A stretch of DNA of 57,795 bases from the IMG/VR virus record IMGVR_UViG_3300037827_000133, positions 1-57,795 of that record; one strand, 5' to 3'. The DNA is from a virus. Below the pieces are notes generated by a model that worked only from the letters and a program-made list of their open reading frames with translations, made no database searches and had not been told where the DNA came from. Positions 1 through 57,795 of this stretch are shown piece by piece (position 1 is the stretch's first letter; every line of letters begins with the position of its first letter). The translations under genes were made by a program, and so were the position numbers.

Positions 1-127
1 CGGCATCGGCCTCTCGAAGCAGCGCGAGCAGGACCGCCGCGTCCACATCATGAAGCACGAGGGCGCGGAGTTCTGCTCCCTCCACAATCGCATCTTCCGC
101 GTGGATCGACTCAGCGGGTTCGGGGAG
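1..127. repeat. Terminal direct repeat, identical to 57669-57795 (end overlap of a circular or terminally redundant genome)
   Basis: Read directly: cggcatcggcctctcgaagc...ctcagcgggttcggggag occurs at both window ends, 127/127 identical. Confidence 0.97.
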
Positions 128-145
128 GCACTGAATGAAGCGTAA
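1..145 (+). CDS. 3' part of a small Zn-finger-like ORF that starts at ATG 57625 and reads through the junction (62 aa when circularised)
   Basis: Frame of ATG 57625 continues through the repeat to TAA 143-145. Peptide MHFIVQSGIVECPACGIGLSKQREQDRRVHIMKHEGAEFCSLHNRIFRVDRLSGFGEALNEA. Confidence 0.5.
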   Translation, partial: GIGLSKQREQDRRVHIMKHEGAEFCSLHNRIFRVDRLSGFGEALNEA

Positions 146-245
146 CCGACAGAAATACTCTTTCAATCGTTCCTCGAATCGTCCTTCTGGGCACAGCGGC
201 AAGGGACGTGTCTCCACCCGCGCGCGCCACCGACGGAGATACTGA
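135..245 (+). CDS. Very basic 36-aa ORF (MKRNRQKYSFNRSSNRPSGHSGKGRVSTRARHRRRY)
   Basis: ATG 135 lies 7 nt after GGGGAGG. Stop overlaps the next ATG (TGATG). Below the 60-aa cut-off of the supplied track. Confidence 0.35.
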   Translation: MKRNRQKYSFNRSSNRPSGHSGKGRVSTRARHRRRY

Positions 246-430
246 TGCCGCGACCTGTCCCGATCCCGTCCTCCGCCTACGGCTCCGCCGACGAAGAGAC
301 GAACCGCGTGTTCCGCAAGCGTCAGGGCACGCTCCCTGGTACGCGCATCGGCATCCCTGGACGGAGTGACTCGCCGCAGCGCAAGGACGGTACGTGGCAA
401 CCAGGACCGATAACGCGGAAGGGACGATGA
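245..430 (+). CDS. Hypothetical protein, 61 aa
   Basis: Track ORF. G/C dominates third codon positions. Translationally coupled to the upstream ORF. Confidence 0.4.
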   Translation: MPRPVPIPSSAYGSADEETNRVFRKRQGTLPGTRIGIPGRSDSPQRKDGTWQPGPITRKGR

Positions 431-446
431 GAGGAGGTATCTACAG

Positions 447-518
447 ATGGCGAACTTAGCGCTGATTACCAGCCGTAAAACGGCAGACTATTACAGCCCT
501 ATATCTCGCCATCTTTGA
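447..518 (+). CDS. 23-codon ORF with strong RBS, in frame with the portal ORF and separated from it only by TGA 516-518 (leader peptide or read-through N-terminus)
   Basis: GAGGAGG at 431-437, ATG 447, TGA 516-518. 447 and 588 are in the same frame. Confidence 0.4.
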   Translation: MANLALITSRKTADYYSPISRHL

Positions 519-587
519 CCCGATGAATGGCAACGAATCTCCCAGGACCACCGCGACAGACAGCTAGGACGCAACTGGTTCGACGAA

Positions 588-2135
588 GTGGAATCCTTCT
601 ACTCCCTCTCCGAGGGTGCCGACCCGCTCCCCTCCTTCCGCCCTGCCGTGCGCGTCCCTCAACTCCAAGTCCTGATGATGCACGAGGCCAACGACCTCTC
701 CGAGACCTCCCCGCGCCCGTATATCGTCAACCATCACTCCGGAGACCGGGACGAGGACCGGGAGAAGGGCCTCCAGTGCGCATGGCGGACCTCGCGCGTC
801 AACTACCACGCCATGTTCACGACCCTGATGTCTCTCTTCTCCGGTATGTGCCCGATGCAGGTCGGCTACGACCCTGACGCACGCCAGGGACGCGGCTCCA
901 CCTGGGTCAAGATGCGCGACCCCCGCACCTTCGACTGCGACCCTTGGACGGACTACACCTGCAACTGGTCGTATGTCGTCTTCGAGGATCGGATGCATCT
1001 GGAGGAGGTCAAGTCGCGATGGGGGGCGGCAGCGTCCCAGGTCCGCCCTCGCGTCGGCGGCCGCTCCGTCTCCCCTGTCCTCGGCGGTGACGCCGGCGGA
1101 TTCCAGATGCCCCCCGGCCCGATGGCCATGGTCCCTGGCCTCCCTGGCAACCGCTCGATCCCGAACGACAATCGCGTACGCGTTCGCTGGTGCTACTGCC
1201 ACGACTACACGCGGGAGCAAATCGAGGAACACAATCTCCCGTCCGGCGCGATCGTGCCCGCCGACTTCGCGTGGAAGTACCCGAACGGCCGCCTCATCGT
1301 CGAGTGCGAAGGCTGGACGCTGCAAGACGGAGACAATCCCTACCCGCTGAAGATGTTCCCGGCGGTGCCGTTCTGGTCCACGCTCCCTCTGTACTCGATA
1401 TGGGCCACGCCCGCGATCCGCTACTCCAAGGAACTCCAATCGGCGGGGGAACGCCTGTATACCGGCCTCTTCGAGAACGCCGTCCGCCTCAACAATGGCG
1501 TATGGTTCATCGACGAGCGTACCGGCATCGACCCGGAGGCATTCGGTGGCATGCCCGGTGAGGTGCAGATCATCAACGCCAACTCCCCCACGCCACAATG
1601 TGTGTACCCCAGCGCGATGCCGCAGCAGATGACGCAGCTCCCGCAACTCTTCTTCGACAAGCAAAAGGAACTCCAGGGATTCACCGACGCGCGCTCGGGG
1701 AAGCCGGGAGCGGGCAACGTCTCGACGGAGCTATTCGACTCCTCCGTCATCCGGTCGCAGGGTGTCACGCAGCTCCGTGGCCGCCTCAACTCGGTGTCGT
1801 TCCAGCGCCTGGGCGAACTTCTGTTCTACACCATGCTCCGCTTCCAGCCATCGCAGCATATGTTCATGAAGACGGCGCAAGGATACGAGACGGTCAAGTG
1901 GCAATCCACCAACCGGCCCGATCAATACGACTTCGAGTTGGACGACGCTTCCATCCTGCCGTTCTCGCAGGCTATGCTGCGGAAGATGGCACCGGAACTC
2001 CGCAAGGCTGGCCTGCTCGACGTACACACGACTCTGGATACGCTGGAGTTCCCGGATGCGGAGAAGATCGCCGCTAACATCGAGCAGGAATCTGCACTGA
2101 TCGCACTTGCCAAGACTCGCGGGGCACGCAAGTGA
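588..2135 (+). CDS. Portal protein candidate (515 aa from GTG 588; may start at 447 if TGA 516 is read through)
   Basis: Size and position between the large terminase and scaffold/capsid genes. No other portal-sized ORF in the head module. No SD before GTG 588. Confidence 0.6.
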   Translation: MESFYSLSEGADPLPSFRPAVRVPQLQVLMMHEANDLSETSPRPYIVNHHSGDRDEDREKGLQCAWRTSRVNYHAMFTTLMSLFSGMCPMQVGYDPDARQGRGSTWVKMRDPRTFDCDPWTDYTCNWSYVVFEDRMHLEEVKSRWGAAASQVRPRVGGRSVSPVLGGDAGGFQMPPGPMAMVPGLPGNRSIPNDNRVRVRWCYCHDYTREQIEEHNLPSGAIVPADFAWKYPNGRLIVECEGWTLQDGDNPYPLKMFPAVPFWSTLPLYSIWATPAIRYSKELQSAGERLYTGLFENAVRLNNGVWFIDERTGIDPEAFGGMPGEVQIINANSPTPQCVYPSAMPQQMTQLPQLFFDKQKELQGFTDARSGKPGAGNVSTELFDSSVIRSQGVTQLRGRLNSVSFQRLGELLFYTMLRFQPSQHMFMKTAQGYETVKWQSTNRPDQYDFELDDASILPFSQAMLRKMAPELRKAGLLDVHTTLDTLEFPDAEKIAANIEQESALIALAKTRGARK

Positions 2136-2323
2136 ATCACGGCTCGCTACTATGCGGCGTAGAGTGCGACGACTCTAGAAGTTGCGGATTCGCATCGGAC
2201 ACGTGGGACCGCGTCATGTGCATCAGTTGCGGCCAGTTCAAGTTCAAGCGTTCCACTTGTATCGAATGCCGTCTCTGTGACGACTGTTGCCGATGCGTAT
2301 ACGACTTGGCGTACTTACTATGA
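2132..2323 (+). CDS. Cys-rich small protein (multiple CxxC pairs)
   Basis: Track ORF. GTGA overlap with the portal stop. Motifs CISCG..CIECRLCDDCCRC. Confidence 0.5.
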   Translation: MNHGSLLCGVECDDSRSCGFASDTWDRVMCISCGQFKFKRSTCIECRLCDDCCRCVYDLAYLL

Positions 2324-2502
2324 CTTCGCAGTGGTTCACCATCGCTGAAGTATCCGCCGAGTACCACCGCTCCGAACAACGTGTCCGTGAGTGGTGCCGC
2401 GATGGCACTCTCGCCGCCTTCGGATTCCGCATTTACCGCACTCGTAACTCGTGGTGGATTGCGTATCCCGAAACCAAGCGGTACCAATTCCCCCCACAAT
2501 AA
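2320..2502 (+). CDS. Helix-turn-helix DNA-binding protein (excisionase/MerR-like HTH)
   Basis: ATGA overlap at 2320. MTSQWFTIAEVSAEYHRSEQRVREWCRDGTL fits the short HTH_17-type pattern. Confidence 0.55.
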   Translation: MTSQWFTIAEVSAEYHRSEQRVREWCRDGTLAAFGFRIYRTRNSWWIAYPETKRYQFPPQ

Positions 2503-2522
2503 GTCTATTCTCAGTCCCAGCG

Positions 2523-2765
2523 ATGCAACCGCGACTGGAAATCCTTAGGGTATGGCGCAGCGAACCGGGATACATCAGCGTCCGAGCGGCGCTCGATGGA
2601 CGTTTAGCCATACCTTTTGAAATTCCTGAGCAGACGTACTACGAGGATCTCATTGACGTAGGCACATTCGAGTCCTTCGTCGAGCGCCAATGCCGATCCC
2701 TGCTGGACGCCTACGGCGATGAGCGGGAGCAACGCTCGGAGCCCGTCGCAGACTTTGTTGTTTGA
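2523..2765 (+). CDS. Hypothetical protein, 80 aa
   Basis: ATG 2523 inside track ORF 2451-2765; ordinary amino-acid composition. Confidence 0.5.
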   Translation: MQPRLEILRVWRSEPGYISVRAALDGRLAIPFEIPEQTYYEDLIDVGTFESFVERQCRSLLDAYGDEREQRSEPVADFVV

Positions 2766-2823
2766 CCACAGTGGGCTGGTACTCCTTTCTCGCACTGTGG
2801 AATCTATGAGAGGAGGTGCTGTT

Positions 2824-2865
2824 ATGGACCATCGGAAGAAACACCGTGGCGGACGACGCAAGTAG
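2824..2865 (+). CDS. Tiny basic ORF (MDHRKKHRGGRRK)
   Basis: GAGAGGAGGT lies 6 nt upstream of ATG 2824. Only 13 codons, so speculative. Confidence 0.2.
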   Translation: MDHRKKHRGGRRK

Positions 2866-2939
2866 TAACTTAGGGGCTCAGAACAAGAGGGGCGGCTCCC
2901 AAGAGGCCGTCCCTCCCATAACCTCTCGGAGGCAGCGCA

Positions 2940-3119
2940 ATGATAGACAAGTTTGGCAACACTTACGACGACGAGATGCTCAAGTCTCCCCTGACTGTCG
3001 GTCGTCCTGGCAAGGAACCCGGCCCGGACGTTAACAATAATCCGATCGCACAGCCAACCGATCCGATGAAGTTCATCCCTGGCAACTCCCGCCGAGCTGG
3101 GAGAAAGTCAGGTCTCTGA
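2940..3119 (+). CDS. Hypothetical protein, 59 aa
   Basis: GGAGG lies 7 nt upstream of ATG 2940. Stop overlaps the next ATG (TGATG). Just under the track cut-off. Confidence 0.45.
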   Translation: MIDKFGNTYDDEMLKSPLTVGRPGKEPGPDVNNNPIAQPTDPMKFIPGNSRRAGRKSGL

Positions 3120-3259
3120 TGCATCACACCAGCTCTCACCACTCGGGCAAGTCCCTCAAGCCGGTATCCAAGTTCAAGTACGCCAAGTCGCGTATCCCGA
3201 TGAAGCATCCGCGGCGCGGGAAGAAATTCAGCGGCCGTGGCGGAGGGCTCCGTGGCTAG
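3119..3259 (+). CDS. Basic 46-aa ORF (MHHTSSHHSGKSLKPVSKFKYAKSRIPMKHPRRGKKFSGRGGGLRG)
   Basis: Coupled start (TGATG), stop TAG 3257-3259. Confidence 0.35.
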   Translation: MHHTSSHHSGKSLKPVSKFKYAKSRIPMKHPRRGKKFSGRGGGLRG

Positions 3260-3269
3260 TCCCGGATCC

Positions 3270-3680
3270 ATGCCGGTCGATGTGCGCGGGATGCAGGCGC
3301 GCTCGATGGTCGAGCAACTGGCCAAGCGCGGCGGCCCATCCCAAGGTGGCGCGTCCCCGGATGCCTCGGGGCAGCAAGTATCGCAGCAGCTCTCGGAGTT
3401 GCAGGGTGCCGACCCGTCCCTCCTGCTGAAAGCCACCGAGCAGATGAAGGCGATGGCGCTCGCTATCCAAGTCCGCACCGCGTTCCAAGTTCCTGAAGCC
3501 GCGCGGCACATGGCCCAAGTCCAGAAATCCCTCGACGCTGCGATCAAGGCGCTACAGCAGGCCGCCGCGACGGCGAACACTGTATCCTCGCCGATCGTCA
3601 ATCAGGCCGGGATGAGCCCGACGCAGCCGCAACCTGGTGGCGGTCCGGGCGCACAACCATCTGAAGGAGCCGGACAATGA
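3270..3680 (+). CDS. Hypothetical Ala/Gln-rich helical protein, head module
   Basis: Track ORF 3237-3680; first ATG at 3270. Stop overlaps the scaffold ATG (ATGA). Confidence 0.55.
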   Translation: MPVDVRGMQARSMVEQLAKRGGPSQGGASPDASGQQVSQQLSELQGADPSLLLKATEQMKAMALAIQVRTAFQVPEAARHMAQVQKSLDAAIKALQQAAATANTVSSPIVNQAGMSPTQPQPGGGPGAQPSEGAGQ

Positions 3681-4510
3681 AGTGGGCGGAAATTTTATCC
3701 AACAAGCAATACCCGGACGATTTCGTCATCTCCGTGAAGAACGGCGACAAAACCGAGACGCTCACCCTCGGCCAGATGCGCGCGGAGGACACCGAGTCCC
3801 GCGGCGCACTGACCGCTGAGTTGACCCGCAAGGAGCAGGATATCCTGAAGCGCGAGAAGGACGTCACCAACGCTTCGAAGGGTATCGCGACCATGCTGGA
3901 GAACCTCTCTACGAAGACGGGCCTCTCCTACGAGGAACTGATCGAGGGCAAGACGCCGACGAAGAAGGTAGTCGCGCAGGCGGCAGAGTTGGACGAGAAC
4001 GACCCTCTCGTGGGTGCCCTCGTCAAGGAGATCAAGGGCCTCCGCGCGGAATTGACCACGACCAAAGGTGACATCGAGACCGTCCGCAAGAACGCCCTCG
4101 GCCCGATGCTCAACACCTACCTCGAAGACTACTACGAGGGTACGTGGGAGAAGATCACGCCTACCCTCCCCAAGGGTGCCAAGGTCGAACGTGCCGACGC
4201 CCTCAAGTACGCCCAGGACAACGGCCTCAAGGATTCCCGCGGCCGCCTGGACCTGCGCAAGGCCGTACGCGACCTGACCTACGACGACCGGATCAACGAG
4301 GAAGCCGAGAAGCGCGTGGCGGACCTCCGCAAGAAGGACGAAGACACTCGCACCATCGCCGCCGCGCCGAAGCCCGGTGGCACGCACATCAACGTGAAGA
4401 CGGATCGCTCTCTCCTCGACGCCAAGGGACGCACCAAGTCCTTCGACGACATGCTGACCGAAGCGGCGGCGGATACGGAGATGTGGAAGGCGATTCAATC
4501 GCAGCACTGA
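3677..4510 (+). CDS. Scaffolding protein candidate
   Basis: 277 aa, highly charged and coiled-coil-like, immediately upstream of the capsid gene. GAAGGAG RBS. Confidence 0.5.
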   Translation: MKWAEILSNKQYPDDFVISVKNGDKTETLTLGQMRAEDTESRGALTAELTRKEQDILKREKDVTNASKGIATMLENLSTKTGLSYEELIEGKTPTKKVVAQAAELDENDPLVGALVKEIKGLRAELTTTKGDIETVRKNALGPMLNTYLEDYYEGTWEKITPTLPKGAKVERADALKYAQDNGLKDSRGRLDLRKAVRDLTYDDRINEEAEKRVADLRKKDEDTRTIAAAPKPGGTHINVKTDRSLLDAKGRTKSFDDMLTEAAADTEMWKAIQSQH

Positions 4511-4537
4511 TGACGTAGCACGACAAGGAGCCTGACC

Positions 4538-5527
4538 ATGGCGAACAGCGTAGTGGGACTGGGACTAGCCTCCCCTCCCGTCCAACTCTCGAACACCGTC
4601 AACGCGATCTCGCAGAAATACATTGTCCCGGTGCTCGGCGACAACGTGTTCAAGCCTTCCCCCGTGTTCTGGGCGCTGACCCGTGACGGCAAGAAATTCG
4701 GAGCGGGCGAACTCGTGTTTCCCGAGATCAACCAAGAGGAACTCCCTGGTGGCGCGTACTACGGCGACCAACTCCTGGACACCTCCGTCGTCGATTCCGT
4801 GCAGCCAGCGAACCAGCAGTGGCGCCCGTATCGCCAGCCGATCGTGATCCCGATCACCGACGTCATCCTGAACCGTGGCGGCGCTGGCAACCTGGACATC
4901 ATCAAGCTCAAGTATCAGACGGCATCTGGGTCGTTCCTACAGAAACTGTCCCGCGCCCTGTGGCATACCTCCCCCCAGAATACCTCCCTCGACATCGACG
5001 ATATCGACTCGTGGCTGGGGCAGACGACCAACACCATCGCCGGCATCAACCGCAACCTGACGGCCAACGCCTTCTGGCAGCCACCGGCGAACCAGTCCAA
5101 CACCTCCGGCACGCTGACGCCGGCGAACGCTGAGACCGCGTACCAAGCTGTCACGTTCGGCTACGACGAGCCGGACCTGATGGTGATCGTGCAGAACCGC
5201 TACGCCGGATTCAAGAACAACTTCACCACTCTGGTGCGCTTCGGCCAGGGCATGCAGGACGAGGAAGCCTTGCAGGTTGGATTCCGCAACCACTTCCTGT
5301 TCAACAACGCTATCGTGGTGCCGGACGTATTCTGCCTGGCGAACTCGGCGTACTTCCTGAACTCGAAGTATATGTTCCCGGTGTTCCACGAGGCGGACTA
5401 CTTCAACGTGGACCCGTTCATCAAGCCCAGCAATCAGAGAGTGTTAGTAAGCACTATGTACCTAACGTGGCAGCAAAGCAACATTAGTCCACGAATGGGT
5501 ATAAAAATCACTAACATAACAGCATAA
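4538..5527 (+). CDS. Major capsid protein candidate
   Basis: 329 aa. AAGGAG RBS 8 nt upstream. Follows the scaffold. A strong terminator lies downstream of the capsid block. Confidence 0.7.
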   Translation: MANSVVGLGLASPPVQLSNTVNAISQKYIVPVLGDNVFKPSPVFWALTRDGKKFGAGELVFPEINQEELPGGAYYGDQLLDTSVVDSVQPANQQWRPYRQPIVIPITDVILNRGGAGNLDIIKLKYQTASGSFLQKLSRALWHTSPQNTSLDIDDIDSWLGQTTNTIAGINRNLTANAFWQPPANQSNTSGTLTPANAETAYQAVTFGYDEPDLMVIVQNRYAGFKNNFTTLVRFGQGMQDEEALQVGFRNHFLFNNAIVVPDVFCLANSAYFLNSKYMFPVFHEADYFNVDPFIKPSNQRVLVSTMYLTWQQSNISPRMGIKITNITA

Positions 5528-5557
5528 GCTGTTGTAAAGTTCTTTGAAATTTAGGTA

Positions 5558-6040
5558 TTGCTAAGTAACATAGACGGTAGTACAGTAAGAGGCGTGAAAA
5601 ACCTCGAAGCTGTATCTGAAATAGACTATGCGCGATTAGCCGCTTACATCGACGGTGAGGGCTGTATTCGACTTCAGCCTAGCGGCCACAAGCGCAGGAA
5701 CAGGTTCTATACCGTCGTAGTAATTATCGGTCAGATGGACAAGCGCCTTACCGATTGGCTGGAGGAAACATTTGGGGGTTCCGTAGCGATCGGACAAGGT
5801 AGCAAATATCTGCCGATGTATTACTGGAAGCTGGGCTCCCAGGCTTTGGACTACGTGCTAGTTCGATGTATGCCGTACTTCATAGTCAAGGGAGAGCAAG
5901 TCAAGATTGCGTTAGAGTATCGAGCGACTGTGACAGACCGCACGATTACTCTCCCGCAGGAGCTGATCGACCGAAGAGAAGAGTTACGAGCTAAGTTGCA
6001 TCAGTTGAAGCACGGGCACAAGGTCAAGAAAGCGGCGTAA
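5558..6040 (+). CDS. LAGLIDADG homing endonuclease (single-motif type)
   Basis: Motif LAAYIDGEGCI near the N-terminus. About 160 aa. AT-rich island between the capsid gene and the next gene. Start (TTG 5558 or GTG 5594) uncertain. Confidence 0.85.
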   Translation: MLSNIDGSTVRGVKNLEAVSEIDYARLAAYIDGEGCIRLQPSGHKRRNRFYTVVVIIGQMDKRLTDWLEETFGGSVAIGQGSKYLPMYYWKLGSQALDYVLVRCMPYFIVKGEQVKIALEYRATVTDRTITLPQELIDRREELRAKLHQLKHGHKVKKAA

Positions 6041-6052
6041 CGGAGATCGCAG

Positions 6053-6508
6053 ATGATTATCAACACGATCAAGAAATGGTACACAGGTGGAGGTAGCTCC
6101 ACCGTATATTTTGCTAACCAGAACTTTAATATATCGAACGGCAACACCACGATATCCTGCCCGGTCGGCGGCAACATCCAGACCAACCAGGTCGGTGGCG
6201 GTCCTGTCACCGTGGGCTACGTGCGCGTCAAGACGGAGGCCGCTGGGAACTTCATCAACACCGGCAACGTCTACGCCAACGCCTCCGTGGCGCGTGTGAT
6301 CGCGATCGTGGGCGACGACGGCAACTCGAACCAGGTGCTGCTCTACGCCGGGGACACGAACGTCGCCCTGCCGAACGTCGGCATCGACTGTATCTACGAG
6401 TGGAGCTGCGACCTACAGTTGACCAATGTGAACGTGATCATCAACGTATCCAACGTGAACGCCACCGGGAACGCGGTTATGTCGGTCGAAGTGGCTGCGG
6501 GGCCGTAG
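6053..6508 (+). CDS. Hypothetical Asn/Gly/Val-rich protein (possible capsid decoration or minor capsid protein)
   Basis: GGAGAT RBS, ATG 6053. Last gene before the terminator. Function guessed from position only. Confidence 0.5.
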   Translation: MIINTIKKWYTGGGSSTVYFANQNFNISNGNTTISCPVGGNIQTNQVGGGPVTVGYVRVKTEAAGNFINTGNVYANASVARVIAIVGDDGNSNQVLLYAGDTNVALPNVGIDCIYEWSCDLQLTNVNVIINVSNVNATGNAVMSVEVAAGP

Positions 6509-6537
6509 CGCGAGATCAGAGTGTGGTAGCAAGGGGA

Positions 6538-6574
6538 GCCGGGGTCGGCTGTATTAGGCTCCGGCCTTTTTATT
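6538..6574 (+). terminator. Rho-independent terminator after the capsid block
   Basis: 9-bp stem gccggggtc (6538-6546) / ggctccggc (6557-6565) with two G-U pairs and a 10-nt loop, followed by cTTTTTaTT. Confidence 0.65.
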
Positions 6575-6588
6575 GAAGGGATATTATC

Positions 6589-6693
6589 ATGGCACAACGT
6601 CTCAAAGGATCGGGGCCGGTAGACCGCAAGTATCTGTCCAAGGTCTACGGCTTTCGTGACAAGATGAAGCGACTGGGTAAAAGAGGCAAGTAG
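6589..6693 (+). CDS. Basic 34-aa ORF (MAQRLKGSGPVDRKYLSKVYGFRDKMKRLGKRGK)
   Basis: GAAGGG lies 9 nt upstream of ATG 6589. TAG is directly followed by ATG 6694. Confidence 0.35.
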   Translation: MAQRLKGSGPVDRKYLSKVYGFRDKMKRLGKRGK

Positions 6694-7980
6694 ATGGCGC
6701 TGGTCGGAGACGTAATCCTTGGCTGCCGCGAGGCCATGACGGACCTGCCGCCGACCCTCGGCGCGCTGGGACTGCCTCCTATCCTCGCGCCAGTATCCGG
6801 TTCGAACCTCCTCCCTCCGGGCACGTACTACGTCGTCGTCACCCAGCTCACTCCGTGGGGCGAGACTCTGCCCTCGCCGGAAGCCTCGATCACTCTGAGC
6901 TCAGTGTCGAATATCTCCGTCCAGCCGTTTGGTTTGTCTGGCTTGGCTACTGCTGTTCGTGTCTACTTCTCTACTACATCCGGCACGGAGACGTTCTATC
7001 AGCAATTCCAGTTCTCGTCCATATTTGGCACAGGCGTCTTCACTATCAACGCGACCACCGGTGTAGGGGCGATGTCCGCTAGTAGCCAATCCCCACCGAT
7101 CCGTTCCTCCGCGTATATGCCGGACTCCGACGGCCAAGCGGTCTCGGCCTTCGCCATCTACCGCTGGCTCAACCAGGCTCTGGGATGGGCGGCGGCCAAG
7201 AACCGTGGCGGCCTGCCCGACTTCGGTGCGGCCGGGACCGTCGGAGGCCAGCCGAACTACATCCTCCCTGGCTACTGGAAGAAAATCGATGCGGCGTGGT
7301 ACGACGGATACCCGCTCGGCCTGCTGCAGAAGAATAACGTGTTCCGTCGCAATCCGGTCCCCGGCTACTCCGGCATGCTCACCGTGTTCCAGGCCACCGA
7401 CCGGCTGATGGTCGAGGCGTGGCCGCAGCCATCGCGCACCTCCGCGCAGACGACGCTCGCCGCGCCGATGCTGGCGACAGACACTGTGGCGACGCTAACC
7501 TCTACCGCCGGATTCGTCCTTGGCTTCGGCATGGCGCAGATCGACTCCGAGATCGTCAACTTCGCCGCCATCAACGGCAACCAGCTCACCGGCCTCCAGC
7601 GCGGCATGACCGGGACCGTCGCAGCGACGCACTCAGCTACTTTTGGTAGCGTCGCTCCGGTGACCGAACTCAACCTCATGATATCCGGCTTCCGCGTCCC
7701 CTCCACCTCCTCCTACTTCCCCGGGCAGGCCGCGACGCCACTCTACCTCCCGCCCGGCTGGGACGAGGCCCTGATCTCGTACATGCTGTATCGGTTCCGC
7801 AAGCTGGAGCAGGACGAGGCAGGCGCGAAGGCGGCGCTGCAGGAGGCGACGGAGAAGATCGGATCACTGGGAGCAAACCGCGTGATCGCTGGACCCAGAC
7901 AAGTCCAGCCGTATGGCGCGGTCGGGCCGGAAGTGGCTGCGGGCATGGGTTCAAGATTTGGGGGTGTAATCATACCGTAA
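6694..7980 (+). CDS. Head-tail adaptor / tail tubular protein A-like candidate (428 aa)
   Basis: First large ORF after the capsid block and before the nozzle-sized ORF, as in T7-like gene order. No motif-level support. Confidence 0.4.
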   Translation: MALVGDVILGCREAMTDLPPTLGALGLPPILAPVSGSNLLPPGTYYVVVTQLTPWGETLPSPEASITLSSVSNISVQPFGLSGLATAVRVYFSTTSGTETFYQQFQFSSIFGTGVFTINATTGVGAMSASSQSPPIRSSAYMPDSDGQAVSAFAIYRWLNQALGWAAAKNRGGLPDFGAAGTVGGQPNYILPGYWKKIDAAWYDGYPLGLLQKNNVFRRNPVPGYSGMLTVFQATDRLMVEAWPQPSRTSAQTTLAAPMLATDTVATLTSTAGFVLGFGMAQIDSEIVNFAAINGNQLTGLQRGMTGTVAATHSATFGSVAPVTELNLMISGFRVPSTSSYFPGQAATPLYLPPGWDEALISYMLYRFRKLEQDEAGAKAALQEATEKIGSLGANRVIAGPRQVQPYGAVGPEVAAGMGSRFGGVIIP

Positions 7981-8036
7981 GTGTATGAAAACAAAGGTAT
8001 TATAGTTATATGTTATTCCTTGATAACAAGGGACTT

Positions 8037-8702
8037 ATGAAGATATACATTTACAAATTAATTGATCCTGTAAGTGGAGCTGCGAGATATGTTGGGAAGA
8101 CCAACAATCCCGCTAATCGGATCAGACAACATCGTTCCAATCACTGTTACTCCACAAAGAAATGGGTTGACGGACTTCGAGGGCTTGGCCTATCCCCAAA
8201 AATGGAAGTCTTGGAAGAGACTGATGATCATGGTTGGCACGAACGTGAGCAATATTGGATTGAATTACTGCGAAGCAAGGGAGAGGACTTGTTCAACATC
8301 GCTACGACTCCAATCCCCGGAAAAAGATACGGCTATGTTATGTCGGAATCCACCAAAGAAAAAATACGCAATTCCCTGAAAGGGCGTCGCCGTGTAATGA
8401 CACCAGAGTGGAGAGCTCAGATAGCTATTATTGCAGCTAAACGGATTGGGGTGAAGCAATCTCCAGAATTGGTTGCTAAACGTAAGGCTACTCTGCTGGC
8501 TAGATACGGTCGGATAGGATTCTATGGTGAGCATCACAGAAAGGCAAACAGTGAGGCTAAAAAGGGACATACTATTTCAGAAGAGACTCGCGAAAGGATG
8601 AGGTTGGGTCAATTGAGACGACCTCCCGTTTCTACAGAAACTAGAGAGAAACTATCTAAGGCTCGTAAAGCTTACTTTGCTGCAAAGAGGCAAGCTGCAT
8701 GA
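8037..8702 (+). CDS. GIY-YIG homing endonuclease with NUMOD3-like repeats
   Basis: MKIYIYKL..YVGKT..R..QH at the N-terminus. Repeated S-E-x-T-[KR]-E-K-[IM]-R modules. AT-rich island. Confidence 0.9.
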   Translation: MKIYIYKLIDPVSGAARYVGKTNNPANRIRQHRSNHCYSTKKWVDGLRGLGLSPKMEVLEETDDHGWHEREQYWIELLRSKGEDLFNIATTPIPGKRYGYVMSESTKEKIRNSLKGRRRVMTPEWRAQIAIIAAKRIGVKQSPELVAKRKATLLARYGRIGFYGEHHRKANSEAKKGHTISEETRERMRLGQLRRPPVSTETREKLSKARKAYFAAKRQAA

Positions 8703-11311
8703 GTTCTGCTCGTCCATTGACACATAGTCGCTGGCTAAAAGGTCTCCAAGCTGGATTCGACCGCTACGCCCAGCCGAAGGGATCGTTCGCGCGGGCCTCG
8801 AACCTCCTGCTGACCCGCCGCGGCGCGCTCAAAGCCTGCGACGGCACCGGTCTGATCACGCAATTCAACGCCGCGTTCCAAGCCGCGTTCGGCCCTATCA
8901 CCGAGATATTCCTGTACCAGCCGACCGGTGCCAATGCTGGCTACTTCGGCATCGTCAAGGATTCCTTCACCCACATCGGCGTACCCACTGGTCTGTTCCT
9001 CGCCAACGTCAGCTCCGGCGTCCTCACCGGCACCTTCACCTACGTCATCACGGCGCTCGATGGCGCGGGCGGGGAGACGGTCGCGTCCATCCAGATCCAG
9101 ATCACGCCGTCGGCACAGAAAATTCAATTCACGTGGACTCCGGTCCCGAACGCGGTCGGCGGGTATAACATCTACCGCACGGTATCTGGCGGAGCGCTAG
9201 GCACGGAACACTTCCTTGTCACCGTTCCCGGTCAGTCCTCCGCCTCCTACACGGACAACCTGCCCGACTCCTCGCTGGGCGCGGGCATCCCTCCGGTCAC
9301 CGATACCACGCAGGTATGCCAGTTCTACTCCTTCACGTTCCCGTCCTACACCACCGCGCAGCGCGTCCTCACACTCCCGGCGGACCTCCTGACGAAGACC
9401 GGCGGCGGCGCGGGCGGCGGCTACGGCGGCTCCGGCTCCGGCTCCGGTGGCTCCAGCGGGTATAACCCGCCCACTCCCTCCGGCGGCGTCTTTGGCAACC
9501 TATCTCCGCTGCCGATGATCGTCCAATTCGTCAACAAGATGATGATGGCGCTCGGTAACGGGATCACGCCGTATCAGTCTGACGGCACCACGCCGGGGAC
9601 GATTCCGATCGTCAACACGTTCGTGGCTGCGTATCCGACTTGGGCCGCGTCTACTGTATTTAACCAAGGCGATCAGATCCAAGTCACCGTCTCCGCCGTC
9701 AACTATGTGTTCACCGCGACGCAGGGTGGCGAGACCGGCTCTGGCAGTGCGCCTGCCTTCGTGGCCACTCTGGGCTCGACCGTCGCCGACGGCAATATCA
9801 TCTGGAAGAACTCCGGCCAGGTGTCGAACTCCCCCCCTCCGCGCGGCGCGGCACACGAGGAAGTCTACGCGGGCTCGCTGTGGGTAGCGAACACCGGCGT
9901 CTCCCTGTCCTCCGATCAGCTCGATGGCCCGTCCGCGCTCCGCATGTCGGACCTGAACGCACCCACCTCCTGGAATCCGCTGAACGCCGCGCAGATCCAG
10001 CCGGACGACGGCGACCAGTGCACCGGGATCAAGGCGTTCACCATCGCCGAGGCTGGGATCGCGCCGCAGAACTTCCTCACCTACTTTAAGAATTTCTCCG
10101 CGTTCGTGATCCAGGGAGTGTTCGGCTCCTCCGACTTCTCCATTACGCGGCTGCAGACGGATATGGGTTGCGTCGCGCCTCGCACCCTACAGTTCGTCCC
10201 CGGCTACGGGATCATGCGGCTCACTCATCTTGGCTTCGCGGTCACCGACGGCATCTCCGACAAGCTGCAGGACCCGGAGGCCATCCGCCCGTACCTGTTC
10301 CCCGAGTCCACTGAATCCGACATCACGCCTATCGACCAATCCTATATCTACTTTGCCAAGGCCGCGCAGACTTCCAACCCTCCAATGTACGTGTGCGCTA
10401 TGCCGCTACAAGGGCTAGCCTCTGCCATCTTCGGAGGCGTCGCCGTCGTAGGTCTCAGCGGGCCTGCGCTGCTGATGAACACGGGCGAATACTACATCAA
10501 GATCCAGGCCGTGACGACGACCGGGCAGACGTATACCAGTGGCGAATACGCTGTCTCCCAGGCCATCATCCGCGTGGGCGGCCATATCTACGGCTACCCA
10601 ATCGGCATCGCCATTACGCTCCCCAACGTATCCGTCGTGACCGAGTGGAACATCTACATGGGCACCGCGCCGGGACAGGAGGACGAGTTCATCACGATCC
10701 CGAACGGCGTCCCCTCCGTCACGATCACCAACTCTACCGTCTTCACCGCGGGCGAGCCGGTGACGACGCAGGAGGGATCACTGTCCCGCCTGTTCTGCTA
10801 CGACCTTATCCTCAAGGCGTGGACGGTCGTGGACCTCCCGTTCCCGATCTCCGTGCTCAAACAGTTCCGTACACCGGGCTCGTCCCCGATCACTGTCATG
10901 GGAGGATTCTACGACGGCGCCATCCGGCGCTGGCAGGCGGGAGACTCGGTGTGGGACGGCGGCGCGACGAACGCGGGCGCACCGTCCACCAACGTCCAGT
11001 GGGCGTTCCGCGACGCGGAGGTATTCGCGGAAGGCGGCACAGTGCAATTGTTCCATAATCAGGTGGTGATCCGCGGAGACGGCGGGCCATCCTCGATCCT
11101 GGTCTCGCCGACGATCAACGGGGAGATGCAGGCCACGATCCAAGCCGCGCTGATTGCACTCGGCCAGAACCAGTACGAGGCTCGTGTGCGCCTGCTTCAG
11201 ACGGCGGAGAATCTCAACCTCACCGTCAGTGGGAGCGGGCCAGCGACGGTAGAGTCTATCAGCTATCAGGTGGAGCAGAAGCCAGCGGGGGCGGCGCTTG
11301 TATACTCATGA
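8699..11311 (+). CDS. Tail nozzle / tubular protein B-like candidate (870 aa)
   Basis: Size and position. Internal Gly/Ser linker GGGAGGGYGGSGSGSGGSSG. Confidence 0.45.
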   Translation: MSSARPLTHSRWLKGLQAGFDRYAQPKGSFARASNLLLTRRGALKACDGTGLITQFNAAFQAAFGPITEIFLYQPTGANAGYFGIVKDSFTHIGVPTGLFLANVSSGVLTGTFTYVITALDGAGGETVASIQIQITPSAQKIQFTWTPVPNAVGGYNIYRTVSGGALGTEHFLVTVPGQSSASYTDNLPDSSLGAGIPPVTDTTQVCQFYSFTFPSYTTAQRVLTLPADLLTKTGGGAGGGYGGSGSGSGGSSGYNPPTPSGGVFGNLSPLPMIVQFVNKMMMALGNGITPYQSDGTTPGTIPIVNTFVAAYPTWAASTVFNQGDQIQVTVSAVNYVFTATQGGETGSGSAPAFVATLGSTVADGNIIWKNSGQVSNSPPPRGAAHEEVYAGSLWVANTGVSLSSDQLDGPSALRMSDLNAPTSWNPLNAAQIQPDDGDQCTGIKAFTIAEAGIAPQNFLTYFKNFSAFVIQGVFGSSDFSITRLQTDMGCVAPRTLQFVPGYGIMRLTHLGFAVTDGISDKLQDPEAIRPYLFPESTESDITPIDQSYIYFAKAAQTSNPPMYVCAMPLQGLASAIFGGVAVVGLSGPALLMNTGEYYIKIQAVTTTGQTYTSGEYAVSQAIIRVGGHIYGYPIGIAITLPNVSVVTEWNIYMGTAPGQEDEFITIPNGVPSVTITNSTVFTAGEPVTTQEGSLSRLFCYDLILKAWTVVDLPFPISVLKQFRTPGSSPITVMGGFYDGAIRRWQAGDSVWDGGATNAGAPSTNVQWAFRDAEVFAEGGTVQLFHNQVVIRGDGGPSSILVSPTINGEMQATIQAALIALGQNQYEARVRLLQTAENLNLTVSGSGPATVESISYQVEQKPAGAALVYS

Positions 11312-11511
11312 CGACACGTGAACTGATTAAAGAACTGATGACCGAGGCTGGGATCTCGGATTATTCTGACATGGACTCCCTTGACTTCCTTGATATGTGT
11401 TGCGCGCTAGAGAGTAAGCTGGGAATCCGCATCCCAGACGACAAACTTGGCAGCATTAAGACTGAGAACGATCTCGTAGAGGCGATTGATGGACTCAGAG
11501 CCACAGTTTAA
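11308..11511 (+). CDS. Acyl/peptidyl carrier protein (PP-binding)
   Basis: 67 aa. DMDSLDFLDMCCALESKLGIRIPDD matches the carrier-protein DSL(D) phosphopantetheine-attachment helix pattern. Confidence 0.75.
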   Translation: MTTRELIKELMTEAGISDYSDMDSLDFLDMCCALESKLGIRIPDDKLGSIKTENDLVEAIDGLRATV

Positions 11512-11953
11512 GGTTGAACGATACGCCGACGTGATTGCGGAAGCGATTCCTCTTCTCTCGTATCACTGGGAAGAGATTGCGATGTTCAAGGACAAGATAA
11601 AGCTATGTCCAGCGTTCGACAAATACGAGGAGATAGACAAAGCAGGAGGGCTACATATCATCACGGCACGAGTGGGCGGTAGACTGATCGGCTATCATGT
11701 AGCATTCGTGACTCCGCATCCGCATTACAAGAATAATCTGATGAGCCTAACGGATATTTTCTTCATCCTGCCGGAACATCGCAAGGGGTTGCTGGGCTTC
11801 CGCTTCTTCCAGTTCATCGAACACGAGATGCGGAAGCTAGGAGTTACCAAGATGATGGCCGGTACCAAACTGAACCGCGATCTAGGAATCTTGTTCGAGC
11901 GACTAGGCTGGGAGCCGACGGACAGGATGTACTCGAAGTATATAGGGAGTTAA
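11489..11953 (+). CDS. GNAT-family acyltransferase
   Basis: ILPEHRKGLLGFRFFQFIEHEMRKLG resembles GNAT motif A (R/Q-x-x-G-x-G/A). About 155 aa. Overlaps the carrier-protein gene. Confidence 0.65.
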   Translation: MDSEPQFKVERYADVIAEAIPLLSYHWEEIAMFKDKIKLCPAFDKYEEIDKAGGLHIITARVGGRLIGYHVAFVTPHPHYKNNLMSLTDIFFILPEHRKGLLGFRFFQFIEHEMRKLGVTKMMAGTKLNRDLGILFERLGWEPTDRMYSKYIGS

Positions 11954-11955
11954 TC

Positions 11956-12312
11956 ATGCCGGGAATGTCGGCTGGGATGGGGGCTCTTATCGCTGCCTTG
12001 ATTGGCGCGGGAACGACTGGTACTGTCACAGGGCTAGAGGCTTCAGGCGCGATCGGTGGCTCTGGTGGCCCCTCGGCGTCGCAAGAACAGACGCTCATGA
12101 ACCAGCAGAATCAGGCCGCGCAACAGAAGCAGGAACAGGCGGCGTTCAAGGGGTTTGCTCCGACTGAGCAGGCTAATACAAGCGGCTCGCTGGATGCTGG
12201 ATCTATGTCTGCGATGATAGCAGCGGCTACTGGCTCACCGGCGGACGTGAATCTCGCACAACAAACTATCTTCGGCACTCAACCGGGGCTATCTGCAGGG
12301 GGAGGCTCGTAA
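11956..12312 (+). CDS. Internal virion protein candidate with N-terminal hydrophobic segment
   Basis: GMGALIAALIGAGTTGTVTG hydrophobic stretch, Gln-rich. Position after the nozzle. Confidence 0.4.
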   Translation: MPGMSAGMGALIAALIGAGTTGTVTGLEASGAIGGSGGPSASQEQTLMNQQNQAAQQKQEQAAFKGFAPTEQANTSGSLDAGSMSAMIAAATGSPADVNLAQQTIFGTQPGLSAGGGS

Positions 12313-12923
12313 TGTCGAACATGCTTACACAAATAGGAACCTTCATGAGTTCCGGCGCTGGCAAGGCCGTCGAAGGTGGCGCGGTCGCGGGCACGGGCCT
12401 CGTGCAGAACCTCCTCGCCAACTCCGAGGCCCAGCAGAAGCAGTCCTTCGTGGAGAACCTGATCAAGAACCCGGCTGCGTTCCAGAAGTTCGTCTCCGGG
12501 TTCACGCAGCCGCTGACCGCTGGCTTGACCGCCGACGTGGCTCGCTCCTCCGACGCCTACGGTGCCGAGCGTGGCCTCGGCTCCTCTCCGGCCGTGATGA
12601 AGGATATCTACGCGCAGGCGCTGGCACCCTACCTCGTGCAGCAGCAGAACTCAGGGCAGCAGGCAGCGATGCAGGCGCTAGGCATCTACGGTTCCACGCC
12701 TACGACCAAGCCGGTGGATGTCTCGTCGATACTGAAAATGATCATGATGGGCGGACAGCAGCAACAGGGGCCTAATCCTACCGCCGGTATCAACCCCGCC
12801 GCAGTGCCGAATACCTTCGGCACTCTGGCGGACCTCCCCGGCGCTGCACCGACGCCGCAACTTCCGCCACCGATGGTAGGTGGCGGTGATGGCGGATTCG
12901 ATCCCAGTACGCTAGGAGGATAA
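12312..12923 (+). CDS. Internal virion protein candidate
   Basis: Coupled start (TAATG). Low-complexity Gln/Gly/Pro-rich. Position. Confidence 0.4.
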   Translation: MSNMLTQIGTFMSSGAGKAVEGGAVAGTGLVQNLLANSEAQQKQSFVENLIKNPAAFQKFVSGFTQPLTAGLTADVARSSDAYGAERGLGSSPAVMKDIYAQALAPYLVQQQNSGQQAAMQALGIYGSTPTTKPVDVSSILKMIMMGGQQQQGPNPTAGINPAAVPNTFGTLADLPGAAPTPQLPPPMVGGGDGGFDPSTLGG

Positions 12924-13988
12924 ATGTCAGCCATCTTCACCTCCCTCGCGCAACTCGGCTCCCAGGTCGGCACGGCCTCCAACGAGGCCCGCGAGGAGAA
13001 GCAGGCCCGCGCCGCCCAGACGCAGAAGATGGACGTCGAGCAGGCGTATCTGCAACTGGCTAAACAGACGGAGGATCGTCAACAGGCGGAGTTCGAGCAG
13101 CGTAAGAAGACCGGCGACATCCTCGAACTCGATCCCGGCAAGGTGTGGTGGTCGGTATCACAGGGCAAGGCGGTCAATCCACCGCGACCGAGTCCGATGG
13201 ACTCGCTACGGAAATTCGTCAGCACCCTCCCACCTGCCGTAGCCAAGGGAGCGCAGACCCGCGCGGAAGCGTATCTCGAAGACAATCCACTCGACCACAA
13301 AGGCGCGATCACCGAGGTCATGCGCTACGCAGACGCGCAGCAGGCGGAGGGGAACCGCAGAACCGATGCTGCGACGACGGAAGCCAATCGCCGCGCCGAC
13401 GCCAAGACGGCAGAGGCTAACCGCCGCGAGGATAGGAACGAAGCTAGGCTCGCTAACGAAGCCTTCCAGAAGGCGATGGTCGATTTCCGCCTGCAGGAAC
13501 GCTACAAGTACATGACGCCGCAGGAGCGTCAGACCTTCGACGCCATCAAGACTGCCGAGCCTATGGTCAACCGCCTCACCAAGTTCATCGAGGACAACAA
13601 CCTGCAGAACGAGAACTCGCTCGCGTTCGGCAATCACTCCGCGTTGATGCAGCATCTCCGCTTCTACGGATACAAGAAGGGAGTCGAGCCGGAGAAGGTG
13701 TCATCGCAGCTCATCAAGGACGCCGCTGCGCTGCAGGTGATGGGCGCGCGCCCGTGGATGACGATGGGACGCGGCAAGTATATGTTCGAGACGATCTCAC
13801 AGCATCTGCCGAGTCCGACGGATACGCCGCAGCAACTGTATAGCAAGACCACGTGGTTGCGGGATAACGTGCTCAGCGACGCGAAGCAGGCGCTGGAGAG
13901 CTATGTACAGCCGGGCGGTGGAGGAGGCGGTGCGCCGCAGCAGTCGGCTCCTGACCATAACTCCGATCCGTTGGGAGTGCTTCAGTAA
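12924..13988 (+). CDS. Internal virion / ejection protein candidate (coiled coil, EANRR repeats)
   Basis: AGGAGG RBS. 354 aa. Three EANRR-type peptide repeats near nt 13350-13450. Confidence 0.4.
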   Translation: MSAIFTSLAQLGSQVGTASNEAREEKQARAAQTQKMDVEQAYLQLAKQTEDRQQAEFEQRKKTGDILELDPGKVWWSVSQGKAVNPPRPSPMDSLRKFVSTLPPAVAKGAQTRAEAYLEDNPLDHKGAITEVMRYADAQQAEGNRRTDAATTEANRRADAKTAEANRREDRNEARLANEAFQKAMVDFRLQERYKYMTPQERQTFDAIKTAEPMVNRLTKFIEDNNLQNENSLAFGNHSALMQHLRFYGYKKGVEPEKVSSQLIKDAAALQVMGARPWMTMGRGKYMFETISQHLPSPTDTPQQLYSKTTWLRDNVLSDAKQALESYVQPGGGGGGAPQQSAPDHNSDPLGVLQ

Positions 13989-15331
13989 TGGCTACTACCC
14001 CACTCACCGTCGATAAGTTCGCCGCGCAGATCAAGGCCAAGTATCCGCAATACGCTACAATCCCTGACGCGCAACTGGTGGAGAAGGTAGTGACTAAGTA
14101 TCCACAGTATAAGTCGAGGCTTGGCGGCGCTGCTCCATCTGCGCCATCCGACGCCAACATCCGCACGGCTCCGTCTACGGCTCCCGCATTCCCCACCCGC
14201 GTCCTGGACCAGTTCAGCAAGGACATGCAGGGTGCAGCAGACTTTCCTGCTAGCGCCATGCGCGATGCACGCTCTCGCTACCAAGCTCGCAATCCACAAG
14301 GAGCAGTCGATAAGACCCTTGCGGCCGCTCGCTCGTCGCTGGAGTCGGTGGTGAATCCCACAGCGGAATTCGCGGGATCGCTGACTCCCCCCGGCATCGC
14401 TGCTCGCGTGGCGTCGAAGGAAGACCCTGCCAAGTTCATGGGCGACGCTCTGACCATGCTCACTCCGGGCACGGAAGAGGCAGGTAAGGCGACTCACACC
14501 GAGTTCCCCGATCCCACCAAGTCCAGTGGCGTCCGTGGCTCGATGACGCGCGGCAAGATGCTCATGGATCACGTGGACTCTGCAGCCAAGGACATTCCCG
14601 TGGACCACTCCGCCGCGTATCAGTGGGCGCAGAAGGCAATGGCGCTGGAGAAATACGGGTATCAAGTCCCGGCACCGATCAAGGCGTTCGTACAGATGAT
14701 CGAGTCTCGTACCAAGCCAGGTGCGGATGCGATGGGTGGAGGGGCGTATATGGATCGCGGCGGATCGTCGATGCCGCTGACCTACGAGGATGCCCGCAAC
14801 TTCGAGTCCTCCCTCGGCGCGCGCATCGACTGGGACGATCCCGGTGGCAAGATGAACGCGCTGCAGAAGAAGATGCGGGAGGCGATCGGTAAGGATACGG
14901 CGACGGCGCTAAAGCCGCACGGACTCGACACTCCGTATCTCCGTGCCAAGGCGGAATTCACCAAGGCACACGGAGCGGAGGAGGCGTGGGGACCGTTTGG
15001 GTACTTCGGCGGTCGGCTGGCGGGTTACGCGGCTGGTACCGTAGCAGGGCATCCGCTGGTAGCTGGCTACGCAGGCGGGCAACTCGGACGCAGCGTAGCC
15101 GGCTCAATGGCTCGCTCGGTGGTCAACGCTGGCGAGAGGGAGATGCTGCGTCCTGCTGCCGTTGCGCCGAAGCCGTCCGTCGATCCCGAAGCCACTCGCC
15201 TTCGTCAGACTGCGCAACCCGCCCGCGACACCGCCGTCCTCAATCGCGTCCGCGCTCAGCATCCCAACTGGTCGCTCTCGCAGCAACTCATGGAAGCCGC
15301 CAAGCGGAATCAGGAGCGAGGCCAACAATGA
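13988..15331 (+). CDS. Internal virion / ejection protein candidate (447 aa)
   Basis: Coupled start (TAATG). Position before the fibre gene. Confidence 0.4.
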   Translation: MATTPLTVDKFAAQIKAKYPQYATIPDAQLVEKVVTKYPQYKSRLGGAAPSAPSDANIRTAPSTAPAFPTRVLDQFSKDMQGAADFPASAMRDARSRYQARNPQGAVDKTLAAARSSLESVVNPTAEFAGSLTPPGIAARVASKEDPAKFMGDALTMLTPGTEEAGKATHTEFPDPTKSSGVRGSMTRGKMLMDHVDSAAKDIPVDHSAAYQWAQKAMALEKYGYQVPAPIKAFVQMIESRTKPGADAMGGGAYMDRGGSSMPLTYEDARNFESSLGARIDWDDPGGKMNALQKKMREAIGKDTATALKPHGLDTPYLRAKAEFTKAHGAEEAWGPFGYFGGRLAGYAAGTVAGHPLVAGYAGGQLGRSVAGSMARSVVNAGEREMLRPAAVAPKPSVDPEATRLRQTAQPARDTAVLNRVRAQHPNWSLSQQLMEAAKRNQERGQQ

Positions 15332-18300
15332 AGAAGCTCACACTACTCCTGTTCCTGCTATCCTCGTTCGGAATCTTCTCTCCACTGGCCTATAGCCAGT
15401 CGGGTACGACCGTCGTCACGGCGAAGGTCGTTGATGCCAACGGATCCGTCTACGTAAATTGTCAGTGGTCCGTCGTCTTCGTCGGCGAAAACACCACTCC
15501 TGGCGCTGGCCCCTACGCCCCTGCGCCGCTCCTCAACGGCCAACAGGGTGCTTGCGACTCGCAGGGTAACTTCTCCATAAACCTCGCCGACAATATCCTC
15601 ACGGTTACGCCGCAGCCTTCCCAGTGGTCGTTCTCCATCTGCTCCACCGGTGGCTACCTCGGTGGCCTGTATTGCAAGACGAACATTCCGATCACCGTTA
15701 CCGGATCTACGCAGAACATATCCTCCATTCTGACTCCACTGATGCCCTTGCTGCCGACGGGCGGTGGTGGCGGTAGCGGTACTATCACCTTCCCCGGAGT
15801 TCCTAGTGGGCTCTGCACATCCGCGCAAACCGCCGTCAACACCGCTACCGGAGACTACTACAGTTGCTTTGCAGGTGTATGGATCAAGGTAGGGCCTAAT
15901 CCTGCAGCGGGCAATCCTGGGGGATCCGCGTTCCAGCTCCAGACCAACTCTAGCGGAGTATCGTTTGGTGGGGTAGCTAACGCAACTCTTGGTTCGGTGC
16001 TGATCACCCAAGGAGGAAGCGCGTTTCCTGCCTTTTCATCAAATCTACTGGTTGCACCATCCGCTAACTCCGTTCCCTTCTCAACCAGCGGCGGAGTGGC
16101 GGCGAATGCGCTGAACGTAAACCTCTACAATATCAGCAATCCATACGCTCTAGGGTGGGAAAACTTCAACGGGTTGGACGAGGAGTATGTTGACTTGGGC
16201 GGCTGGGCGACCAACTACTTAACTCCTTCCTTTAGTAAGAAGGATTTCTTGGACCCGCTCTACATCAATCTCACTAGTTACGGACTTGGGCAGAAGTACG
16301 CCTTTCGGAACAACCAGAATTGTTACGGTTTGGGCGATTGTGGCTCCATCTTGAACTCGGTGACCGCATATGGCGGCTTGGCTGCTTCCGGCGATGAGGG
16401 CACCATAAACCAACAATTATTCTCCGGCATGGGAGGGGTTGAGTTCACAGGCACCATCACTTCTGGTGCGTCTACCGGATCAACGTCGTTGACTATCAAT
16501 CCCAGCGCTGGGAGCGGGACGCAGGGGGATAATCGGTGGCTGTACGATAGCACACAGAAGATCGTAGTCACGATCTCTGCTCTAACTCCTAGCACGGTTG
16601 CCCCTGCCAGCATGACCGTGACTTCCACTGGACTAGGCGCGAGCACGGTCAATACGACACTGAGCAACAATGTCGGCCCTTGTACGCCCTGCACCATCAC
16701 TCCGGTATCGATGACCGGGATCAGCGCCAACCAGATTCTAGCCATCGCAGACAATGAGACTTTTGAACTAGTGCAGGTGATCTCAACCGGGGGTTCTACT
16801 TTCACCGCGAACCTTACCAAGCCTCACGATGGAACCACGGATCATTCCATCATCGCGGGGGGAGGAGCGACTGGCTACTTCATCGAAGTATCCGCAAATA
16901 ATGGCACGACGGCGATGGGAGCGACCAACACGCTGCATTATGCGTGGCCCATTCTGTCTTCAGCGTCCAATACAAGTTTAACGGTATGGGCGGCTGCCAA
17001 TGGCGGGTACGAGACAAGCATCGCTCAGAATTGGGCCAATGTCAGCGGTCAGAACGGCGGAGTGATTTATCCCGGCGCGGAAGTGTATTCCGTGCAATCT
17101 GGCAACGCATTAAGTAACACGCTTACTCTTGGGCCGAACATAGTTGCATGGTCGAACGGGGATACAGTGATTCAGCCCGTCTACCCGGCCATTGGGGTTA
17201 GTGGGATCATTGTCGATACTACAAGCTATTTCCCATCGCTGACTAACTTTATAACTGCTGGTTTGAATGTCAACTTCGGCGGCATTGCAACGGCCAACCA
17301 AGTTGGAATCGAGGTGCGCAACAATTCGCCGGTATCTCTGTATACGAGTAGCTACGGAGGAACTGGTACCTTCCTTCCACCTCAAGCGGCGCTATCGTTT
17401 CAGGGTCCGTGGCAAGCGGACATGACTTTCGATAAGCCTGCGCCTGCTTTGCTTCAAGTAAATGGCTGTCCGGCGGGGCTTTGCACTTATCCCTATAGCC
17501 CCAAACTGGTTTCCTTTCCAAACAATTTCGGCGCGAGCGACTACATTACCTACAACGGCAACGCGGGAAATTTCAGCTCTCCACAATGGCTCATCGCAGT
17601 AGGCAACGGCACGGGATCGCTACAGAATTACCTATTCACCAAGAACGACTTTTCTCCTGTTTTTCCCCAGGGGACGGCAGCAAGCCTAGGGGCGAATCAA
17701 CCGTGGCGTTTTATCAACGCGAGCGCAGGGTATCAGATCAACGGTACGGCTCCAATTAGTCATTGCCTAACTGGCAACGGTACATATTATGTAGATAGTG
17801 GGTCTTGCGGCAATGCGGCCTTCAGCTCGATCACCAGTGGGACCAACACCAGCGCAGCCATGCTAGTGGGTAGCGGAGCGTCCCTGGGATGGACCAGCTC
17901 GGGGAGGATTGACTCGACAACCTTACTAGGCGGGTATTGGGGTGCTCCTGCGTTACCGATAGGCAACGTTGCTCCGGTGCCCGGCAACAGCGTATTCACT
18001 GGATTCAGCGCAACCGGGACGGTGGACTTCACCGGCTCCGTCATCTCCAAGCTGCGCGTAGCGGCGGGACTCACCACTTCCGCGAACGGCGACATCGGCT
18101 ACGACTCCACGAACGCCAACTGGCACTTCTGGAACGGCGCGGATCTGATCATGGCGCCACTGGCTGCGGGATTCGTCAGCGGAGACTGTGGGCAGCCGAC
18201 ACTGACCGGCAGCAAGTGGACTATCGCGGATACCGGAGGAGCATGTGGCGGGGGTGGTGGGAGCGGCCTGTCGGGCATGACCGCTGGCCAAGTCCCGATC

Positions 18301-20970
18301 GCGGCGACCGGAACCACGATCACATCCTCCAAGGCTCTGGCGGGGAGCGGAGCCGGGATCACGACCGGGCCAGCATCGGCGGTCACCACCTTGGATGTTA
18401 CAGAGTTCACTGGGACGGGTGGCCAGATCGCGGACTCAGGTGTACTGGTAGCCAACCTGACCACGGCAGCGTCGAACTACACGAGCGGCGATCTCGTGCA
18501 AGCGGCCGGAGCGAACAAGACGACCTCGGACTCCGCTATCGCCACGGCGAACGTGGTCACCGCGGCCTCTAACTTTACCTCGGGCCATATCCCGAAGGCC
18601 GCCGCATCGAACAAGACGCTCGCAGACGGCTACGCGGTCCAAGGCACCGATACCTCCCTGCTGAGCAGCGGCACGGTATCCGGCACCTCGGTCCTCCTCT
18701 GCACCGACGCCAACGGTGGTGCGACCACGAGCGGCTGTCCCTCGACCGGCGGCAACGTCTCTACCTCCGGCACGATCACCTCGGGCCAGATCGCCATCTG
18801 GGCCTCGACGACGACCATCAAGTCCGCAGCGATCAGCGGCGACAGCACCATGACTAGCGCTGGTGTGATGACCAACACGGGGATGAACGGCGTCTCCTTC
18901 GCCAGCCTCGCTACCGGCATCGTCAAGAACACGACCACGACCGGCGTCCCTAGCATCGCCGTCTCCGCCGACACCATCGCACAGTGGACTGGTACCTGCA
19001 ACTCCTCTACCTTCCTGCGCGCTGACGGGAGCTGCCAAGTCCCCTCGTCCACGGGCGGTACGGTCAACGTGGCTCTTCAGTACGCGATGCCGTACTACTC
19101 CGCCGCTGGGTCCACGAATACGATTAGCGGCTCGCCCGCGCCTACCTCGCCGAACGGAATCGCGCAGACTTGGACCTCTACTCCTTCAGGCGGGACGGCG
19201 ACTCAAGGCGTATGGTCCATCCCCGGCGTCCCCATCGACGCGCAGACGGGGACGAGTTACACCATCCCAATCACCGACGACGTGACCTTTGTCACTGGCA
19301 GCAATACCTCCGCGACGGCGTGGACTGGATTCGCCCTCGCCAACAACTACGCCTTTTCGTTCATGAACATCAATACGGGCCTGATCACCTTCACTCCGGC
19401 GTCGGGTACGGTCAACGGGAATGCTACCCAGATCATCCCGTCCCAGTGGTTCGGCTTCCACTACACGGATAACACGAATACATTCATGCCAGTTATGCCG
19501 ACCATCGCAGCGTTCACGGACTGTCATGGAGCGTCGAACGCCGTAATCTTCACTGCAGCAACCGGCGCGTTCGGATGCAACACGATCTCCGGCAGCAGCG
19601 GCCTATCCGGGATGACGGCGGGACAAGTACCTATCGCCGCTACGGCGACCACGGTAACCTCGTCGAAGGCGCTCGCTGGCGCAGGCGCAGGCATCACTAC
19701 AGGGCCGGTCTCAGGCGTAACCACTCTCGATCTGACCGAATTCACCGGCACTGGAGGCCAGATCGCGGACTCAGGTGTCCTCGCCGCCAACGTGGTCACC
19801 CAGACCTCGAACGGCACCTCCGGCCAGGTATGTACGTATACCGGATCGAACAAAGTATGCGTCCCAGCGACGGCACTCCCGAACGGAGTTACCGCAACCA
19901 CACAGACGGCCACGGATACCAGCACGGATGTATCGACGGACGCCTTTGTGGCTACTTCGATCGCGAACGCCATCGCGGCAGTCAATCCTGCCGTAGCCGT
20001 GTTGGCAGCCTCTACCACTAGCCTGACTGGTACCTACGCCAACGGAGCCAGCGGCGTCGGGGCCACCTTCACAGTCACCGCTACCGGCGCGTTCACACTG
20101 GACGGGATATCCATCAGCACGATCGGCCAGCGCGTCCTGCTCAAGAATCAATCCAGCGCGTTCCAGAACGGTATCTATACGGCTACCGTGGTCGGCGCAA
20201 CCGCTATCTCGCCCGTGTTCACCCGTGCGCTTGATTACGATCAGCCATCGGATATGAACACCACCGGAGCGATCCCGGTGCAGAGCGGCACGGTAAACGC
20301 TGAAACGAGCTGGCTGCAAACGTCTACAGTGAATACAGTCGGAACGGATGCGGTTACCTTCACGCAGTTCAGCGTCAATCCGGCCAACTTGGTGACTGCG
20401 GTATCGCCTGGAGTCGGCCTCTGCCACTTCGCCGGATCGACGCAGGCTTGTACCAGCAGCGCCATCGTTGCGGCAGACATCACCAACAATACGATCACGG
20501 GAACGCAGCTTGCTTCGTCCTTAGCTTTGGTCACGCCAAACATTGGAGCGGCGACCGGAACCTCCTTGCTGGTCACTGGCACTCTGGATGGCAAGGCTCC
20601 AATCACGATCACCACCGGCACGACGGCCACGCTCGGAGCGGCGACTTACGCCAGCGGCTACACCTTCAATCAGGAAGCCACCGCTGGCACCAGTGTCACC
20701 TATACACTCCCCGCGACCGCTGCAGGGCTGCAATATTGCGTCAAGAATTCCATCGTCTCGGGCACCGGTGCGGCAGACACAGGCGTTCTGAAAGTCTATC
20801 CCGCATCAGGTTCCTACGTGATCCTGAACGGAACGATTAACACCATCGGTGGAGGCGGGACGCATGGCGTCTCCTCGGGTGGAGCGGCGGGAGACTCGGC
20901 ATGCTTCGTGGCTATTGACTCCACTCACTGGGAAGTTTACGTCCAGGTGGGAACTTGGGCAGAAAACTAG
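15328..20970 (+). CDS. Giant tail fibre-like protein (1,880 aa) with signal-peptide-like N-terminus and CarboxypepD_reg-like first domain
   Basis: ATGA overlap at 15328. MKKLTLLLFLLSSFGIFSPLAYSQSGTTVVTAKVVDANGSV. Gly/Thr/Ser/Asn-rich repeats. The track start at 14986 is rejected. Confidence 0.7.
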   Translation: MKKLTLLLFLLSSFGIFSPLAYSQSGTTVVTAKVVDANGSVYVNCQWSVVFVGENTTPGAGPYAPAPLLNGQQGACDSQGNFSINLADNILTVTPQPSQWSFSICSTGGYLGGLYCKTNIPITVTGSTQNISSILTPLMPLLPTGGGGGSGTITFPGVPSGLCTSAQTAVNTATGDYYSCFAGVWIKVGPNPAAGNPGGSAFQLQTNSSGVSFGGVANATLGSVLITQGGSAFPAFSSNLLVAPSANSVPFSTSGGVAANALNVNLYNISNPYALGWENFNGLDEEYVDLGGWATNYLTPSFSKKDFLDPLYINLTSYGLGQKYAFRNNQNCYGLGDCGSILNSVTAYGGLAASGDEGTINQQLFSGMGGVEFTGTITSGASTGSTSLTINPSAGSGTQGDNRWLYDSTQKIVVTISALTPSTVAPASMTVTSTGLGASTVNTTLSNNVGPCTPCTITPVSMTGISANQILAIADNETFELVQVISTGGSTFTANLTKPHDGTTDHSIIAGGGATGYFIEVSANNGTTAMGATNTLHYAWPILSSASNTSLTVWAAANGGYETSIAQNWANVSGQNGGVIYPGAEVYSVQSGNALSNTLTLGPNIVAWSNGDTVIQPVYPAIGVSGIIVDTTSYFPSLTNFITAGLNVNFGGIATANQVGIEVRNNSPVSLYTSSYGGTGTFLPPQAALSFQGPWQADMTFDKPAPALLQVNGCPAGLCTYPYSPKLVSFPNNFGASDYITYNGNAGNFSSPQWLIAVGNGTGSLQNYLFTKNDFSPVFPQGTAASLGANQPWRFINASAGYQINGTAPISHCLTGNGTYYVDSGSCGNAAFSSITSGTNTSAAMLVGSGASLGWTSSGRIDSTTLLGGYWGAPALPIGNVAPVPGNSVFTGFSATGTVDFTGSVISKLRVAAGLTTSANGDIGYDSTNANWHFWNGADLIMAPLAAGFVSGDCGQPTLTGSKWTIADTGGACGGGGGSGLSGMTAGQVPIAATGTTITSSKALAGSGAGITTGPASAVTTLDVTEFTGTGGQIADSGVLVANLTTAASNYTSGDLVQAAGANKTTSDSAIATANVVTAASNFTSGHIPKAAASNKTLADGYAVQGTDTSLLSSGTVSGTSVLLCTDANGGATTSGCPSTGGNVSTSGTITSGQIAIWASTTTIKSAAISGDSTMTSAGVMTNTGMNGVSFASLATGIVKNTTTTGVPSIAVSADTIAQWTGTCNSSTFLRADGSCQVPSSTGGTVNVALQYAMPYYSAAGSTNTISGSPAPTSPNGIAQTWTSTPSGGTATQGVWSIPGVPIDAQTGTSYTIPITDDVTFVTGSNTSATAWTGFALANNYAFSFMNINTGLITFTPASGTVNGNATQIIPSQWFGFHYTDNTNTFMPVMPTIAAFTDCHGASNAVIFTAATGAFGCNTISGSSGLSGMTAGQVPIAATATTVTSSKALAGAGAGITTGPVSGVTTLDLTEFTGTGGQIADSGVLAANVVTQTSNGTSGQVCTYTGSNKVCVPATALPNGVTATTQTATDTSTDVSTDAFVATSIANAIAAVNPAVAVLAASTTSLTGTYANGASGVGATFTVTATGAFTLDGISISTIGQRVLLKNQSSAFQNGIYTATVVGATAISPVFTRALDYDQPSDMNTTGAIPVQSGTVNAETSWLQTSTVNTVGTDAVTFTQFSVNPANLVTAVSPGVGLCHFAGSTQACTSSAIVAADITNNTITGTQLASSLALVTPNIGAATGTSLLVTGTLDGKAPITITTGTTATLGAATYASGYTFNQEATAGTSVTYTLPATAAGLQYCVKNSIVSGTGAADTGVLKVYPASGSYVILNGTINTIGGGGTHGVSSGGAAGDSACFVAIDSTHWEVYVQVGTWAEN
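18265..18462 (+). repeat. Intragenic repeat copy 1 (GLSGMTAGQVPIAATGTTITSSKALAG...GGQIADSGVL module)
   Basis: About 200 nt similar to 19600-19800. Exact 23-mer ggccagatcgcggactcaggtgt at 18421-18443. Confidence 0.85.
19600..19800 (+). repeat. Intragenic repeat copy 2
   Basis: Same module. Exact 23-mer at 19756-19778. Confidence 0.85.
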
Positions 20971-20972
20971 AC

Positions 20973-23147
20973 ATGAAAAAACTCCTCACGATTACGTTAC
21001 TTGTACTAGTCGCACTGTTATTAGCAGCAGCCGGAGTCCCTCAGCACGGGCTCCAGGTGATTGTTTCCAGTGCTCCGGTAACTACCACGGCCACGCCCGG
21101 CTTTGTCAGTGAGACCAGCAAGAACAGCCTGGGATCGATAGCGTTGGCCACTCAATTCACCAACATGAATGCCTGTCCCAGCTATGACTACTGTCTACCT
21201 TATGTAGAAAACGCGCTTGGTGGGAATATAGGGATTGTACCCTTCATTTATTCCAGCAGTCCTACTCCTACCATTGGAGTCACGGACGACAAAAGCGATA
21301 CGTATAGCTGCGTGGCGCCATCAAGCGCGAGTTCGAGTCTAGTAGTAGACATCTGCTACGCACCAAACCTGATTGCGGGTGCACACAACGTTGATGTGTC
21401 ATTTGCGGCAGCAAATACCCACGTTGCGGCCAAGGTCTCTATGGCCTATAACGTAGCAACATCTAGTCCTCTGGATACGTCCAACTCATGCGTTGGAACC
21501 AGTTCAACGACTGTTAATTGCGCCAATGTCACGACAGGCTTCGCTAACGATTACATATACGTGGCGGTCTGCCGAACCGGCACTCCGGTCGCCACGTCTT
21601 TCACCGCAGGTTCTGGATATACACTAGGCACCACGGACATTCAGGGAGGTTGTGCCACCGAGTACGGAGTGGCTACTTCGGCGGGAAGCGTAACGCCTTC
21701 GATGACCATGTCGCCCGCCTCGACTTACATCGAGTACGTACTGGCCTTTAAGGCCGCGACCGCTGGTGTAGCGCCTAGTGGATTCTATCAGGATCGTCTA
21801 CTCTCGTGGAGTACACAGTCCGGTGTGAGCGGCAACGTCTCTCTGCAGTTCCCAACTAGCGGGAACCTTCTGGTCGCCATGGAATCTGGCAACACGATAG
21901 ATACTACCTCTATTACTGATTCTGGTAATACGTGGTCGTTGGCAGGAACTGACAACAACACTAACAGCACTGCATACTACGTACCAAACGCCTCAGCTGA
22001 CTCTTCTGGCCTCTTGACCATGAACACTACTGGGACAGGGGATAGCACATATCAGCTCTACTCTTTCACTGGAGCTATTGCTGATCCATACATAAACTGG
22101 CAGCAAGTGCCCTTGAGTGGAGGAACGGTGCAGTGCAGCGGAGGCATTACCGCGTGCAATGTCCTTAATCCTACGTCGGGGCAGATTAACACATGGACTC
22201 CCCCAGCAACGTCATATCTTGCGGTGACTGCTGGACAACAGGGATTCAATACGTCTGTTTCCATTGGCACCCCCACAGGATGGTTTTGGGATGGAGGATT
22301 TTTCGGTGGAGAAACACTTAACGGTGGTGGCACCCCGGAATCGGTTGTAGATCAGAACAATGTATGGGCACACGGCTACTCCACCACACTGGGTACACAG
22401 ACAACTTTTTCCATAAACCAAACCACGACTTTCACCAATAGCACCGCGTCTAATTTCAATGTAGATTTGCTTACTTTCCTCACTTCTACCGGAATCGGAA
22501 TTAAGCATTTCACTAGCAACCAGGCCACGTCAGGCTCCACACTGGCGATCACGGTTCCTGCTACGAAGGCCAATTTATTGGTGATCAGTACTGGGTTTTA
22601 CGACGGCTCGACGGTACGCACTGTGAGTAAGGTCTGCACGGATGGAACGACTTGCGCAGCCGGTCACTCTTTCACGCAACTTACCAGCGCGGCCTCTACC
22701 GACACCAGCAGCACGAGCGGCACAGACATTTGGTACTGCCTAAGTTGCACTTCGGGTGCGACGACGGTGACCATAAGCTACTCAGGCGCGGTCACCACTT
22801 CGGAAGGCTTCTATTGGGAAGTCCAAAAAGGCAGCGGAGCTAGCTGGGCGGCCGACGGAGGGGCGCACGTCAATGCCGGCACTACGAGCGGCACAACTTC
22901 TACTGGCGCGGCAGTCACTCCCACCGGGACGCAGGATTTCTGCGTGGGTCACATCGACGTATCAGGCTCCGGGGTTTCGGCCAACCCTTTATCTGGAAAT
23001 GCTTTTGTTTACCCAGGTACAACCCCCGACTTCTCAGGTACGGGAGGTGCAGCAGCTTCTCTTTTGACCACATCTTCATCGGCTCAAACTCCGCAGTGGA
23101 CAACGAGCACCGGAACCTTTAATTCCTCGACGGGATGTTTCAAATGA
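20973..23147 (+). CDS. Fibre/spike-like Ser/Thr-rich protein with signal-peptide-like N-terminus (724 aa)
   Basis: MKKLLTITLLVLVALLLAAAG. AT-richer than the core genome. Confidence 0.6.
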   Translation: MKKLLTITLLVLVALLLAAAGVPQHGLQVIVSSAPVTTTATPGFVSETSKNSLGSIALATQFTNMNACPSYDYCLPYVENALGGNIGIVPFIYSSSPTPTIGVTDDKSDTYSCVAPSSASSSLVVDICYAPNLIAGAHNVDVSFAAANTHVAAKVSMAYNVATSSPLDTSNSCVGTSSTTVNCANVTTGFANDYIYVAVCRTGTPVATSFTAGSGYTLGTTDIQGGCATEYGVATSAGSVTPSMTMSPASTYIEYVLAFKAATAGVAPSGFYQDRLLSWSTQSGVSGNVSLQFPTSGNLLVAMESGNTIDTTSITDSGNTWSLAGTDNNTNSTAYYVPNASADSSGLLTMNTTGTGDSTYQLYSFTGAIADPYINWQQVPLSGGTVQCSGGITACNVLNPTSGQINTWTPPATSYLAVTAGQQGFNTSVSIGTPTGWFWDGGFFGGETLNGGGTPESVVDQNNVWAHGYSTTLGTQTTFSINQTTTFTNSTASNFNVDLLTFLTSTGIGIKHFTSNQATSGSTLAITVPATKANLLVISTGFYDGSTVRTVSKVCTDGTTCAAGHSFTQLTSAASTDTSSTSGTDIWYCLSCTSGATTVTISYSGAVTTSEGFYWEVQKGSGASWAADGGAHVNAGTTSGTTSTGAAVTPTGTQDFCVGHIDVSGSGVSANPLSGNAFVYPGTTPDFSGTGGAAASLLTTSSSAQTPQWTTSTGTFNSSTGCFK

Positions 23148-23488
23148 AACGCCTTCTGATTGCGATCTTTTTATTCGCGCTAAACACTTGCTACGGCGGC
23201 CCTGCCACCTCGACAACGTTTAACTGGGCTATCGGAGGGACTACAGCAGTAACCATCATGTCTGGGGTGACGATTGTTTCTGTGAACTGCTCCACGTTAG
23301 ATTTTGTGGCTGTTGACAACACTCATCAGACAGCAATCGCAACCACGAACACCAACACAACTCTTGCTCCCATTCAGGCGTTCGATACGTACACGCTGAC
23401 CAATAACAACACCATCAACGTTACCCAGACTGCTGCCGGGACCGCCGACGTTTACACGGCCTACAGCCTGACTGTGGATTTGTACTGA
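23144..23488 (+). CDS. Small secreted-type protein (114 aa)
   Basis: ATGA overlap. MKRLLIAIFLFALNTCYGG hydrophobic N-terminus. Confidence 0.55.
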   Translation: MKRLLIAIFLFALNTCYGGPATSTTFNWAIGGTTAVTIMSGVTIVSVNCSTLDFVAVDNTHQTAIATTNTNTTLAPIQAFDTYTLTNNNTINVTQTAAGTADVYTAYSLTVDLY

Positions 23489-25584
23489 TGAGAAAACTAA
23501 ATCTAATCTTTTTGTTTCTCGTCAACATCGCCATGTTGCAGGCTCAGACTGGCACAGCTCCGCTTTATCAATCTACGACCAGCACGGCGAATCCAGGGCC
23601 GATCACCCCACTGTTCACGGGTACGGTCGGACAGAATAAGACGGCCTATGATACGACTTACAATCCTCCACCACTGGACTGCTACACGCAAGCCACGGAC
23701 TCTGTAACGATGGGTGGACTGTCTCTCGGAAACAACACTTGGTCAGGCGGGGCCAACGACTACATGGCGTTGCTGATTGGGCCAGATGGTACAGCATATT
23801 GGTTCATCGGAGACATCAACGGCGGGATGGACATGCTGCACGTTGACCTATCCGGGAACTGCGCGAGGGTTATAAACGCTGGCGTCAACCTTCACACTAG
23901 CGGCGTGCATGTGTCCGGTCCAATTGTTGCCTCCAAGGTCACATCCAATATTTTTTATAACTTAAATGGACCAACGAGGCTAAACTCTAACGTTATAAAC
24001 AGCGATACCAGTTACACTCCCACGCTTATGGTAGATGTGGCAAGCGGCACGTCTTGCCCCGGAATTCCGGCTCCTTCCACATTCATATATGCCGGAATAC
24101 TCGGGAGTAAGTACAACGACACTCGATTTGGCTGGTCACTAGGTAATTCAGGGGGGCAGGGAACGGCTGAGTGGAATGTAGCATACGATACCACATTACC
24201 GGGGTGCGCCGTGGTCCACATGACCACCGGCGACTACTGGGACTTCGGGGCGTGCGCTCCCGGCAGTTGCAGCCCGGCCACCCCACCGACAGGAACCTTG
24301 GCAACGGCTACCGCTTGCACAAATGGAACTGATTGTAGCTGTTGGATAGGGCCTCAAGCACAGGCCGCGATCACCAGCTTCTCGATCACAGGGAACGTGG
24401 TTACATTCGTCGCAAACAATTCCTTCACGGCAGGACTAACTCCCACAATTAGTCTGCCGTTCATTTCTTATTTAAACGGTCAGAGCCTTACGATACTCGC
24501 CGCAGGGCTTTCCTCGACGCAGTTCTCGGCCAATTTTACCCACGCCGACGTAACTTCTACAGCACAAACGGGATTTGCTACCACGACCGGAATCCATGAT
24601 TCACAGTTTTGTGGAGATGGAACCTGCACCGTCATGAGCGTTACCGGAGGCAATTATGCGCGTGGAACGTGTTCGGGAAAATTCGGAGGAGCGATTGTCT
24701 GGACCGTGGGCACATCGACAACTCAGTGGTGCATTGGAGGGAATGGGCAGACCGGGAATGGAGGGCAGCATTGTGGCGGGCACAATTCAGTAGGCACTAG
24801 CAAGATGCTCGACACATGGCCTCCGACTGACTTGGTATCGACCATCCGACCGTTGAGCAACGTGCTTTTGGCAACAACATGGCAAACTGCAACTACCGTC
24901 AACGACAACCAGCACGGGTTTTGGCCGCAACCGGATCACGCAGACGACTATCCTTGGATTGCGACTACCTATGACATGCTTCCGGCAGTTGGCACAGTCT
25001 ACAACCCGGTGAATCTTGGCAATGCAATTTTTGCGCAATATCCCCTTGCACTGAATCAGCCCTATACGATCTTCGGGCACACTTACAACGTGGGATCGAC
25101 TGACGCCAGCATAGCTATGGGTTTAGTACAGACCGGACCGAATTGGACTGCGGGAAAGACGTACACACTGAATCCCACGGTAACAATTATTACTCCGACT
25201 TCGGGGAATGCCGGCCATTACTCCTACGAAGCGACAGTTGCCGGGACAGGGGGTGGGTCTGCTCCTACTTGGACACAAACACCGGGCGCTAGCGTGACGG
25301 ATGGTGGCGCTACCCTAGTCAACATTGGAGTGGCTGGAGCATCTGTAGTTGAGAGTTACTTCGCCTGTCAGGATTCCATTATGAGCGTTTCTCAGGATGG
25401 CAACTGGGGGATGCTCGCCAGCAGCATGTTGCAGAGTTTGGGGCTGGATAGCGCTGGGAAGCCAGCCTGCCACGGCTTCATTGTCCATATCGGAAACCCG
25501 TTAGTAGCTCCTGTAGCGCCATCACCCATCTCCTTCGCCAAAAACGTCACAGAATCAGGAAAGTTTACGGCGGCTGGACACTAG
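23488..25584 (+). CDS. Fibre/spike-like or secreted beta-rich protein (698 aa) with signal-peptide-like N-terminus
   Basis: TGATG overlap. MRKLNLIFLFLVNIAMLQAQTG. Confidence 0.6.
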   Translation: MRKLNLIFLFLVNIAMLQAQTGTAPLYQSTTSTANPGPITPLFTGTVGQNKTAYDTTYNPPPLDCYTQATDSVTMGGLSLGNNTWSGGANDYMALLIGPDGTAYWFIGDINGGMDMLHVDLSGNCARVINAGVNLHTSGVHVSGPIVASKVTSNIFYNLNGPTRLNSNVINSDTSYTPTLMVDVASGTSCPGIPAPSTFIYAGILGSKYNDTRFGWSLGNSGGQGTAEWNVAYDTTLPGCAVVHMTTGDYWDFGACAPGSCSPATPPTGTLATATACTNGTDCSCWIGPQAQAAITSFSITGNVVTFVANNSFTAGLTPTISLPFISYLNGQSLTILAAGLSSTQFSANFTHADVTSTAQTGFATTTGIHDSQFCGDGTCTVMSVTGGNYARGTCSGKFGGAIVWTVGTSTTQWCIGGNGQTGNGGQHCGGHNSVGTSKMLDTWPPTDLVSTIRPLSNVLLATTWQTATTVNDNQHGFWPQPDHADDYPWIATTYDMLPAVGTVYNPVNLGNAIFAQYPLALNQPYTIFGHTYNVGSTDASIAMGLVQTGPNWTAGKTYTLNPTVTIITPTSGNAGHYSYEATVAGTGGGSAPTWTQTPGASVTDGGATLVNIGVAGASVVESYFACQDSIMSVSQDGNWGMLASSMLQSLGLDSAGKPACHGFIVHIGNPLVAPVAPSPISFAKNVTESGKFTAAGH

Positions 25585-25621
25585 GCAGTAGAATAGACCT
25601 GACAGCACTGTTCGGAGACTT

Positions 25622-25930
25622 ATGAATATCAGGAAAGGCTGGCTGGTCACCGTTGCAGGATGTATGGCGGCAATGGGAGGTGTTCCGGTTGCTACGTGGG
25701 CAGCATTGCAGGCTTTTCCTTCTATGAAAGTACCAGCATGGTTTACGTCGGCACAATTTTACTTTGTCCTAGTAGGGATTGTCGGCAGTGCACTCATGGG
25801 CTGGGCGGCGAAGGGAGCGGACGATCATTCCACTTCCGCGCAAGTGGCCGTATCGACTATCGAGAAACCGCAGATTCAGGCGGACGCTATTGTAGAACTG
25901 CAAACGAAAGCACCGGAGGTTAAACCGTGA
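25622..25930 (+). CDS. Membrane protein, holin candidate (two hydrophobic helices)
   Basis: WLVTVAGCMAAMGGVPVATWAAL and FYFVLVGIVGSALMGWAA. Confidence 0.5.
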   Translation: MNIRKGWLVTVAGCMAAMGGVPVATWAALQAFPSMKVPAWFTSAQFYFVLVGIVGSALMGWAAKGADDHSTSAQVAVSTIEKPQIQADAIVELQTKAPEVKP

Positions 25931-26124
25931 TCCAACTACTGATTTACGTTCTGATTCTGCTGATCGTGATGGCGCTGGTGTGGTGGATCGTATCCCTACT
26001 CCCGCTGCCACCTCCCGTAAAGCAGATCGCAACCGTCGTGCTTGTCGTGATCTGCGTCATTGCGCTGATCTACCTGCTGCTGCCGCTAGCCGGGAGCGGG
26101 CCGCACTACAACTTGAGGCCCTAA
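25927..26124 (+). CDS. Small membrane protein (two TM helices)
   Basis: GTGA overlap. MIQLLIYVLILLIVMALVWWIVSLL..VVLVVICVIALIYLLL. Confidence 0.55.
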   Translation: MIQLLIYVLILLIVMALVWWIVSLLPLPPPVKQIATVVLVVICVIALIYLLLPLAGSGPHYNLRP

Positions 26125-26129
26125 CTTAA

Positions 26130-26390
26130 ATGACCGACGCGGTGGAGATTGCGCTGATTGGTGCGGCTGCGGTGATCGTTCCCGCAGTTGGGAGCATATT
26201 TGCAGCCATTTACAGCAAGCGGGCCAGCAACATCGCAAGCGAGATGGAATCCAAGATAATTGAACTGGATGTCAAGGTGGACGGCAGGCTTACACAACTC
26301 CTGAACGCTACCAACGCCCAGGGCCGGCAGGACGAACGGGATTCTCAATCGATCACGGTAAGAGGAGTGCCAGAGGAGCCTAAAAAGTGA
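26130..26390 (+). CDS. N-terminal TM plus coiled-coil protein (i-spanin-like or holin-associated)
   Basis: IALIGAAAVIVPAVGSIFAAIY followed by a charged helical region. Confidence 0.45.
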   Translation: MTDAVEIALIGAAAVIVPAVGSIFAAIYSKRASNIASEMESKIIELDVKVDGRLTQLLNATNAQGRQDERDSQSITVRGVPEEPKK

Positions 26391-26391
26391 G

Positions 26392-26547
26392 ATGGTGGAC
26401 CGGCAGACGCGAGTACAGATTGAGCGAGAGATGTATAACCTGCGGATACTGCTCGACAAATGTGTGGAAGGATCGCACTGGGAGCAGAGGATACTAGCTC
26501 GGATTGCGTGGCTGAAGGAGAAACTGAAGGAACTCGGTGACGACTAG
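26392..26547 (+). CDS. Hypothetical coiled-coil protein, 51 aa
   Basis: ATG 26392, one nt after the previous stop. Below the track cut-off. Confidence 0.35.
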   Translation: MVDRQTRVQIEREMYNLRILLDKCVEGSHWEQRILARIAWLKEKLKELGDD

Positions 26548-27313
26548 GGTGAAGTTCCTGGAGAACGCGCTACGACAGGCACAGAGATTCCGGTTCATGT
26601 CCCCCCGGACCGGCGGCGGAGGCGGTGGAGGAGGAGGCGGAGTGGGATCCACGGTTGACATTCTCGAATATCTGCTACCGAACGAGGCGTGGTCGGTCAG
26701 TTCGCACCTGGCCGTCGCTGGCGCTGGAGGGCAGCCGATCTACGTCCTGCTCGCAGGGAGTCGCATATGGCAGGTCAAGGGCTCCGGCGGCTTCCCTTGG
26801 GACGGCAACTCCTTCGACTCCAACTACGTATACCAGTCGATCACAGAAAACGTATACCTCACTCCGACTACGTTCAAGATGTTCGCGTCGGCGTCCTGGC
26901 CAGGAGCGAATGGCGGGATCGCGTGGCTGCCACGATACTTCACCGAGGGCGGCCGGAACGCTCCGATCGTCACGGCGGATTCCACGTATCGTATCTACAC
27001 CGCGTGCGGGGTATACACGACGTCGAGCCTCGGAGGCCCAGTCGAAGTCGAGGTCCAGGGGCCGTACTCGATCAACTTCGGCGGTACGCTCGGAGTCCAA
27101 TCCGCGATCGTACAGACGTATAAGTGGAATCCAGGGTATACGGTGATGGAGGTCAATTACTACGTCAAGGGGTATGGGCTGGTGCAGTGGGAGTCGTGGG
27201 CGCTGAGCGGCGGCGTCTACACGCGGCAACAGGTATCGGCGTTTAATACGGTCGTGGCTGGAGGATTGCCGGCGCTCGACTTCCCTTGCGGGGTGCCTAC
27301 GATCACGCCATGA
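26537..27313 (+). CDS. Hypothetical protein with a 10-residue poly-Gly linker and a beta-rich C-terminal domain
   Basis: Track ORF. Start uncertain (GTG 26537 or GTG 26549). Confidence 0.55.
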   Translation: MTTRVKFLENALRQAQRFRFMSPRTGGGGGGGGGGVGSTVDILEYLLPNEAWSVSSHLAVAGAGGQPIYVLLAGSRIWQVKGSGGFPWDGNSFDSNYVYQSITENVYLTPTTFKMFASASWPGANGGIAWLPRYFTEGGRNAPIVTADSTYRIYTACGVYTTSSLGGPVEVEVQGPYSINFGGTLGVQSAIVQTYKWNPGYTVMEVNYYVKGYGLVQWESWALSGGVYTRQQVSAFNTVVAGGLPALDFPCGVPTITP

Positions 27314-27723
27314 GCCTCAGCTACGAAATCACGACTGGGAAAATGTACTCAGGTGCCGGTAAGCTGCTGGCTACCGGCTACTCCGGCCAGCCGCCACACG
27401 TCAACGATATCGCGGCTGTGGGCGAGGTAGGGATTGGGCCGATCCCGCCTGGATCGTGGAGGATCAGCGAGATCGAGTGGGACAATCCTAGGCTGGGGCC
27501 GTTCGTGCTCGTATTGGAGCCAGACCCAGCTACTACGTTATACGTGTTATCGCTGGGTCGAGGGTCGCATACGTTCCGCATCCACGGGGAGCGGGAGCAA
27601 CCGCCACCGGGATACGCGAGTGATGGGTGTATAGTTTTACCGAGAGCACCACGCGAGCAGATTTGGAATTTAGGGGACCACGAACTCAATACGATCGCAA
27701 CACTCAAGGAGGAATCACAATGA
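27310..27723 (+). CDS. Tlde1/DUF2778-like L,D-transpeptidase-fold protein (cell-wall enzyme; lysin candidate)
   Basis: ATGA overlap. GIGPIPPGSW..GPFVLVLEP..FRIHGE..ASDGCIVLPRAPREQIW matches the DUF2778 pattern (GPIPxGxY ... F.IHG ... S.GCIV). Confidence 0.6.
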   Translation: MSLSYEITTGKMYSGAGKLLATGYSGQPPHVNDIAAVGEVGIGPIPPGSWRISEIEWDNPRLGPFVLVLEPDPATTLYVLSLGRGSHTFRIHGEREQPPPGYASDGCIVLPRAPREQIWNLGDHELNTIATLKEESQ

Positions 27724-28061
27724 CCACCGTATTAGGACCACCGACCAAATGGTCGGGATTCACCACCAACGACGTCAAGAGCGCGGATGAGTTCGCGGCC
27801 AAGCTGAGCGATCTCTACGCGCTAGGGTATACTGGGCCGGTCGTCGTAGTCACGGCTACGTCTCACAGTGGGCAGTGGGTCGCGGTAGCGGGGTACGACA
27901 AGGGACCGGTGCCGGTTCCAGTGCCAGTACCCGTCGGCGCGCATGCACCCATGCCCACCCATGCCGTGCCGCAATCGCAACCGAGTACGGGATGGCGCAA
28001 GAAACGCTGGGCTGGTCAGAATCCAACTCCAGCCTCGCACAGCATCGGAGGTGTCAAGTGA
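27720..28061 (+). CDS. Hypothetical protein with (PV)n tract, 113 aa
   Basis: ATGA overlap at 27720. Confidence 0.5.
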   Translation: MTTVLGPPTKWSGFTTNDVKSADEFAAKLSDLYALGYTGPVVVVTATSHSGQWVAVAGYDKGPVPVPVPVPVGAHAPMPTHAVPQSQPSTGWRKKRWAGQNPTPASHSIGGVK

Positions 28062-28639
28062 AGTTCAATCGCAACGTATTCTGGAAGCTGATCAGCATCT
28101 TCGCGGTCATGGACCTCTGCTGGCTGATGGCTGGCTGCGGCGACTGGGAAAATACTGCGTCACAGATCATCACTCTGCTCGGGCCAGCGCTGCAGGCTCT
28201 GGTGGCTATCCTCGCCGCGTTCGGCGTTGGCGTATCGGCCAGCGTGGTCGCGCAATTCAACTCCTGGGCGCAGCAGGCCCAGACATCCCTTGTCACGATC
28301 AAGGCGCTGATCGACTCCTACAAGACGGCAGCAGCGACCGCACAGCCCGGCATCCTGAACGAGATCCAGGCGGGCCTGACCGCGCTAACCAGCCAACTCG
28401 TGCCAATCATGTCCGAGTTGCATATCACCGATCCCGCGTCGCAGGCCAAGTTCGCGGCTGGCGTAGCAGCGGTGACGGCGTTCATCACGTCGCTGATCAC
28501 GCTGATTCCTTCTATATCCTCGGCCGTTACGCTCGAAGCCGAGAAGAAACTGGCGGATAAGGCGATGGAGAGCACTGGCCAATTCAAGTCCAACTTCAAT
28601 GGAGCGGTCAGTTACTTCGGAAACGAATACTGTATTTAG
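28058..28639 (+). CDS. Lipoprotein (193 aa, helical)
   Basis: GTGA overlap. MKFNRNVFWKLISIFAVMDLCWLMAGC has a canonical lipobox L-M-A-G-C. Confidence 0.65.
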   Translation: MKFNRNVFWKLISIFAVMDLCWLMAGCGDWENTASQIITLLGPALQALVAILAAFGVGVSASVVAQFNSWAQQAQTSLVTIKALIDSYKTAAATAQPGILNEIQAGLTALTSQLVPIMSELHITDPASQAKFAAGVAAVTAFITSLITLIPSISSAVTLEAEKKLADKAMESTGQFKSNFNGAVSYFGNEYCI

Positions 28640-28647
28640 GGTGAGAG

Positions 28648-29997
28648 ATGTCCGCAAGCACGATAGCCTTCTGTACGACGTGCAAGGGCCGCACCATGCA
28701 CGTCGCGCAGACGCTCCCAGCCAACATCCGAGACAACTCGGATGCTCGATTCGTGCTGATGAACTACAACTCCCCGGACGGATTGCTGGACTACGTCGTC
28801 ACCAACCACCACGCGGATATCCGTAGCGGCAAGCTGGTCGTGTATACGTTCGTAGCGGATGGTCCGTTCCACATGACCCACGCCAAGAACCTTGCTGCCA
28901 GGGCGGCGATCCGCGAGGGAGCGGGCGTCCTCGTCACGCTCGACGCCGACAACTTCACCGGGCCGTGCTTCGACCGCTTCGTGGCGGATAGGATGCAGGA
29001 GCCGGGAGTGTTCCTCCGCCCCGACTTCGAGACTATACGGAAGAGGCCGAATCGCCCCCAGCGTGGATTCGCCGGGAGGCTGGCGGTGCGGGCGCAGGAC
29101 TTCATCAAGGCTGGGGGGTATAACGAAGCCTTCGACACTTGGGGCGGCGAGGACGCGGACTTCAACGAGCGCATGGGCCGGATGGGCTATACGTCCCGGT
29201 TCATCGACACCCGCTACCTGAGTGCGATCCCACACAACGCCGAAGTTCGGTTCAGGGAGTATCCGCACGCGCGGCAGCACGAGGTAGACGAGAGTTGGCG
29301 ACTCGCGGTCCAACGCTATGATACGGTCGTCAACTGGGGACGGTTCGGCGTCGGCACGGTATACCGGAATGGCGATCCGACGCCGATCACGCTGGCTCCT
29401 ATCCCTACGCGCGTCTTCGGCATTGGCCTCCACAAGACGGCCACGACGTCGCTGCATCGGGCGTTCCAGCTCCTCGGCTTCGATAGCCTGCACTGGGGTA
29501 GCGGCGAGGCACCGGTGATCTGGGAGGAAGTGAATTGCGCCGGGCGGTCAAAGACGCTGGAGCGGTTCTACGCCGCATGCGATCTACCGATTCCACTGCT
29601 GTATCGCCAACTCGATCGCGCCTACCCTGGATCGAAGTTCGTGCTCACGGTACGCGCCGAGGCGGAATGGTTGCGTAGCGTCGAGCGGTTGTGGGACGCA
29701 CGGTACAACGCTACCCGCTGGGAGTGGGACGTGTGGCCGATCTCGAACCGGCTGCATCAGACGCTCTACGGACGCACCGACTTCGACGCTACGACGATGC
29801 TCGAACGGTACCGGAGGCACAACGCCGAGGTGCGGGACTACTTCCGCGGCCGACCGGAGGACTTGCTCGTGCTCGACATGAGCGCCGGCGCGGGATGGCC
29901 AGAACTATGTGGCTTTCTGGGATCGCCAGTGCCGCTGGTCCCCTACCCACGAGAATACGCTACGAAACTACAGGAGGGTATCCGATGCTCGACGTAA
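28648..29997 (+). CDS. Bifunctional GT-A glycosyltransferase (N-terminal) :: sulfotransferase (C-terminal) fusion
   Basis: N-terminal: LDADNF (DxD) and GGYNEAFDTWGGEDADFNERM. C-terminal: GLHKTATTSL (5'-PSB-like) and VLTVRAEAEWLRS (3'-PB-like). Confidence 0.65.
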   Translation: MSASTIAFCTTCKGRTMHVAQTLPANIRDNSDARFVLMNYNSPDGLLDYVVTNHHADIRSGKLVVYTFVADGPFHMTHAKNLAARAAIREGAGVLVTLDADNFTGPCFDRFVADRMQEPGVFLRPDFETIRKRPNRPQRGFAGRLAVRAQDFIKAGGYNEAFDTWGGEDADFNERMGRMGYTSRFIDTRYLSAIPHNAEVRFREYPHARQHEVDESWRLAVQRYDTVVNWGRFGVGTVYRNGDPTPITLAPIPTRVFGIGLHKTATTSLHRAFQLLGFDSLHWGSGEAPVIWEEVNCAGRSKTLERFYAACDLPIPLLYRQLDRAYPGSKFVLTVRAEAEWLRSVERLWDARYNATRWEWDVWPISNRLHQTLYGRTDFDATTMLERYRRHNAEVRDYFRGRPEDLLVLDMSAGAGWPELCGFLGSPVPLVPYPREYATKLQEGIRCST

Positions 29998-30794
29998 CGA
30001 AGGTTAAGCTGGGAAAGCTGCCACCACGGATAGACGACAGGACGCTACGGTTCGCCCGGTACGCCGGAGCGCTCCCACTGCCGCCACCGGCGTGCGACTT
30101 CAGCAAGGGCGTCACTGCTTGGGGCATGATGAACAATGACGTCCTCGGCTGCTGCGTGTGTGCGATGAACGGCCACGGCGCGCAAGTGGCCACGCTGAAC
30201 TCCGAAGAGGGAGAGATCACCGCGCCCGACCCGCTCATCCTCTCACTGTACGAGATCGCCTGCGGGTACCAGCCGAAGGACGCCAACACGGACCAGGGCT
30301 GCGTCATCGTGGACGTCCTCAACTACGTCCGCCAGCATGCGCCGTGGGCCAAGAAGAGACGGTTCGACGAGAAGGGGCATAAGCATCCGTATCAATTGAT
30401 GGCGTATGCGGACCCGGATCCCGCCAACATCGTCCACGTGCAGCAGGCGATCTACCTGTTCCAGACGGTCGGCATCGGGCTGCAGTTGCCGATCACCGCG
30501 CAGAATCAGACCGGGCCGAATACGCCGTGGGACGTCGTGGGCGATCCGAACTCCGATCCTAATTCGCAGCCGGGGAGCTGGGGAGGGCACGCGGTCGTGG
30601 TCATCGGGTATAACGCTACCGGATTCCTGTGTATCACATGGGGAGCGCTCCAGTGGATGACGACGGCCTTCTGGAACGCCTACGTGGACGAGGCGCATGC
30701 GCTGCTCTACCGGTCCCGCGCGGCGCAGCTCGGAGCGGAGATGCCAGCCATGCTGACGGCGCTGGAGTCCGACTTGGCACTAGTGACAGGGTGA
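29985..30794 (+). CDS. Papain-like (C1-type) cysteine peptidase candidate
   Basis: AGGAGGG RBS. LGCCVCAMNGHG (Cys) ... WGGHAVVVIGYN (His) ... ITWGALQW, with papain-like spacing. Confidence 0.5.
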   Translation: MLDVTKVKLGKLPPRIDDRTLRFARYAGALPLPPPACDFSKGVTAWGMMNNDVLGCCVCAMNGHGAQVATLNSEEGEITAPDPLILSLYEIACGYQPKDANTDQGCVIVDVLNYVRQHAPWAKKRRFDEKGHKHPYQLMAYADPDPANIVHVQQAIYLFQTVGIGLQLPITAQNQTGPNTPWDVVGDPNSDPNSQPGSWGGHAVVVIGYNATGFLCITWGALQWMTTAFWNAYVDEAHALLYRSRAAQLGAEMPAMLTALESDLALVTG

Positions 30795-33532
30795 AGCGGA
30801 TACTCTTCCATCTCCGCCCAGTTCGGTCCGTAGTTGCACTCGGCGTCGATCCACAGTCCGTCCGGCGCTATCGTGGGGTGCCGTAGAACCTCCGAAGGCC
30901 GCACGAGGAGGGGATATACCTCACGGACGTGCTCACCAAGTAAGGCTGCTGGGAAGTGGAAGACGAGAGAATCATGTACGTTGTTACAGAGTCCGTATTT
31001 GGCGTCGAGGCCAGCCCTTGCCAGTAGTTTGATGTGCTCTCGTATGTAGCCAAATGCAATGTTAGAGAGGTGATAGGAGATGGCCTCCTCCGCCTGATCC
31101 CCATGGCCGTAAGCAGCCTTTTTATAATCCCACCGGAAGACTTCATAGAACCTCCGCATGTGGCCGTACTGCGTTCGCTGATACTGTTGCTCGTGTGCTA
31201 ACTTCTGTACCTTGTCGTGCCATGCGAAGACACGCGGGAAGAGAGCGTAGATGACGTCGAGGAACGACTGGGCTTCCTTGATCCCGCTGAAATCCTCCAT
31301 GTGCTTCTCGTACAGCCCCTTCGCCTTGAGCCCGTTGCCGATTCCGAGGATGGCGTGCTTCATGCGGGCGTCGCGGATATGGCGCCACTCGGGATTGGAT
31401 TTTAGCCATTGGCACTTGTCACGAATATATCCGTCGTCGTGATCTCGTAATAGCTCCAGCGCGTGCCAGAGGCCCAGCTTGTGTCCGGTGACGATGGAAT
31501 GCATGTCAATACGGGCACACCGTATGTAATTTGCATCCTCCGCCAGGAATCCGAGGGTGAGGACATGACAAGACTTATAATCCCACTCCGTGAGTACATA
31601 CCCCTCCTTCGCTGCGATCATGCGACGGACAGCTTTAGCTAACCTACCGTGCTTTGGAAAATTCTGGATGTTTGGCAGTCTAGAACTTAGCTGACCAATC
31701 CCAGTGTCGAAGGTGAACGTCGTGTGGACGCAGCCGTCGGCGTGCGGCACGAACCCGTTGATATACGTCCCTCGCATCTTCCCTAGCTCGCGGTACTCGA
31801 TCACGCGGAGGTAGAAGTCGTCGCCGCTGCGATGAGCCAGCCTCACGAGTTCCTTCTTGTTCGTCGTATCCTTGTCGTTGCCCTCGTCGTCCTGCTCGCG
31901 GGACTTAGGCACCTTGTGACCCTTGGCCTTCATGTACCGGATGAGTTGCTTCCCCGAGTTCGGGAGGAACGGTTCGAGTCGGCACCAGCGCTCCACCTGA
32001 ATCGTGGTGGGATTTCCCTGTTCGTCGCTACCAGTATCGCTAAAAGTATGTTGTACAAGTCCATCCATACACTTTGGCACTTTCTTATAGCCCAGCTTCG
32101 GATGAATCGAACGTGCTTCATCAGGGAACCTCCTATCGAGATCACTGCCGAGTTCCTGTTGCGCCAAGTCGAACTCCCCATCCAGCTTCAGCCGCTCGGC
32201 GTCGTCCACGGGGAGGCCGCGGCGCTCCATAGCGGCGAGGATCGACCGGACCTGCTGAACCTGCCCGACGTACCCGCCGACGCAATCGCCATGGGCGTCA
32301 TACGGAGAGTCGTAGATCCCGTCGCGGCGGAGTTGCTGGTCGAGGAACGTATACAGTCGTAGCGTAGCGTCCACGTCCACGCTGCCGTAGAACTCCAGGT
32401 TCGTCGCCGCCAGGTGCTTCCACGGGAACGGGAACTGGACGAACTGCGCGCAGAACTGGAGGTGCGCCGGGAGGTCCGGCTGCCAGTGGTGGAACATCTG
32501 CAGAGTGTCGTGGATCGTCCCGCGAGGGCGGAGGTCTAGCCCTTCCCGCGCCCCCGCCGCTTCGAGGACTTTGTTGTCGAAGAGCCAGAGGTTGTGGCCA
32601 CATTTGACGTTGGGGGATCGTAAGATAGTTCCAGCCAACTCACGATATTCTCCATCCCACGGGAAAGCGATTCCTCCGCCTTCGTCAACAGAGAACTGGA
32701 TGAGACGGATTTGGGTATCTGTAAATCCGTCCCTAGCGTCTTCATCGAGTGATGCAGACTCGAAAGTCTCGATATCGTAGCTGACAACGAGCGCGCCATT
32801 GCCACTAATTCGGCATGCGAACGATCTTGCTTCATCAAGGCCAGGATGTAGCGAATATCTGAGCTGTCCATACGTCTCACTCCTCTCAGGGTCGATGCCC
32901 CACTGCCACGAACGGTCCCGGCCTGCGGCAACGTTGACCGCGCGCTGGAGGTTGCGGGCGAATATCCCTTGTAGATGCGCCGCGCCACGGCGGATGAAGG
33001 ACGGGTGGAACGCGGGAATGACGGGCACGCCCTCCGAATCGAACGGAGACGGAGGCTGGCCAGCCTCAACCGGAACGCCAGTTCGCGGCCCACGTAGCAC
33101 GTATCCGCAGAGGTGAGATACGCCTCTGGCCTCTCCCGCCTCCCCTGTCAGTTCCCGCGTAGCCGTATCACCCAGCGCCAGGATCGCGCGCGGTCGGCGC
33201 TCGCGTATCGCGGCGTCAAGGTTGGGACGGCAGTGTGTCAAAGCTGAGAACTCCCACGGCGCACCACTGAGCCAGTTGCGGGCGGGACGACAGCGAAGTG
33301 TATTCGTCAACGCGAACTGTTGACGGTTATAACCCATACGTCTGAACGTACGCTCTAGGAGTGAGCCAGCCGGGGCGTATGGACGCAGAGGGAGCTGGTC
33401 ACGTGCTTCTAGTTCACCGGAGGCCTCGGCAACTATGGCCACCCCAAGCGAGCCAGTTCCCTCGACAACAGAGAAGTCGGTGCCCATCGAATGACATGGA
33501 CACCCTACACAACTCTGTGGCTTTTGTCTCAC
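30707..33532 (-). CDS. Family A DNA polymerase with N-terminal UDG family-4-like domain and 3'-5' exonuclease domain
   Basis: CVGCPC..AEASGELEA..PAGSLL (UDG4-like). YDIETFE (ExoI). DYKSCHVL (motif A). RDARMKHAILGIGNG (motif B). NVHDSLVF (motif C). Confidence 0.9.
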   Translation of the reverse strand: MRQKPQSCVGCPCHSMGTDFSVVEGTGSLGVAIVAEASGELEARDQLPLRPYAPAGSLLERTFRRMGYNRQQFALTNTLRCRPARNWLSGAPWEFSALTHCRPNLDAAIRERRPRAILALGDTATRELTGEAGEARGVSHLCGYVLRGPRTGVPVEAGQPPSPFDSEGVPVIPAFHPSFIRRGAAHLQGIFARNLQRAVNVAAGRDRSWQWGIDPERSETYGQLRYSLHPGLDEARSFACRISGNGALVVSYDIETFESASLDEDARDGFTDTQIRLIQFSVDEGGGIAFPWDGEYRELAGTILRSPNVKCGHNLWLFDNKVLEAAGAREGLDLRPRGTIHDTLQMFHHWQPDLPAHLQFCAQFVQFPFPWKHLAATNLEFYGSVDVDATLRLYTFLDQQLRRDGIYDSPYDAHGDCVGGYVGQVQQVRSILAAMERRGLPVDDAERLKLDGEFDLAQQELGSDLDRRFPDEARSIHPKLGYKKVPKCMDGLVQHTFSDTGSDEQGNPTTIQVERWCRLEPFLPNSGKQLIRYMKAKGHKVPKSREQDDEGNDKDTTNKKELVRLAHRSGDDFYLRVIEYRELGKMRGTYINGFVPHADGCVHTTFTFDTGIGQLSSRLPNIQNFPKHGRLAKAVRRMIAAKEGYVLTEWDYKSCHVLTLGFLAEDANYIRCARIDMHSIVTGHKLGLWHALELLRDHDDGYIRDKCQWLKSNPEWRHIRDARMKHAILGIGNGLKAKGLYEKHMEDFSGIKEAQSFLDVIYALFPRVFAWHDKVQKLAHEQQYQRTQYGHMRRFYEVFRWDYKKAAYGHGDQAEEAISYHLSNIAFGYIREHIKLLARAGLDAKYGLCNNVHDSLVFHFPAALLGEHVREVYPLLVRPSEVLRHPTIAPDGLWIDAECNYGPNWAEMEEYPLHPVTSAKSDSSAVSMAGISAPSCAARDR

Positions 33533-33762
33533 AGTTTGAGCGTTCCCTTTTCTAGCGCGTCTACCAACGTCTGCGCGAGCTTAATACGACTATGGATGCT
33601 ATCAATCTCCCGTGCGGTATCTAGTTCCACACGTCGGATATCTTGCTTTAGTCGTTTAATAAGGTTGCGCTTACCCTTCAACATCTTCTCTGCCGCGTTT
33701 AGTGTCGTCATCGTACTCTCCTCCCTACAACCAAGGTCGCAACTAGAGGGCTTTTGGCGCAT
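33529..33762 (-). CDS. Small coiled-coil protein (start at 33762 or ATG 33711)
   Basis: Track ORF. Its first codons MRQKPSSC..GC duplicate the polymerase N-terminus MRQKPQSC.GC. Confidence 0.5.
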   Translation of the reverse strand: MRQKPSSCDLGCREESTMTTLNAAEKMLKGKRNLIKRLKQDIRRVELDTAREIDSIHSRIKLAQTLVDALEKGTLKL

Positions 33763-34580
33763 CAGTCCTCTTCTCCGTCAAAGCAAGCGCAGTCAGTGTC
33801 CATCGTATTCTCGCGCATCTCACAACGCTTTGCTGCGTCTGCTTTGACCAGTTCTTCCCAACTCCAGTGCCGCCCAAGGCCCTTAATTACCTCACATTTT
33901 CCTCCAGCCAAAGCTCTCCGTTCCATTGCGACCGCACGCGCAAACAAGTCAGGATGCTCCTCAGATAGTTTGATCACTTCAGGCTTCCGCATAGACGGAC
34001 AGAAGAAACACGCAGACTTGCCGGGCTGTGGTAATCCAGCAGACTGGATCGCCTCTACACATTCCTCGCGGCCCCATCCCCACTCAATCAGCGGATACCA
34101 GAAGTCGTATTTCTCGTTGGCATAAACCTTAGCCCGTTGCGGCTCTCCCGCGTCGTAGCCAATCACTTGAAGCACCTTCTTACCTTGCGCCCACGCGGTT
34201 CGAGCAGGCTCCCAATGATTGAGGAACTTCTGCTGCGGTTCTATCTTATAGCGCTGTGAACAAGACTTATAGCCAAATGCCTTGCTGGGAAGATTCTCAA
34301 GGCGTAGACACATTCCCTCTAAGCCCTCAAATCCTCTCTCTGGTCTTGGACTCTCCGCTCGTACTGTAGTGATTGCAGGTAGACCATGTGCTACACACCA
34401 GTCCGACAGTACCTCTACGAACTTATAGGTCTCTGGTTTCTCTCCCTTAGTGTCACTAAAGGTTATTAGGTCCACACGCTGCCCACGACGAGCAAACTCA
34501 ACTATAAGGCCACCAGAGTTGGTTCCTCCCCCACAAGCAAGGCTAATAGGGCCATCGTACTCATATACCTCTACTCTCAT
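33762..34580 (-). CDS. PAPS reductase-like PP-loop enzyme
   Basis: ACGGGTNSGG PP-loop-like motif. C-terminal Cys cluster (CFFCP, CACF). ATGA overlap with the helicase stop (the track starts at GTG 34586). Confidence 0.7.
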   Translation of the reverse strand: MRVEVYEYDGPISLACGGGTNSGGLIVEFARRGQRVDLITFSDTKGEKPETYKFVEVLSDWCVAHGLPAITTVRAESPRPERGFEGLEGMCLRLENLPSKAFGYKSCSQRYKIEPQQKFLNHWEPARTAWAQGKKVLQVIGYDAGEPQRAKVYANEKYDFWYPLIEWGWGREECVEAIQSAGLPQPGKSACFFCPSMRKPEVIKLSEEHPDLFARAVAMERRALAGGKCEVIKGLGRHWSWEELVKADAAKRCEMRENTMDTDCACFDGEED

Positions 34581-35899
34581 AACCACGGCCTCACTCGCTC
34601 ATCCACCTTGCACTGCGTCACGAACCTTTCTCGCTGTCCTACTATCCGTAGTCCCTCTAGCGTCCGGCACCGCGACATTGCTACGTAGAGCATCGCCGGA
34701 GCCGAGAAGAAGTGATCCCGGATGTCAATCTGGCAACGGTCCAGCGAGATCCCTTGCGACTTGTGCACCGTAGACGCATACGCCAGCCGCACCGGCCACA
34801 TCTCACACTGCCCCTCGACGAAGCGCTTCTTATCCGGCATCCAATGCGGATACGGCAGCCACTCCCCGTGTCCGTTGGCGTGCGACCCTCCCCAGCCATC
34901 CGGCTTGTCCTTGCGACCGACGTCGCGGACTACTCTTCCGACATCGACGTCGCAATCGGTTCGAACCAGTCGAACGCAAAGGCCAGAACGCCCAGCACCG
35001 CCCCCAACAATATGCCCGCAATCACCATTTGCGTATACCATCCGACCTTCTTCATCGTAGCTGTTACTGAGTAGCATGACATACGCGCCCTCCTTCAACG
35101 TTATACGGTCCGGCACCTGCTTCCACTCGCCGCGCTGCTTGCCCCATCGGCGATTGGTGAGCGTGAACGTCGGGCCGGGGAGGCGATCCAGTGCCATCCC
35201 GTTATACCGGTCCACCTGATCATTCTTGGAGACGATCGTCGTACCGTCATACGTGATGTCGAGGGCGGAGTGCCATTCCAGCCCCTCCGCCGTCAACACG
35301 TCCGCCGAGGCAGCCCCCTCGCCACCGCGTGCGAAATTCAGCGCCGTCAGGAACGGTCCCGCGTCCTGGCGCCATACCTTGGTCAGTCGGGTAGTGTTGG
35401 CGTCGAAGCGGTGCCACTCGTCCGACTCGAAGGCCCACTTCGCCTTGACCGGCGGCAACTGACAGTAATCGCCAGTTAACATGATGCCAAGTGGCGGCAT
35501 GTGCTTCGGCGACAGGAACGAATTGCACTCCAGCGCCGCGCGGACGAGGATGCCCAGTTGGTCGCCGTCCATCATCGACACCTCGTCGATTACCAAGCGG
35601 CAGTAGTCCTCGCGGATATCTTTTAACCGTCGGACTAGGGATCCGTTAAGGTAGGCGTCGCGTAGACTCGCAGTATCGAAGTAGCGAAGACAGCTATTAA
35701 TAGTGGTTGTGCCAAGGTTGATCGCGCTGATTCCGGTAGTTGAGCAGATGAGGCCCCACGAGGGATCAGCGGCGGCGTGTTCGCGACACAAGTACGACTT
35801 GCCACTACCGGCCACGCCTGTGAGGAATTCGCATGGGACAGTAGGCCCCACCGGTGTCGCCTCTTCCACGTCCATCGCCACTTCTTGATCGTCGGTCAT
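34577..35899 (-). CDS. SF1B helicase (PIF1/RecD/Dda-like)
   Basis: GVAGSGKS (Walker A), VIDEVSMM (Walker B), TVHKSQG. Start taken at ATG 35899 (ATGA overlap) rather than 36106. Confidence 0.85.
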   Translation of the reverse strand: MTDDQEVAMDVEEATPVGPTVPCEFLTGVAGSGKSYLCREHAAADPSWGLICSTTGISAINLGTTTINSCLRYFDTASLRDAYLNGSLVRRLKDIREDYCRLVIDEVSMMDGDQLGILVRAALECNSFLSPKHMPPLGIMLTGDYCQLPPVKAKWAFESDEWHRFDANTTRLTKVWRQDAGPFLTALNFARGGEGAASADVLTAEGLEWHSALDITYDGTTIVSKNDQVDRYNGMALDRLPGPTFTLTNRRWGKQRGEWKQVPDRITLKEGAYVMLLSNSYDEEGRMVYANGDCGHIVGGGAGRSGLCVRLVRTDCDVDVGRVVRDVGRKDKPDGWGGSHANGHGEWLPYPHWMPDKKRFVEGQCEMWPVRLAYASTVHKSQGISLDRCQIDIRDHFFSAPAMLYVAMSRCRTLEGLRIVGQRERFVTQCKVDERVRPWL

Positions 35900-36117
35900 C
35901 TCGAGAACCGCCTCTGCAACTTGATATTCTTGCTGTAGCGTATACGACAATCCATACAGCGGCGGAACTTCGTGATAGGGTTCCTGCCACACTTGACGCA
36001 CAGGCCAGCCAGAAGCCGAGCGTAGTACTTCATCTGCTCGTGGAGGTTTTCGTGCTCGCGGTTGTGCTTCACGCCTAGAATCCCTGATCCCGCCAGACGC
36101 TGCCACACGATTGACAC
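35896..36117 (-). CDS. Small Zn-ribbon protein (start uncertain, possibly ATG 36033)
   Basis: CVKCG..(11)..CMDC. Stop overlaps the helicase ATG. Confidence 0.45.
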   Translation of the reverse strand: MSIVWQRLAGSGILGVKHNREHENLHEQMKYYARLLAGLCVKCGRNPITKFRRCMDCRIRYSKNIKLQRRFSR

Positions 36118-36275
36118 TTTATGACGTCGCCCAGCACCACCAGCGTATGGCCGGTGACACGAGCGCAGCGGCCCTCCTTGCCTGCCTGCGACAGGTTCGG
36201 CTGGGTAGTCCAGGTGAGCGCGGGGAGCTTACGATACGTACCTGACACTCGCGGCGGTGCAGTTGCTGCGGCCAT
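36075..36275 (-). CDS. Small protein with C-terminal CxxC, 66 aa
   Basis: GGGAGGG RBS before ATG 36275. The 5' part of track ORF 36075-36482 is rejected. Confidence 0.45.
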   Translation of the reverse strand: MAAATAPPRVSGTYRKLPALTWTTQPNLSQAGKEGRCARVTGHTLVVLGDVIKCQSCGSVWRDQGF

Positions 36276-36373
36276 GTTACCCTCCCATACATTAGATAAA
36301 GGCGGAGACGTTACTAAGGTTTCCCGGCTCGGTGCGGTCTCCGTCTTATCGACGTGGTCAGCGTCGAACCTGA

Positions 36374-37126
36374 TTACTTCTTCGCCGTCGTCCCCGTCCC
36401 TCGCGTAGCCTGTGCTTCCTTCAGCGAGAACGGCGCGACCAACCTGGCCTGCGCCCGCACCTGCTGCTTGCACGTCGGACACTGCACAATGGGATCGTGG
36501 ACGCCCGGCGTCTTGGTTGCGGGGAACCGATGCATCCCCTGCAGGAACGGCCGGGGCGACTTATCCCCGCGCTTCTTCGCTACCTCCTGGCAGTGCTGGC
36601 ATTCGGCGGACCATGCGGTCTCCAACACGAGTTCTGGCTCCGCGGCGAGGGTAGCTAGGAGAGCGTCCATGTATACCTTCTGTGATCCCGTCGGTGGCAC
36701 CTTCCCGCCTAGTTTACCGATCATCGTGGCCGCCTGCGACGTCCCCTTGCGCGCGTCCACGAGAGTCTTCACCCAGTACTCGGTTAGCTTCACGTTGTCG
36801 AACTCGCCGGAATGGTCGATGATCGAGTATTCGATGTTGGTGGCGAGAAAGGGCGCACCGTTGGCCATCTTGGCGCGGGATAAGACGGCATACCGCTGCT
36901 GTTGTCCCTTGTCGTCCTTGATATCCACCTGCTTGGCCTTGGCGCGCCACTTGCCATCGGGAAGCGGAGGCAGGACCGCATACGCGTCCGCGTCGGGGTT
37001 GATGGTCAGGACTTCCGAGGTGAGGCGAGGGTCGTTGGGGTCCACGAGTTGCTGCGGCTCGCTGCTCGGTGCCGCAGCTTGGTCCGCAGGCCCGCTTTCA
37101 TACGTGACTTCTCCAAATGCGCTCAT
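36374..37126 (-). CDS. DUF669-like protein (putative ssDNA-binding partner of the Sak4-like ATPase) with C-terminal Zn ribbon
   Basis: LPPLPDGKWRAKAK pattern. Position directly downstream of the ATPase. CQHC..CPTC. Confidence 0.4.
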   Translation of the reverse strand: MSAFGEVTYESGPADQAAAPSSEPQQLVDPNDPRLTSEVLTINPDADAYAVLPPLPDGKWRAKAKQVDIKDDKGQQQRYAVLSRAKMANGAPFLATNIEYSIIDHSGEFDNVKLTEYWVKTLVDARKGTSQAATMIGKLGGKVPPTGSQKVYMDALLATLAAEPELVLETAWSAECQHCQEVAKKRGDKSPRPFLQGMHRFPATKTPGVHDPIVQCPTCKQQVRAQARLVAPFSLKEAQATRGTGTTAKK

Positions 37127-37147
37127 AGTGTCATCTCCATTGTGTGA

Positions 37148-38173
37148 TTATTTCGTTGCTGTTAACTCTTTCGGTGCACGGCCGAGCTTCTGGTCCGCCC
37201 GTTCCCGCCATCCCTTCAACGATCCCGATCCCGCCGAGTCCGCCGCCAGCTTGTCGAGCGCCCGCAGGTAGTCGTCGAAGCCGTGATCCGGCGTCGGCAC
37301 AAAGAACCCGTCCGGGTAGAGTTCGGCCAGCTTCCCCACCGCGCCATGCGTCACTCGTGGCTTCGCAGGGTAGACGAGCCCCGTCCCCGGATCGCGGTGC
37401 TTTTTGAAGTAGTAGCGGCATACGGTGTCCATCGTCGACACTACCTCCGTCTCGCCCTGCTTGCCACCCAGCTTAGGCGCGTTGGTCGTGCGCTCCACTT
37501 GATAGTCCTGCGCGTGGATACAATCGCCGATCCACGTTGGGATCAGGGCGCTGATCGCCTTCCCCGGCGCCGCCACGCCGCCTACCGTTTGCCGGTCACC
37601 ATCCTCCGCCTTCTTGTCGTGACCGGTCAGCAGGAAGTATTCCACTGGGAGCGAGCCGAAGTTCATGATCAAGCCGTAGAGCTGGTTCTGCGCGAAGCCG
37701 TAGTGGCCGCGCGAGTTCCCCGCGAAGGTCTCCTCGCGCACCTGGCCGTCCACGCGGATCGGCATGCGGAACGGGGACGTAGCCTCCTCTCCCGTCTTCA
37801 GATTCTTGTCCGCGAGGTGCCGCATCAGCATAGTGCCGATGGACGTCACTCCCTCGACCGCGATCCCACCCACCTCGTTCCAGTTGACCGGGATGAAGTC
37901 TACCTGTGAGATATCCGTTTGCTCTGGGTTCGCCGGCCAATACCCCTGTGACACCTTGCGCAGGATAGGGAGAGGGATGACCGCCGTGTCGCAGCGATAC
38001 GGCCGGATCATCCCGGCTTCGATCTCCTCCTGGCACGGCCCCCAGCCACCACCGTCGGCGCTGAACAAGAGCGTAGCCTTGCCGGTGCGCTCGGCAACGT
38101 AGCGCGCGAGGTGGGCGATGGCGGTAGTTTTGAAGGTCCCCGTGTCACCATATATAAGTCCTGATCTTGCCAT
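37148..38173 (-). CDS. RecA-fold ATPase (AAA_24 / Sak4-like recombination protein)
   Basis: GLIYGDTGTFKTT Walker A-like at the extreme N-terminus. 341 aa. Confidence 0.65.
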   Translation of the reverse strand: MARSGLIYGDTGTFKTTAIAHLARYVAERTGKATLLFSADGGGWGPCQEEIEAGMIRPYRCDTAVIPLPILRKVSQGYWPANPEQTDISQVDFIPVNWNEVGGIAVEGVTSIGTMLMRHLADKNLKTGEEATSPFRMPIRVDGQVREETFAGNSRGHYGFAQNQLYGLIMNFGSLPVEYFLLTGHDKKAEDGDRQTVGGVAAPGKAISALIPTWIGDCIHAQDYQVERTTNAPKLGGKQGETEVVSTMDTVCRYYFKKHRDPGTGLVYPAKPRVTHGAVGKLAELYPDGFFVPTPDHGFDDYLRALDKLAADSAGSGSLKGWRERADQKLGRAPKELTATK

Positions 38174-38176
38174 AAC

Positions 38177-38563
38177 TTACGACGCCTTGGCCTTTCTCAT
38201 GGCCCAGCCATGCTTAAGGTTGTAGCTCTGGTTACACCATTCTAGATTCTCTGGTCGGTTGTTAGCACGAAAGCTGTCCTTATGATTAATACGATCCGTT
38301 CCTACAGGTGGGGGGCCGATAAAGGTAAACGCTACCAAGTGATGTGCGTAAACTCGGCATTTATGACGGACTTGTGCCTTGGCTCCAACAGAATGTCCTT
38401 TGTAGCCATAAAGTCTGGGCATCTCAACGTGGATATAACCGTTTGCTGATTTATGACCCACCAATCGGGCTATCCGACCATAGCTGCTAGCCACGAACCC
38501 ATCAGCGTGGGGGATCGCCTTCCAGACTTCGGTATCCCCGTATATAAGTCCTGACCTTGCCAC
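38177..38563 (-). CDS. HNH homing endonuclease (NUMOD4/HNH_3-like)
   Basis: W..I....GY.VSS.G pattern, HHLV, INHKD..R.NN..ENLEW. AT-richer. First 11 codons duplicate the ATPase N-terminus. Confidence 0.8.
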   Translation of the reverse strand: MARSGLIYGDTEVWKAIPHADGFVASSYGRIARLVGHKSANGYIHVEMPRLYGYKGHSVGAKAQVRHKCRVYAHHLVAFTFIGPPPVGTDRINHKDSFRANNRPENLEWCNQSYNLKHGWAMRKAKAS

Positions 38564-38564
38564 T

Positions 38565-39158
38565 TTATGCCACCTTCCTGAGCAACTTAACGCCGGGAGA
38601 GTTGAGGTCTCGTAGCACGGCGAGGGCTAGGGATGCGGAGAGGATGAGGTATTCGTTTGACGCCGCCGCCCGCGCCGCCGCCCACGCCGCCTCCGACGCC
38701 CGCGCCGCCGCCTCCGACGCCGCCTCCTCGCTTCCTTCCAACTCGCATCGCAACGCCGCAGCCATACACTTCTCGTCCTTGGGGAACACTTGCCGGAACA
38801 GCTTTGGGATAAGCACGCGGATCGTATTCTCCGCAATCCGCTTGGCGAACTCCGCGTCGGACACCACTCCCGCCGATCCCAGTTGCGCGAGTCCAAGATC
38901 GTGCAGCCCAGCCGCCCGCGCCTTCGGGCTCGACCACGCTGCGTCGTTCAGCGTGATTTTGAACGATCGCACTGCTGCAGCTACGCAGCCAGGGTCGTCG
39001 CCATGCGGCAGGTGCAACACTTGGCATATGGCCGCCTCGATGCATACCTGGTCGCCACGCTCGCCGAGGCCCTTCGACAGTCCCTGGGCGAGGATGCGGT
39101 CGAACTCGGCGACGTCGAAGGTGGTGACGTCGAAGGGAGCGGCAGTAGTGTTAACCAT
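38565..39158 (-). CDS. Hypothetical protein with C-terminal Ala/Trp repeat (EAASEAAARASEAAWAAARAAAS)
   Basis: Track ORF. Shares the repeat type and a 21-nt block with 42028-42657. Confidence 0.6.
   Translation of the reverse strand: MVNTTAAPFDVTTFDVAEFDRILAQGLSKGLGERGDQVCIEAAICQVLHLPHGDDPGCVAAAVRSFKITLNDAAWSSPKARAAGLHDLGLAQLGSAGVVSDAEFAKRIAENTIRVLIPKLFRQVFPKDEKCMAAALRCELEGSEEAASEAAARASEAAWAAARAAASNEYLILSASLALAVLRDLNSPGVKLLRKVA
38660..38730. repeat. GC-rich (GCC/GCG)n low-complexity tract encoding the Ala/Trp repeat
   Basis: gacgccgccgcccgcgccgccgcccacgccgcctccgacgcc... Confidence 0.8.
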
Positions 39159-39381
39159 TGACCACCGCCGGTAACGTACCGCCTGGGTATCGTACCTCTG
39201 CCGCTACTACCTTCTTCGTCCGTGGCTTGCGTGGCGTGGCCGACTTCTCCCGCGCCTTCGGCTGGGGCCTCTCCAGCAGCAGGTAGTCGGAGCCCTGGCC
39301 TACCACCTTGGCGTCCTGGAGGTGAGTCTTGACTTCCTCGAACAGGGCTACCTTCACATATCTATTACGATGCGTTGCCAT
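39151..39381 (-). CDS. Hypothetical basic protein, 76 aa
   Basis: Track ORF. Confidence 0.5.
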   Translation of the reverse strand: MATHRNRYVKVALFEEVKTHLQDAKVVGQGSDYLLLERPQPKAREKSATPRKPRTKKVVAAEVRYPGGTLPAVVNG

Positions 39382-39526
39382 TTAGTTTCGCTCTCTTTCT
39401 GAGCCGTTCTTGCGCGGCTGCGTTCTTGCATCCACGATCACAATACCGCTGCCGAAGGTCACGGACGACGAACGTTCCCGTCGGACATCCCTTCCTTTGA
39501 CAGCGTCGTAATCGTGGAGTTTTCAT
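39365..39526 (-). CDS. Small Zn-ribbon protein, 53 aa (MKTPRLRRCQRKGCPTGTF..RYCDRGCKNAA)
   Basis: ATG 39526, TAA 39365-39367. Below the track cut-off. Confidence 0.4.
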   Translation of the reverse strand: MKTPRLRRCQRKGCPTGTFVVRDLRQRYCDRGCKNAAAQERLRKRAKLNGNAS

Positions 39527-39549
39527 AATCTGATTAGTAAACCTAGAGG

Positions 39550-39578
39550 AATGTATACTAGGTCGAGAAAGCTGTCAA
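39550..39578 (-). promoter_or_regulatory. Candidate sigma70-like promoter (TTGACA-N17-TACATT)
   Basis: Read on the minus strand in the 200-bp gap downstream of the phosphatase gene. Confidence 0.3.
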
Positions 39579-39581
39579 GTG

Positions 39582-40010
39582 TTATTTTGTGAACGACGCC
39601 CACGTCTTATTCAGCCCGTAGTTAAGCCACCTGCGATACCCGTACCGCAGCGCCTCCGCCATCGCGCTATCCTTGCTCCATCCGTTGACGCACACTCGGT
39701 ACGCGGCGATCACGAGCCCCGTCCGGTCCTCTCCGTGCTGGCAGTGGACCAGCACCGGCTTCGGAGAATTGACGACGGCGGCCAGGATCTCGTTCAGGTA
39801 GTCCTGCGTGATCCCCGACCAGTAGATGTCCGGCCAGTCCGAGATCGGCATCGACACCACGCGCACCGGGGATAGCTCGATGGCTTCCGCAGCGTCCTCC
39901 TCTGGTCCCTCCAGGCTGATCACGGTGACGAAGTTGGACTTGATCGCGGGGAAGTCCGTCGGCTGGGGGCGTGGGCCGCGCCAGATCGAGTTGGAGACTT
40001 GAGAGATCAT
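39582..40010 (-). CDS. Cys-based protein tyrosine / dual-specificity phosphatase
   Basis: VLVHCQHGEDRTGLV = HC(X5)R(S/T) signature. Start at ATG 40010 with AAGGAA RBS. Confidence 0.8.
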   Translation of the reverse strand: MISQVSNSIWRGPRPQPTDFPAIKSNFVTVISLEGPEEDAAEAIELSPVRVVSMPISDWPDIYWSGITQDYLNEILAAVVNSPKPVLVHCQHGEDRTGLVIAAYRVCVNGWSKDSAMAEALRYGYRRWLNYGLNKTWASFTK

Positions 40011-40048
40011 AGGTTCCTTTGGTGAGTTAGTGTGTCGTGAACCATGTG

Positions 40049-40363
40049 TCACTCCGTAAGCATTCGGTCTCGGTTCTCTTCGTACAGCCGAATGTATGAT
40101 CTTGCTTCAGGGCAAAGCTCCAGCATTGCCAGTAGTTGTTGGATCGTGCCGTGCGGTTCTACCCCGAACAGGTGGAAGTACTTGACGTGGGCACGGCTCA
40201 GCGCTTCAGCCAGCCTGCGCATTCCGTCATCCACTGGTCGGTGGTGCCCAATTTTGCAATCAGTGGACGGGCACAAGCAAGGCGCGTTTTCATCTTTTCC
40301 ATAGCTACTCATAGGCCTCCTCTTGACGTAGATCGTAGCCGTATATGTATCAACTGTTTTCAT
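40049..40363 (-). CDS. Hypothetical protein, 104 aa
   Basis: Track ORF. Confidence 0.5.
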   Translation of the reverse strand: MKTVDTYTATIYVKRRPMSSYGKDENAPCLCPSTDCKIGHHRPVDDGMRRLAEALSRAHVKYFHLFGVEPHGTIQQLLAMLELCPEARSYIRLYEENRDRMLTE

Positions 40364-40394
40364 AAGTCCTTTAGAATGGTGACGAGTGGTCTCG

Positions 40395-41969
40395 TTAACC
40401 GCGCGTCTCTACCGCGTCCTTCTCCGGCGTGTGATGCGGCTCGCGGATACGGAACAATCCCGACTCCAGCGGCTTCAACCGGATATCGTCGCCGCCGTAG
40501 CATATCTTCGTCATGGCGCATTCCGTGGGGTACGAACACGCTTTCCTGCTCATAGGGAAGTGAACGTTCAGCAAGTGTCGCCGCTCGCCGTCGTCCGTGG
40601 CATTATCCACCTGCGCCACCGCTTCCGCAACACGGGATTCCTGCGCCTCGACCTGCTCCACCCAATCCCGTAACTGGTCATCGCTCCGGTACACGGTCAG
40701 CGGCGCCGGGAATACCTCGTCCAAGGGATGCTGCGTCGTATATCCCAATGCCTGCGCCCGCGACTTCCATCCCATCTCCCTTGGCTCCTGGCCCACGGTG
40801 GAGTCGAACGCCGACATGGCCATCTGGGAGTCGTCCAGCGCGTCGATCCACGCCTTCACGGATCCGTCCTCCCACACCGGACGCGACTTCCAGTTCTGCC
40901 AGGCGAGCTTGGAGGAGGATCCGTCGTCCTTGATCCAGTCGAAGGACCAGCATTCGTCCCCCACGTTATACGCAGACTGTCCCCGCTGCGGGATCGACGT
41001 AGCTACGTACTTGCGGATCAGGTGGCTGCGCTGACTCCAGACGTTGATGCCGAACCGCGCCGAGAGATCCTTGTCCAGGCCGCGGTAGGACTTCAGCAGG
41101 TATTCGTAGCGGATACCAAGGATGCGGGGCGGGGCAGGGAGAGCGCGGAGATAGTTCCAAGTCGCTACAGGAATCTCCTGGAGACGCGGATCATCTTGGC
41201 TAGGTTGATGCAACGCCTGCCACCACTCTCCTAGCCGTCGCTCCACCTCCACCCCCTCGCTCAACCCTTGCATGTCGTGCTCGGCGTCTCTCTGCTTCCG
41301 GATGTCCCACGACGCGGCCGTCTTGTACGAGAGGATGTAGAGAGAGTTGTCGGCGCGGGATCGGAGGAGGGCGTCGGGACGGGACATGAACATCAAGTCT
41401 GCCGGCTCAGCGACAGGATGGCAGGGGAAATCTCCTGGTGCCCAGTTGGCTAGTTGCCACTGGCCCTCCCGCTCCACCTCCAGCACCTCGAACTCCGCCA
41501 ACAGTGGCTGCAATCGCCTCCTAGCGTACGCACGCACCATTCCCTCGACCAGGCTGCTCTGTTCATCGTACAGCCACCGATCGAACTCCGCCGCCTGACT
41601 CGCCCGGTTGGCCACCAGCTCCCTGAACGTGGGATCATCCTCCGCCATCCCCAGCTCCCTGGCCTGCGCCGCCACCTGCGAGTCGAATCCCTCCGCCTGA
41701 GGCGTCATGGCCGCCAGCTCGGTCGTATCGAGGGCCAGCGCGGACTTGTGTAGGGAAAAGTCGGCCAGCGCGAAGTCCACTGCTTGATCCTCTGTCTGGC
41801 CCAGCAGGAGATGCTGGAGGCCGACATGGACTGAGCCCCCGACCACGAGGGGGAGTGCCTTCTTCGCAGGTTGTATGCCAATACCGCCCTCATGGTATTC
41901 CAGCCAGCGCAAGCGGTTACAGCGTTGATACGTCTCTACACGCGAACGATCCGTCCACACTGTCCTCAT
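40395..41969 (-). CDS. PD-(D/E)XK nuclease, Cas4/AddB-like with Cys cluster
   Basis: RPDALLR..(8)..LYILSYKT (D..ExK-like). N-terminal YQRCNRLRW plus C-terminal CSYPTECAMTKIC. GGGAGGAG RBS before ATG 41969. Confidence 0.65.
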   Translation of the reverse strand: MRTVWTDRSRVETYQRCNRLRWLEYHEGGIGIQPAKKALPLVVGGSVHVGLQHLLLGQTEDQAVDFALADFSLHKSALALDTTELAAMTPQAEGFDSQVAAQARELGMAEDDPTFRELVANRASQAAEFDRWLYDEQSSLVEGMVRAYARRRLQPLLAEFEVLEVEREGQWQLANWAPGDFPCHPVAEPADLMFMSRPDALLRSRADNSLYILSYKTAASWDIRKQRDAEHDMQGLSEGVEVERRLGEWWQALHQPSQDDPRLQEIPVATWNYLRALPAPPRILGIRYEYLLKSYRGLDKDLSARFGINVWSQRSHLIRKYVATSIPQRGQSAYNVGDECWSFDWIKDDGSSSKLAWQNWKSRPVWEDGSVKAWIDALDDSQMAMSAFDSTVGQEPREMGWKSRAQALGYTTQHPLDEVFPAPLTVYRSDDQLRDWVEQVEAQESRVAEAVAQVDNATDDGERRHLLNVHFPMSRKACSYPTECAMTKICYGGDDIRLKPLESGLFRIREPHHTPEKDAVETRG

Positions 41970-42027
41970 CGCCGTCTCCTCCCTCGTCCCACCAGAATGT
42001 CGATGATCGCCGCTAGCAGGTGGATTA

Positions 42028-42657
42028 TCATACCGTGTACTCCATGGCCTTCTGTGCAATTACGATTAGGTCCAAGGCCAAGGGAGCCGCCGCCTCCGCC
42101 GCCCGCGCCGCCCACGCCGCCCACGCCGCCTCCGACGCCGCCCGCGCCCACGCCCGCGCCGCCCACTCCGCCGCCTGCGCCGCCGCCTGCGCCGCCGCCC
42201 ACTCCGCCGCCTGCGCCGCCGCCCGCGCCGCCCGCGCCGCCGCCCGCGCCGCCGCCTCCGTTCTATCCTTCCTACTCAGCCAATCATCCGCCCACTTCTC
42301 CCACGCCTTATCCTTGGTGACCGTCTTAGCGCACAGTATCCCGAACGCCACCTTCTGCGTCAAGGAGATGACCGGTAGATCCATGCGCTTCATCGTCTTC
42401 AAGCTACGGCATCCGCACTTCAGTTGTCCCTCACGCTTGCCGACCTCTCCCCCCGCCTCCCACATCTGCGGATCAGCAAAGTTTGCGCCGATCGGATTCA
42501 GCAGGACCGCCAGCAGGGGATGCTCATAGGCGTGGATCCAGCCATCGGAGCATAGATCCTTGTCCGGCGACCCGGTAGCGGTATGCGTGATGCCCTCACC
42601 CCACTGGGTGTCGCCGCACGTGCGTCCGTTGGCGTCGGTTAGCTTATACAGTTTCAC
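42028..42657 (-). CDS. Conserved phage-type protein with long Ala/Trp repeat C-terminus
   Basis: MKLYKLTDANGRT..TQWGEG..H.A.G...LCSDGWIHAY at the N-terminus, then about 55 aa of AA(R/Q/E)AA(W)AA repeats. Confidence 0.6.
   Translation of the reverse strand: MKLYKLTDANGRTCGDTQWGEGITHTATGSPDKDLCSDGWIHAYEHPLLAVLLNPIGANFADPQMWEAGGEVGKREGQLKCGCRSLKTMKRMDLPVISLTQKVAFGILCAKTVTKDKAWEKWADDWLSRKDRTEAAARAAARAARAAAQAAEWAAAQAAAQAAEWAARAWARAASEAAWAAWAARAAEAAAPLALDLIVIAQKAMEYTV
42084..42260. repeat. GC-rich (GCC/GCG)n low-complexity tract encoding the Ala/Trp repeat
   Basis: About 175 nt of imperfect gccgcc(c/t)(g/a)cgcc units. Contains gcccacgccgcctccgacgcc, also present near 38680. Confidence 0.85.
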
Positions 42658-43001
42658 AGGAGTGGCTCCTCATCGCGGGCGTCGGCGAATATCACTATAT
42701 CGTCGCTGACTCCCGCATGCTCGATATCGGCCAGCGGCTGCAGGCGCTCGACGCGCTCGACCATGGTCTCCGGCTCGATCGGCGCCGCGTCCTCGATCCT
42801 CGACCGGTTGATCAGCAGGGCGTCCAGTTTCCCGTAGAACTTCGGCCCAAGTAACTCCATGAACAAGGAATGGTCGGCGGGATGGCGATAGTAGGCTACT
42901 CCCTTGTTTGGATCGTCATCCGCTGTGAACTCCCGCGATACCTCATATGTGAAGATAGGGTTGAACTCCGTGTCGCACTCTATGACGATGAAACGCTTCA
43001 T
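42654..43001 (-). CDS. Hypothetical protein, 115 aa; first gene of the leftward replication arm
   Basis: GGAGG RBS before ATG 43001. Confidence 0.55.
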   Translation of the reverse strand: MKRFIVIECDTEFNPIFTYEVSREFTADDDPNKGVAYYRHPADHSLFMELLGPKFYGKLDALLINRSRIEDAAPIEPETMVERVERLQPLADIEHAGVSDDIVIFADARDEEPLL

Positions 43002-43403
43002 ATTGATGCCTCCGAGTGAAATAATGGCACTGAACGCCATCCAATGTCAAGATAATTCTGCTAGACGCCATAAAATAAGTTGAAAATTACCATCCAGTAT
43101 GCCATTATCACTAGGATGCGTAGCCGATGTCTCATCCTCGAAACCACAGGACGGCTCGCTCGATGCCCGATCTGCCAGCATGAGTGGAAGCCGAAGTCTA
43201 CCAATCCTACACGCTGCCCGAATCGTCAGGCACCGGAGCACCGCGGCCGGCTGGGGAGATTCCCAGGATCGCGTAACATTATAGAGTCTACTGGTACCAC
43301 AAGCCAATAAAATTTCCCTTGACCTATTGACATTGTAGGTGTAGCTGTGATGGTATTCCATCAAGGACGTGGCGACGTCCCTGTGCCGACGGGTACCATT
43401 CCA

Positions 43404-43430
43404 GGGGGCCAGGCCGGTAACCTGGCCCTC
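43404..43430 (+). other. GC-rich hairpin in the 5' leader of gene 43450
   Basis: ggggggccagg / cctggccctc stem of about 10 bp with loop ccggtaa. No U-tract. Confidence 0.5.
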
Positions 43431-43449
43431 GTAGCTTTACCGGAGCTAA

Positions 43450-44505
43450 ATGTCAGCAACCACACTTGCGAAACACAGAGCTATCCTTGAGATCCTAGCC
43501 AACCGTCCCGACCTTGAACGCAAGTACTACCAGTTCCGCAACTGCCTCCACCACATCTCCTACTACATTTCCCTGCTGTACTCACGCAACCAAGACACTC
43601 AGACCTTGCACCTCCGCTGCCCGCTGAAGCACCGCTGCCCCAAGTGTATGGATGTTGAGAACATCAAGGCCGCCCGCAAGCTAGACTTCCGCACGATCCT
43701 CAAGGCAGCGCAGTCCCTTGGCGCCGGCGAGCGTGGCGAGGGTAGCCGAGTATGGTGGCTACGATGGGAGTCCTCTCGGCGCCGAGACGGGAAAACACTC
43801 TCCAAGGCCCTATCTCGTGCTGATAAGCGATATCGGCCGCTCATGTCCGGCGCCTGGGGAGGAGAATTAGTACGTACTTTTAGGGCCATTACAGAGAGTA
43901 ATGGCCCTAAAGGTGGCACATCGTTTGTTTTCAACAGTTTAGTTTTGGGGGCACCAGATGCCGAATTAGACGAGGATGGGCTCAATAAACGCTTGCCGAA
44001 TCTCCTCATCCGGCGATTCCACGGCCATCTAGAGCTAGGTTGGATCACCTACCTGCAAAGTTGGTCTAATACACAACTCACTCATTCTACGCCAGATGCA
44101 ATCGTAGAGTGGATGACATCCAAGAGTAGGATGTTTGAGTCCCTCGGCGCGCTCCGCGGAGTCCGGTCCCAGGAGACCACCGAGTACACGACGAAGTTAC
44201 ACTCGGTCATGGGCAAGGCAGCACAGCTCGGGTTCTTCGATCGCTTGTCCCTTGCGGAGGAGGTTCTGGCCCGCATCGAATACAATCTTCCTCTAGTGGC
44301 ATCTAACCTACTGGATCGCGTGTTATCGGATTCCGACCTGCGGAGGATCATGTCTATGGTTAAACCACAAGTTAGAACTGCCCTCAATCCACCCATGGAG
44401 GAACTAGCCAAGGAGTTGGCGGCGCTCAAGGAGCGGGTGGAGGCGATTGAGCGCGTAATTGGACCTAGCCAACCTCAGGATGATGCGCCTAAGTGGGAGA
44501 TGTGA
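43450..44505 (+). CDS. Hypothetical 351-aa protein with N-terminal CxxxxxCxxC motif (weak resemblance to the Rep_1-type initiator Zn motif)
   Basis: LRCPLKHRCPKC. The only rightward gene between two leftward arms. GGAG RBS. Confidence 0.55.
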   Translation: MSATTLAKHRAILEILANRPDLERKYYQFRNCLHHISYYISLLYSRNQDTQTLHLRCPLKHRCPKCMDVENIKAARKLDFRTILKAAQSLGAGERGEGSRVWWLRWESSRRRDGKTLSKALSRADKRYRPLMSGAWGGELVRTFRAITESNGPKGGTSFVFNSLVLGAPDAELDEDGLNKRLPNLLIRRFHGHLELGWITYLQSWSNTQLTHSTPDAIVEWMTSKSRMFESLGALRGVRSQETTEYTTKLHSVMGKAAQLGFFDRLSLAEEVLARIEYNLPLVASNLLDRVLSDSDLRRIMSMVKPQVRTALNPPMEELAKELAALKERVEAIERVIGPSQPQDDAPKWEM

Positions 44506-44642
44506 TGAGCGTCTAGTTCCCGGCACAGTTGCTCTACCAGCTTGGCCAGCTTACCCGAATCCCGCTCCTGCTCCACCAGCTTGGCGGTCAGCATCCAGGC
44601 TGGGGGTAGTGGTTTAGACGTTTCAGTGGCGTTTGTGTTCAT
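44475..44642 (-). CDS. Hypothetical protein, 55 aa
   Basis: GAGGAG RBS before ATG 44642. 3' end overlaps the gene 43450-44505 by 31 nt (convergent). Confidence 0.4.
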   Translation of the reverse strand: MNTNATETSKPLPPAWMLTAKLVEQERDSGKLAKLVEQLCRELDAHHISHLGASS

Positions 44643-44643
44643 T

Positions 44644-44793
44644 TCAATTCTCCTCTGGCTTGCTCTTCAGAATTACCGCTTCCTCAATCTTGGCTAGTTG
44701 ATTTCCCTTGCCGCAATACGGGCAGTCAATCATCATTTCAATGCTCTTGTCAGGTAGCTTGCTGAGAAACTTGATTGCTTGTTTGACCGTCAT
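44644..44793 (-). CDS. Small protein, 49 aa (CPYCG motif)
   Basis: ATGA overlap with the upstream gene. Confidence 0.4.
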   Translation of the reverse strand: MTVKQAIKFLSKLPDKSIEMMIDCPYCGKGNQLAKIEEAVILKSKPEEN

Positions 44794-45140
44794 TTCCCAC
44801 CCCACGCCTTCTCACACGCCTCCACCACAACCGCAATGAACCCCGCCCAGAATGCCGCGCAGAGCAGGGCGGTAGTGAGCATGTGCCAGTTGAGTTTCAT
44901 CCTCGCCCTCTGTTCAGTAGGCTCTGGATCATGTTCGTTACAAGCGGCTGTAATCCCGATAGTGCCATCTCCAATGAATTCAGCTCCAGAGAAGGCTCGC
45001 AATAGACTTGTGAACTCTTCCCCACGACGCACGTAAAAGTCGCCACACTTGGCAAACGTCATATTCTGTTGTTTGGCACAGAACAGACCACAGTGTACGT
45101 GGCCACCACCTAAGCTAAACTTTATTCGCCATACTGCCAT
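44790..45140 (-). CDS. Hypothetical protein with C-terminal TM helix, 116 aa
   Basis: Track ORF. GGAG RBS. LTTALLCAAFWAGFIAVVV. Confidence 0.5.
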   Translation of the reverse strand: MAVWRIKFSLGGGHVHCGLFCAKQQNMTFAKCGDFYVRRGEEFTSLLRAFSGAEFIGDGTIGITAACNEHDPEPTEQRARMKLNWHMLTTALLCAAFWAGFIAVVVEACEKAWGGK

Positions 45141-45219
45141 TGTGAGTCTCCATTCTCAGATTGAGTAACCGCCCACGCTAGCACTCCACGTGGGAGTGCC
45201 AGCGTCGGGGGTTACAATT

Positions 45220-45262
45220 CTCGAGGTGCTGCGGAGGTGCGAGCAACGCTAGACACCTCGAG
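45220..45262. promoter_or_regulatory. Inverted pair of the CTCGAGGTG motif (45220-45228 and 45254-45262)
   Basis: ctcgaggtg-N25-cacctcgag in the 175-bp gap upstream of gene 44790-45140. Confidence 0.5.
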
Positions 45263-45264
45263 AT

Positions 45265-45289
45265 TTTGTGGGTCAGTCACACCCACAAA
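45265..45289. other. Perfect 9-bp hairpin (tttgtgggt / acccacaaa, loop cagtcac)
   Basis: 26 nt downstream of the stop at 45315 on the minus strand. No U-tract, so terminator status unclear. Confidence 0.35.
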
Positions 45290-45314
45290 CTTTAATGGTT
45301 CGGCGCGATAGATT

Positions 45315-45455
45315 TTACTTCCCGTCCCCAAACTCTCCCAATTCCTTGCGACACTTCGCGCATAGCGCGATAATCCATAGCTTGGCCTTTTGCATACGCT
45401 TGCCACAAATGCGGCAATAGCTGGTACGGATCCTAGATTGGCTTGTCCTAGTCAT
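45315..45455 (-). CDS. Small Zn-ribbon protein, 46 aa (CRIC..(11)..CAKC)
   Basis: ATGA overlap with the stop of gene 45452-46150. Replaces track ORF 45212-45406. Confidence 0.45.
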   Translation of the reverse strand: MTRTSQSRIRTSYCRICGKRMQKAKLWIIALCAKCRKELGEFGDGK

Positions 45456-46150
45456 ATGCCTGCTATCTGTACGAATCCGCTTGTTGAATCCTTCCGCGCG
45501 CGTCCCTTAGCCCGCAGTCCGATTACCAGTCCCATGCGATGCGCATCCAAGAATCTAAGATCCGATACATCGCCGTCGACTACAGGGAATCCCTGCCACG
45601 AATCCGGTAGTACATGGCCACGTTTCACATTGAACACTGCAGCAATATTCATCCCACGTTGCAGCACCTCGATTGCATGCGTCGCATTATTCTCAGCCAA
45701 GCTAAACGTCAGATGGTAGTTACTCGAGGTGCGGGCCCATGGCCTAGGTATCTTCGTGTAATCGTAAAACTGTACTCGAGGGAATTCGGCCGCCATGGCC
45801 TTTGCGAGCCATGGCAGGTCGCTTGTCCCGTTGACACGTACCGCGGGAATCAATCTTTGGCGCTTGGCACTTGAGACTAGCGATTTGATATCCTTGCGCA
45901 ATTGGCGCATGAATCCTTGCCGATCGCGTGCCAGCCATACCGTCTTACGAATCCTCGCCGCAATGATGGCAGGGAAGATACCCGCGCGGCCTGCAGTGTA
46001 CAGGCAATCGCGCTTGCATCCTTCCGTGGCCATTGGGCAAACGTTCAATACTCCACTTTCGTCCGATGGCGCTAGGTAGAGTATTCCAGTGAGATACCCT
46101 AGCTTCTCTCCCTTTACCGTCTTAGCATTCTCTACCGTAAGTAGCCTCAT
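45452..46150 (-). CDS. Conserved phage protein (GP88-like pattern: MRLLT.EN.K..KGEKLGYLTGILYLAP..ESG.NVCP.AT.GC...CLY..GR)
   Basis: Start at ATG 46150 with GAGGTG RBS. Family name recalled, not verified. Confidence 0.5.
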   Translation of the reverse strand: MRLLTVENAKTVKGEKLGYLTGILYLAPSDESGVLNVCPMATEGCKRDCLYTAGRAGIFPAIIAARIRKTVWLARDRQGFMRQLRKDIKSLVSSAKRQRLIPAVRVNGTSDLPWLAKAMAAEFPRVQFYDYTKIPRPWARTSSNYHLTFSLAENNATHAIEVLQRGMNIAAVFNVKRGHVLPDSWQGFPVVDGDVSDLRFLDAHRMGLVIGLRAKGRARKDSTSGFVQIAGI

Positions 46151-46166
46151 TGTTCGCACCTCATCG

Positions 46167-46175
46167 CACCTCGAG
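46167..46175 (-). promoter_or_regulatory. CTCGAGGTG motif copy, 16 nt upstream of ATG 46150
   Basis: Plus strand reads cacctcgag. Confidence 0.45.
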
Positions 46176-46214
46176 TAATTCAATAACGGGCCCGTCGACG
46201 CGGGCGGTTTGCGG

Positions 46215-46472
46215 TTAACTGCCTGAAATATTCTTGCTGCATTGCCCGCAGAATGTAAGATCATCATCGCCCGCATCCTCGATTACCCCGAAGGATATAG
46301 GCTTAAAATGCTGTACCTCGTCGGGGTCATCTGCGCTCTTGGTTGCGCAGTCGGCGCAGAGTACGGAATTTTCCGAGTCAAGGTAGTAGATTGGATAACC
46401 GCCAGGGAAAGCGTATGCGGGAAGCTTGCCCGTATCGTTCATTCGTTCCGGTAGCGTGCGAGTGTAAGCCAT
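46215..46472 (-). CDS. Small protein, 85 aa, with two CxxC pairs
   Basis: AGGAGGA RBS before ATG 46472. LCADCA...CGQC. Confidence 0.5.
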   Translation of the reverse strand: MAYTRTLPERMNDTGKLPAYAFPGGYPIYYLDSENSVLCADCATKSADDPDEVQHFKPISFGVIEDAGDDDLTFCGQCSKNISGS

Positions 46473-46545
46473 ATATCCTCCTGATTTGTGTACGTTAACC
46501 GTACAATAGGACACTCGCCCGTGAGCGAGGGGGCCCTATACTCAA

Positions 46546-47001
46546 TTACTTGATTGCTTCATGTCCCGTGCATCGCATGTTATTGGCAATGCAACGATAT
46601 CCCATGAACCATTGCAAAACGTCGACAAACGACTGTATACCTTGCTCTTCCAACAGACTCCAGACGTACCAGTGATTAGGAGTCGACGTCGACGCACCGT
46701 ATAGATTGTCCGGACTGCAATGCCGATACATGATCCCTAGCCCACTCGAGATACCGTCAGCATTGAAGCTAAGGTAGAATCCGCCTATCCTGCCATCCGT
46801 AACTCGCAATGTGACGTCCCCTGATACCGCAATGCCACCGGCATTGAAATGCACCTCCGCATGCGCATGGCTCATGCCTAGTTGCTTGCGCAATTCGCGT
46901 GCAAGCTTTGTCCCTAGTCGACGGAATTCCGCTTTGTTGGATTCGTTGTAGCTGCAGTGTCCCTGTAGGCTGATCAGTCGTTTTAGCTCACTGTGAGTCA
47001 T
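46546..47001 (-). CDS. Hypothetical protein, 151 aa
   Basis: ATG 47001 preceded by the same 16-nt leader tgaggtgcgaacaatg as gene 46150. Confidence 0.5.
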   Translation of the reverse strand: MTHSELKRLISLQGHCSYNESNKAEFRRLGTKLARELRKQLGMSHAHAEVHFNAGGIAVSGDVTLRVTDGRIGGFYLSFNADGISSGLGIMYRHCSPDNLYGASTSTPNHWYVWSLLEEQGIQSFVDVLQWFMGYRCIANNMRCTGHEAIK

Positions 47002-47038
47002 TGTTCGCACCTCAGATGCTAGTAGCATCATTGGCAAG

Positions 47039-47047
47039 CCACCTCGA
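47039..47047 (-). promoter_or_regulatory. CTCGAGGTG motif copy, 37 nt upstream of ATG 47001
   Basis: Plus strand reads cacctcgag. Confidence 0.45.
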
Positions 47048-47067
47048 GTAGCCTGCCAGTGTCGACA

Positions 47068-47277
47068 CTAGCGAACCTTGACCACTATCCCATTCTTCAG
47101 GTCGCAATCGGCATACCACGTATGCGCTTGCGGATAGTGCGGTCCCTCGAGTGCCACGCGTCCATTGCTAGGCTCATTGCCGCCAAACGGACCTGGCTGA
47201 AACACTGTGACCTGTCGACCGGCTGCTACTGCTTCTTTCAGCTGCTTCTTTGACTTGAAATTCACTGATGTATACAT
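47068..47277 (-). CDS. Hypothetical protein, 69 aa (MYTSVNFKSKKQLKEAVAAG...)
   Basis: GAGGTG lies 4 nt before ATG 47277. The track start 47322 lies upstream of the predicted -10 box. Confidence 0.5.
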   Translation of the reverse strand: MYTSVNFKSKKQLKEAVAAGRQVTVFQPGPFGGNEPSNGRVALEGPHYPQAHTWYADCDLKNGIVVKVR

Positions 47278-47310
47278 ATCACACCTCGCTTGAATTGGCT
47301 TACACTCATA

Positions 47311-47340
47311 CTTATATGGCATACCGCGCCATTATGTCAA
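47311..47340 (-). promoter_or_regulatory. Candidate leftward early promoter (TTGACA-N18-TATAAG)
   Basis: -35 at 47335-47340 and -10 at 47311-47316, read on the minus strand. Confidence 0.45.
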
Positions 47341-47368
47341 TAGCTAAATTCGCCTTGCAATCAACTAC

Positions 47369-47392
47369 TTGACAAGGTGCTCACTCGAGGTG
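47369..47392 (+). promoter_or_regulatory. Rightward TTGACA (-35-like) followed by a CTCGAGGTG motif copy (47384-47392), just upstream of the XRE regulator gene
   Basis: No convincing -10 seen. The motif sits where an operator would overlap the promoter. Confidence 0.35.
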
Positions 47393-47404
47393 CAACGTTG
47401 CATC

Positions 47405-47770
47405 ATGCTTTCCGTACTCGAATTGCGCCTGGCACTAGGGCTCACGCAAGCCAAGTTTGCGCGTGAGCTATGCGCGTCTAAGCGTAGCGTTATCTATTGG
47501 GAAGCTGGCATCCATTGCCCTGACGTGGCTCATCGTATGCAGATGCGCGTGCTAGCGCGTCGACGCGGGCTCACGAAACGCTCTAAGGGCCCGCTTACTA
47601 TCCGGTACGATTCTAAAAAGATGCAGATGTATCTTGGCTCGCCATCAGCTGCAGGCCGCCATTGGCGCACTATGTCCCTTGCACAACGTAACTCCTGGTG
47701 GTCTCATCGCACGCGGTATGCGCGTATACGTGCGGACCTCGAGTGCGGCCGCGCCATCGCCGGCGTATAA
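47405..47770 (+). CDS. XRE-family (Cro/CI-type) HTH transcriptional regulator
   Basis: LRLALGLTQAKFARELCASKRSVIYWEAG is a typical HTH_3 pattern. Confidence 0.8.
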   Translation: MLSVLELRLALGLTQAKFARELCASKRSVIYWEAGIHCPDVAHRMQMRVLARRRGLTKRSKGPLTIRYDSKKMQMYLGSPSAAGRHWRTMSLAQRNSWWSHRTRYARIRADLECGRAIAGV

Positions 47771-47911
47771 CCTTACTCGTTACCATCGCTACGTTCCCGT
47801 CCCACGCCGCGATGAACCTTAGCGTCGCCGCGATCCGAGCCCCCGGCCTGAACCGGAGGGTACGGGGCGATGCGGGGGCGTATGGGTCCGTTAATAATAA
47901 ATATATTTTCA

Positions 47912-47919
47912 GTGTACAC
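47912..47919. promoter_or_regulatory. GTGTACAC palindrome inside an AT-rich stretch upstream of the RHH gene (operator/promoter candidate)
   Basis: ttaataataaatatattttcaGTGTACACaGTGTAtcc immediately before ATG 47929. Confidence 0.3.
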
Positions 47920-47928
47920 AGTGTATCC

Positions 47929-48102
47929 ATGTGTGGTATGCTCCCCGTCGTGGCCATTTCCCCTACAGTGTCGTTGCGGATTCCTCGCTGGGTGCTGGAC
48001 GAGGTGCGCAGGATCGCAGTCGAGGAGAGCCGCACGGTGGGCATGGTGATACGGTTAATCCTGGAGCGGGAGTTCCTGGGGAGGAAGAATGGACGCGGGT
48101 AG
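47929..48102 (+). CDS. Ribbon-helix-helix (CopG/Arc-like) DNA-binding protein candidate
   Basis: VSLRIPRWVLDEVRRIAVEESRTVGMVIRLILE fits a beta-strand plus two-helix RHH pattern. Confidence 0.5.
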   Translation: MCGMLPVVAISPTVSLRIPRWVLDEVRRIAVEESRTVGMVIRLILEREFLGRKNGRG

Positions 48103-48202
48103 GCTGATCATCGTCATCATCGCCTCCGTCGCGGCCCTGGCGTGTGGGATGGCGCTCGGGTTCATCCTGTGGCTGGGGAAGGACAACGACGATGGGCCAT
48201 GA
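48089..48202 (+). CDS. Small single-TM protein, 37 aa
   Basis: GGGAGGAAG RBS. LIIVIIASVAALACGMALGFILWL. Confidence 0.4.
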   Translation: MDAGRLIIVIIASVAALACGMALGFILWLGKDNDDGP

Positions 48203-48211
48203 AAAGATATA

Positions 48212-48664
48212 TTGGAGGCTCATACACTTGCTAAGGGAACGGAGTCGGCGGTGAACGCACAAAAGACTTACTTAGTTATAATGACGTGTGGGGTTTTGTC
48301 TGTAGGGCTTGCAGCAGCCGGAGCCTTTAGTCACTACCGACGTTCAGTCGTTAGTTACGCACGGCAACGTTTAGTAGAGTCGGAAGCACGTCAAGTGGCT
48401 GCGTGGACTGGGTGTACAGGATATGCCTCAGGGATGCTGCCAATCACTTCTAAAGCAGCTGAATATTATCAAGTAGACGTTCCTGCAATTCAAGTGTCCG
48501 ATGGGCAGAGCTTCGCGGGGCCATGCTTGGATAGAAAAGGGCGCATGATGGACGGCTATTGCGTGATTCCTCGATGGACCTGCGCGGTCAAGACTCGTAT
48601 CTTGCTAACCGCAGAGGACGGCTCTAAGCACTGCGTAAAGTTCTCCACGGAGCCTCCGCAGTGA
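48212..48664 (+). CDS. Membrane-anchored hypothetical protein (start TTG 48212 or GTG 48248)
   Basis: Track ORF. LVIMTCGVLSVGLAAAGAF. Confidence 0.5.
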   Translation: MEAHTLAKGTESAVNAQKTYLVIMTCGVLSVGLAAAGAFSHYRRSVVSYARQRLVESEARQVAAWTGCTGYASGMLPITSKAAEYYQVDVPAIQVSDGQSFAGPCLDRKGRMMDGYCVIPRWTCAVKTRILLTAEDGSKHCVKFSTEPPQ

Positions 48665-49188
48665 AATCCCTCTCCGAGTCCCCGGCGATCCTGACCGTTC
48701 ACGCGGGCGCGGCAGGACAATACATTGTGCGCGTCGGCGACCTGCGCTACCGCCCCCTCATTGTGGGCGTCACCAAGCTGCTCCCCGATGCGTCGTCGCT
48801 GGTCGTGATCACGCCGTCGGATATCAAGGTGTATGCGGTCAACGGGGATGGTGCTACGAGACTGGACCGCACGGACGTGGTTGAGGATGACGTATCGCCA
48901 CTGGACCCGGAGACCCTAGCCGCGATCGCCAAGGAAGAGGGACGAGCGATCCCCGGCGACGTCACCGACTCCCCCGACGCTGATATCGTGGGCGAGACCT
49001 CGCAGGGCACCAAGGTCGTGCGCCGCAAGAAGTCTCCGACGCCCGTTGCAGGCCACGACGAACAGTGCCAGCGCTGCGGCGGCGAGGGCCAGATCCAGTT
49101 GCTGATGGATGGTGGGACGCCGGCGGCGACGACGTGTCCGATCTGCAAGGGGAGTGGGACGATGAGGAGATACGGAGCTAAGCGATGA
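48661..49188 (+). CDS. Hypothetical protein with DnaJ-type CxxCxGxG zinc finger
   Basis: CQRCGGEG and CPICKGSG. Confidence 0.55.
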   Translation: MKSLSESPAILTVHAGAAGQYIVRVGDLRYRPLIVGVTKLLPDASSLVVITPSDIKVYAVNGDGATRLDRTDVVEDDVSPLDPETLAAIAKEEGRAIPGDVTDSPDADIVGETSQGTKVVRRKKSPTPVAGHDEQCQRCGGEGQIQLLMDGGTPAATTCPICKGSGTMRRYGAKR

Positions 49189-49382
49189 GAATGAAACCTA
49201 AGTACAAAGCAACATGGGAGGATTTCGCTGATCTGGTTATGCGCCCAACGCCGATGTTCAAGTTTCTTACCAGCATGTCGGGACACTGTCGCGTGTGGGG
49301 GTGCCACAAGTTTGCAGGTAAGCATCCACTGTGTCGCAAGCATCAAGGCTCCACTAAGTTTCAGCACTTGGCGCAATCATGA
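49185..49382 (+). CDS. Hypothetical Cys/His-rich protein, 65 aa
   Basis: Track ORF, coupled start. Confidence 0.45.
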   Translation: MRMKPKYKATWEDFADLVMRPTPMFKFLTSMSGHCRVWGCHKFAGKHPLCRKHQGSTKFQHLAQS

Positions 49383-49639
49383 CCAAGAAGATCCTAGAGC
49401 AAGCCGCTGACAACGCTGTCGCGGATCGCCTCAAGCTAGCCGCCGACAAGATCCGCGCCGACCGCAAGGTACCCGACGTCGCTATATGCGACGCCATCGG
49501 TGACTCCGCATGGTTCCGCGAATACTGCGGCATCTGCCTCCAGGCCCCGATCGCCAACTCGTTCCTCGGCTGTATCCTGTTTGGGTGGCAACTGTGTGAG
49601 GAGTACAAACGATCGGCGGAGAAAGTGTATCTCGCATGA
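49379..49639 (+). CDS. Hypothetical protein, 86 aa
   Basis: Track ORF, coupled start. Confidence 0.5.
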   Translation: MTKKILEQAADNAVADRLKLAADKIRADRKVPDVAICDAIGDSAWFREYCGICLQAPIANSFLGCILFGWQLCEEYKRSAEKVYLA

Positions 49640-49929
49640 CCTCGGACAAGATTCCAGAGTGCGCCTGCACTGCTCATCCCCGTGGCGAGGACAAGCGCAA
49701 GTACATGGTGGCCGTCGAAGAGACTCAATTCCATGTCGTATGGTGTTGTAAACGGTGCACGGAAATTACGCATACGGCAGTGATTCAAGTACGCACACTG
49801 GCGAAGGGGAAGGCCCGAGCGCAACACGCGATCGCAGAGCAACGCCGTCAGATGGACCCGCGTCTGCTGCGGATGCTGAATGCTCGGAAACGTGGACGGG
49901 TACGATACAAGGAGGCATCCCATGACTGA
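49636..49929 (+). CDS. Hypothetical Cys-rich protein, 97 aa
   Basis: Track ORF, coupled start. Confidence 0.5.
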   Translation: MTSDKIPECACTAHPRGEDKRKYMVAVEETQFHVVWCCKRCTEITHTAVIQVRTLAKGKARAQHAIAEQRRQMDPRLLRMLNARKRGRVRYKEASHD

Positions 49930-50362
49930 CCTACTGCACGTGACGCCACACGCAGACGAGCAACGATCCCTGGCCGAACTCCGCTCCGAGTTCCGCTCCG
50001 AGGCGCTATCGAACCTCCGCGCCCAGTACGCAGGCCGTCATCCTATCGGGTGGCAGATGATCGGCGACCCCGCGACGGCGCGGGATCACTACTCCGCCGA
50101 GCAGTGGGCCATGGAGCTGGACTGCCATCTCCTAGCGCCGGTCGAGCAGGACTTCGGACTCAGCATCGTGCCGGACTCGGTGAGCGTAAGAATGGAGAAG
50201 GAAGCCATCGCCGCGCTGGAGCATGACTCGGTGACGTGGGCGGACGGCACCGAGGGCGTGGTCGATCACGACGCGCCCGCCTGCTGCGACGTGGGCAGGA
50301 TGACGGACGAGGAGTTGTGTGATTACGTCGATGAAGCCATCAAAGAGAGCGGACGTGAGTAA
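49922..50362 (+). CDS. Hypothetical acidic protein, 146 aa
   Basis: ATG 49922 inside track ORF 49880-50362. Confidence 0.5.
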   Translation: MTDLLHVTPHADEQRSLAELRSEFRSEALSNLRAQYAGRHPIGWQMIGDPATARDHYSAEQWAMELDCHLLAPVEQDFGLSIVPDSVSVRMEKEAIAALEHDSVTWADGTEGVVDHDAPACCDVGRMTDEELCDYVDEAIKESGRE

Positions 50363-50549
50363 GACTCTAAGCATTACCTGCGACATTTGCGGCATGGTGG
50401 TAGAGCCAAGATGGGCGGTAGAGCTAAGTCTGGACTCACCTCGTAATCCTATATCTACTCGCCTAATCGCCCACTGGGACGCCTGCTCGGATTGTGGGAA
50501 GAAGATAATCAGCGCTGTAGTGTCAATGAGGAATTCAGTCAATGGCTAA
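50319..50549 (+). CDS. Small Zn-ribbon protein (CDIC...CSDC); start uncertain (possibly GTG 50355)
   Basis: Track ORF. Confidence 0.45.
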   Translation: MITSMKPSKRADVSKTLSITCDICGMVVEPRWAVELSLDSPRNPISTRLIAHWDACSDCGKKIISAVVSMRNSVNG

Positions 50550-52107
50550 GTTCAACGTAACCAAGGTGGCCCCTGATGGATTCATGCATCATCAAGGCTT
50601 CGACGAGGTCATCGACTCGGTATCGTGGTCCCTCGCCTCCCTCGGCCACGGGGTCAACGTCACGCAGAACTGGTGGTCCGAGCAGCGTGAGACGAATATC
50701 GTATTCGGCGCGGAGTTGATGCCGGACTTCCAGCGATGTCCGCCCAATACGATATTTTTCAATCTTGAACAACCATCGCATCCCAATATGGCCACGGTGC
50801 GTAAGGTAGCTAAGGACTCTCACGCTATCGTGTGGGATTATAGCCAGAGATCGGTACAGGAGTGGAAGTCCGCAGGCCACGATCGCGTCGTCCACGTTCC
50901 GATTGGATATACAGAGAACCTTACAAGGATCCCTCATGCGACCCCGGACATTGATGTACTATTTGTTGGCTGGCTCACTGCTCGTCGCCGCGCTCTCATC
51001 GATGAGCTACAGAAGTATGGTCTTAATGTGTGTGCTAGCGCTGCTTGTTATGGCGGCGGCCGCGACCAACTCATCTCCCGGGCGAAAGTGATCCTCAACG
51101 TCCACCACGACGGACGGGACCGCTTCGAGATCGTGCGCGTCTCCTACGCGATGGCCAACGGCAAGTGTGTGGTCAGCGAATCCTCCTCCGACGACGACGA
51201 ATACGCGGACCTGCGCAACGGACTCTCCATATCCCCGTACCGTATGTTGGTAGAGTCGTGCCGCTCCTACTGTTCCTCGACGGCATCGCAGGAACGGCTT
51301 CACATGCAGGATAAGGCGATGGAACTGATCAAGAAGAGGGACTTCCCTGCCGCTATCGCCGCCGCCCTCGACGCATTCCCCCCGTCCACGTCCGCCTCCA
51401 TCCCCACCCCGTCCCGCCCTCTGGAATTCAAGATGGAGCGCGGCCAGCACCGGCGCGAGTTCATGGCGGAGGCACGCGGGCTCGCAGAGAAGCCACACGC
51501 CAAGGTCAAGGCGCGGTACGACGCGGCTCTGCGCTCCGGCGACATGCGCGACTTCGTGGCTTGGATGCGGGAGCACGCTCGCGGCAACGTGATGGAGATC
51601 GGCGTCCGCGATGGCGCATCCACATCGGCGTTCCTGCTGGGCGTCGAGGAGCACGGCGGCCATCTCTATTCCGTCGATGTCGATCCACGCTGCTCGCTCC
51701 TGTTCGAGGGCCATCCGCAGTGGACGTTCATCCACGCTAACTCGACCGACCGCAAAACAGTGTTCGCCAAGATCCCGTACGAGCTCGACGTCCTCCTCAT
51801 CGACGGCGACCATTCCAAGGCTGGCGTCCTGGCCGACCTCGAATACGCCCGCCTCGTCCGCCCCGGCGGCATGATCCTGTTCCACGACATCGCGCCGGAA
51901 AAAGTTCCCGATGGCTGCAACGACGCCTCGTGGCCGGGGGACGACGTGCGCGGCGTATACGAGGCTACGTGCCGCGGTCAGGCTACGCTGGGATGGACGC
52001 ACGAGGAACTCCCTGGCCGATACGGGATGGGCGTGCTGCATCGTCCTGTCGCCGCCGTGGCGAAGGAGGCCGCGAGTGAAGATACTGTTCCTGTCGAGCG
52101 GCGGTAA
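50542..52107 (+). CDS. Glycosyltransferase-like (GT-B C-terminal-half pattern) :: class I SAM methyltransferase fusion
   Basis: DVLFVGWLTARRRALIDEL..SRAKVILNVHH..FEIVRV..NGKCVVSE. C-terminal VMEIGVRDGASTSAFL and LLIDGDHS..LVRPGGMILFHD (Methyltransf_24-like). Confidence 0.6.
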   Translation: MAKFNVTKVAPDGFMHHQGFDEVIDSVSWSLASLGHGVNVTQNWWSEQRETNIVFGAELMPDFQRCPPNTIFFNLEQPSHPNMATVRKVAKDSHAIVWDYSQRSVQEWKSAGHDRVVHVPIGYTENLTRIPHATPDIDVLFVGWLTARRRALIDELQKYGLNVCASAACYGGGRDQLISRAKVILNVHHDGRDRFEIVRVSYAMANGKCVVSESSSDDDEYADLRNGLSISPYRMLVESCRSYCSSTASQERLHMQDKAMELIKKRDFPAAIAAALDAFPPSTSASIPTPSRPLEFKMERGQHRREFMAEARGLAEKPHAKVKARYDAALRSGDMRDFVAWMREHARGNVMEIGVRDGASTSAFLLGVEEHGGHLYSVDVDPRCSLLFEGHPQWTFIHANSTDRKTVFAKIPYELDVLLIDGDHSKAGVLADLEYARLVRPGGMILFHDIAPEKVPDGCNDASWPGDDVRGVYEATCRGQATLGWTHEELPGRYGMGVLHRPVAAVAKEAASEDTVPVERR

Positions 52108-52981
52108 CACCTGCGACTATCAACGTGACGCCTTATTTCATGGTCTACGTACTCTGCTCGGTTCAGGAGTGGTCGATGTCCATCGGATCGATACAATGTA
52201 CAAAGACTTCGGTGACGTATCTGGCCTCTACGGTCGTGGTATGACTTTATATGGATTGTTGGGAGACGACTCCGACGTAGACCGAACTGATATCCCTCGC
52301 AAGATCGCCAACAAATATTTCGACATCGTGCTCTATGGTAGCGTTCATAGGTGTCAAGACTACCTTCAGGAAGTGGCGTCCATGTACGATCCACGCCGCG
52401 TAATTTTCATCGACGGGGAGGATCACGCAGGATATCTCCAAGGACTAGGCGGGATTTATCTGAAGCGCGAGCTTTACAATGCGCAACCGAACGTGTGGCC
52501 GATTCATTTCGCTATCCCTGCTGAGAAAATTCTGTCTGACGCTCCGATAAAGTCTCGGCTTATGGCTCCCTGCGACCCCCTTAATCGCAAGACTTATATC
52601 TATAAGACGGAGCAGGAATACTACGCTCAATACGCTGATAGTTACTACGCCCCAACTATGAAAAAAGCAGGATGGGAAGCGCTTCGCCACGAGGAAATTT
52701 TGTCGCAGTGGTGCCTGCCGTATTTCCGAGTGATGGATCAGTTGCCAAACTTAATCTGTCATAAGCTGCCCCGGCTCGAACTAATGCTAGTGAAGTCGAT
52801 GGTAGAGTATTGGGCCGACACAAAAAACGGTAATATTCGTGACCTGCTCATTGATCTATGGGCAGCTATCATTGATAGGGTGATGAAGGTCGTGCGGGAG
52901 GAGTTGACTACGGTTGCGCTAGCTAAGTACGTGCTTAACATAGTTGGAGTGAAAGAACTATGCCCTGTGCTTACGTTATAG
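52076..52981 (+). CDS. Hypothetical protein, possibly glycan-biosynthesis related (301 aa)
   Basis: GAAGGAGG RBS before GTG 52076. AT-richer. KILFLSSGG...FIDGEDH...YLKRELY pattern recalled from polysaccharide loci. Weak. Confidence 0.45.
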   Translation: MKILFLSSGGNTCDYQRDALFHGLRTLLGSGVVDVHRIDTMYKDFGDVSGLYGRGMTLYGLLGDDSDVDRTDIPRKIANKYFDIVLYGSVHRCQDYLQEVASMYDPRRVIFIDGEDHAGYLQGLGGIYLKRELYNAQPNVWPIHFAIPAEKILSDAPIKSRLMAPCDPLNRKTYIYKTEQEYYAQYADSYYAPTMKKAGWEALRHEEILSQWCLPYFRVMDQLPNLICHKLPRLELMLVKSMVEYWADTKNGNIRDLLIDLWAAIIDRVMKVVREELTTVALAKYVLNIVGVKELCPVLTL

Positions 52982-53619
52982 AAAACTTGGTCAATGGGAA
53001 ACTATATGTTGGTTTTACTAGTGGAGAGTTTACCGTCCGTTGGAAAAGACATCAGTTGGCGGCTGCACATGGATACCAGACGTATTTCATATACGCGCTG
53101 CGAAAGTATGGCGTCGTCTGTTTCCGTCCTGTGGCCGTGTTTGAGTGTTCGTCGGCGGAAGAGGGTAAGCTCATGGAGATTTTTCTCATAGCCTTATTTG
53201 ATACGCAAGATGCAAAGCGTGGCTACAACCTAACTGCTGGTGGAGATGGAATGTTGAATCCTACACCAGAAACTCGTCGTAAAATAAGCGAAGCTGGCAA
53301 GGGGCGGGTTCTATCTGAGGAAGCACGCCGTAAGATATCAGAAAGCAAGCTAGGTAACAAAGTCTGGGTGGGACGAAAACATTCTGAGGATACCAAGCGT
53401 AAGATGAGCTTGGCTTCTAAGGGAAACCTAAGATGTTTGGGAAAGAAATATAACCTTACTCCTGAACAGCGCGAATCTAGACGAGTTCGTATGCTGGGCA
53501 ATATTAACTCTAAGGGAATAGTGATGTCTGAGGAATCCAAGCGCAAGAAGTCTCTGGCCATGCTGCGGTATTGGTCCTCGATCGGCGTCTCTCGCAAGGA
53601 GTCCGTCCAGTGCGTCTGA
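52960..53619 (+). CDS. GIY-YIG homing endonuclease with NUMOD3-like repeats
   Basis: YVIENLVNGKLYVGFT..R...H. Repeated S-E-E-[AS]-[RK]-R-K-[IK]-S modules. Confidence 0.88.
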   Translation: MPCAYVIENLVNGKLYVGFTSGEFTVRWKRHQLAAAHGYQTYFIYALRKYGVVCFRPVAVFECSSAEEGKLMEIFLIALFDTQDAKRGYNLTAGGDGMLNPTPETRRKISEAGKGRVLSEEARRKISESKLGNKVWVGRKHSEDTKRKMSLASKGNLRCLGKKYNLTPEQRESRRVRMLGNINSKGIVMSEESKRKKSLAMLRYWSSIGVSRKESVQCV

Positions 53620-54515
53620 TCCTCGATGGTGAACGCGCCAAGAAGCTCCGCGTCTGGATCCTGATCCCCGCCGCCGGCGACCTCATCCACGCCACTTTCT
53701 CCACCCACCTGATCACCCTCCTCGGCCTCCTCCGCCTCCACGGGATCTGGTACAAGCTCCACTACCTCCCCGGCGACTCCCTGATCACGCGCGCGCGGAA
53801 CAACCTCGCGTCCATCTTCATGTCATCCTCCGCCGACGACGACTGTGACTTCGCGCTATGGCTGGACGTGGACATCCTGTTCGACCCGCAGTCCGTCCTG
53901 CAGATGCTATCCCTGGACCTCGACTTCGTCGCCGCACCGTACTCTAAGAAGGGATTCCACATCGACCGGATGCGGGCGGCCGCAGAGTTAGGATGGACGA
54001 ACGACCGTGTGATGGCCGTAGTGGGCACACCGAACGTCAATTGGGTCACCAACCCGATCCGCTGCGACGAGCCCATGCCGGTCCTCGAGGCTGGCTCCGG
54101 CTTCTGGCTGGTCAAGCGGAAAGTGTTCCGTATGATGGCCGACTCCCTGCCCGAGATCCGCTACCGCCGATCCCACGAGGAGACCGCACACTACGGCACC
54201 GACCACGCGCACGACTTCTTCCGCGTGGGCGTATGGCCGGAGACATCCGAGTACCTGTCCGAGGATTGGTGGTTCTGTCGCCAGTGGCGCAACCTCGGCG
54301 GGACGGTGTACTGTTGCTTCTGGATCAAGACGCATCACATCGGGCCGTATCTGTACCCGATGGACATGCCCGTGATCGCGGACTTACTGACACAGACCGG
54401 AGGATTCATCAATGCCGAAACCAAGCCCAACCGCACCGGAGTCAACGGACGGGATCACACCGAAGACGGACGACCCGCGCCCGATCAAGCAGCAGTCCCG
54501 AGCGATCCAGGCTAG
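53610..54515 (+). CDS. GT-A-type glycosyltransferase candidate
   Basis: WLDVDILFDP (DxD-like) and SEDWWFCRQWRNLGG pattern. Start GTG 53610 or TTG 53571. Confidence 0.5.
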   Translation: MRLILDGERAKKLRVWILIPAAGDLIHATFSTHLITLLGLLRLHGIWYKLHYLPGDSLITRARNNLASIFMSSSADDDCDFALWLDVDILFDPQSVLQMLSLDLDFVAAPYSKKGFHIDRMRAAAELGWTNDRVMAVVGTPNVNWVTNPIRCDEPMPVLEAGSGFWLVKRKVFRMMADSLPEIRYRRSHEETAHYGTDHAHDFFRVGVWPETSEYLSEDWWFCRQWRNLGGTVYCCFWIKTHHIGPYLYPMDMPVIADLLTQTGGFINAETKPNRTGVNGRDHTEDGRPAPDQAAVPSDPG

Positions 54516-54933
54516 GTGGGCGGCTGAGCAAGCCACGGAAGATTCCCTCCGCGCCCACTTCCTCGCGCTCCCACTGGACAAGGCGTTGGCGTTGCTCGGC
54601 CAGATGCGCCACAACTGCGAACTCGCGGGCCAGATCCTCAACTCCCGCATCAACGTCCCGGAGGAGCAGAAGTGCGAGACCTGTCACAAGACGTATGAGT
54701 CACTCACGAAGTCCGGGATGCGGGATTGGTTTCTGAACCAGCCGTATTTTGATCGAGAGGATAGGAACATCATCCACGTCCGCCACTTCTGTTCCGGCGC
54801 CTGCATCTCCCTCTACAACAACAAGACGCAGGGCGTGAAGGGAGTCGCGGATCGTGGTATGCGCCCCGAGGATAATCCTAAGAATCATCCGAACCGAACG
54901 CACGCAGCGCAGACTGAACTGACGAAGGGCTGA
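54412..54933 (+). CDS. Small terminase subunit candidate (position only)
   Basis: GGAGGA RBS 8 nt before ATG 54412. Directly precedes and abuts the large terminase. Contains CETC...CSGAC. Confidence 0.3.
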   Translation: MPKPSPTAPESTDGITPKTDDPRPIKQQSRAIQARWAAEQATEDSLRAHFLALPLDKALALLGQMRHNCELAGQILNSRINVPEEQKCETCHKTYESLTKSGMRDWFLNQPYFDREDRNIIHVRHFCSGACISLYNNKTQGVKGVADRGMRPEDNPKNHPNRTHAAQTELTKG

Positions 54934-56696
54934 TGCTTAACCTTGACCATTTTGAAAAGTTCTGCGCGTGTCTCAAGATCAAACACAGAGACACTGGCAA
55001 GATGGTCCCCTTCATCTTCAATCCTTCGCAGCGCAAGATCATAGAAAAGCTGAAGGATCACCAGCGCAAGAAGCGGCACATGTGGATGATCTACCTTAAA
55101 GCCCGCCGCCTAGGAATCTCCCGCCTGATGCTGGCACTTGGCATAGCCCACGCCTTGCAGAAGCAGAACTCCAACGGGAAGATAGTCGCGCAACTAACGG
55201 AGACTGCGAAGGAACTATTCACCCAAGCCAAGGACTTCTCCGAGCAACTCCCCTGTCGTCTTCCTCCACCAACGCAACGTGAACTCTACTTTCCTCATTC
55301 AGGCGGAGTATCTGTCTTCAGTCGCGCTACAGCCAAGACGGTAATTGGCGGGCGCGGCATGACTCACTCCTTCCTGCATCTCACCGAGGCGGCATTCTAT
55401 CCCGGCGCGGATTCCTTCATAGCGCTACTGAACACAGTCTCCGCTGCCGATCCTGATAACGCTGTAGGCATCGAGACTACGGCGAACGGCGTAGAAGGTC
55501 CGGGGGAGGCATATTACGAGTACTGGAAAGCAGCAGAAACAGGAGACAACGAGTTTCTGGCGATCTTCCTTCCGGTCTGGGAAGATCCGGGAACATTTCT
55601 ACCCGATAAGTTGGCTCCCGACGCTCCACGCGACGACTACGAGAAGTGGCTCATGCAGGAGTTCAAGTGTACTCCGGGGCAGATAGCATGGTTCCGATCT
55701 ACACTCGAAACTAAATGCGGCGGGTCAATTTACAAATGGCGTCAAGAGTATCCATCAACTCCAGACGAGGCGTTCGTTTCCTCTGGTGAGCCGATCTTCG
55801 ACTTCGAGGAATTGGATTACATGCGGAAGAGTTGCTCCGACCCTCTGGCCAAGGGCGACGTCCAAGGCCCGCCCGGCGATATGTTCTTCATCGAGAAGCG
55901 CGACGGGCCGCTCTACCTGTGGGAGAAGCCTGCTCCGCTCACTCACTACTTCGTGGGCGTCGATGCGGCCAAGGGCGTCGAAGAGGGCGACTTCGCAGCC
56001 ATCGTCGGCTGGAACGCGGAGACCGGCGAGCAGGCGTTCCGCTACGCTGGCCGCGTCGGCCCAGAGGCGCTGGCCGAGAAGGTGAACTATCTGTGTCGCT
56101 GGTACAACAAGGCGATGGTGAACGTAGAGGTCACGGGTGGGTGGGGGTATATTGTCGTCAAGGCCCTGCGCGACCAGTTCCACTATCCCAATCAGTATTT
56201 ATGGAGGAGTCGCGATGATAAGCCAGACACTAAACCCCGTCAAGCTCTGGGTTGGGAAACTACTGATCGCACTCGCCAAATGTTGTTTAATGTGTTCCGC
56301 ACGGCTATCAGGAACTCACTTCCCAAAAACTACGGAGACGGAGTACCTGTTCAACGTAGGGAGATCATCGTTAAGGATATACAGCTCTACAGTCAATGCT
56401 CAAAGGCGCAAAGTGACATTGGTTTTCGATGGCGGGTGTTGAAAGGCCACGACGACATCGCAATGGCCGCGTGGCTCGGCTGGATCGCGCTGGCCCACTA
56501 CCACATCCCGCACCCGGACCTCCGCGTCGTTGCCAACACGATGGCGGCGAACGAACCACGCCTGCCGCTCACCATCCAGGATTCCCCCGAGACCACCTCG
56601 CAGGGCGTCCTGGGCATGACGTCGGAGAAGCACCTGGCCCGCGTGATGAACTTCCACAAGAACCGCGTGGGAGAGGATAGACTGAGGGGTATATGA
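54933..56696 (+). CDS. terL: Terminase large subunit
   Basis: YLKARRLGISR (Walker A variant), FLHLTEAAF (Walker B), ETTANG, nuclease-domain VGVDAAKG..DFAAIV. Confidence 0.9.
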   Translation: MLNLDHFEKFCACLKIKHRDTGKMVPFIFNPSQRKIIEKLKDHQRKKRHMWMIYLKARRLGISRLMLALGIAHALQKQNSNGKIVAQLTETAKELFTQAKDFSEQLPCRLPPPTQRELYFPHSGGVSVFSRATAKTVIGGRGMTHSFLHLTEAAFYPGADSFIALLNTVSAADPDNAVGIETTANGVEGPGEAYYEYWKAAETGDNEFLAIFLPVWEDPGTFLPDKLAPDAPRDDYEKWLMQEFKCTPGQIAWFRSTLETKCGGSIYKWRQEYPSTPDEAFVSSGEPIFDFEELDYMRKSCSDPLAKGDVQGPPGDMFFIEKRDGPLYLWEKPAPLTHYFVGVDAAKGVEEGDFAAIVGWNAETGEQAFRYAGRVGPEALAEKVNYLCRWYNKAMVNVEVTGGWGYIVVKALRDQFHYPNQYLWRSRDDKPDTKPRQALGWETTDRTRQMLFNVFRTAIRNSLPKNYGDGVPVQRREIIVKDIQLYSQCSKAQSDIGFRWRVLKGHDDIAMAAWLGWIALAHYHIPHPDLRVVANTMAANEPRLPLTIQDSPETTSQGVLGMTSEKHLARVMNFHKNRVGEDRLRGI

Positions 56697-57139
56697 GCCC
56701 ACGTGATCCGTTCGCATTCCTCGACGCCGAGTCGGCCCAGCGCCGCGTCCTGATCCTCCTGCTCGCCATCCTCCGCAAGTCCGGCGGCGAGGTTACATTG
56801 GACTTGGCCGACCTGACCGCCATCGACGACGGTGCCTCCTTCCACAAATACCCCAGTGACACCGGCACCTCCCTCGTGCTACGATTCGCGCGACGGGGTG
56901 CGGAAGCGTACTTCCTCTCACCTGCCGAGGCCGACGCATCGAAACCGACTCCAACTCGATCCTCACGCCCCACTGTGGAGACGTCGCCCTCCCAGCCCCG
57001 TCACGCGGTTCACGACGATATCGACCTGGCGATGCGCGAGGAAGAGATGGCGGCGCGGGCATCGACGGCGCAAGCGGATCGCCTCCGTCAAGCGAGAGCC
57101 GAAGCCGGGGCGATGCCGTGGCGGACCCGACCGTCGTAA
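56693..57139 (+). CDS. Hypothetical protein, 148 aa
   Basis: Track ORF, ATGA-type coupling to terL. Confidence 0.5.
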   Translation: MSPRDPFAFLDAESAQRRVLILLLAILRKSGGEVTLDLADLTAIDDGASFHKYPSDTGTSLVLRFARRGAEAYFLSPAEADASKPTPTRSSRPTVETSPSQPRHAVHDDIDLAMREEEMAARASTAQADRLRQARAEAGAMPWRTRPS

Positions 57140-57420
57140 CCGGCGACCCGGTCAAGGATCGCCTCACGGCGCTTAGCGTATTCGAACGTATATCTCGTTC
57201 CTTCGCCACCGGATTCGACAATTCCGAGCCACAGGCGTACGGCGACCTACTCAAAGACCTGATGGACAACTCTGCCCTGCTCGTCTCGGGTGGCCTGATG
57301 TCGGCGAAGGAACTCCTCGACAAGATCGAAGACTTGCAGCAACATATACGTAAGGGCGGCACCGGTGGGCGCTCGGTCACGGACGAATTCTGCGCGTGGT
57401 TAAATGGAGAGGAGTCCTGA
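57118..57420 (+). CDS. Hypothetical protein, 100 aa
   Basis: Track ORF (GTG start). Confidence 0.45.
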   Translation: MADPTVVTGDPVKDRLTALSVFERISRSFATGFDNSEPQAYGDLLKDLMDNSALLVSGGLMSAKELLDKIEDLQQHIRKGGTGGRSVTDEFCAWLNGEES

Positions 57421-57623
57421 TGGCAGACGGCGATAGATACGCAGCAGATGCTGGCGGCGTATGGAATAAGCACACTGGCTCATACGAGTCTACTGATGCA
57501 CCGCGTCCTCCGGTGCCCACTTATCGCTATGCGCAGAAGGAAGCGATGAAGCGTGGCGATTCCTCTACTTACTTTATGCGTAAGACCGAGCGCAAGAATA
57601 AGCGCGGCAAGGGACGCACCTGA
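57420..57623 (+). CDS. Hypothetical protein with basic C-terminus, 67 aa
   Basis: TGATG coupling at 57420. ...RKTERKNKRGKGRT. Confidence 0.45.
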   Translation: MADGDRYAADAGGVWNKHTGSYESTDAPRPPVPTYRYAQKEAMKRGDSSTYFMRKTERKNKRGKGRT

Positions 57624-57624
57624 G

Positions 57625-57795
57625 ATGCACTTCATCGTCCAGTCCGGCATCGTCGAGTGTCCCGCGTGCGGCATCGGCCTCTCGAAGCAGCGCGAGCAGG
57701 ACCGCCGCGTCCACATCATGAAGCACGAGGGCGCGGAGTTCTGCTCCCTCCACAATCGCATCTTCCGCGTGGATCGACTCAGCGGGTTCGGGGAG
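57625..57795 (+). CDS. 5' part of the small Zn-finger-like ORF that crosses the genome junction (continues at 128-145)
   Basis: ATG 57625. No stop before the window end. Confidence 0.5.
   Translation, partial: MHFIVQSGIVECPACGIGLSKQREQDRRVHIMKHEGAEFCSLHNRIFRVDRLSGFGE
57669..57795. repeat. Terminal direct repeat, identical to 1-127
   Basis: Direct comparison of both ends. Confidence 0.97.

Follow-up and report, generated by a model that had tools for sequence, protein, structure and literature searches.

Mycobacteriophages carry glycosyltransferase (GT) and O-methyltransferase genes in the structural region, and published reports connect them with virion glycosylation (PMC4351075; PMC12619734, citing Freeman 2023). 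For Corndog gp35-38, an O-methyltransferase together with glycosyltransferases, these are late-region GT-A-type and O-methyltransferase genes whose role in modifying virion proteins has been proposed or shown, the acceptors being C-terminal tails, rich in Ser/Thr, on capsid and tail-tube proteins. In rhizobia, Nod factors are sulfated by the NodH sulfotransferase, which has a dedicated NodPQ ATP sulfurylase/APS kinase. PAPS-type sulfotransferases are also borne by marine and ice phages as "auxiliary metabolic genes" (AMGs) whose role is unexplained (Synechococcus phage S-SRM01, OM43 phage MVGs), and we know of no demonstration of sulfation in phage biology. Among giant viruses, chlorovirus A064R is a GT-GT-methyltransferase, and putative sulfotransferases occur in Megavirinae (PMC11625862).

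Here, we report a phage gene whose product joins a GT-A glycosyltransferase to a Sulfotransfer_4 sulfotransferase (ST). Like the mycobacteriophage genes, it belongs to the late region, where it ends the late arm, and the same genome has a gene for a Methyltransf_24 protein beside TerL. With Nod-factor sulfation it shares, in some of its relatives, the logic of a carbohydrate sulfotransferase supplied by its own PAPS-making enzyme; with A064R, a virus-encoded GT fused to a glycan-tailoring domain, sulfotransferases of giant viruses being represented by a Hokovirus hit; and with the AMGs, a PAPS-type sulfotransferase in a phage. A description of a GT::ST fusion was not found in the searchable literature.

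The fusion protein and its two domains

The window, i.e., the whole stretch of DNA analysed (57,795 nucleotides), represents a phage genome in full, in which TerL, portal and MCP genes and a terminal repeat of 127 bp are present, as expected from the preliminary description, which had taken the fusion to be phage-borne; the phage is known solely from a metagenome. Its relevant features are listed in Table 1.

Table 1. Features of the window related to the fusion gene and its surroundings
Feature	Position	Strand	Basis or remark
Major capsid protein (MCP)	4538..5527		ends ...MGIKITNITA, without a Ser/Thr-rich C-terminal tail
Small two-TM holin-like protein, lysis cassette start	25927..26124	+	function suggested by size and hydrophobicity only
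Tlde1/YkuD-fold (L,D-peptidase-like), candidate endolysin	27286..27723	+	Tlde1_dom E=2.4e-8, YkuD E=4e-4, phrog_24118 E=8e-24
Lipoprotein-like, spanin-like gene directly 5' of the fusion	28058..28639	+	lipobox-like LMAGC; hydrophobic stretch near C-terminus
GT::ST fusion ORF	28648..29997	+	449 aa, coordinates exact
GT-A glycosyltransferase domain	28648..29397	+	residues 1-250; Glyco_transf_7C, invariant motifs, Foldseek
Sulfotransfer_4 (PAPS-dependent sulfotransferase) domain	29398..29997	+	residues 251-449; PF17784, PDB, fold, invariant motifs
Papain-like (C1-fold) cysteine protease-like partner	29985..30794	+	AF2/Foldseek, conserved C57/H202, linkage to fusion
PP-loop gene	33762..34586	-	between PolA and Dda helicase, in the replication module
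Possible accessory, C-terminal Methyltransf_24	50542..52107	+	PF13578 E=1.3e-17, residues 352-450; second locus, immediately 5' of the terminase gene
"GT-like" ORF of the second locus	51911..52981		GT identity rejected: no significant Pfam, NCBIfam or PDB match
"GT-like" ORF of the second locus	53571..54515		GT identity rejected: no significant Pfam, NCBIfam or PDB match

The public gene call for the fusion (P0001, 433 aa) is truncated N-terminally. In 36 homologues, C12 and R15 are invariant and F8, T11, K13 and G14 nearly so, and because these N-terminal residues are conserved the start at 28648 is supported. The AF2 model of the protein reaches a pLDDT of 85.5 and a pTM of 0.85, and the protein has no signal peptide. 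Pfam, PDB sequence and fold matches to both halves confirm that the ORF is a true GT-A glycosyltransferase::Sulfotransfer_4 fusion, the architecture that had been proposed from the letters alone.

In the GT half, Glyco_transf_7C (PF02709) matches residues 140-188 with 36.8 bits and E=3e-9, above the Pfam cut-off of 23 bits; Glycos_transf_2 and Glyco_tranf_2_2 stay below their own cut-offs in the fusion protein. D99 and D101 of LDADNF (the DxD motif), E168/D169 of WGGEDAD and H196 are invariant in the 36 homologues, and Glyco_transf_7C is a precomputed annotation in nearly all of the best 120 of more than 1,400 homologues. Foldseek returned GT-A structures (8vh8, 2z86, 6yv7, 6nqt, 1yro and 9omm, E 4e-8 to 1e-6), i.e., heparosan synthase (8vh8), chondroitin polymerase (2z86), ppGalNAc-T2, beta4GalT1, PcManGT and WrtF, so that the best fold matches fall into GT2, GT7, GT27 and other families at 11-17% identity. 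The known GT-A enzymes with Glyco_transf_7C (beta4GalT1/GT7, ppGalNAc-T/GT27, chondroitin and heparosan synthases/GT2) have in common with the GT half the GT-A fold, the DxD, the WGGED-type motif and, some 28 residues past the latter, a conserved His; at only 11-17% identity to them, however, the GT half has no lectin, second GT or membrane domain.

The ST half matches PF17784 (Sulfotransfer_4) almost end to end: of the 215 profile positions, 1-210 are aligned with residues 255-437, with 123.5 bits and E=1.5e-35 (Pfam cut-off 22.8 bits). The 5'-phosphosulfate-binding loop GIGLHKTATTSL is present after strand 1 (pattern GxGxx[K/R]T[A/G]TxS) and aligns with GVGFGRTGTAS of SgdX2 and GAGFGRTGTLS of Cpz8, its G258, G260, T266 and S268 being invariant in the 36 homologues. 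The 3'-phosphate-binding Arg...Ser pair lies in LTVRAEAEWLRS (pattern LTVRxxxxWxxS), where R336 is invariant and S344 is kept in at least 90% of the same homologues; the pair aligns with LTVRDPVQWHRS, LTVRDSERWYDS and LTIRDRNDWLTS of the PDB sequence matches. D312 is invariant as well. Both PAPS-binding motifs, which had been called only "like" such motifs in the preliminary description, are thus intact and match those of SgdX2, Cpz8 and schistosome SULT-OR. The same three proteins are found by PDB sequence and by fold (SgdX2 8y9p, Cpz8-PAP 9kf2, SULT-OR 4mua/5tiz), with Foldseek E of about 1e-9 and target-normalised TM of 0.55-0.74 against 9kf2, 8y9p and 4mua. SULT-OR (4mua/5tiz), SgdX2 (8y9p) and Cpz8 (9kf1/9kf2) share the fold, the full-length profile, the 5'-phosphosulfate loop, the R...S pair and the Asp with the ST half; unlike it, they are stand-alone enzymes of about 200-260 aa acting on drugs or natural-product intermediates, whereas the ST half sits behind a glycosyltransferase, is virus-encoded and is linked to APS kinase and protease. 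That the closest ST structures are small-molecule sulfotransferases speaks against the explanation that we favor below.

The ST clade of the fusion is joined to three GT folds, namely GT-A/7C, TPR-GT41 and GT1, and because one clade is fused to such different folds, a glycoside is the probable ST substrate. CysQ-like PAP phosphatase domains are also fused to members of this clade and, together with fused or adjacent APS kinase (see below), indirectly back the predicted use of PAPS by the ST domain.

Family spread, neighborhood and module partners

The fusion family has more than 1,400 homologues, of which 77 lineages were sampled. It was found at 26 loci in IMG/VR and in 2 of 185,579 species genomes, both of the latter being prophage-like contexts in bacterial MAGs, which argues for a virus-specific role. 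Among 50,697 GenBank phage records no ST-domain match was obtained, megablast of 12 kb gave no match, and tblastn gave one match to the GT domain only (29% identity); the rarity of phage sulfotransferases noted earlier therefore holds for cultured phages, and the homologous fusions that do exist are nearly confined to viral contigs. Even where two phages share only 27-46% identity in PolA, TerL and portal, their fusions retain 52-68% identity, and the phages sharing the highly conserved fusion have putative hosts from different phyla. The fusion module is mobile, almost virus-restricted and widespread rather than one-off. A C-terminal single hydrophobic helix or DUF2061 membrane domain is present in 11 of the best 120 of the >1,400 homologues, and the tail anchors among these 120 are mostly non-homologous, i.e., independent; such proteins point to an acceptor at the membrane more than to a soluble protein of the virion.

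In the window, the product of the Tlde1/YkuD-fold gene would have a lysis role, and the fusion follows the lipoprotein-like gene. It is directly 3' of holin/spanin-like genes in the window and in L004, L020/29, L025, L027 and L082, and holin-like homologues lie within about 3 kb of it in 7 of 28 well-flanked lineages. The lipoprotein-like gene itself is not conserved alongside the fusion; analogous lipoprotein or Rz-like genes are upstream in L004 and L020/L029, and a conserved gene 5' of the fusion was rejected as the upstream genes are unrelated between loci. The placement between a lipoprotein gene (LMAGC) and a papain-like peptidase at the end of the late arm agrees with the preliminary description, the last point because the next gene after the papain-like partner is a convergent PolA. 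Across lineages the fusion may follow the lysis cassette, precede the terminase or, as in L017, fall within the replication module between helicase and polymerase, and this variable gene position counts against our best explanation. The adjacent fibre-like ORFs are Ser/Thr-rich (22-29% S+T); Ser/Thr-rich ORFs of this phage are located at 14986-20970, 20955-23147 and 23488-25584. A RiPP/glycocin-like cassette (GT-A with leader Cys-peptidase) was sought by clustering ORFs of 25-130 aa from 28 loci, before the metagenome scan; no conserved precursor-like ORF appeared, and the only clusters were holin-like and lysis-type proteins, which lends such a cassette no support. Neither the fusion nor the partner matches a PADLOC defence model, and membership in anti-phage defence or known counter-defence was rejected on this basis. 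DNA glycosylation was likewise rejected, although weakly: a hydroxymethylase/TET-type gene was not found among 133 neighboring ORFs, which hold two C5 DNA methylases only.

The start of the papain-like partner overlaps the fusion stop by 13 nt, with AGGAGG placed 7 nt 5' of the partner ATG at 29985. Its AF2 model (pLDDT 87.7) matches xylellain 3ois (E=7e-10, TM 0.58) and also procathepsins K, L and B in Foldseek. All of 32 homologues keep C57 and H202, which align with GSCT and GGHAV of xylellain; an invariant N51 stands six residues ahead of C57 at the place of papain Gln19, while a clear Asn175 equivalent is not seen and D235 and E236 are invariant instead. No Pfam family, including Peptidase_C1, matches at E up to 5, and the best PDB profile hit has E=0.18 only. 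Going by the model, the partner has a papain-like fold and a Cys/His dyad, yet by sequence it is not a Peptidase_C1 member. Among lineages flanked by 2.5 kb or more on either side, 12 of 28 have the partner near the fusion (17 of 40 when 1 kb or more is required). Of the 29 lineages having it, 27 have it on the fusion's strand, and its distance from the fusion never exceeds about 1.7 kb; the 13-nt overlap recurs identically in a jumbo-phage-like contig, and P0065 is GT, ST and protease in one polypeptide. The co-location, the common strand, the overlap and this triple fusion link protease and fusion, while roughly every second lineage lacks a nearby partner, which weighs against our best explanation.

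PAPS supply and methylation also accompany the family. P0063 is a triple fusion of APS kinase, GT and ST (APS_kinase E=5e-55), and 8 of the 28 well-flanked lineages have a separate APS-kinase gene beside the fusion. In the window genome tblastn at E up to 10 found no APS kinase; therefore, this phage must use host PAPS. A methyltransferase adjoins the fusion in six lineages overall, with Methyltransf_24 genes directly 3' of it in L038, L005-08 and L028, and the census of 133 neighboring ORFs includes FkbM, TylF and Methyltransf_24 methyltransferases and extra GT2s. The idea of a sulfated and sometimes methylated glycan thereby gains independent support from APS-kinase genes and fusions, CysQ-like fusions and adjacent Methyltransf_24. 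Of the second locus, described earlier as GT, methyltransferase and GT-like genes, the Methyltransf_24 domain stands and may be tied to the fusion in the window genome. The two "GT-like" ORFs have no significant GT profile; they match phrog_1574 (unknown function) and, weakly, Anp1 (E=0.005 only), and a GIY-YIG homing endonuclease lies between them.

Proposed function and alternatives

Our best explanation, to which we give an even chance, is that the protein is a cytoplasmic GT-ST, the core of a mobile tailoring module, which glycosylates and sulfates probably phage-made proteins late in infection. For the order of the reactions, the donor sugar, the timing and the acceptor, we infer the following. 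The metal-dependent GT-A domain would transfer a sugar from a nucleotide sugar to the acceptor, and the Sulfotransfer_4 domain would then sulfate the resulting glycoside with PAPS. Around this core, the papain-like protease, the APS kinase and the Methyltransf_24 O-methyltransferase would be optional parts, the protease being translationally coupled to the fusion and the APS kinase topping up PAPS in those relatives that have it. Fusion and partner are probably made late because in this phage the pair closes the late operon, directly behind the lysis cassette. The targets may be phage-made proteins, e.g., virion surface or fibre proteins, on which short O-glycans, sulfated and in some cases also methylated, would be placed; the protease would have these proteins as its substrates too. 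Phage-made proteins are our leading guess for the acceptor, ahead of host envelope glycans, because of the protease linkage, the TPR-GT41-ST relative and the likeness of the GT to ppGalNAc-T; the Ser/Thr-rich fibre-like ORFs and the mycobacteriophage precedent also favor them. It should be noted that a Ser/Thr-rich tail like that of mycobacteriophages is absent from the MCP, which speaks against a virion-protein acceptor. The full picture, in which soil/peat phages of several lineages use self-made PAPS to put sulfated and in some cases methylated O-glycans on virion proteins or secreted proteins of their own while a protease processes the same substrates, is offered tentatively. If true, no sulfated glycoconjugates would have been known from bacterial viruses before, and the particle surface would be polyanionic, mucin- or heparin-like, altering adsorption, soil persistence or recognition.

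Phage GT-A enzymes are known to alter host surface polymers (Gtr systems, the prophage WTA glycosyltransferase TarP), and the fusion could likewise remodel the host envelope, i.e., cap a lipid-linked glycan or glycolipid precursor of the O-antigen, EPS, capsule or teichoic-acid type with a sulfated sugar at the cytoplasmic face of the inner membrane, leading to receptor masking, superinfection exclusion or progeny release. We consider this unlikely. The independent tail anchors (11 of the best 120 homologues) and DUF2061, and the nearby FkbM, TylF and Methyltransf_24 methyltransferases and extra GT2s, would suit such a role, but no flippase, GtrA/B-like or transporter partner was found among the 133 neighboring ORFs and the protease linkage is left without explanation. 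The two prophage-like MAG contexts also agree with it, as does a moron-like placement of the gene, which follows the lysis cassette or precedes the terminase; against these stand the near absence of the family from cellular genomes, the little time that late expression leaves for exporting a modified polymer, and a conservation across host phyla that would be atypical of enzymes whose substrates are surface glycans, which evolve fast and differ between strains. That same conservation in a virus-restricted gene would fit a conserved host target, so that the GT-ST might tag a cytoplasmic host protein or a small-molecule signal while the protease cleaves host proteins, the pair being a takeover or anti-defence effector comparable to glycosylating toxins that carry protease domains. 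The cytoplasmic location predicted by the lack of a signal peptide, the linked and fused protease, the protein substrates suggested by the TPR-GT41-ST relative, the L017 gene between helicase and polymerase and the small-molecule substrates of the closest ST structures are all in line with this. However, the usual place of the gene is the end of the late/lysis region and not among early genes, the accompanying O-methyltransferases and extra GTs suit glycan building over a single inactivating mark, PADLOC models match neither protein, and a takeover mechanism based on glycosyl-sulfation has no precedent known to us; we regard such host-protein modification as quite improbable.

A further reading, which unites the fusion, the PP-loop gene and the second GT/methyltransferase locus in one phage sulfur/glycan pathway, has only a very slim chance. 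It draws on the presence of three loci within one genome, on the Methyltransf_24 genes adjoining the fusion in other lineages and on the match of the PP-loop gene to phrog_424, annotated "PAPS reductase". A PAPS reductase consumes PAPS and does not supply the sulfate donor, which it would destroy. The PP-loop gene exists as described earlier, but it does not behave as CysH: there is no match to Pfam (PAPS_reduct, E up to 1) or to the PDB, NCBIfam gives E above 1e-4 only, far under the cut-offs, and the ECGLH-type motif is absent on reading the sequence. It matches the DNA phosphorothioation protein SspD (E=5.6e-18), and DndC, SspD and BrxP are PAPS-reductase-domain proteins acting in DNA phosphorothioation (PMC12914056). 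The gene is thus SspD/DndC-like, a DNA-modification type, and lies between PolA and Dda helicase; its seven IMG/VR contigs and the 26 fusion contigs have none in common, and it is in no fusion locus. The link between a PAPS reductase and the fusion was therefore abandoned, and, as far as the PP-loop gene is concerned, the one-pathway reading is largely refuted. The label "PAPS reductase" on a gene of a phage replication module is not to be taken as a sign of sulfate metabolism.

Comparison with described systems

Mycobacteriophage virion glycosylation lacks a sulfotransferase, an APS kinase and a protease and uses Ser/Thr-rich tails that the window MCP does not have; no sequence relatives of the fusion are found among the GenBank phages. 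NodH belongs to another sulfotransferase family, is cellular and has neither a GT fusion nor a protease, and the giant-virus enzymes are from viruses of eukaryotes, where sulfation is uncharacterised too, and come without a protease or APS-kinase module. Surface modification of the Gtr or TarP type involves a membrane partner or close cellular GT homologues, neither of which is seen here (133 neighboring ORFs; 2 of 185,579 genomes), although tail anchors in about 10% of the best 120 homologues give partial support for membrane action. The near confinement to viruses and a conservation above that of hallmark phage genes argue for an important virus-specific function, and the fusion is most likely a case of virus-encoded glycan tailoring, in a variant with a predicted sulfation step. 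The phage sulfotransferases listed in the literature were found only as unexplained AMGs of another Pfam family (Sulfotransfer_3), single-domain and with no described GT fusion or linked module, whereas here the GT-ST belongs to a coherent module, repeatedly joined to a PAPS-making kinase, a cysteine protease and an O-methyltransferase through adjacency and natural fusions.

Catalytic sites of the fusion protein

The phage genome in the window is complete: an exact direct repeat of 127 bp at both contig ends indicates that it is an entire circular or terminally redundant molecule of ~57.7 kb; portal, major capsid protein, and large terminase are all encoded, together with a leftward replication arm of PolA, a Dda-like helicase, and a Sak4-like protein. 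No close relative was found among 50,697 GenBank phage records.

The ORF proposed in the preliminary description as a glycosyltransferase (GT) fused to a sulfotransferase (ST) is present exactly as stated there, and both halves are confirmed by Pfam profiles and fold search, the ST half by PDB sequence as well. Residues 255-437 match Sulfotransfer_4 (PF17784, E=1.5e-35, 210/215 profile positions), and the PAPS-dependent SgdX2, Cpz8, and schistosome SULT-OR are matched in the PDB both by sequence (E about 1e-9) and by fold. Residues 140-188 match Glyco_transf_7C above the Pfam cut-off, and the whole N-terminal half retrieves GT-A enzymes in the fold search, i.e., heparosan and chondroitin synthases, ppGalNAc-T2, beta4GalT1, an archaeal mannosyltransferase, and WrtF. 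AlphaFold gives a confident model (pLDDT 85.5, pTM 0.85). Across 36 homologues the expected catalytic positions, PAPS-binding residues included, are invariant or nearly so: D99/D101 (DxD), E168/D169 (WGGED-type motif), and H196 in the GT half; G258, G260, T266, and S268 of the 5'-phosphosulfate loop, D312, and the 3'-phosphate pair R336 and S344 in the ST half. The 449-aa reading is correct and the public 433-aa gene call truncated, since the N-terminus is conserved among homologues. Without a signal peptide, the fusion is a cytoplasmic protein in which both the GT-A site and the PAPS-type ST site are intact, each domain being a member of an already known family.

Features of the phage genome discussed in the text
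Feature	Position	Strand	Remark
Terminal direct repeat	1-127 and 57669-57795
Fibre-like protein	20955-23147	+	Large, Ser/Thr-rich (29%)
Fibre-like protein	23488-25584	+	Large, Ser/Thr-rich (22%)
Small holin-like membrane protein	25927-26124
Tlde1/YkuD-fold (L,D-transpeptidase/peptidase-like) protein	27286-27723	+	Inside presumed lysis cassette
GT-ST fusion	28648-29997	+	449 aa
Papain-like partner	29985-30794	+	ATG start
PolA	30707-33532	-	941 aa; N-terminal extension of ~250 aa
PP-loop ORF	33762-34586	-
Methyltransferase/'GT-like' locus	50542-54515
GIY-YIG/NUMOD3 homing endonuclease	52960-53619	+	Between two ORFs of the preceding locus, just upstream of terminase gene

Family distribution and the genetic module

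A word-indexed search returned 1,437 homologues of the fusion, and an exhaustive search of cluster representatives gave 178 at E<=1e-30. Among the best 120 of the 1,437, query coverage is at least 91% and identity 54-68%, and nearly all have both domains in their precomputed Pfam annotation, four rows having PF17784 alone. Pattern scanning located homologous fusions at 26 IMG/VR and 78 metagenome loci, and the same type of scan found the fusion in 2 of 185,579 species-representative genomes. Both cellular cases look like prophages: in a Solibacteraceae MAG the gene lies at a contig end adjoining ERF, YqaJ, and lysozyme genes, and in an Alphaproteobacteria MAG it follows tail-fibre-like and holin-like ORFs. 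The family is large and virus-restricted, with carriers ranging from genomes of ~55-60 kb up to a jumbo-like contig of 265-340 kb; no relative of the ST domain was detectable in isolated phages in GenBank. Between phages the fusion shares 52-68% identity, whereas PolA, helicase, terminase, or portal share only 27-46%, indicating horizontal spread under strong constraint. Within the ST domain of one copy on a jumbo-phage-like contig (L002 9002-10513, the same as L015 and L075), a ~50-aa Cys/His-rich insertion (…CTCGHDYNAHFHGHHGDSECK…CSCGNF…) may form a zinc-binding module.

The papain-like partner overlaps the fusion stop by 13 nt and has AGGAGG 7 nt upstream of its start. Its public gene call is N-terminally truncated (222 vs 269 aa); for both proteins the longer form is backed by conservation of N-terminal residues and by the AGGAGG site. 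There are at least 601 homologues, and none of the 120 matches listed carries a Pfam domain or an informative name. The model (pLDDT 87.7) shows a papain-like fold by fold search (xylellain, E=7e-10; procathepsins too), and Cys57 and His202 are invariant. In unrelated phages a partner homologue immediately follows the fusion, and the jumbo-like contig shows the identical 13-nt overlap; the two genes share a strand in 27 of 29 partner-bearing lineages, and the partner, which may precede or follow the fusion, is never more than ~1.7 kb away. In L104 (1729-2421) and three other lineages, the position immediately upstream of the fusion is taken by another, more divergent Cys/His papain-like family (…NNIDGDCCTAEEA…DHCPSLCGYG…) instead of the usual partner.

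All loci were merged into 77 lineages, and neighbours were counted in the 28 with at least 2.5 kb on each side: the papain-like partner occurs in 12, an APS kinase in eight (PF01583, E=1e-54 to 1e-61), the small holin-like protein in seven, and a Methyltransf_24 gene in three. De novo clustering places the Methyltransf_24 gene in six lineages and yielded no further recurrent family beyond lysis-cassette proteins and convergent PolA. Pfam annotation of 133 neighbouring ORFs also shows methyltransferases of the FkbM and TylF types and additional GT2-type genes, with no dominant structural family. Natural triple fusions join APS kinase, GT, and ST (P0063) or GT, ST, and a papain-like domain (P0065). 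The fusion forms the centre of a module: it is coupled genetically to a Cys/His papain-fold protein and, among its relatives, also to PAPS supply and O-methylation; no APS kinase was found in the window genome.

In the wider ST clade the same domain is fused to CysQ-like PAP phosphatases (inositol-monophosphatase domain; representatives P0353, P0360, and P0384), to an OGT-like TPR-GT41 (P0285), and to GT1 (P0352). Because PAPS-making and PAP-removing enzymes are attached to this clade, real PAPS-dependent chemistry is supported, and the pairing with three different GT folds suggests that ST sulfates the sugar installed by GT. Judged by domain architecture, these proteins may belong to a broader, as yet undescribed group of 'glycosylate-then-sulfate' enzymes.

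The PP-loop gene and other features of the genome

SspD is a component of the SspABCD DNA-phosphorothioation system, and any true PAPS reductase consumes the sulfate donor. The PP-loop ORF, previously linked to the fusion as PAPS-reductase-like, matches only phrog_424 (PHROGs 'PAPS reductase') and PADLOC SspD (E=5.6e-18), with no Pfam PAPS_reduct, NCBIfam, or PDB match. It lies in the replication arm between PolA and the Dda-like helicase, and its IMG/VR relatives share no contig with those of the fusion; on these grounds we rejected it as part of the module. The PAPS-reductase-domain proteins DndC, SspD, and BrxP have a role in DNA phosphorothioation (PMC12914056). The phage itself may modify its DNA backbone or bases. 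As for the second locus, also described as carrying GT and methyltransferase genes, only the Methyltransf_24 domain was verified; the two 'GT-like' ORFs, with the homing endonuclease between them, were unconfirmed.

The Tlde1/YkuD-fold protein may be an unconventional endolysin. Both fibre-like proteins have N-termini resembling Sec signal peptides (MKKLLTITLLVLVALLLAAAG...; MRKLNLIFLFLVNIAMLQAQ...), unusual for tail proteins, and they might serve as acceptors or be secreted. In PolA homologues near the fusion at other loci (e.g., L046 3533-6157), the N-terminal extension contains a GEAPG-type, uracil-DNA-glycosylase-like motif, which is apparently degenerate in the window PolA (AEASGELE).

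Proposed function and comparison with known systems

We propose that the GT half would add a sugar, which the ST half would then sulfate, and that fusion and partner would be expressed late, because the pair closes the late operon directly 3' of holin- or spanin-like genes, as seen in the window phage and at least six other lineages. As a whole, we give this explanation an even chance; our confidence is high for the enzyme and module and lower for the acceptor. For the latter we tentatively favor phage-made proteins, with surface or fibre proteins of the virion as the likeliest, since this is a virus-restricted family, protein substrates are suggested by the protease linkage and by the TPR-GT41 relative, and the late position and the mycobacteriophage precedent fit.

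Sulfation of a host envelope precursor at the inner membrane would agree with the independent C-terminal tail anchors in 11 of the best 120 homologues; however, the fusion is nearly missing from cellular genomes and has no flippase or transporter partners, making this acceptor rather unlikely. Less probable again is a conserved cytoplasmic host protein or metabolite, modified for takeover or counter-defence, given that the gene is usually late and keeps glycan-tailoring company; all other targets together are the least probable.

Virus-encoded glycan tailoring is known from the GT/O-MT clusters of mycobacteriophages (PMC4351075) and from chlorovirus and mimivirus enzymes (PMC11625862). Phage sulfotransferases are on record only as unexplained AMGs (PMC10580990, PMC8290583), which belong to a different Pfam family from the fusion ST. 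In full-text literature searches on these topics we found neither a GT-Sulfotransfer_4 fusion nor its association with APS kinase and a papain-like protease described. The module is widespread, coherent, and directly testable, and it would bring sulfation into phage biology.
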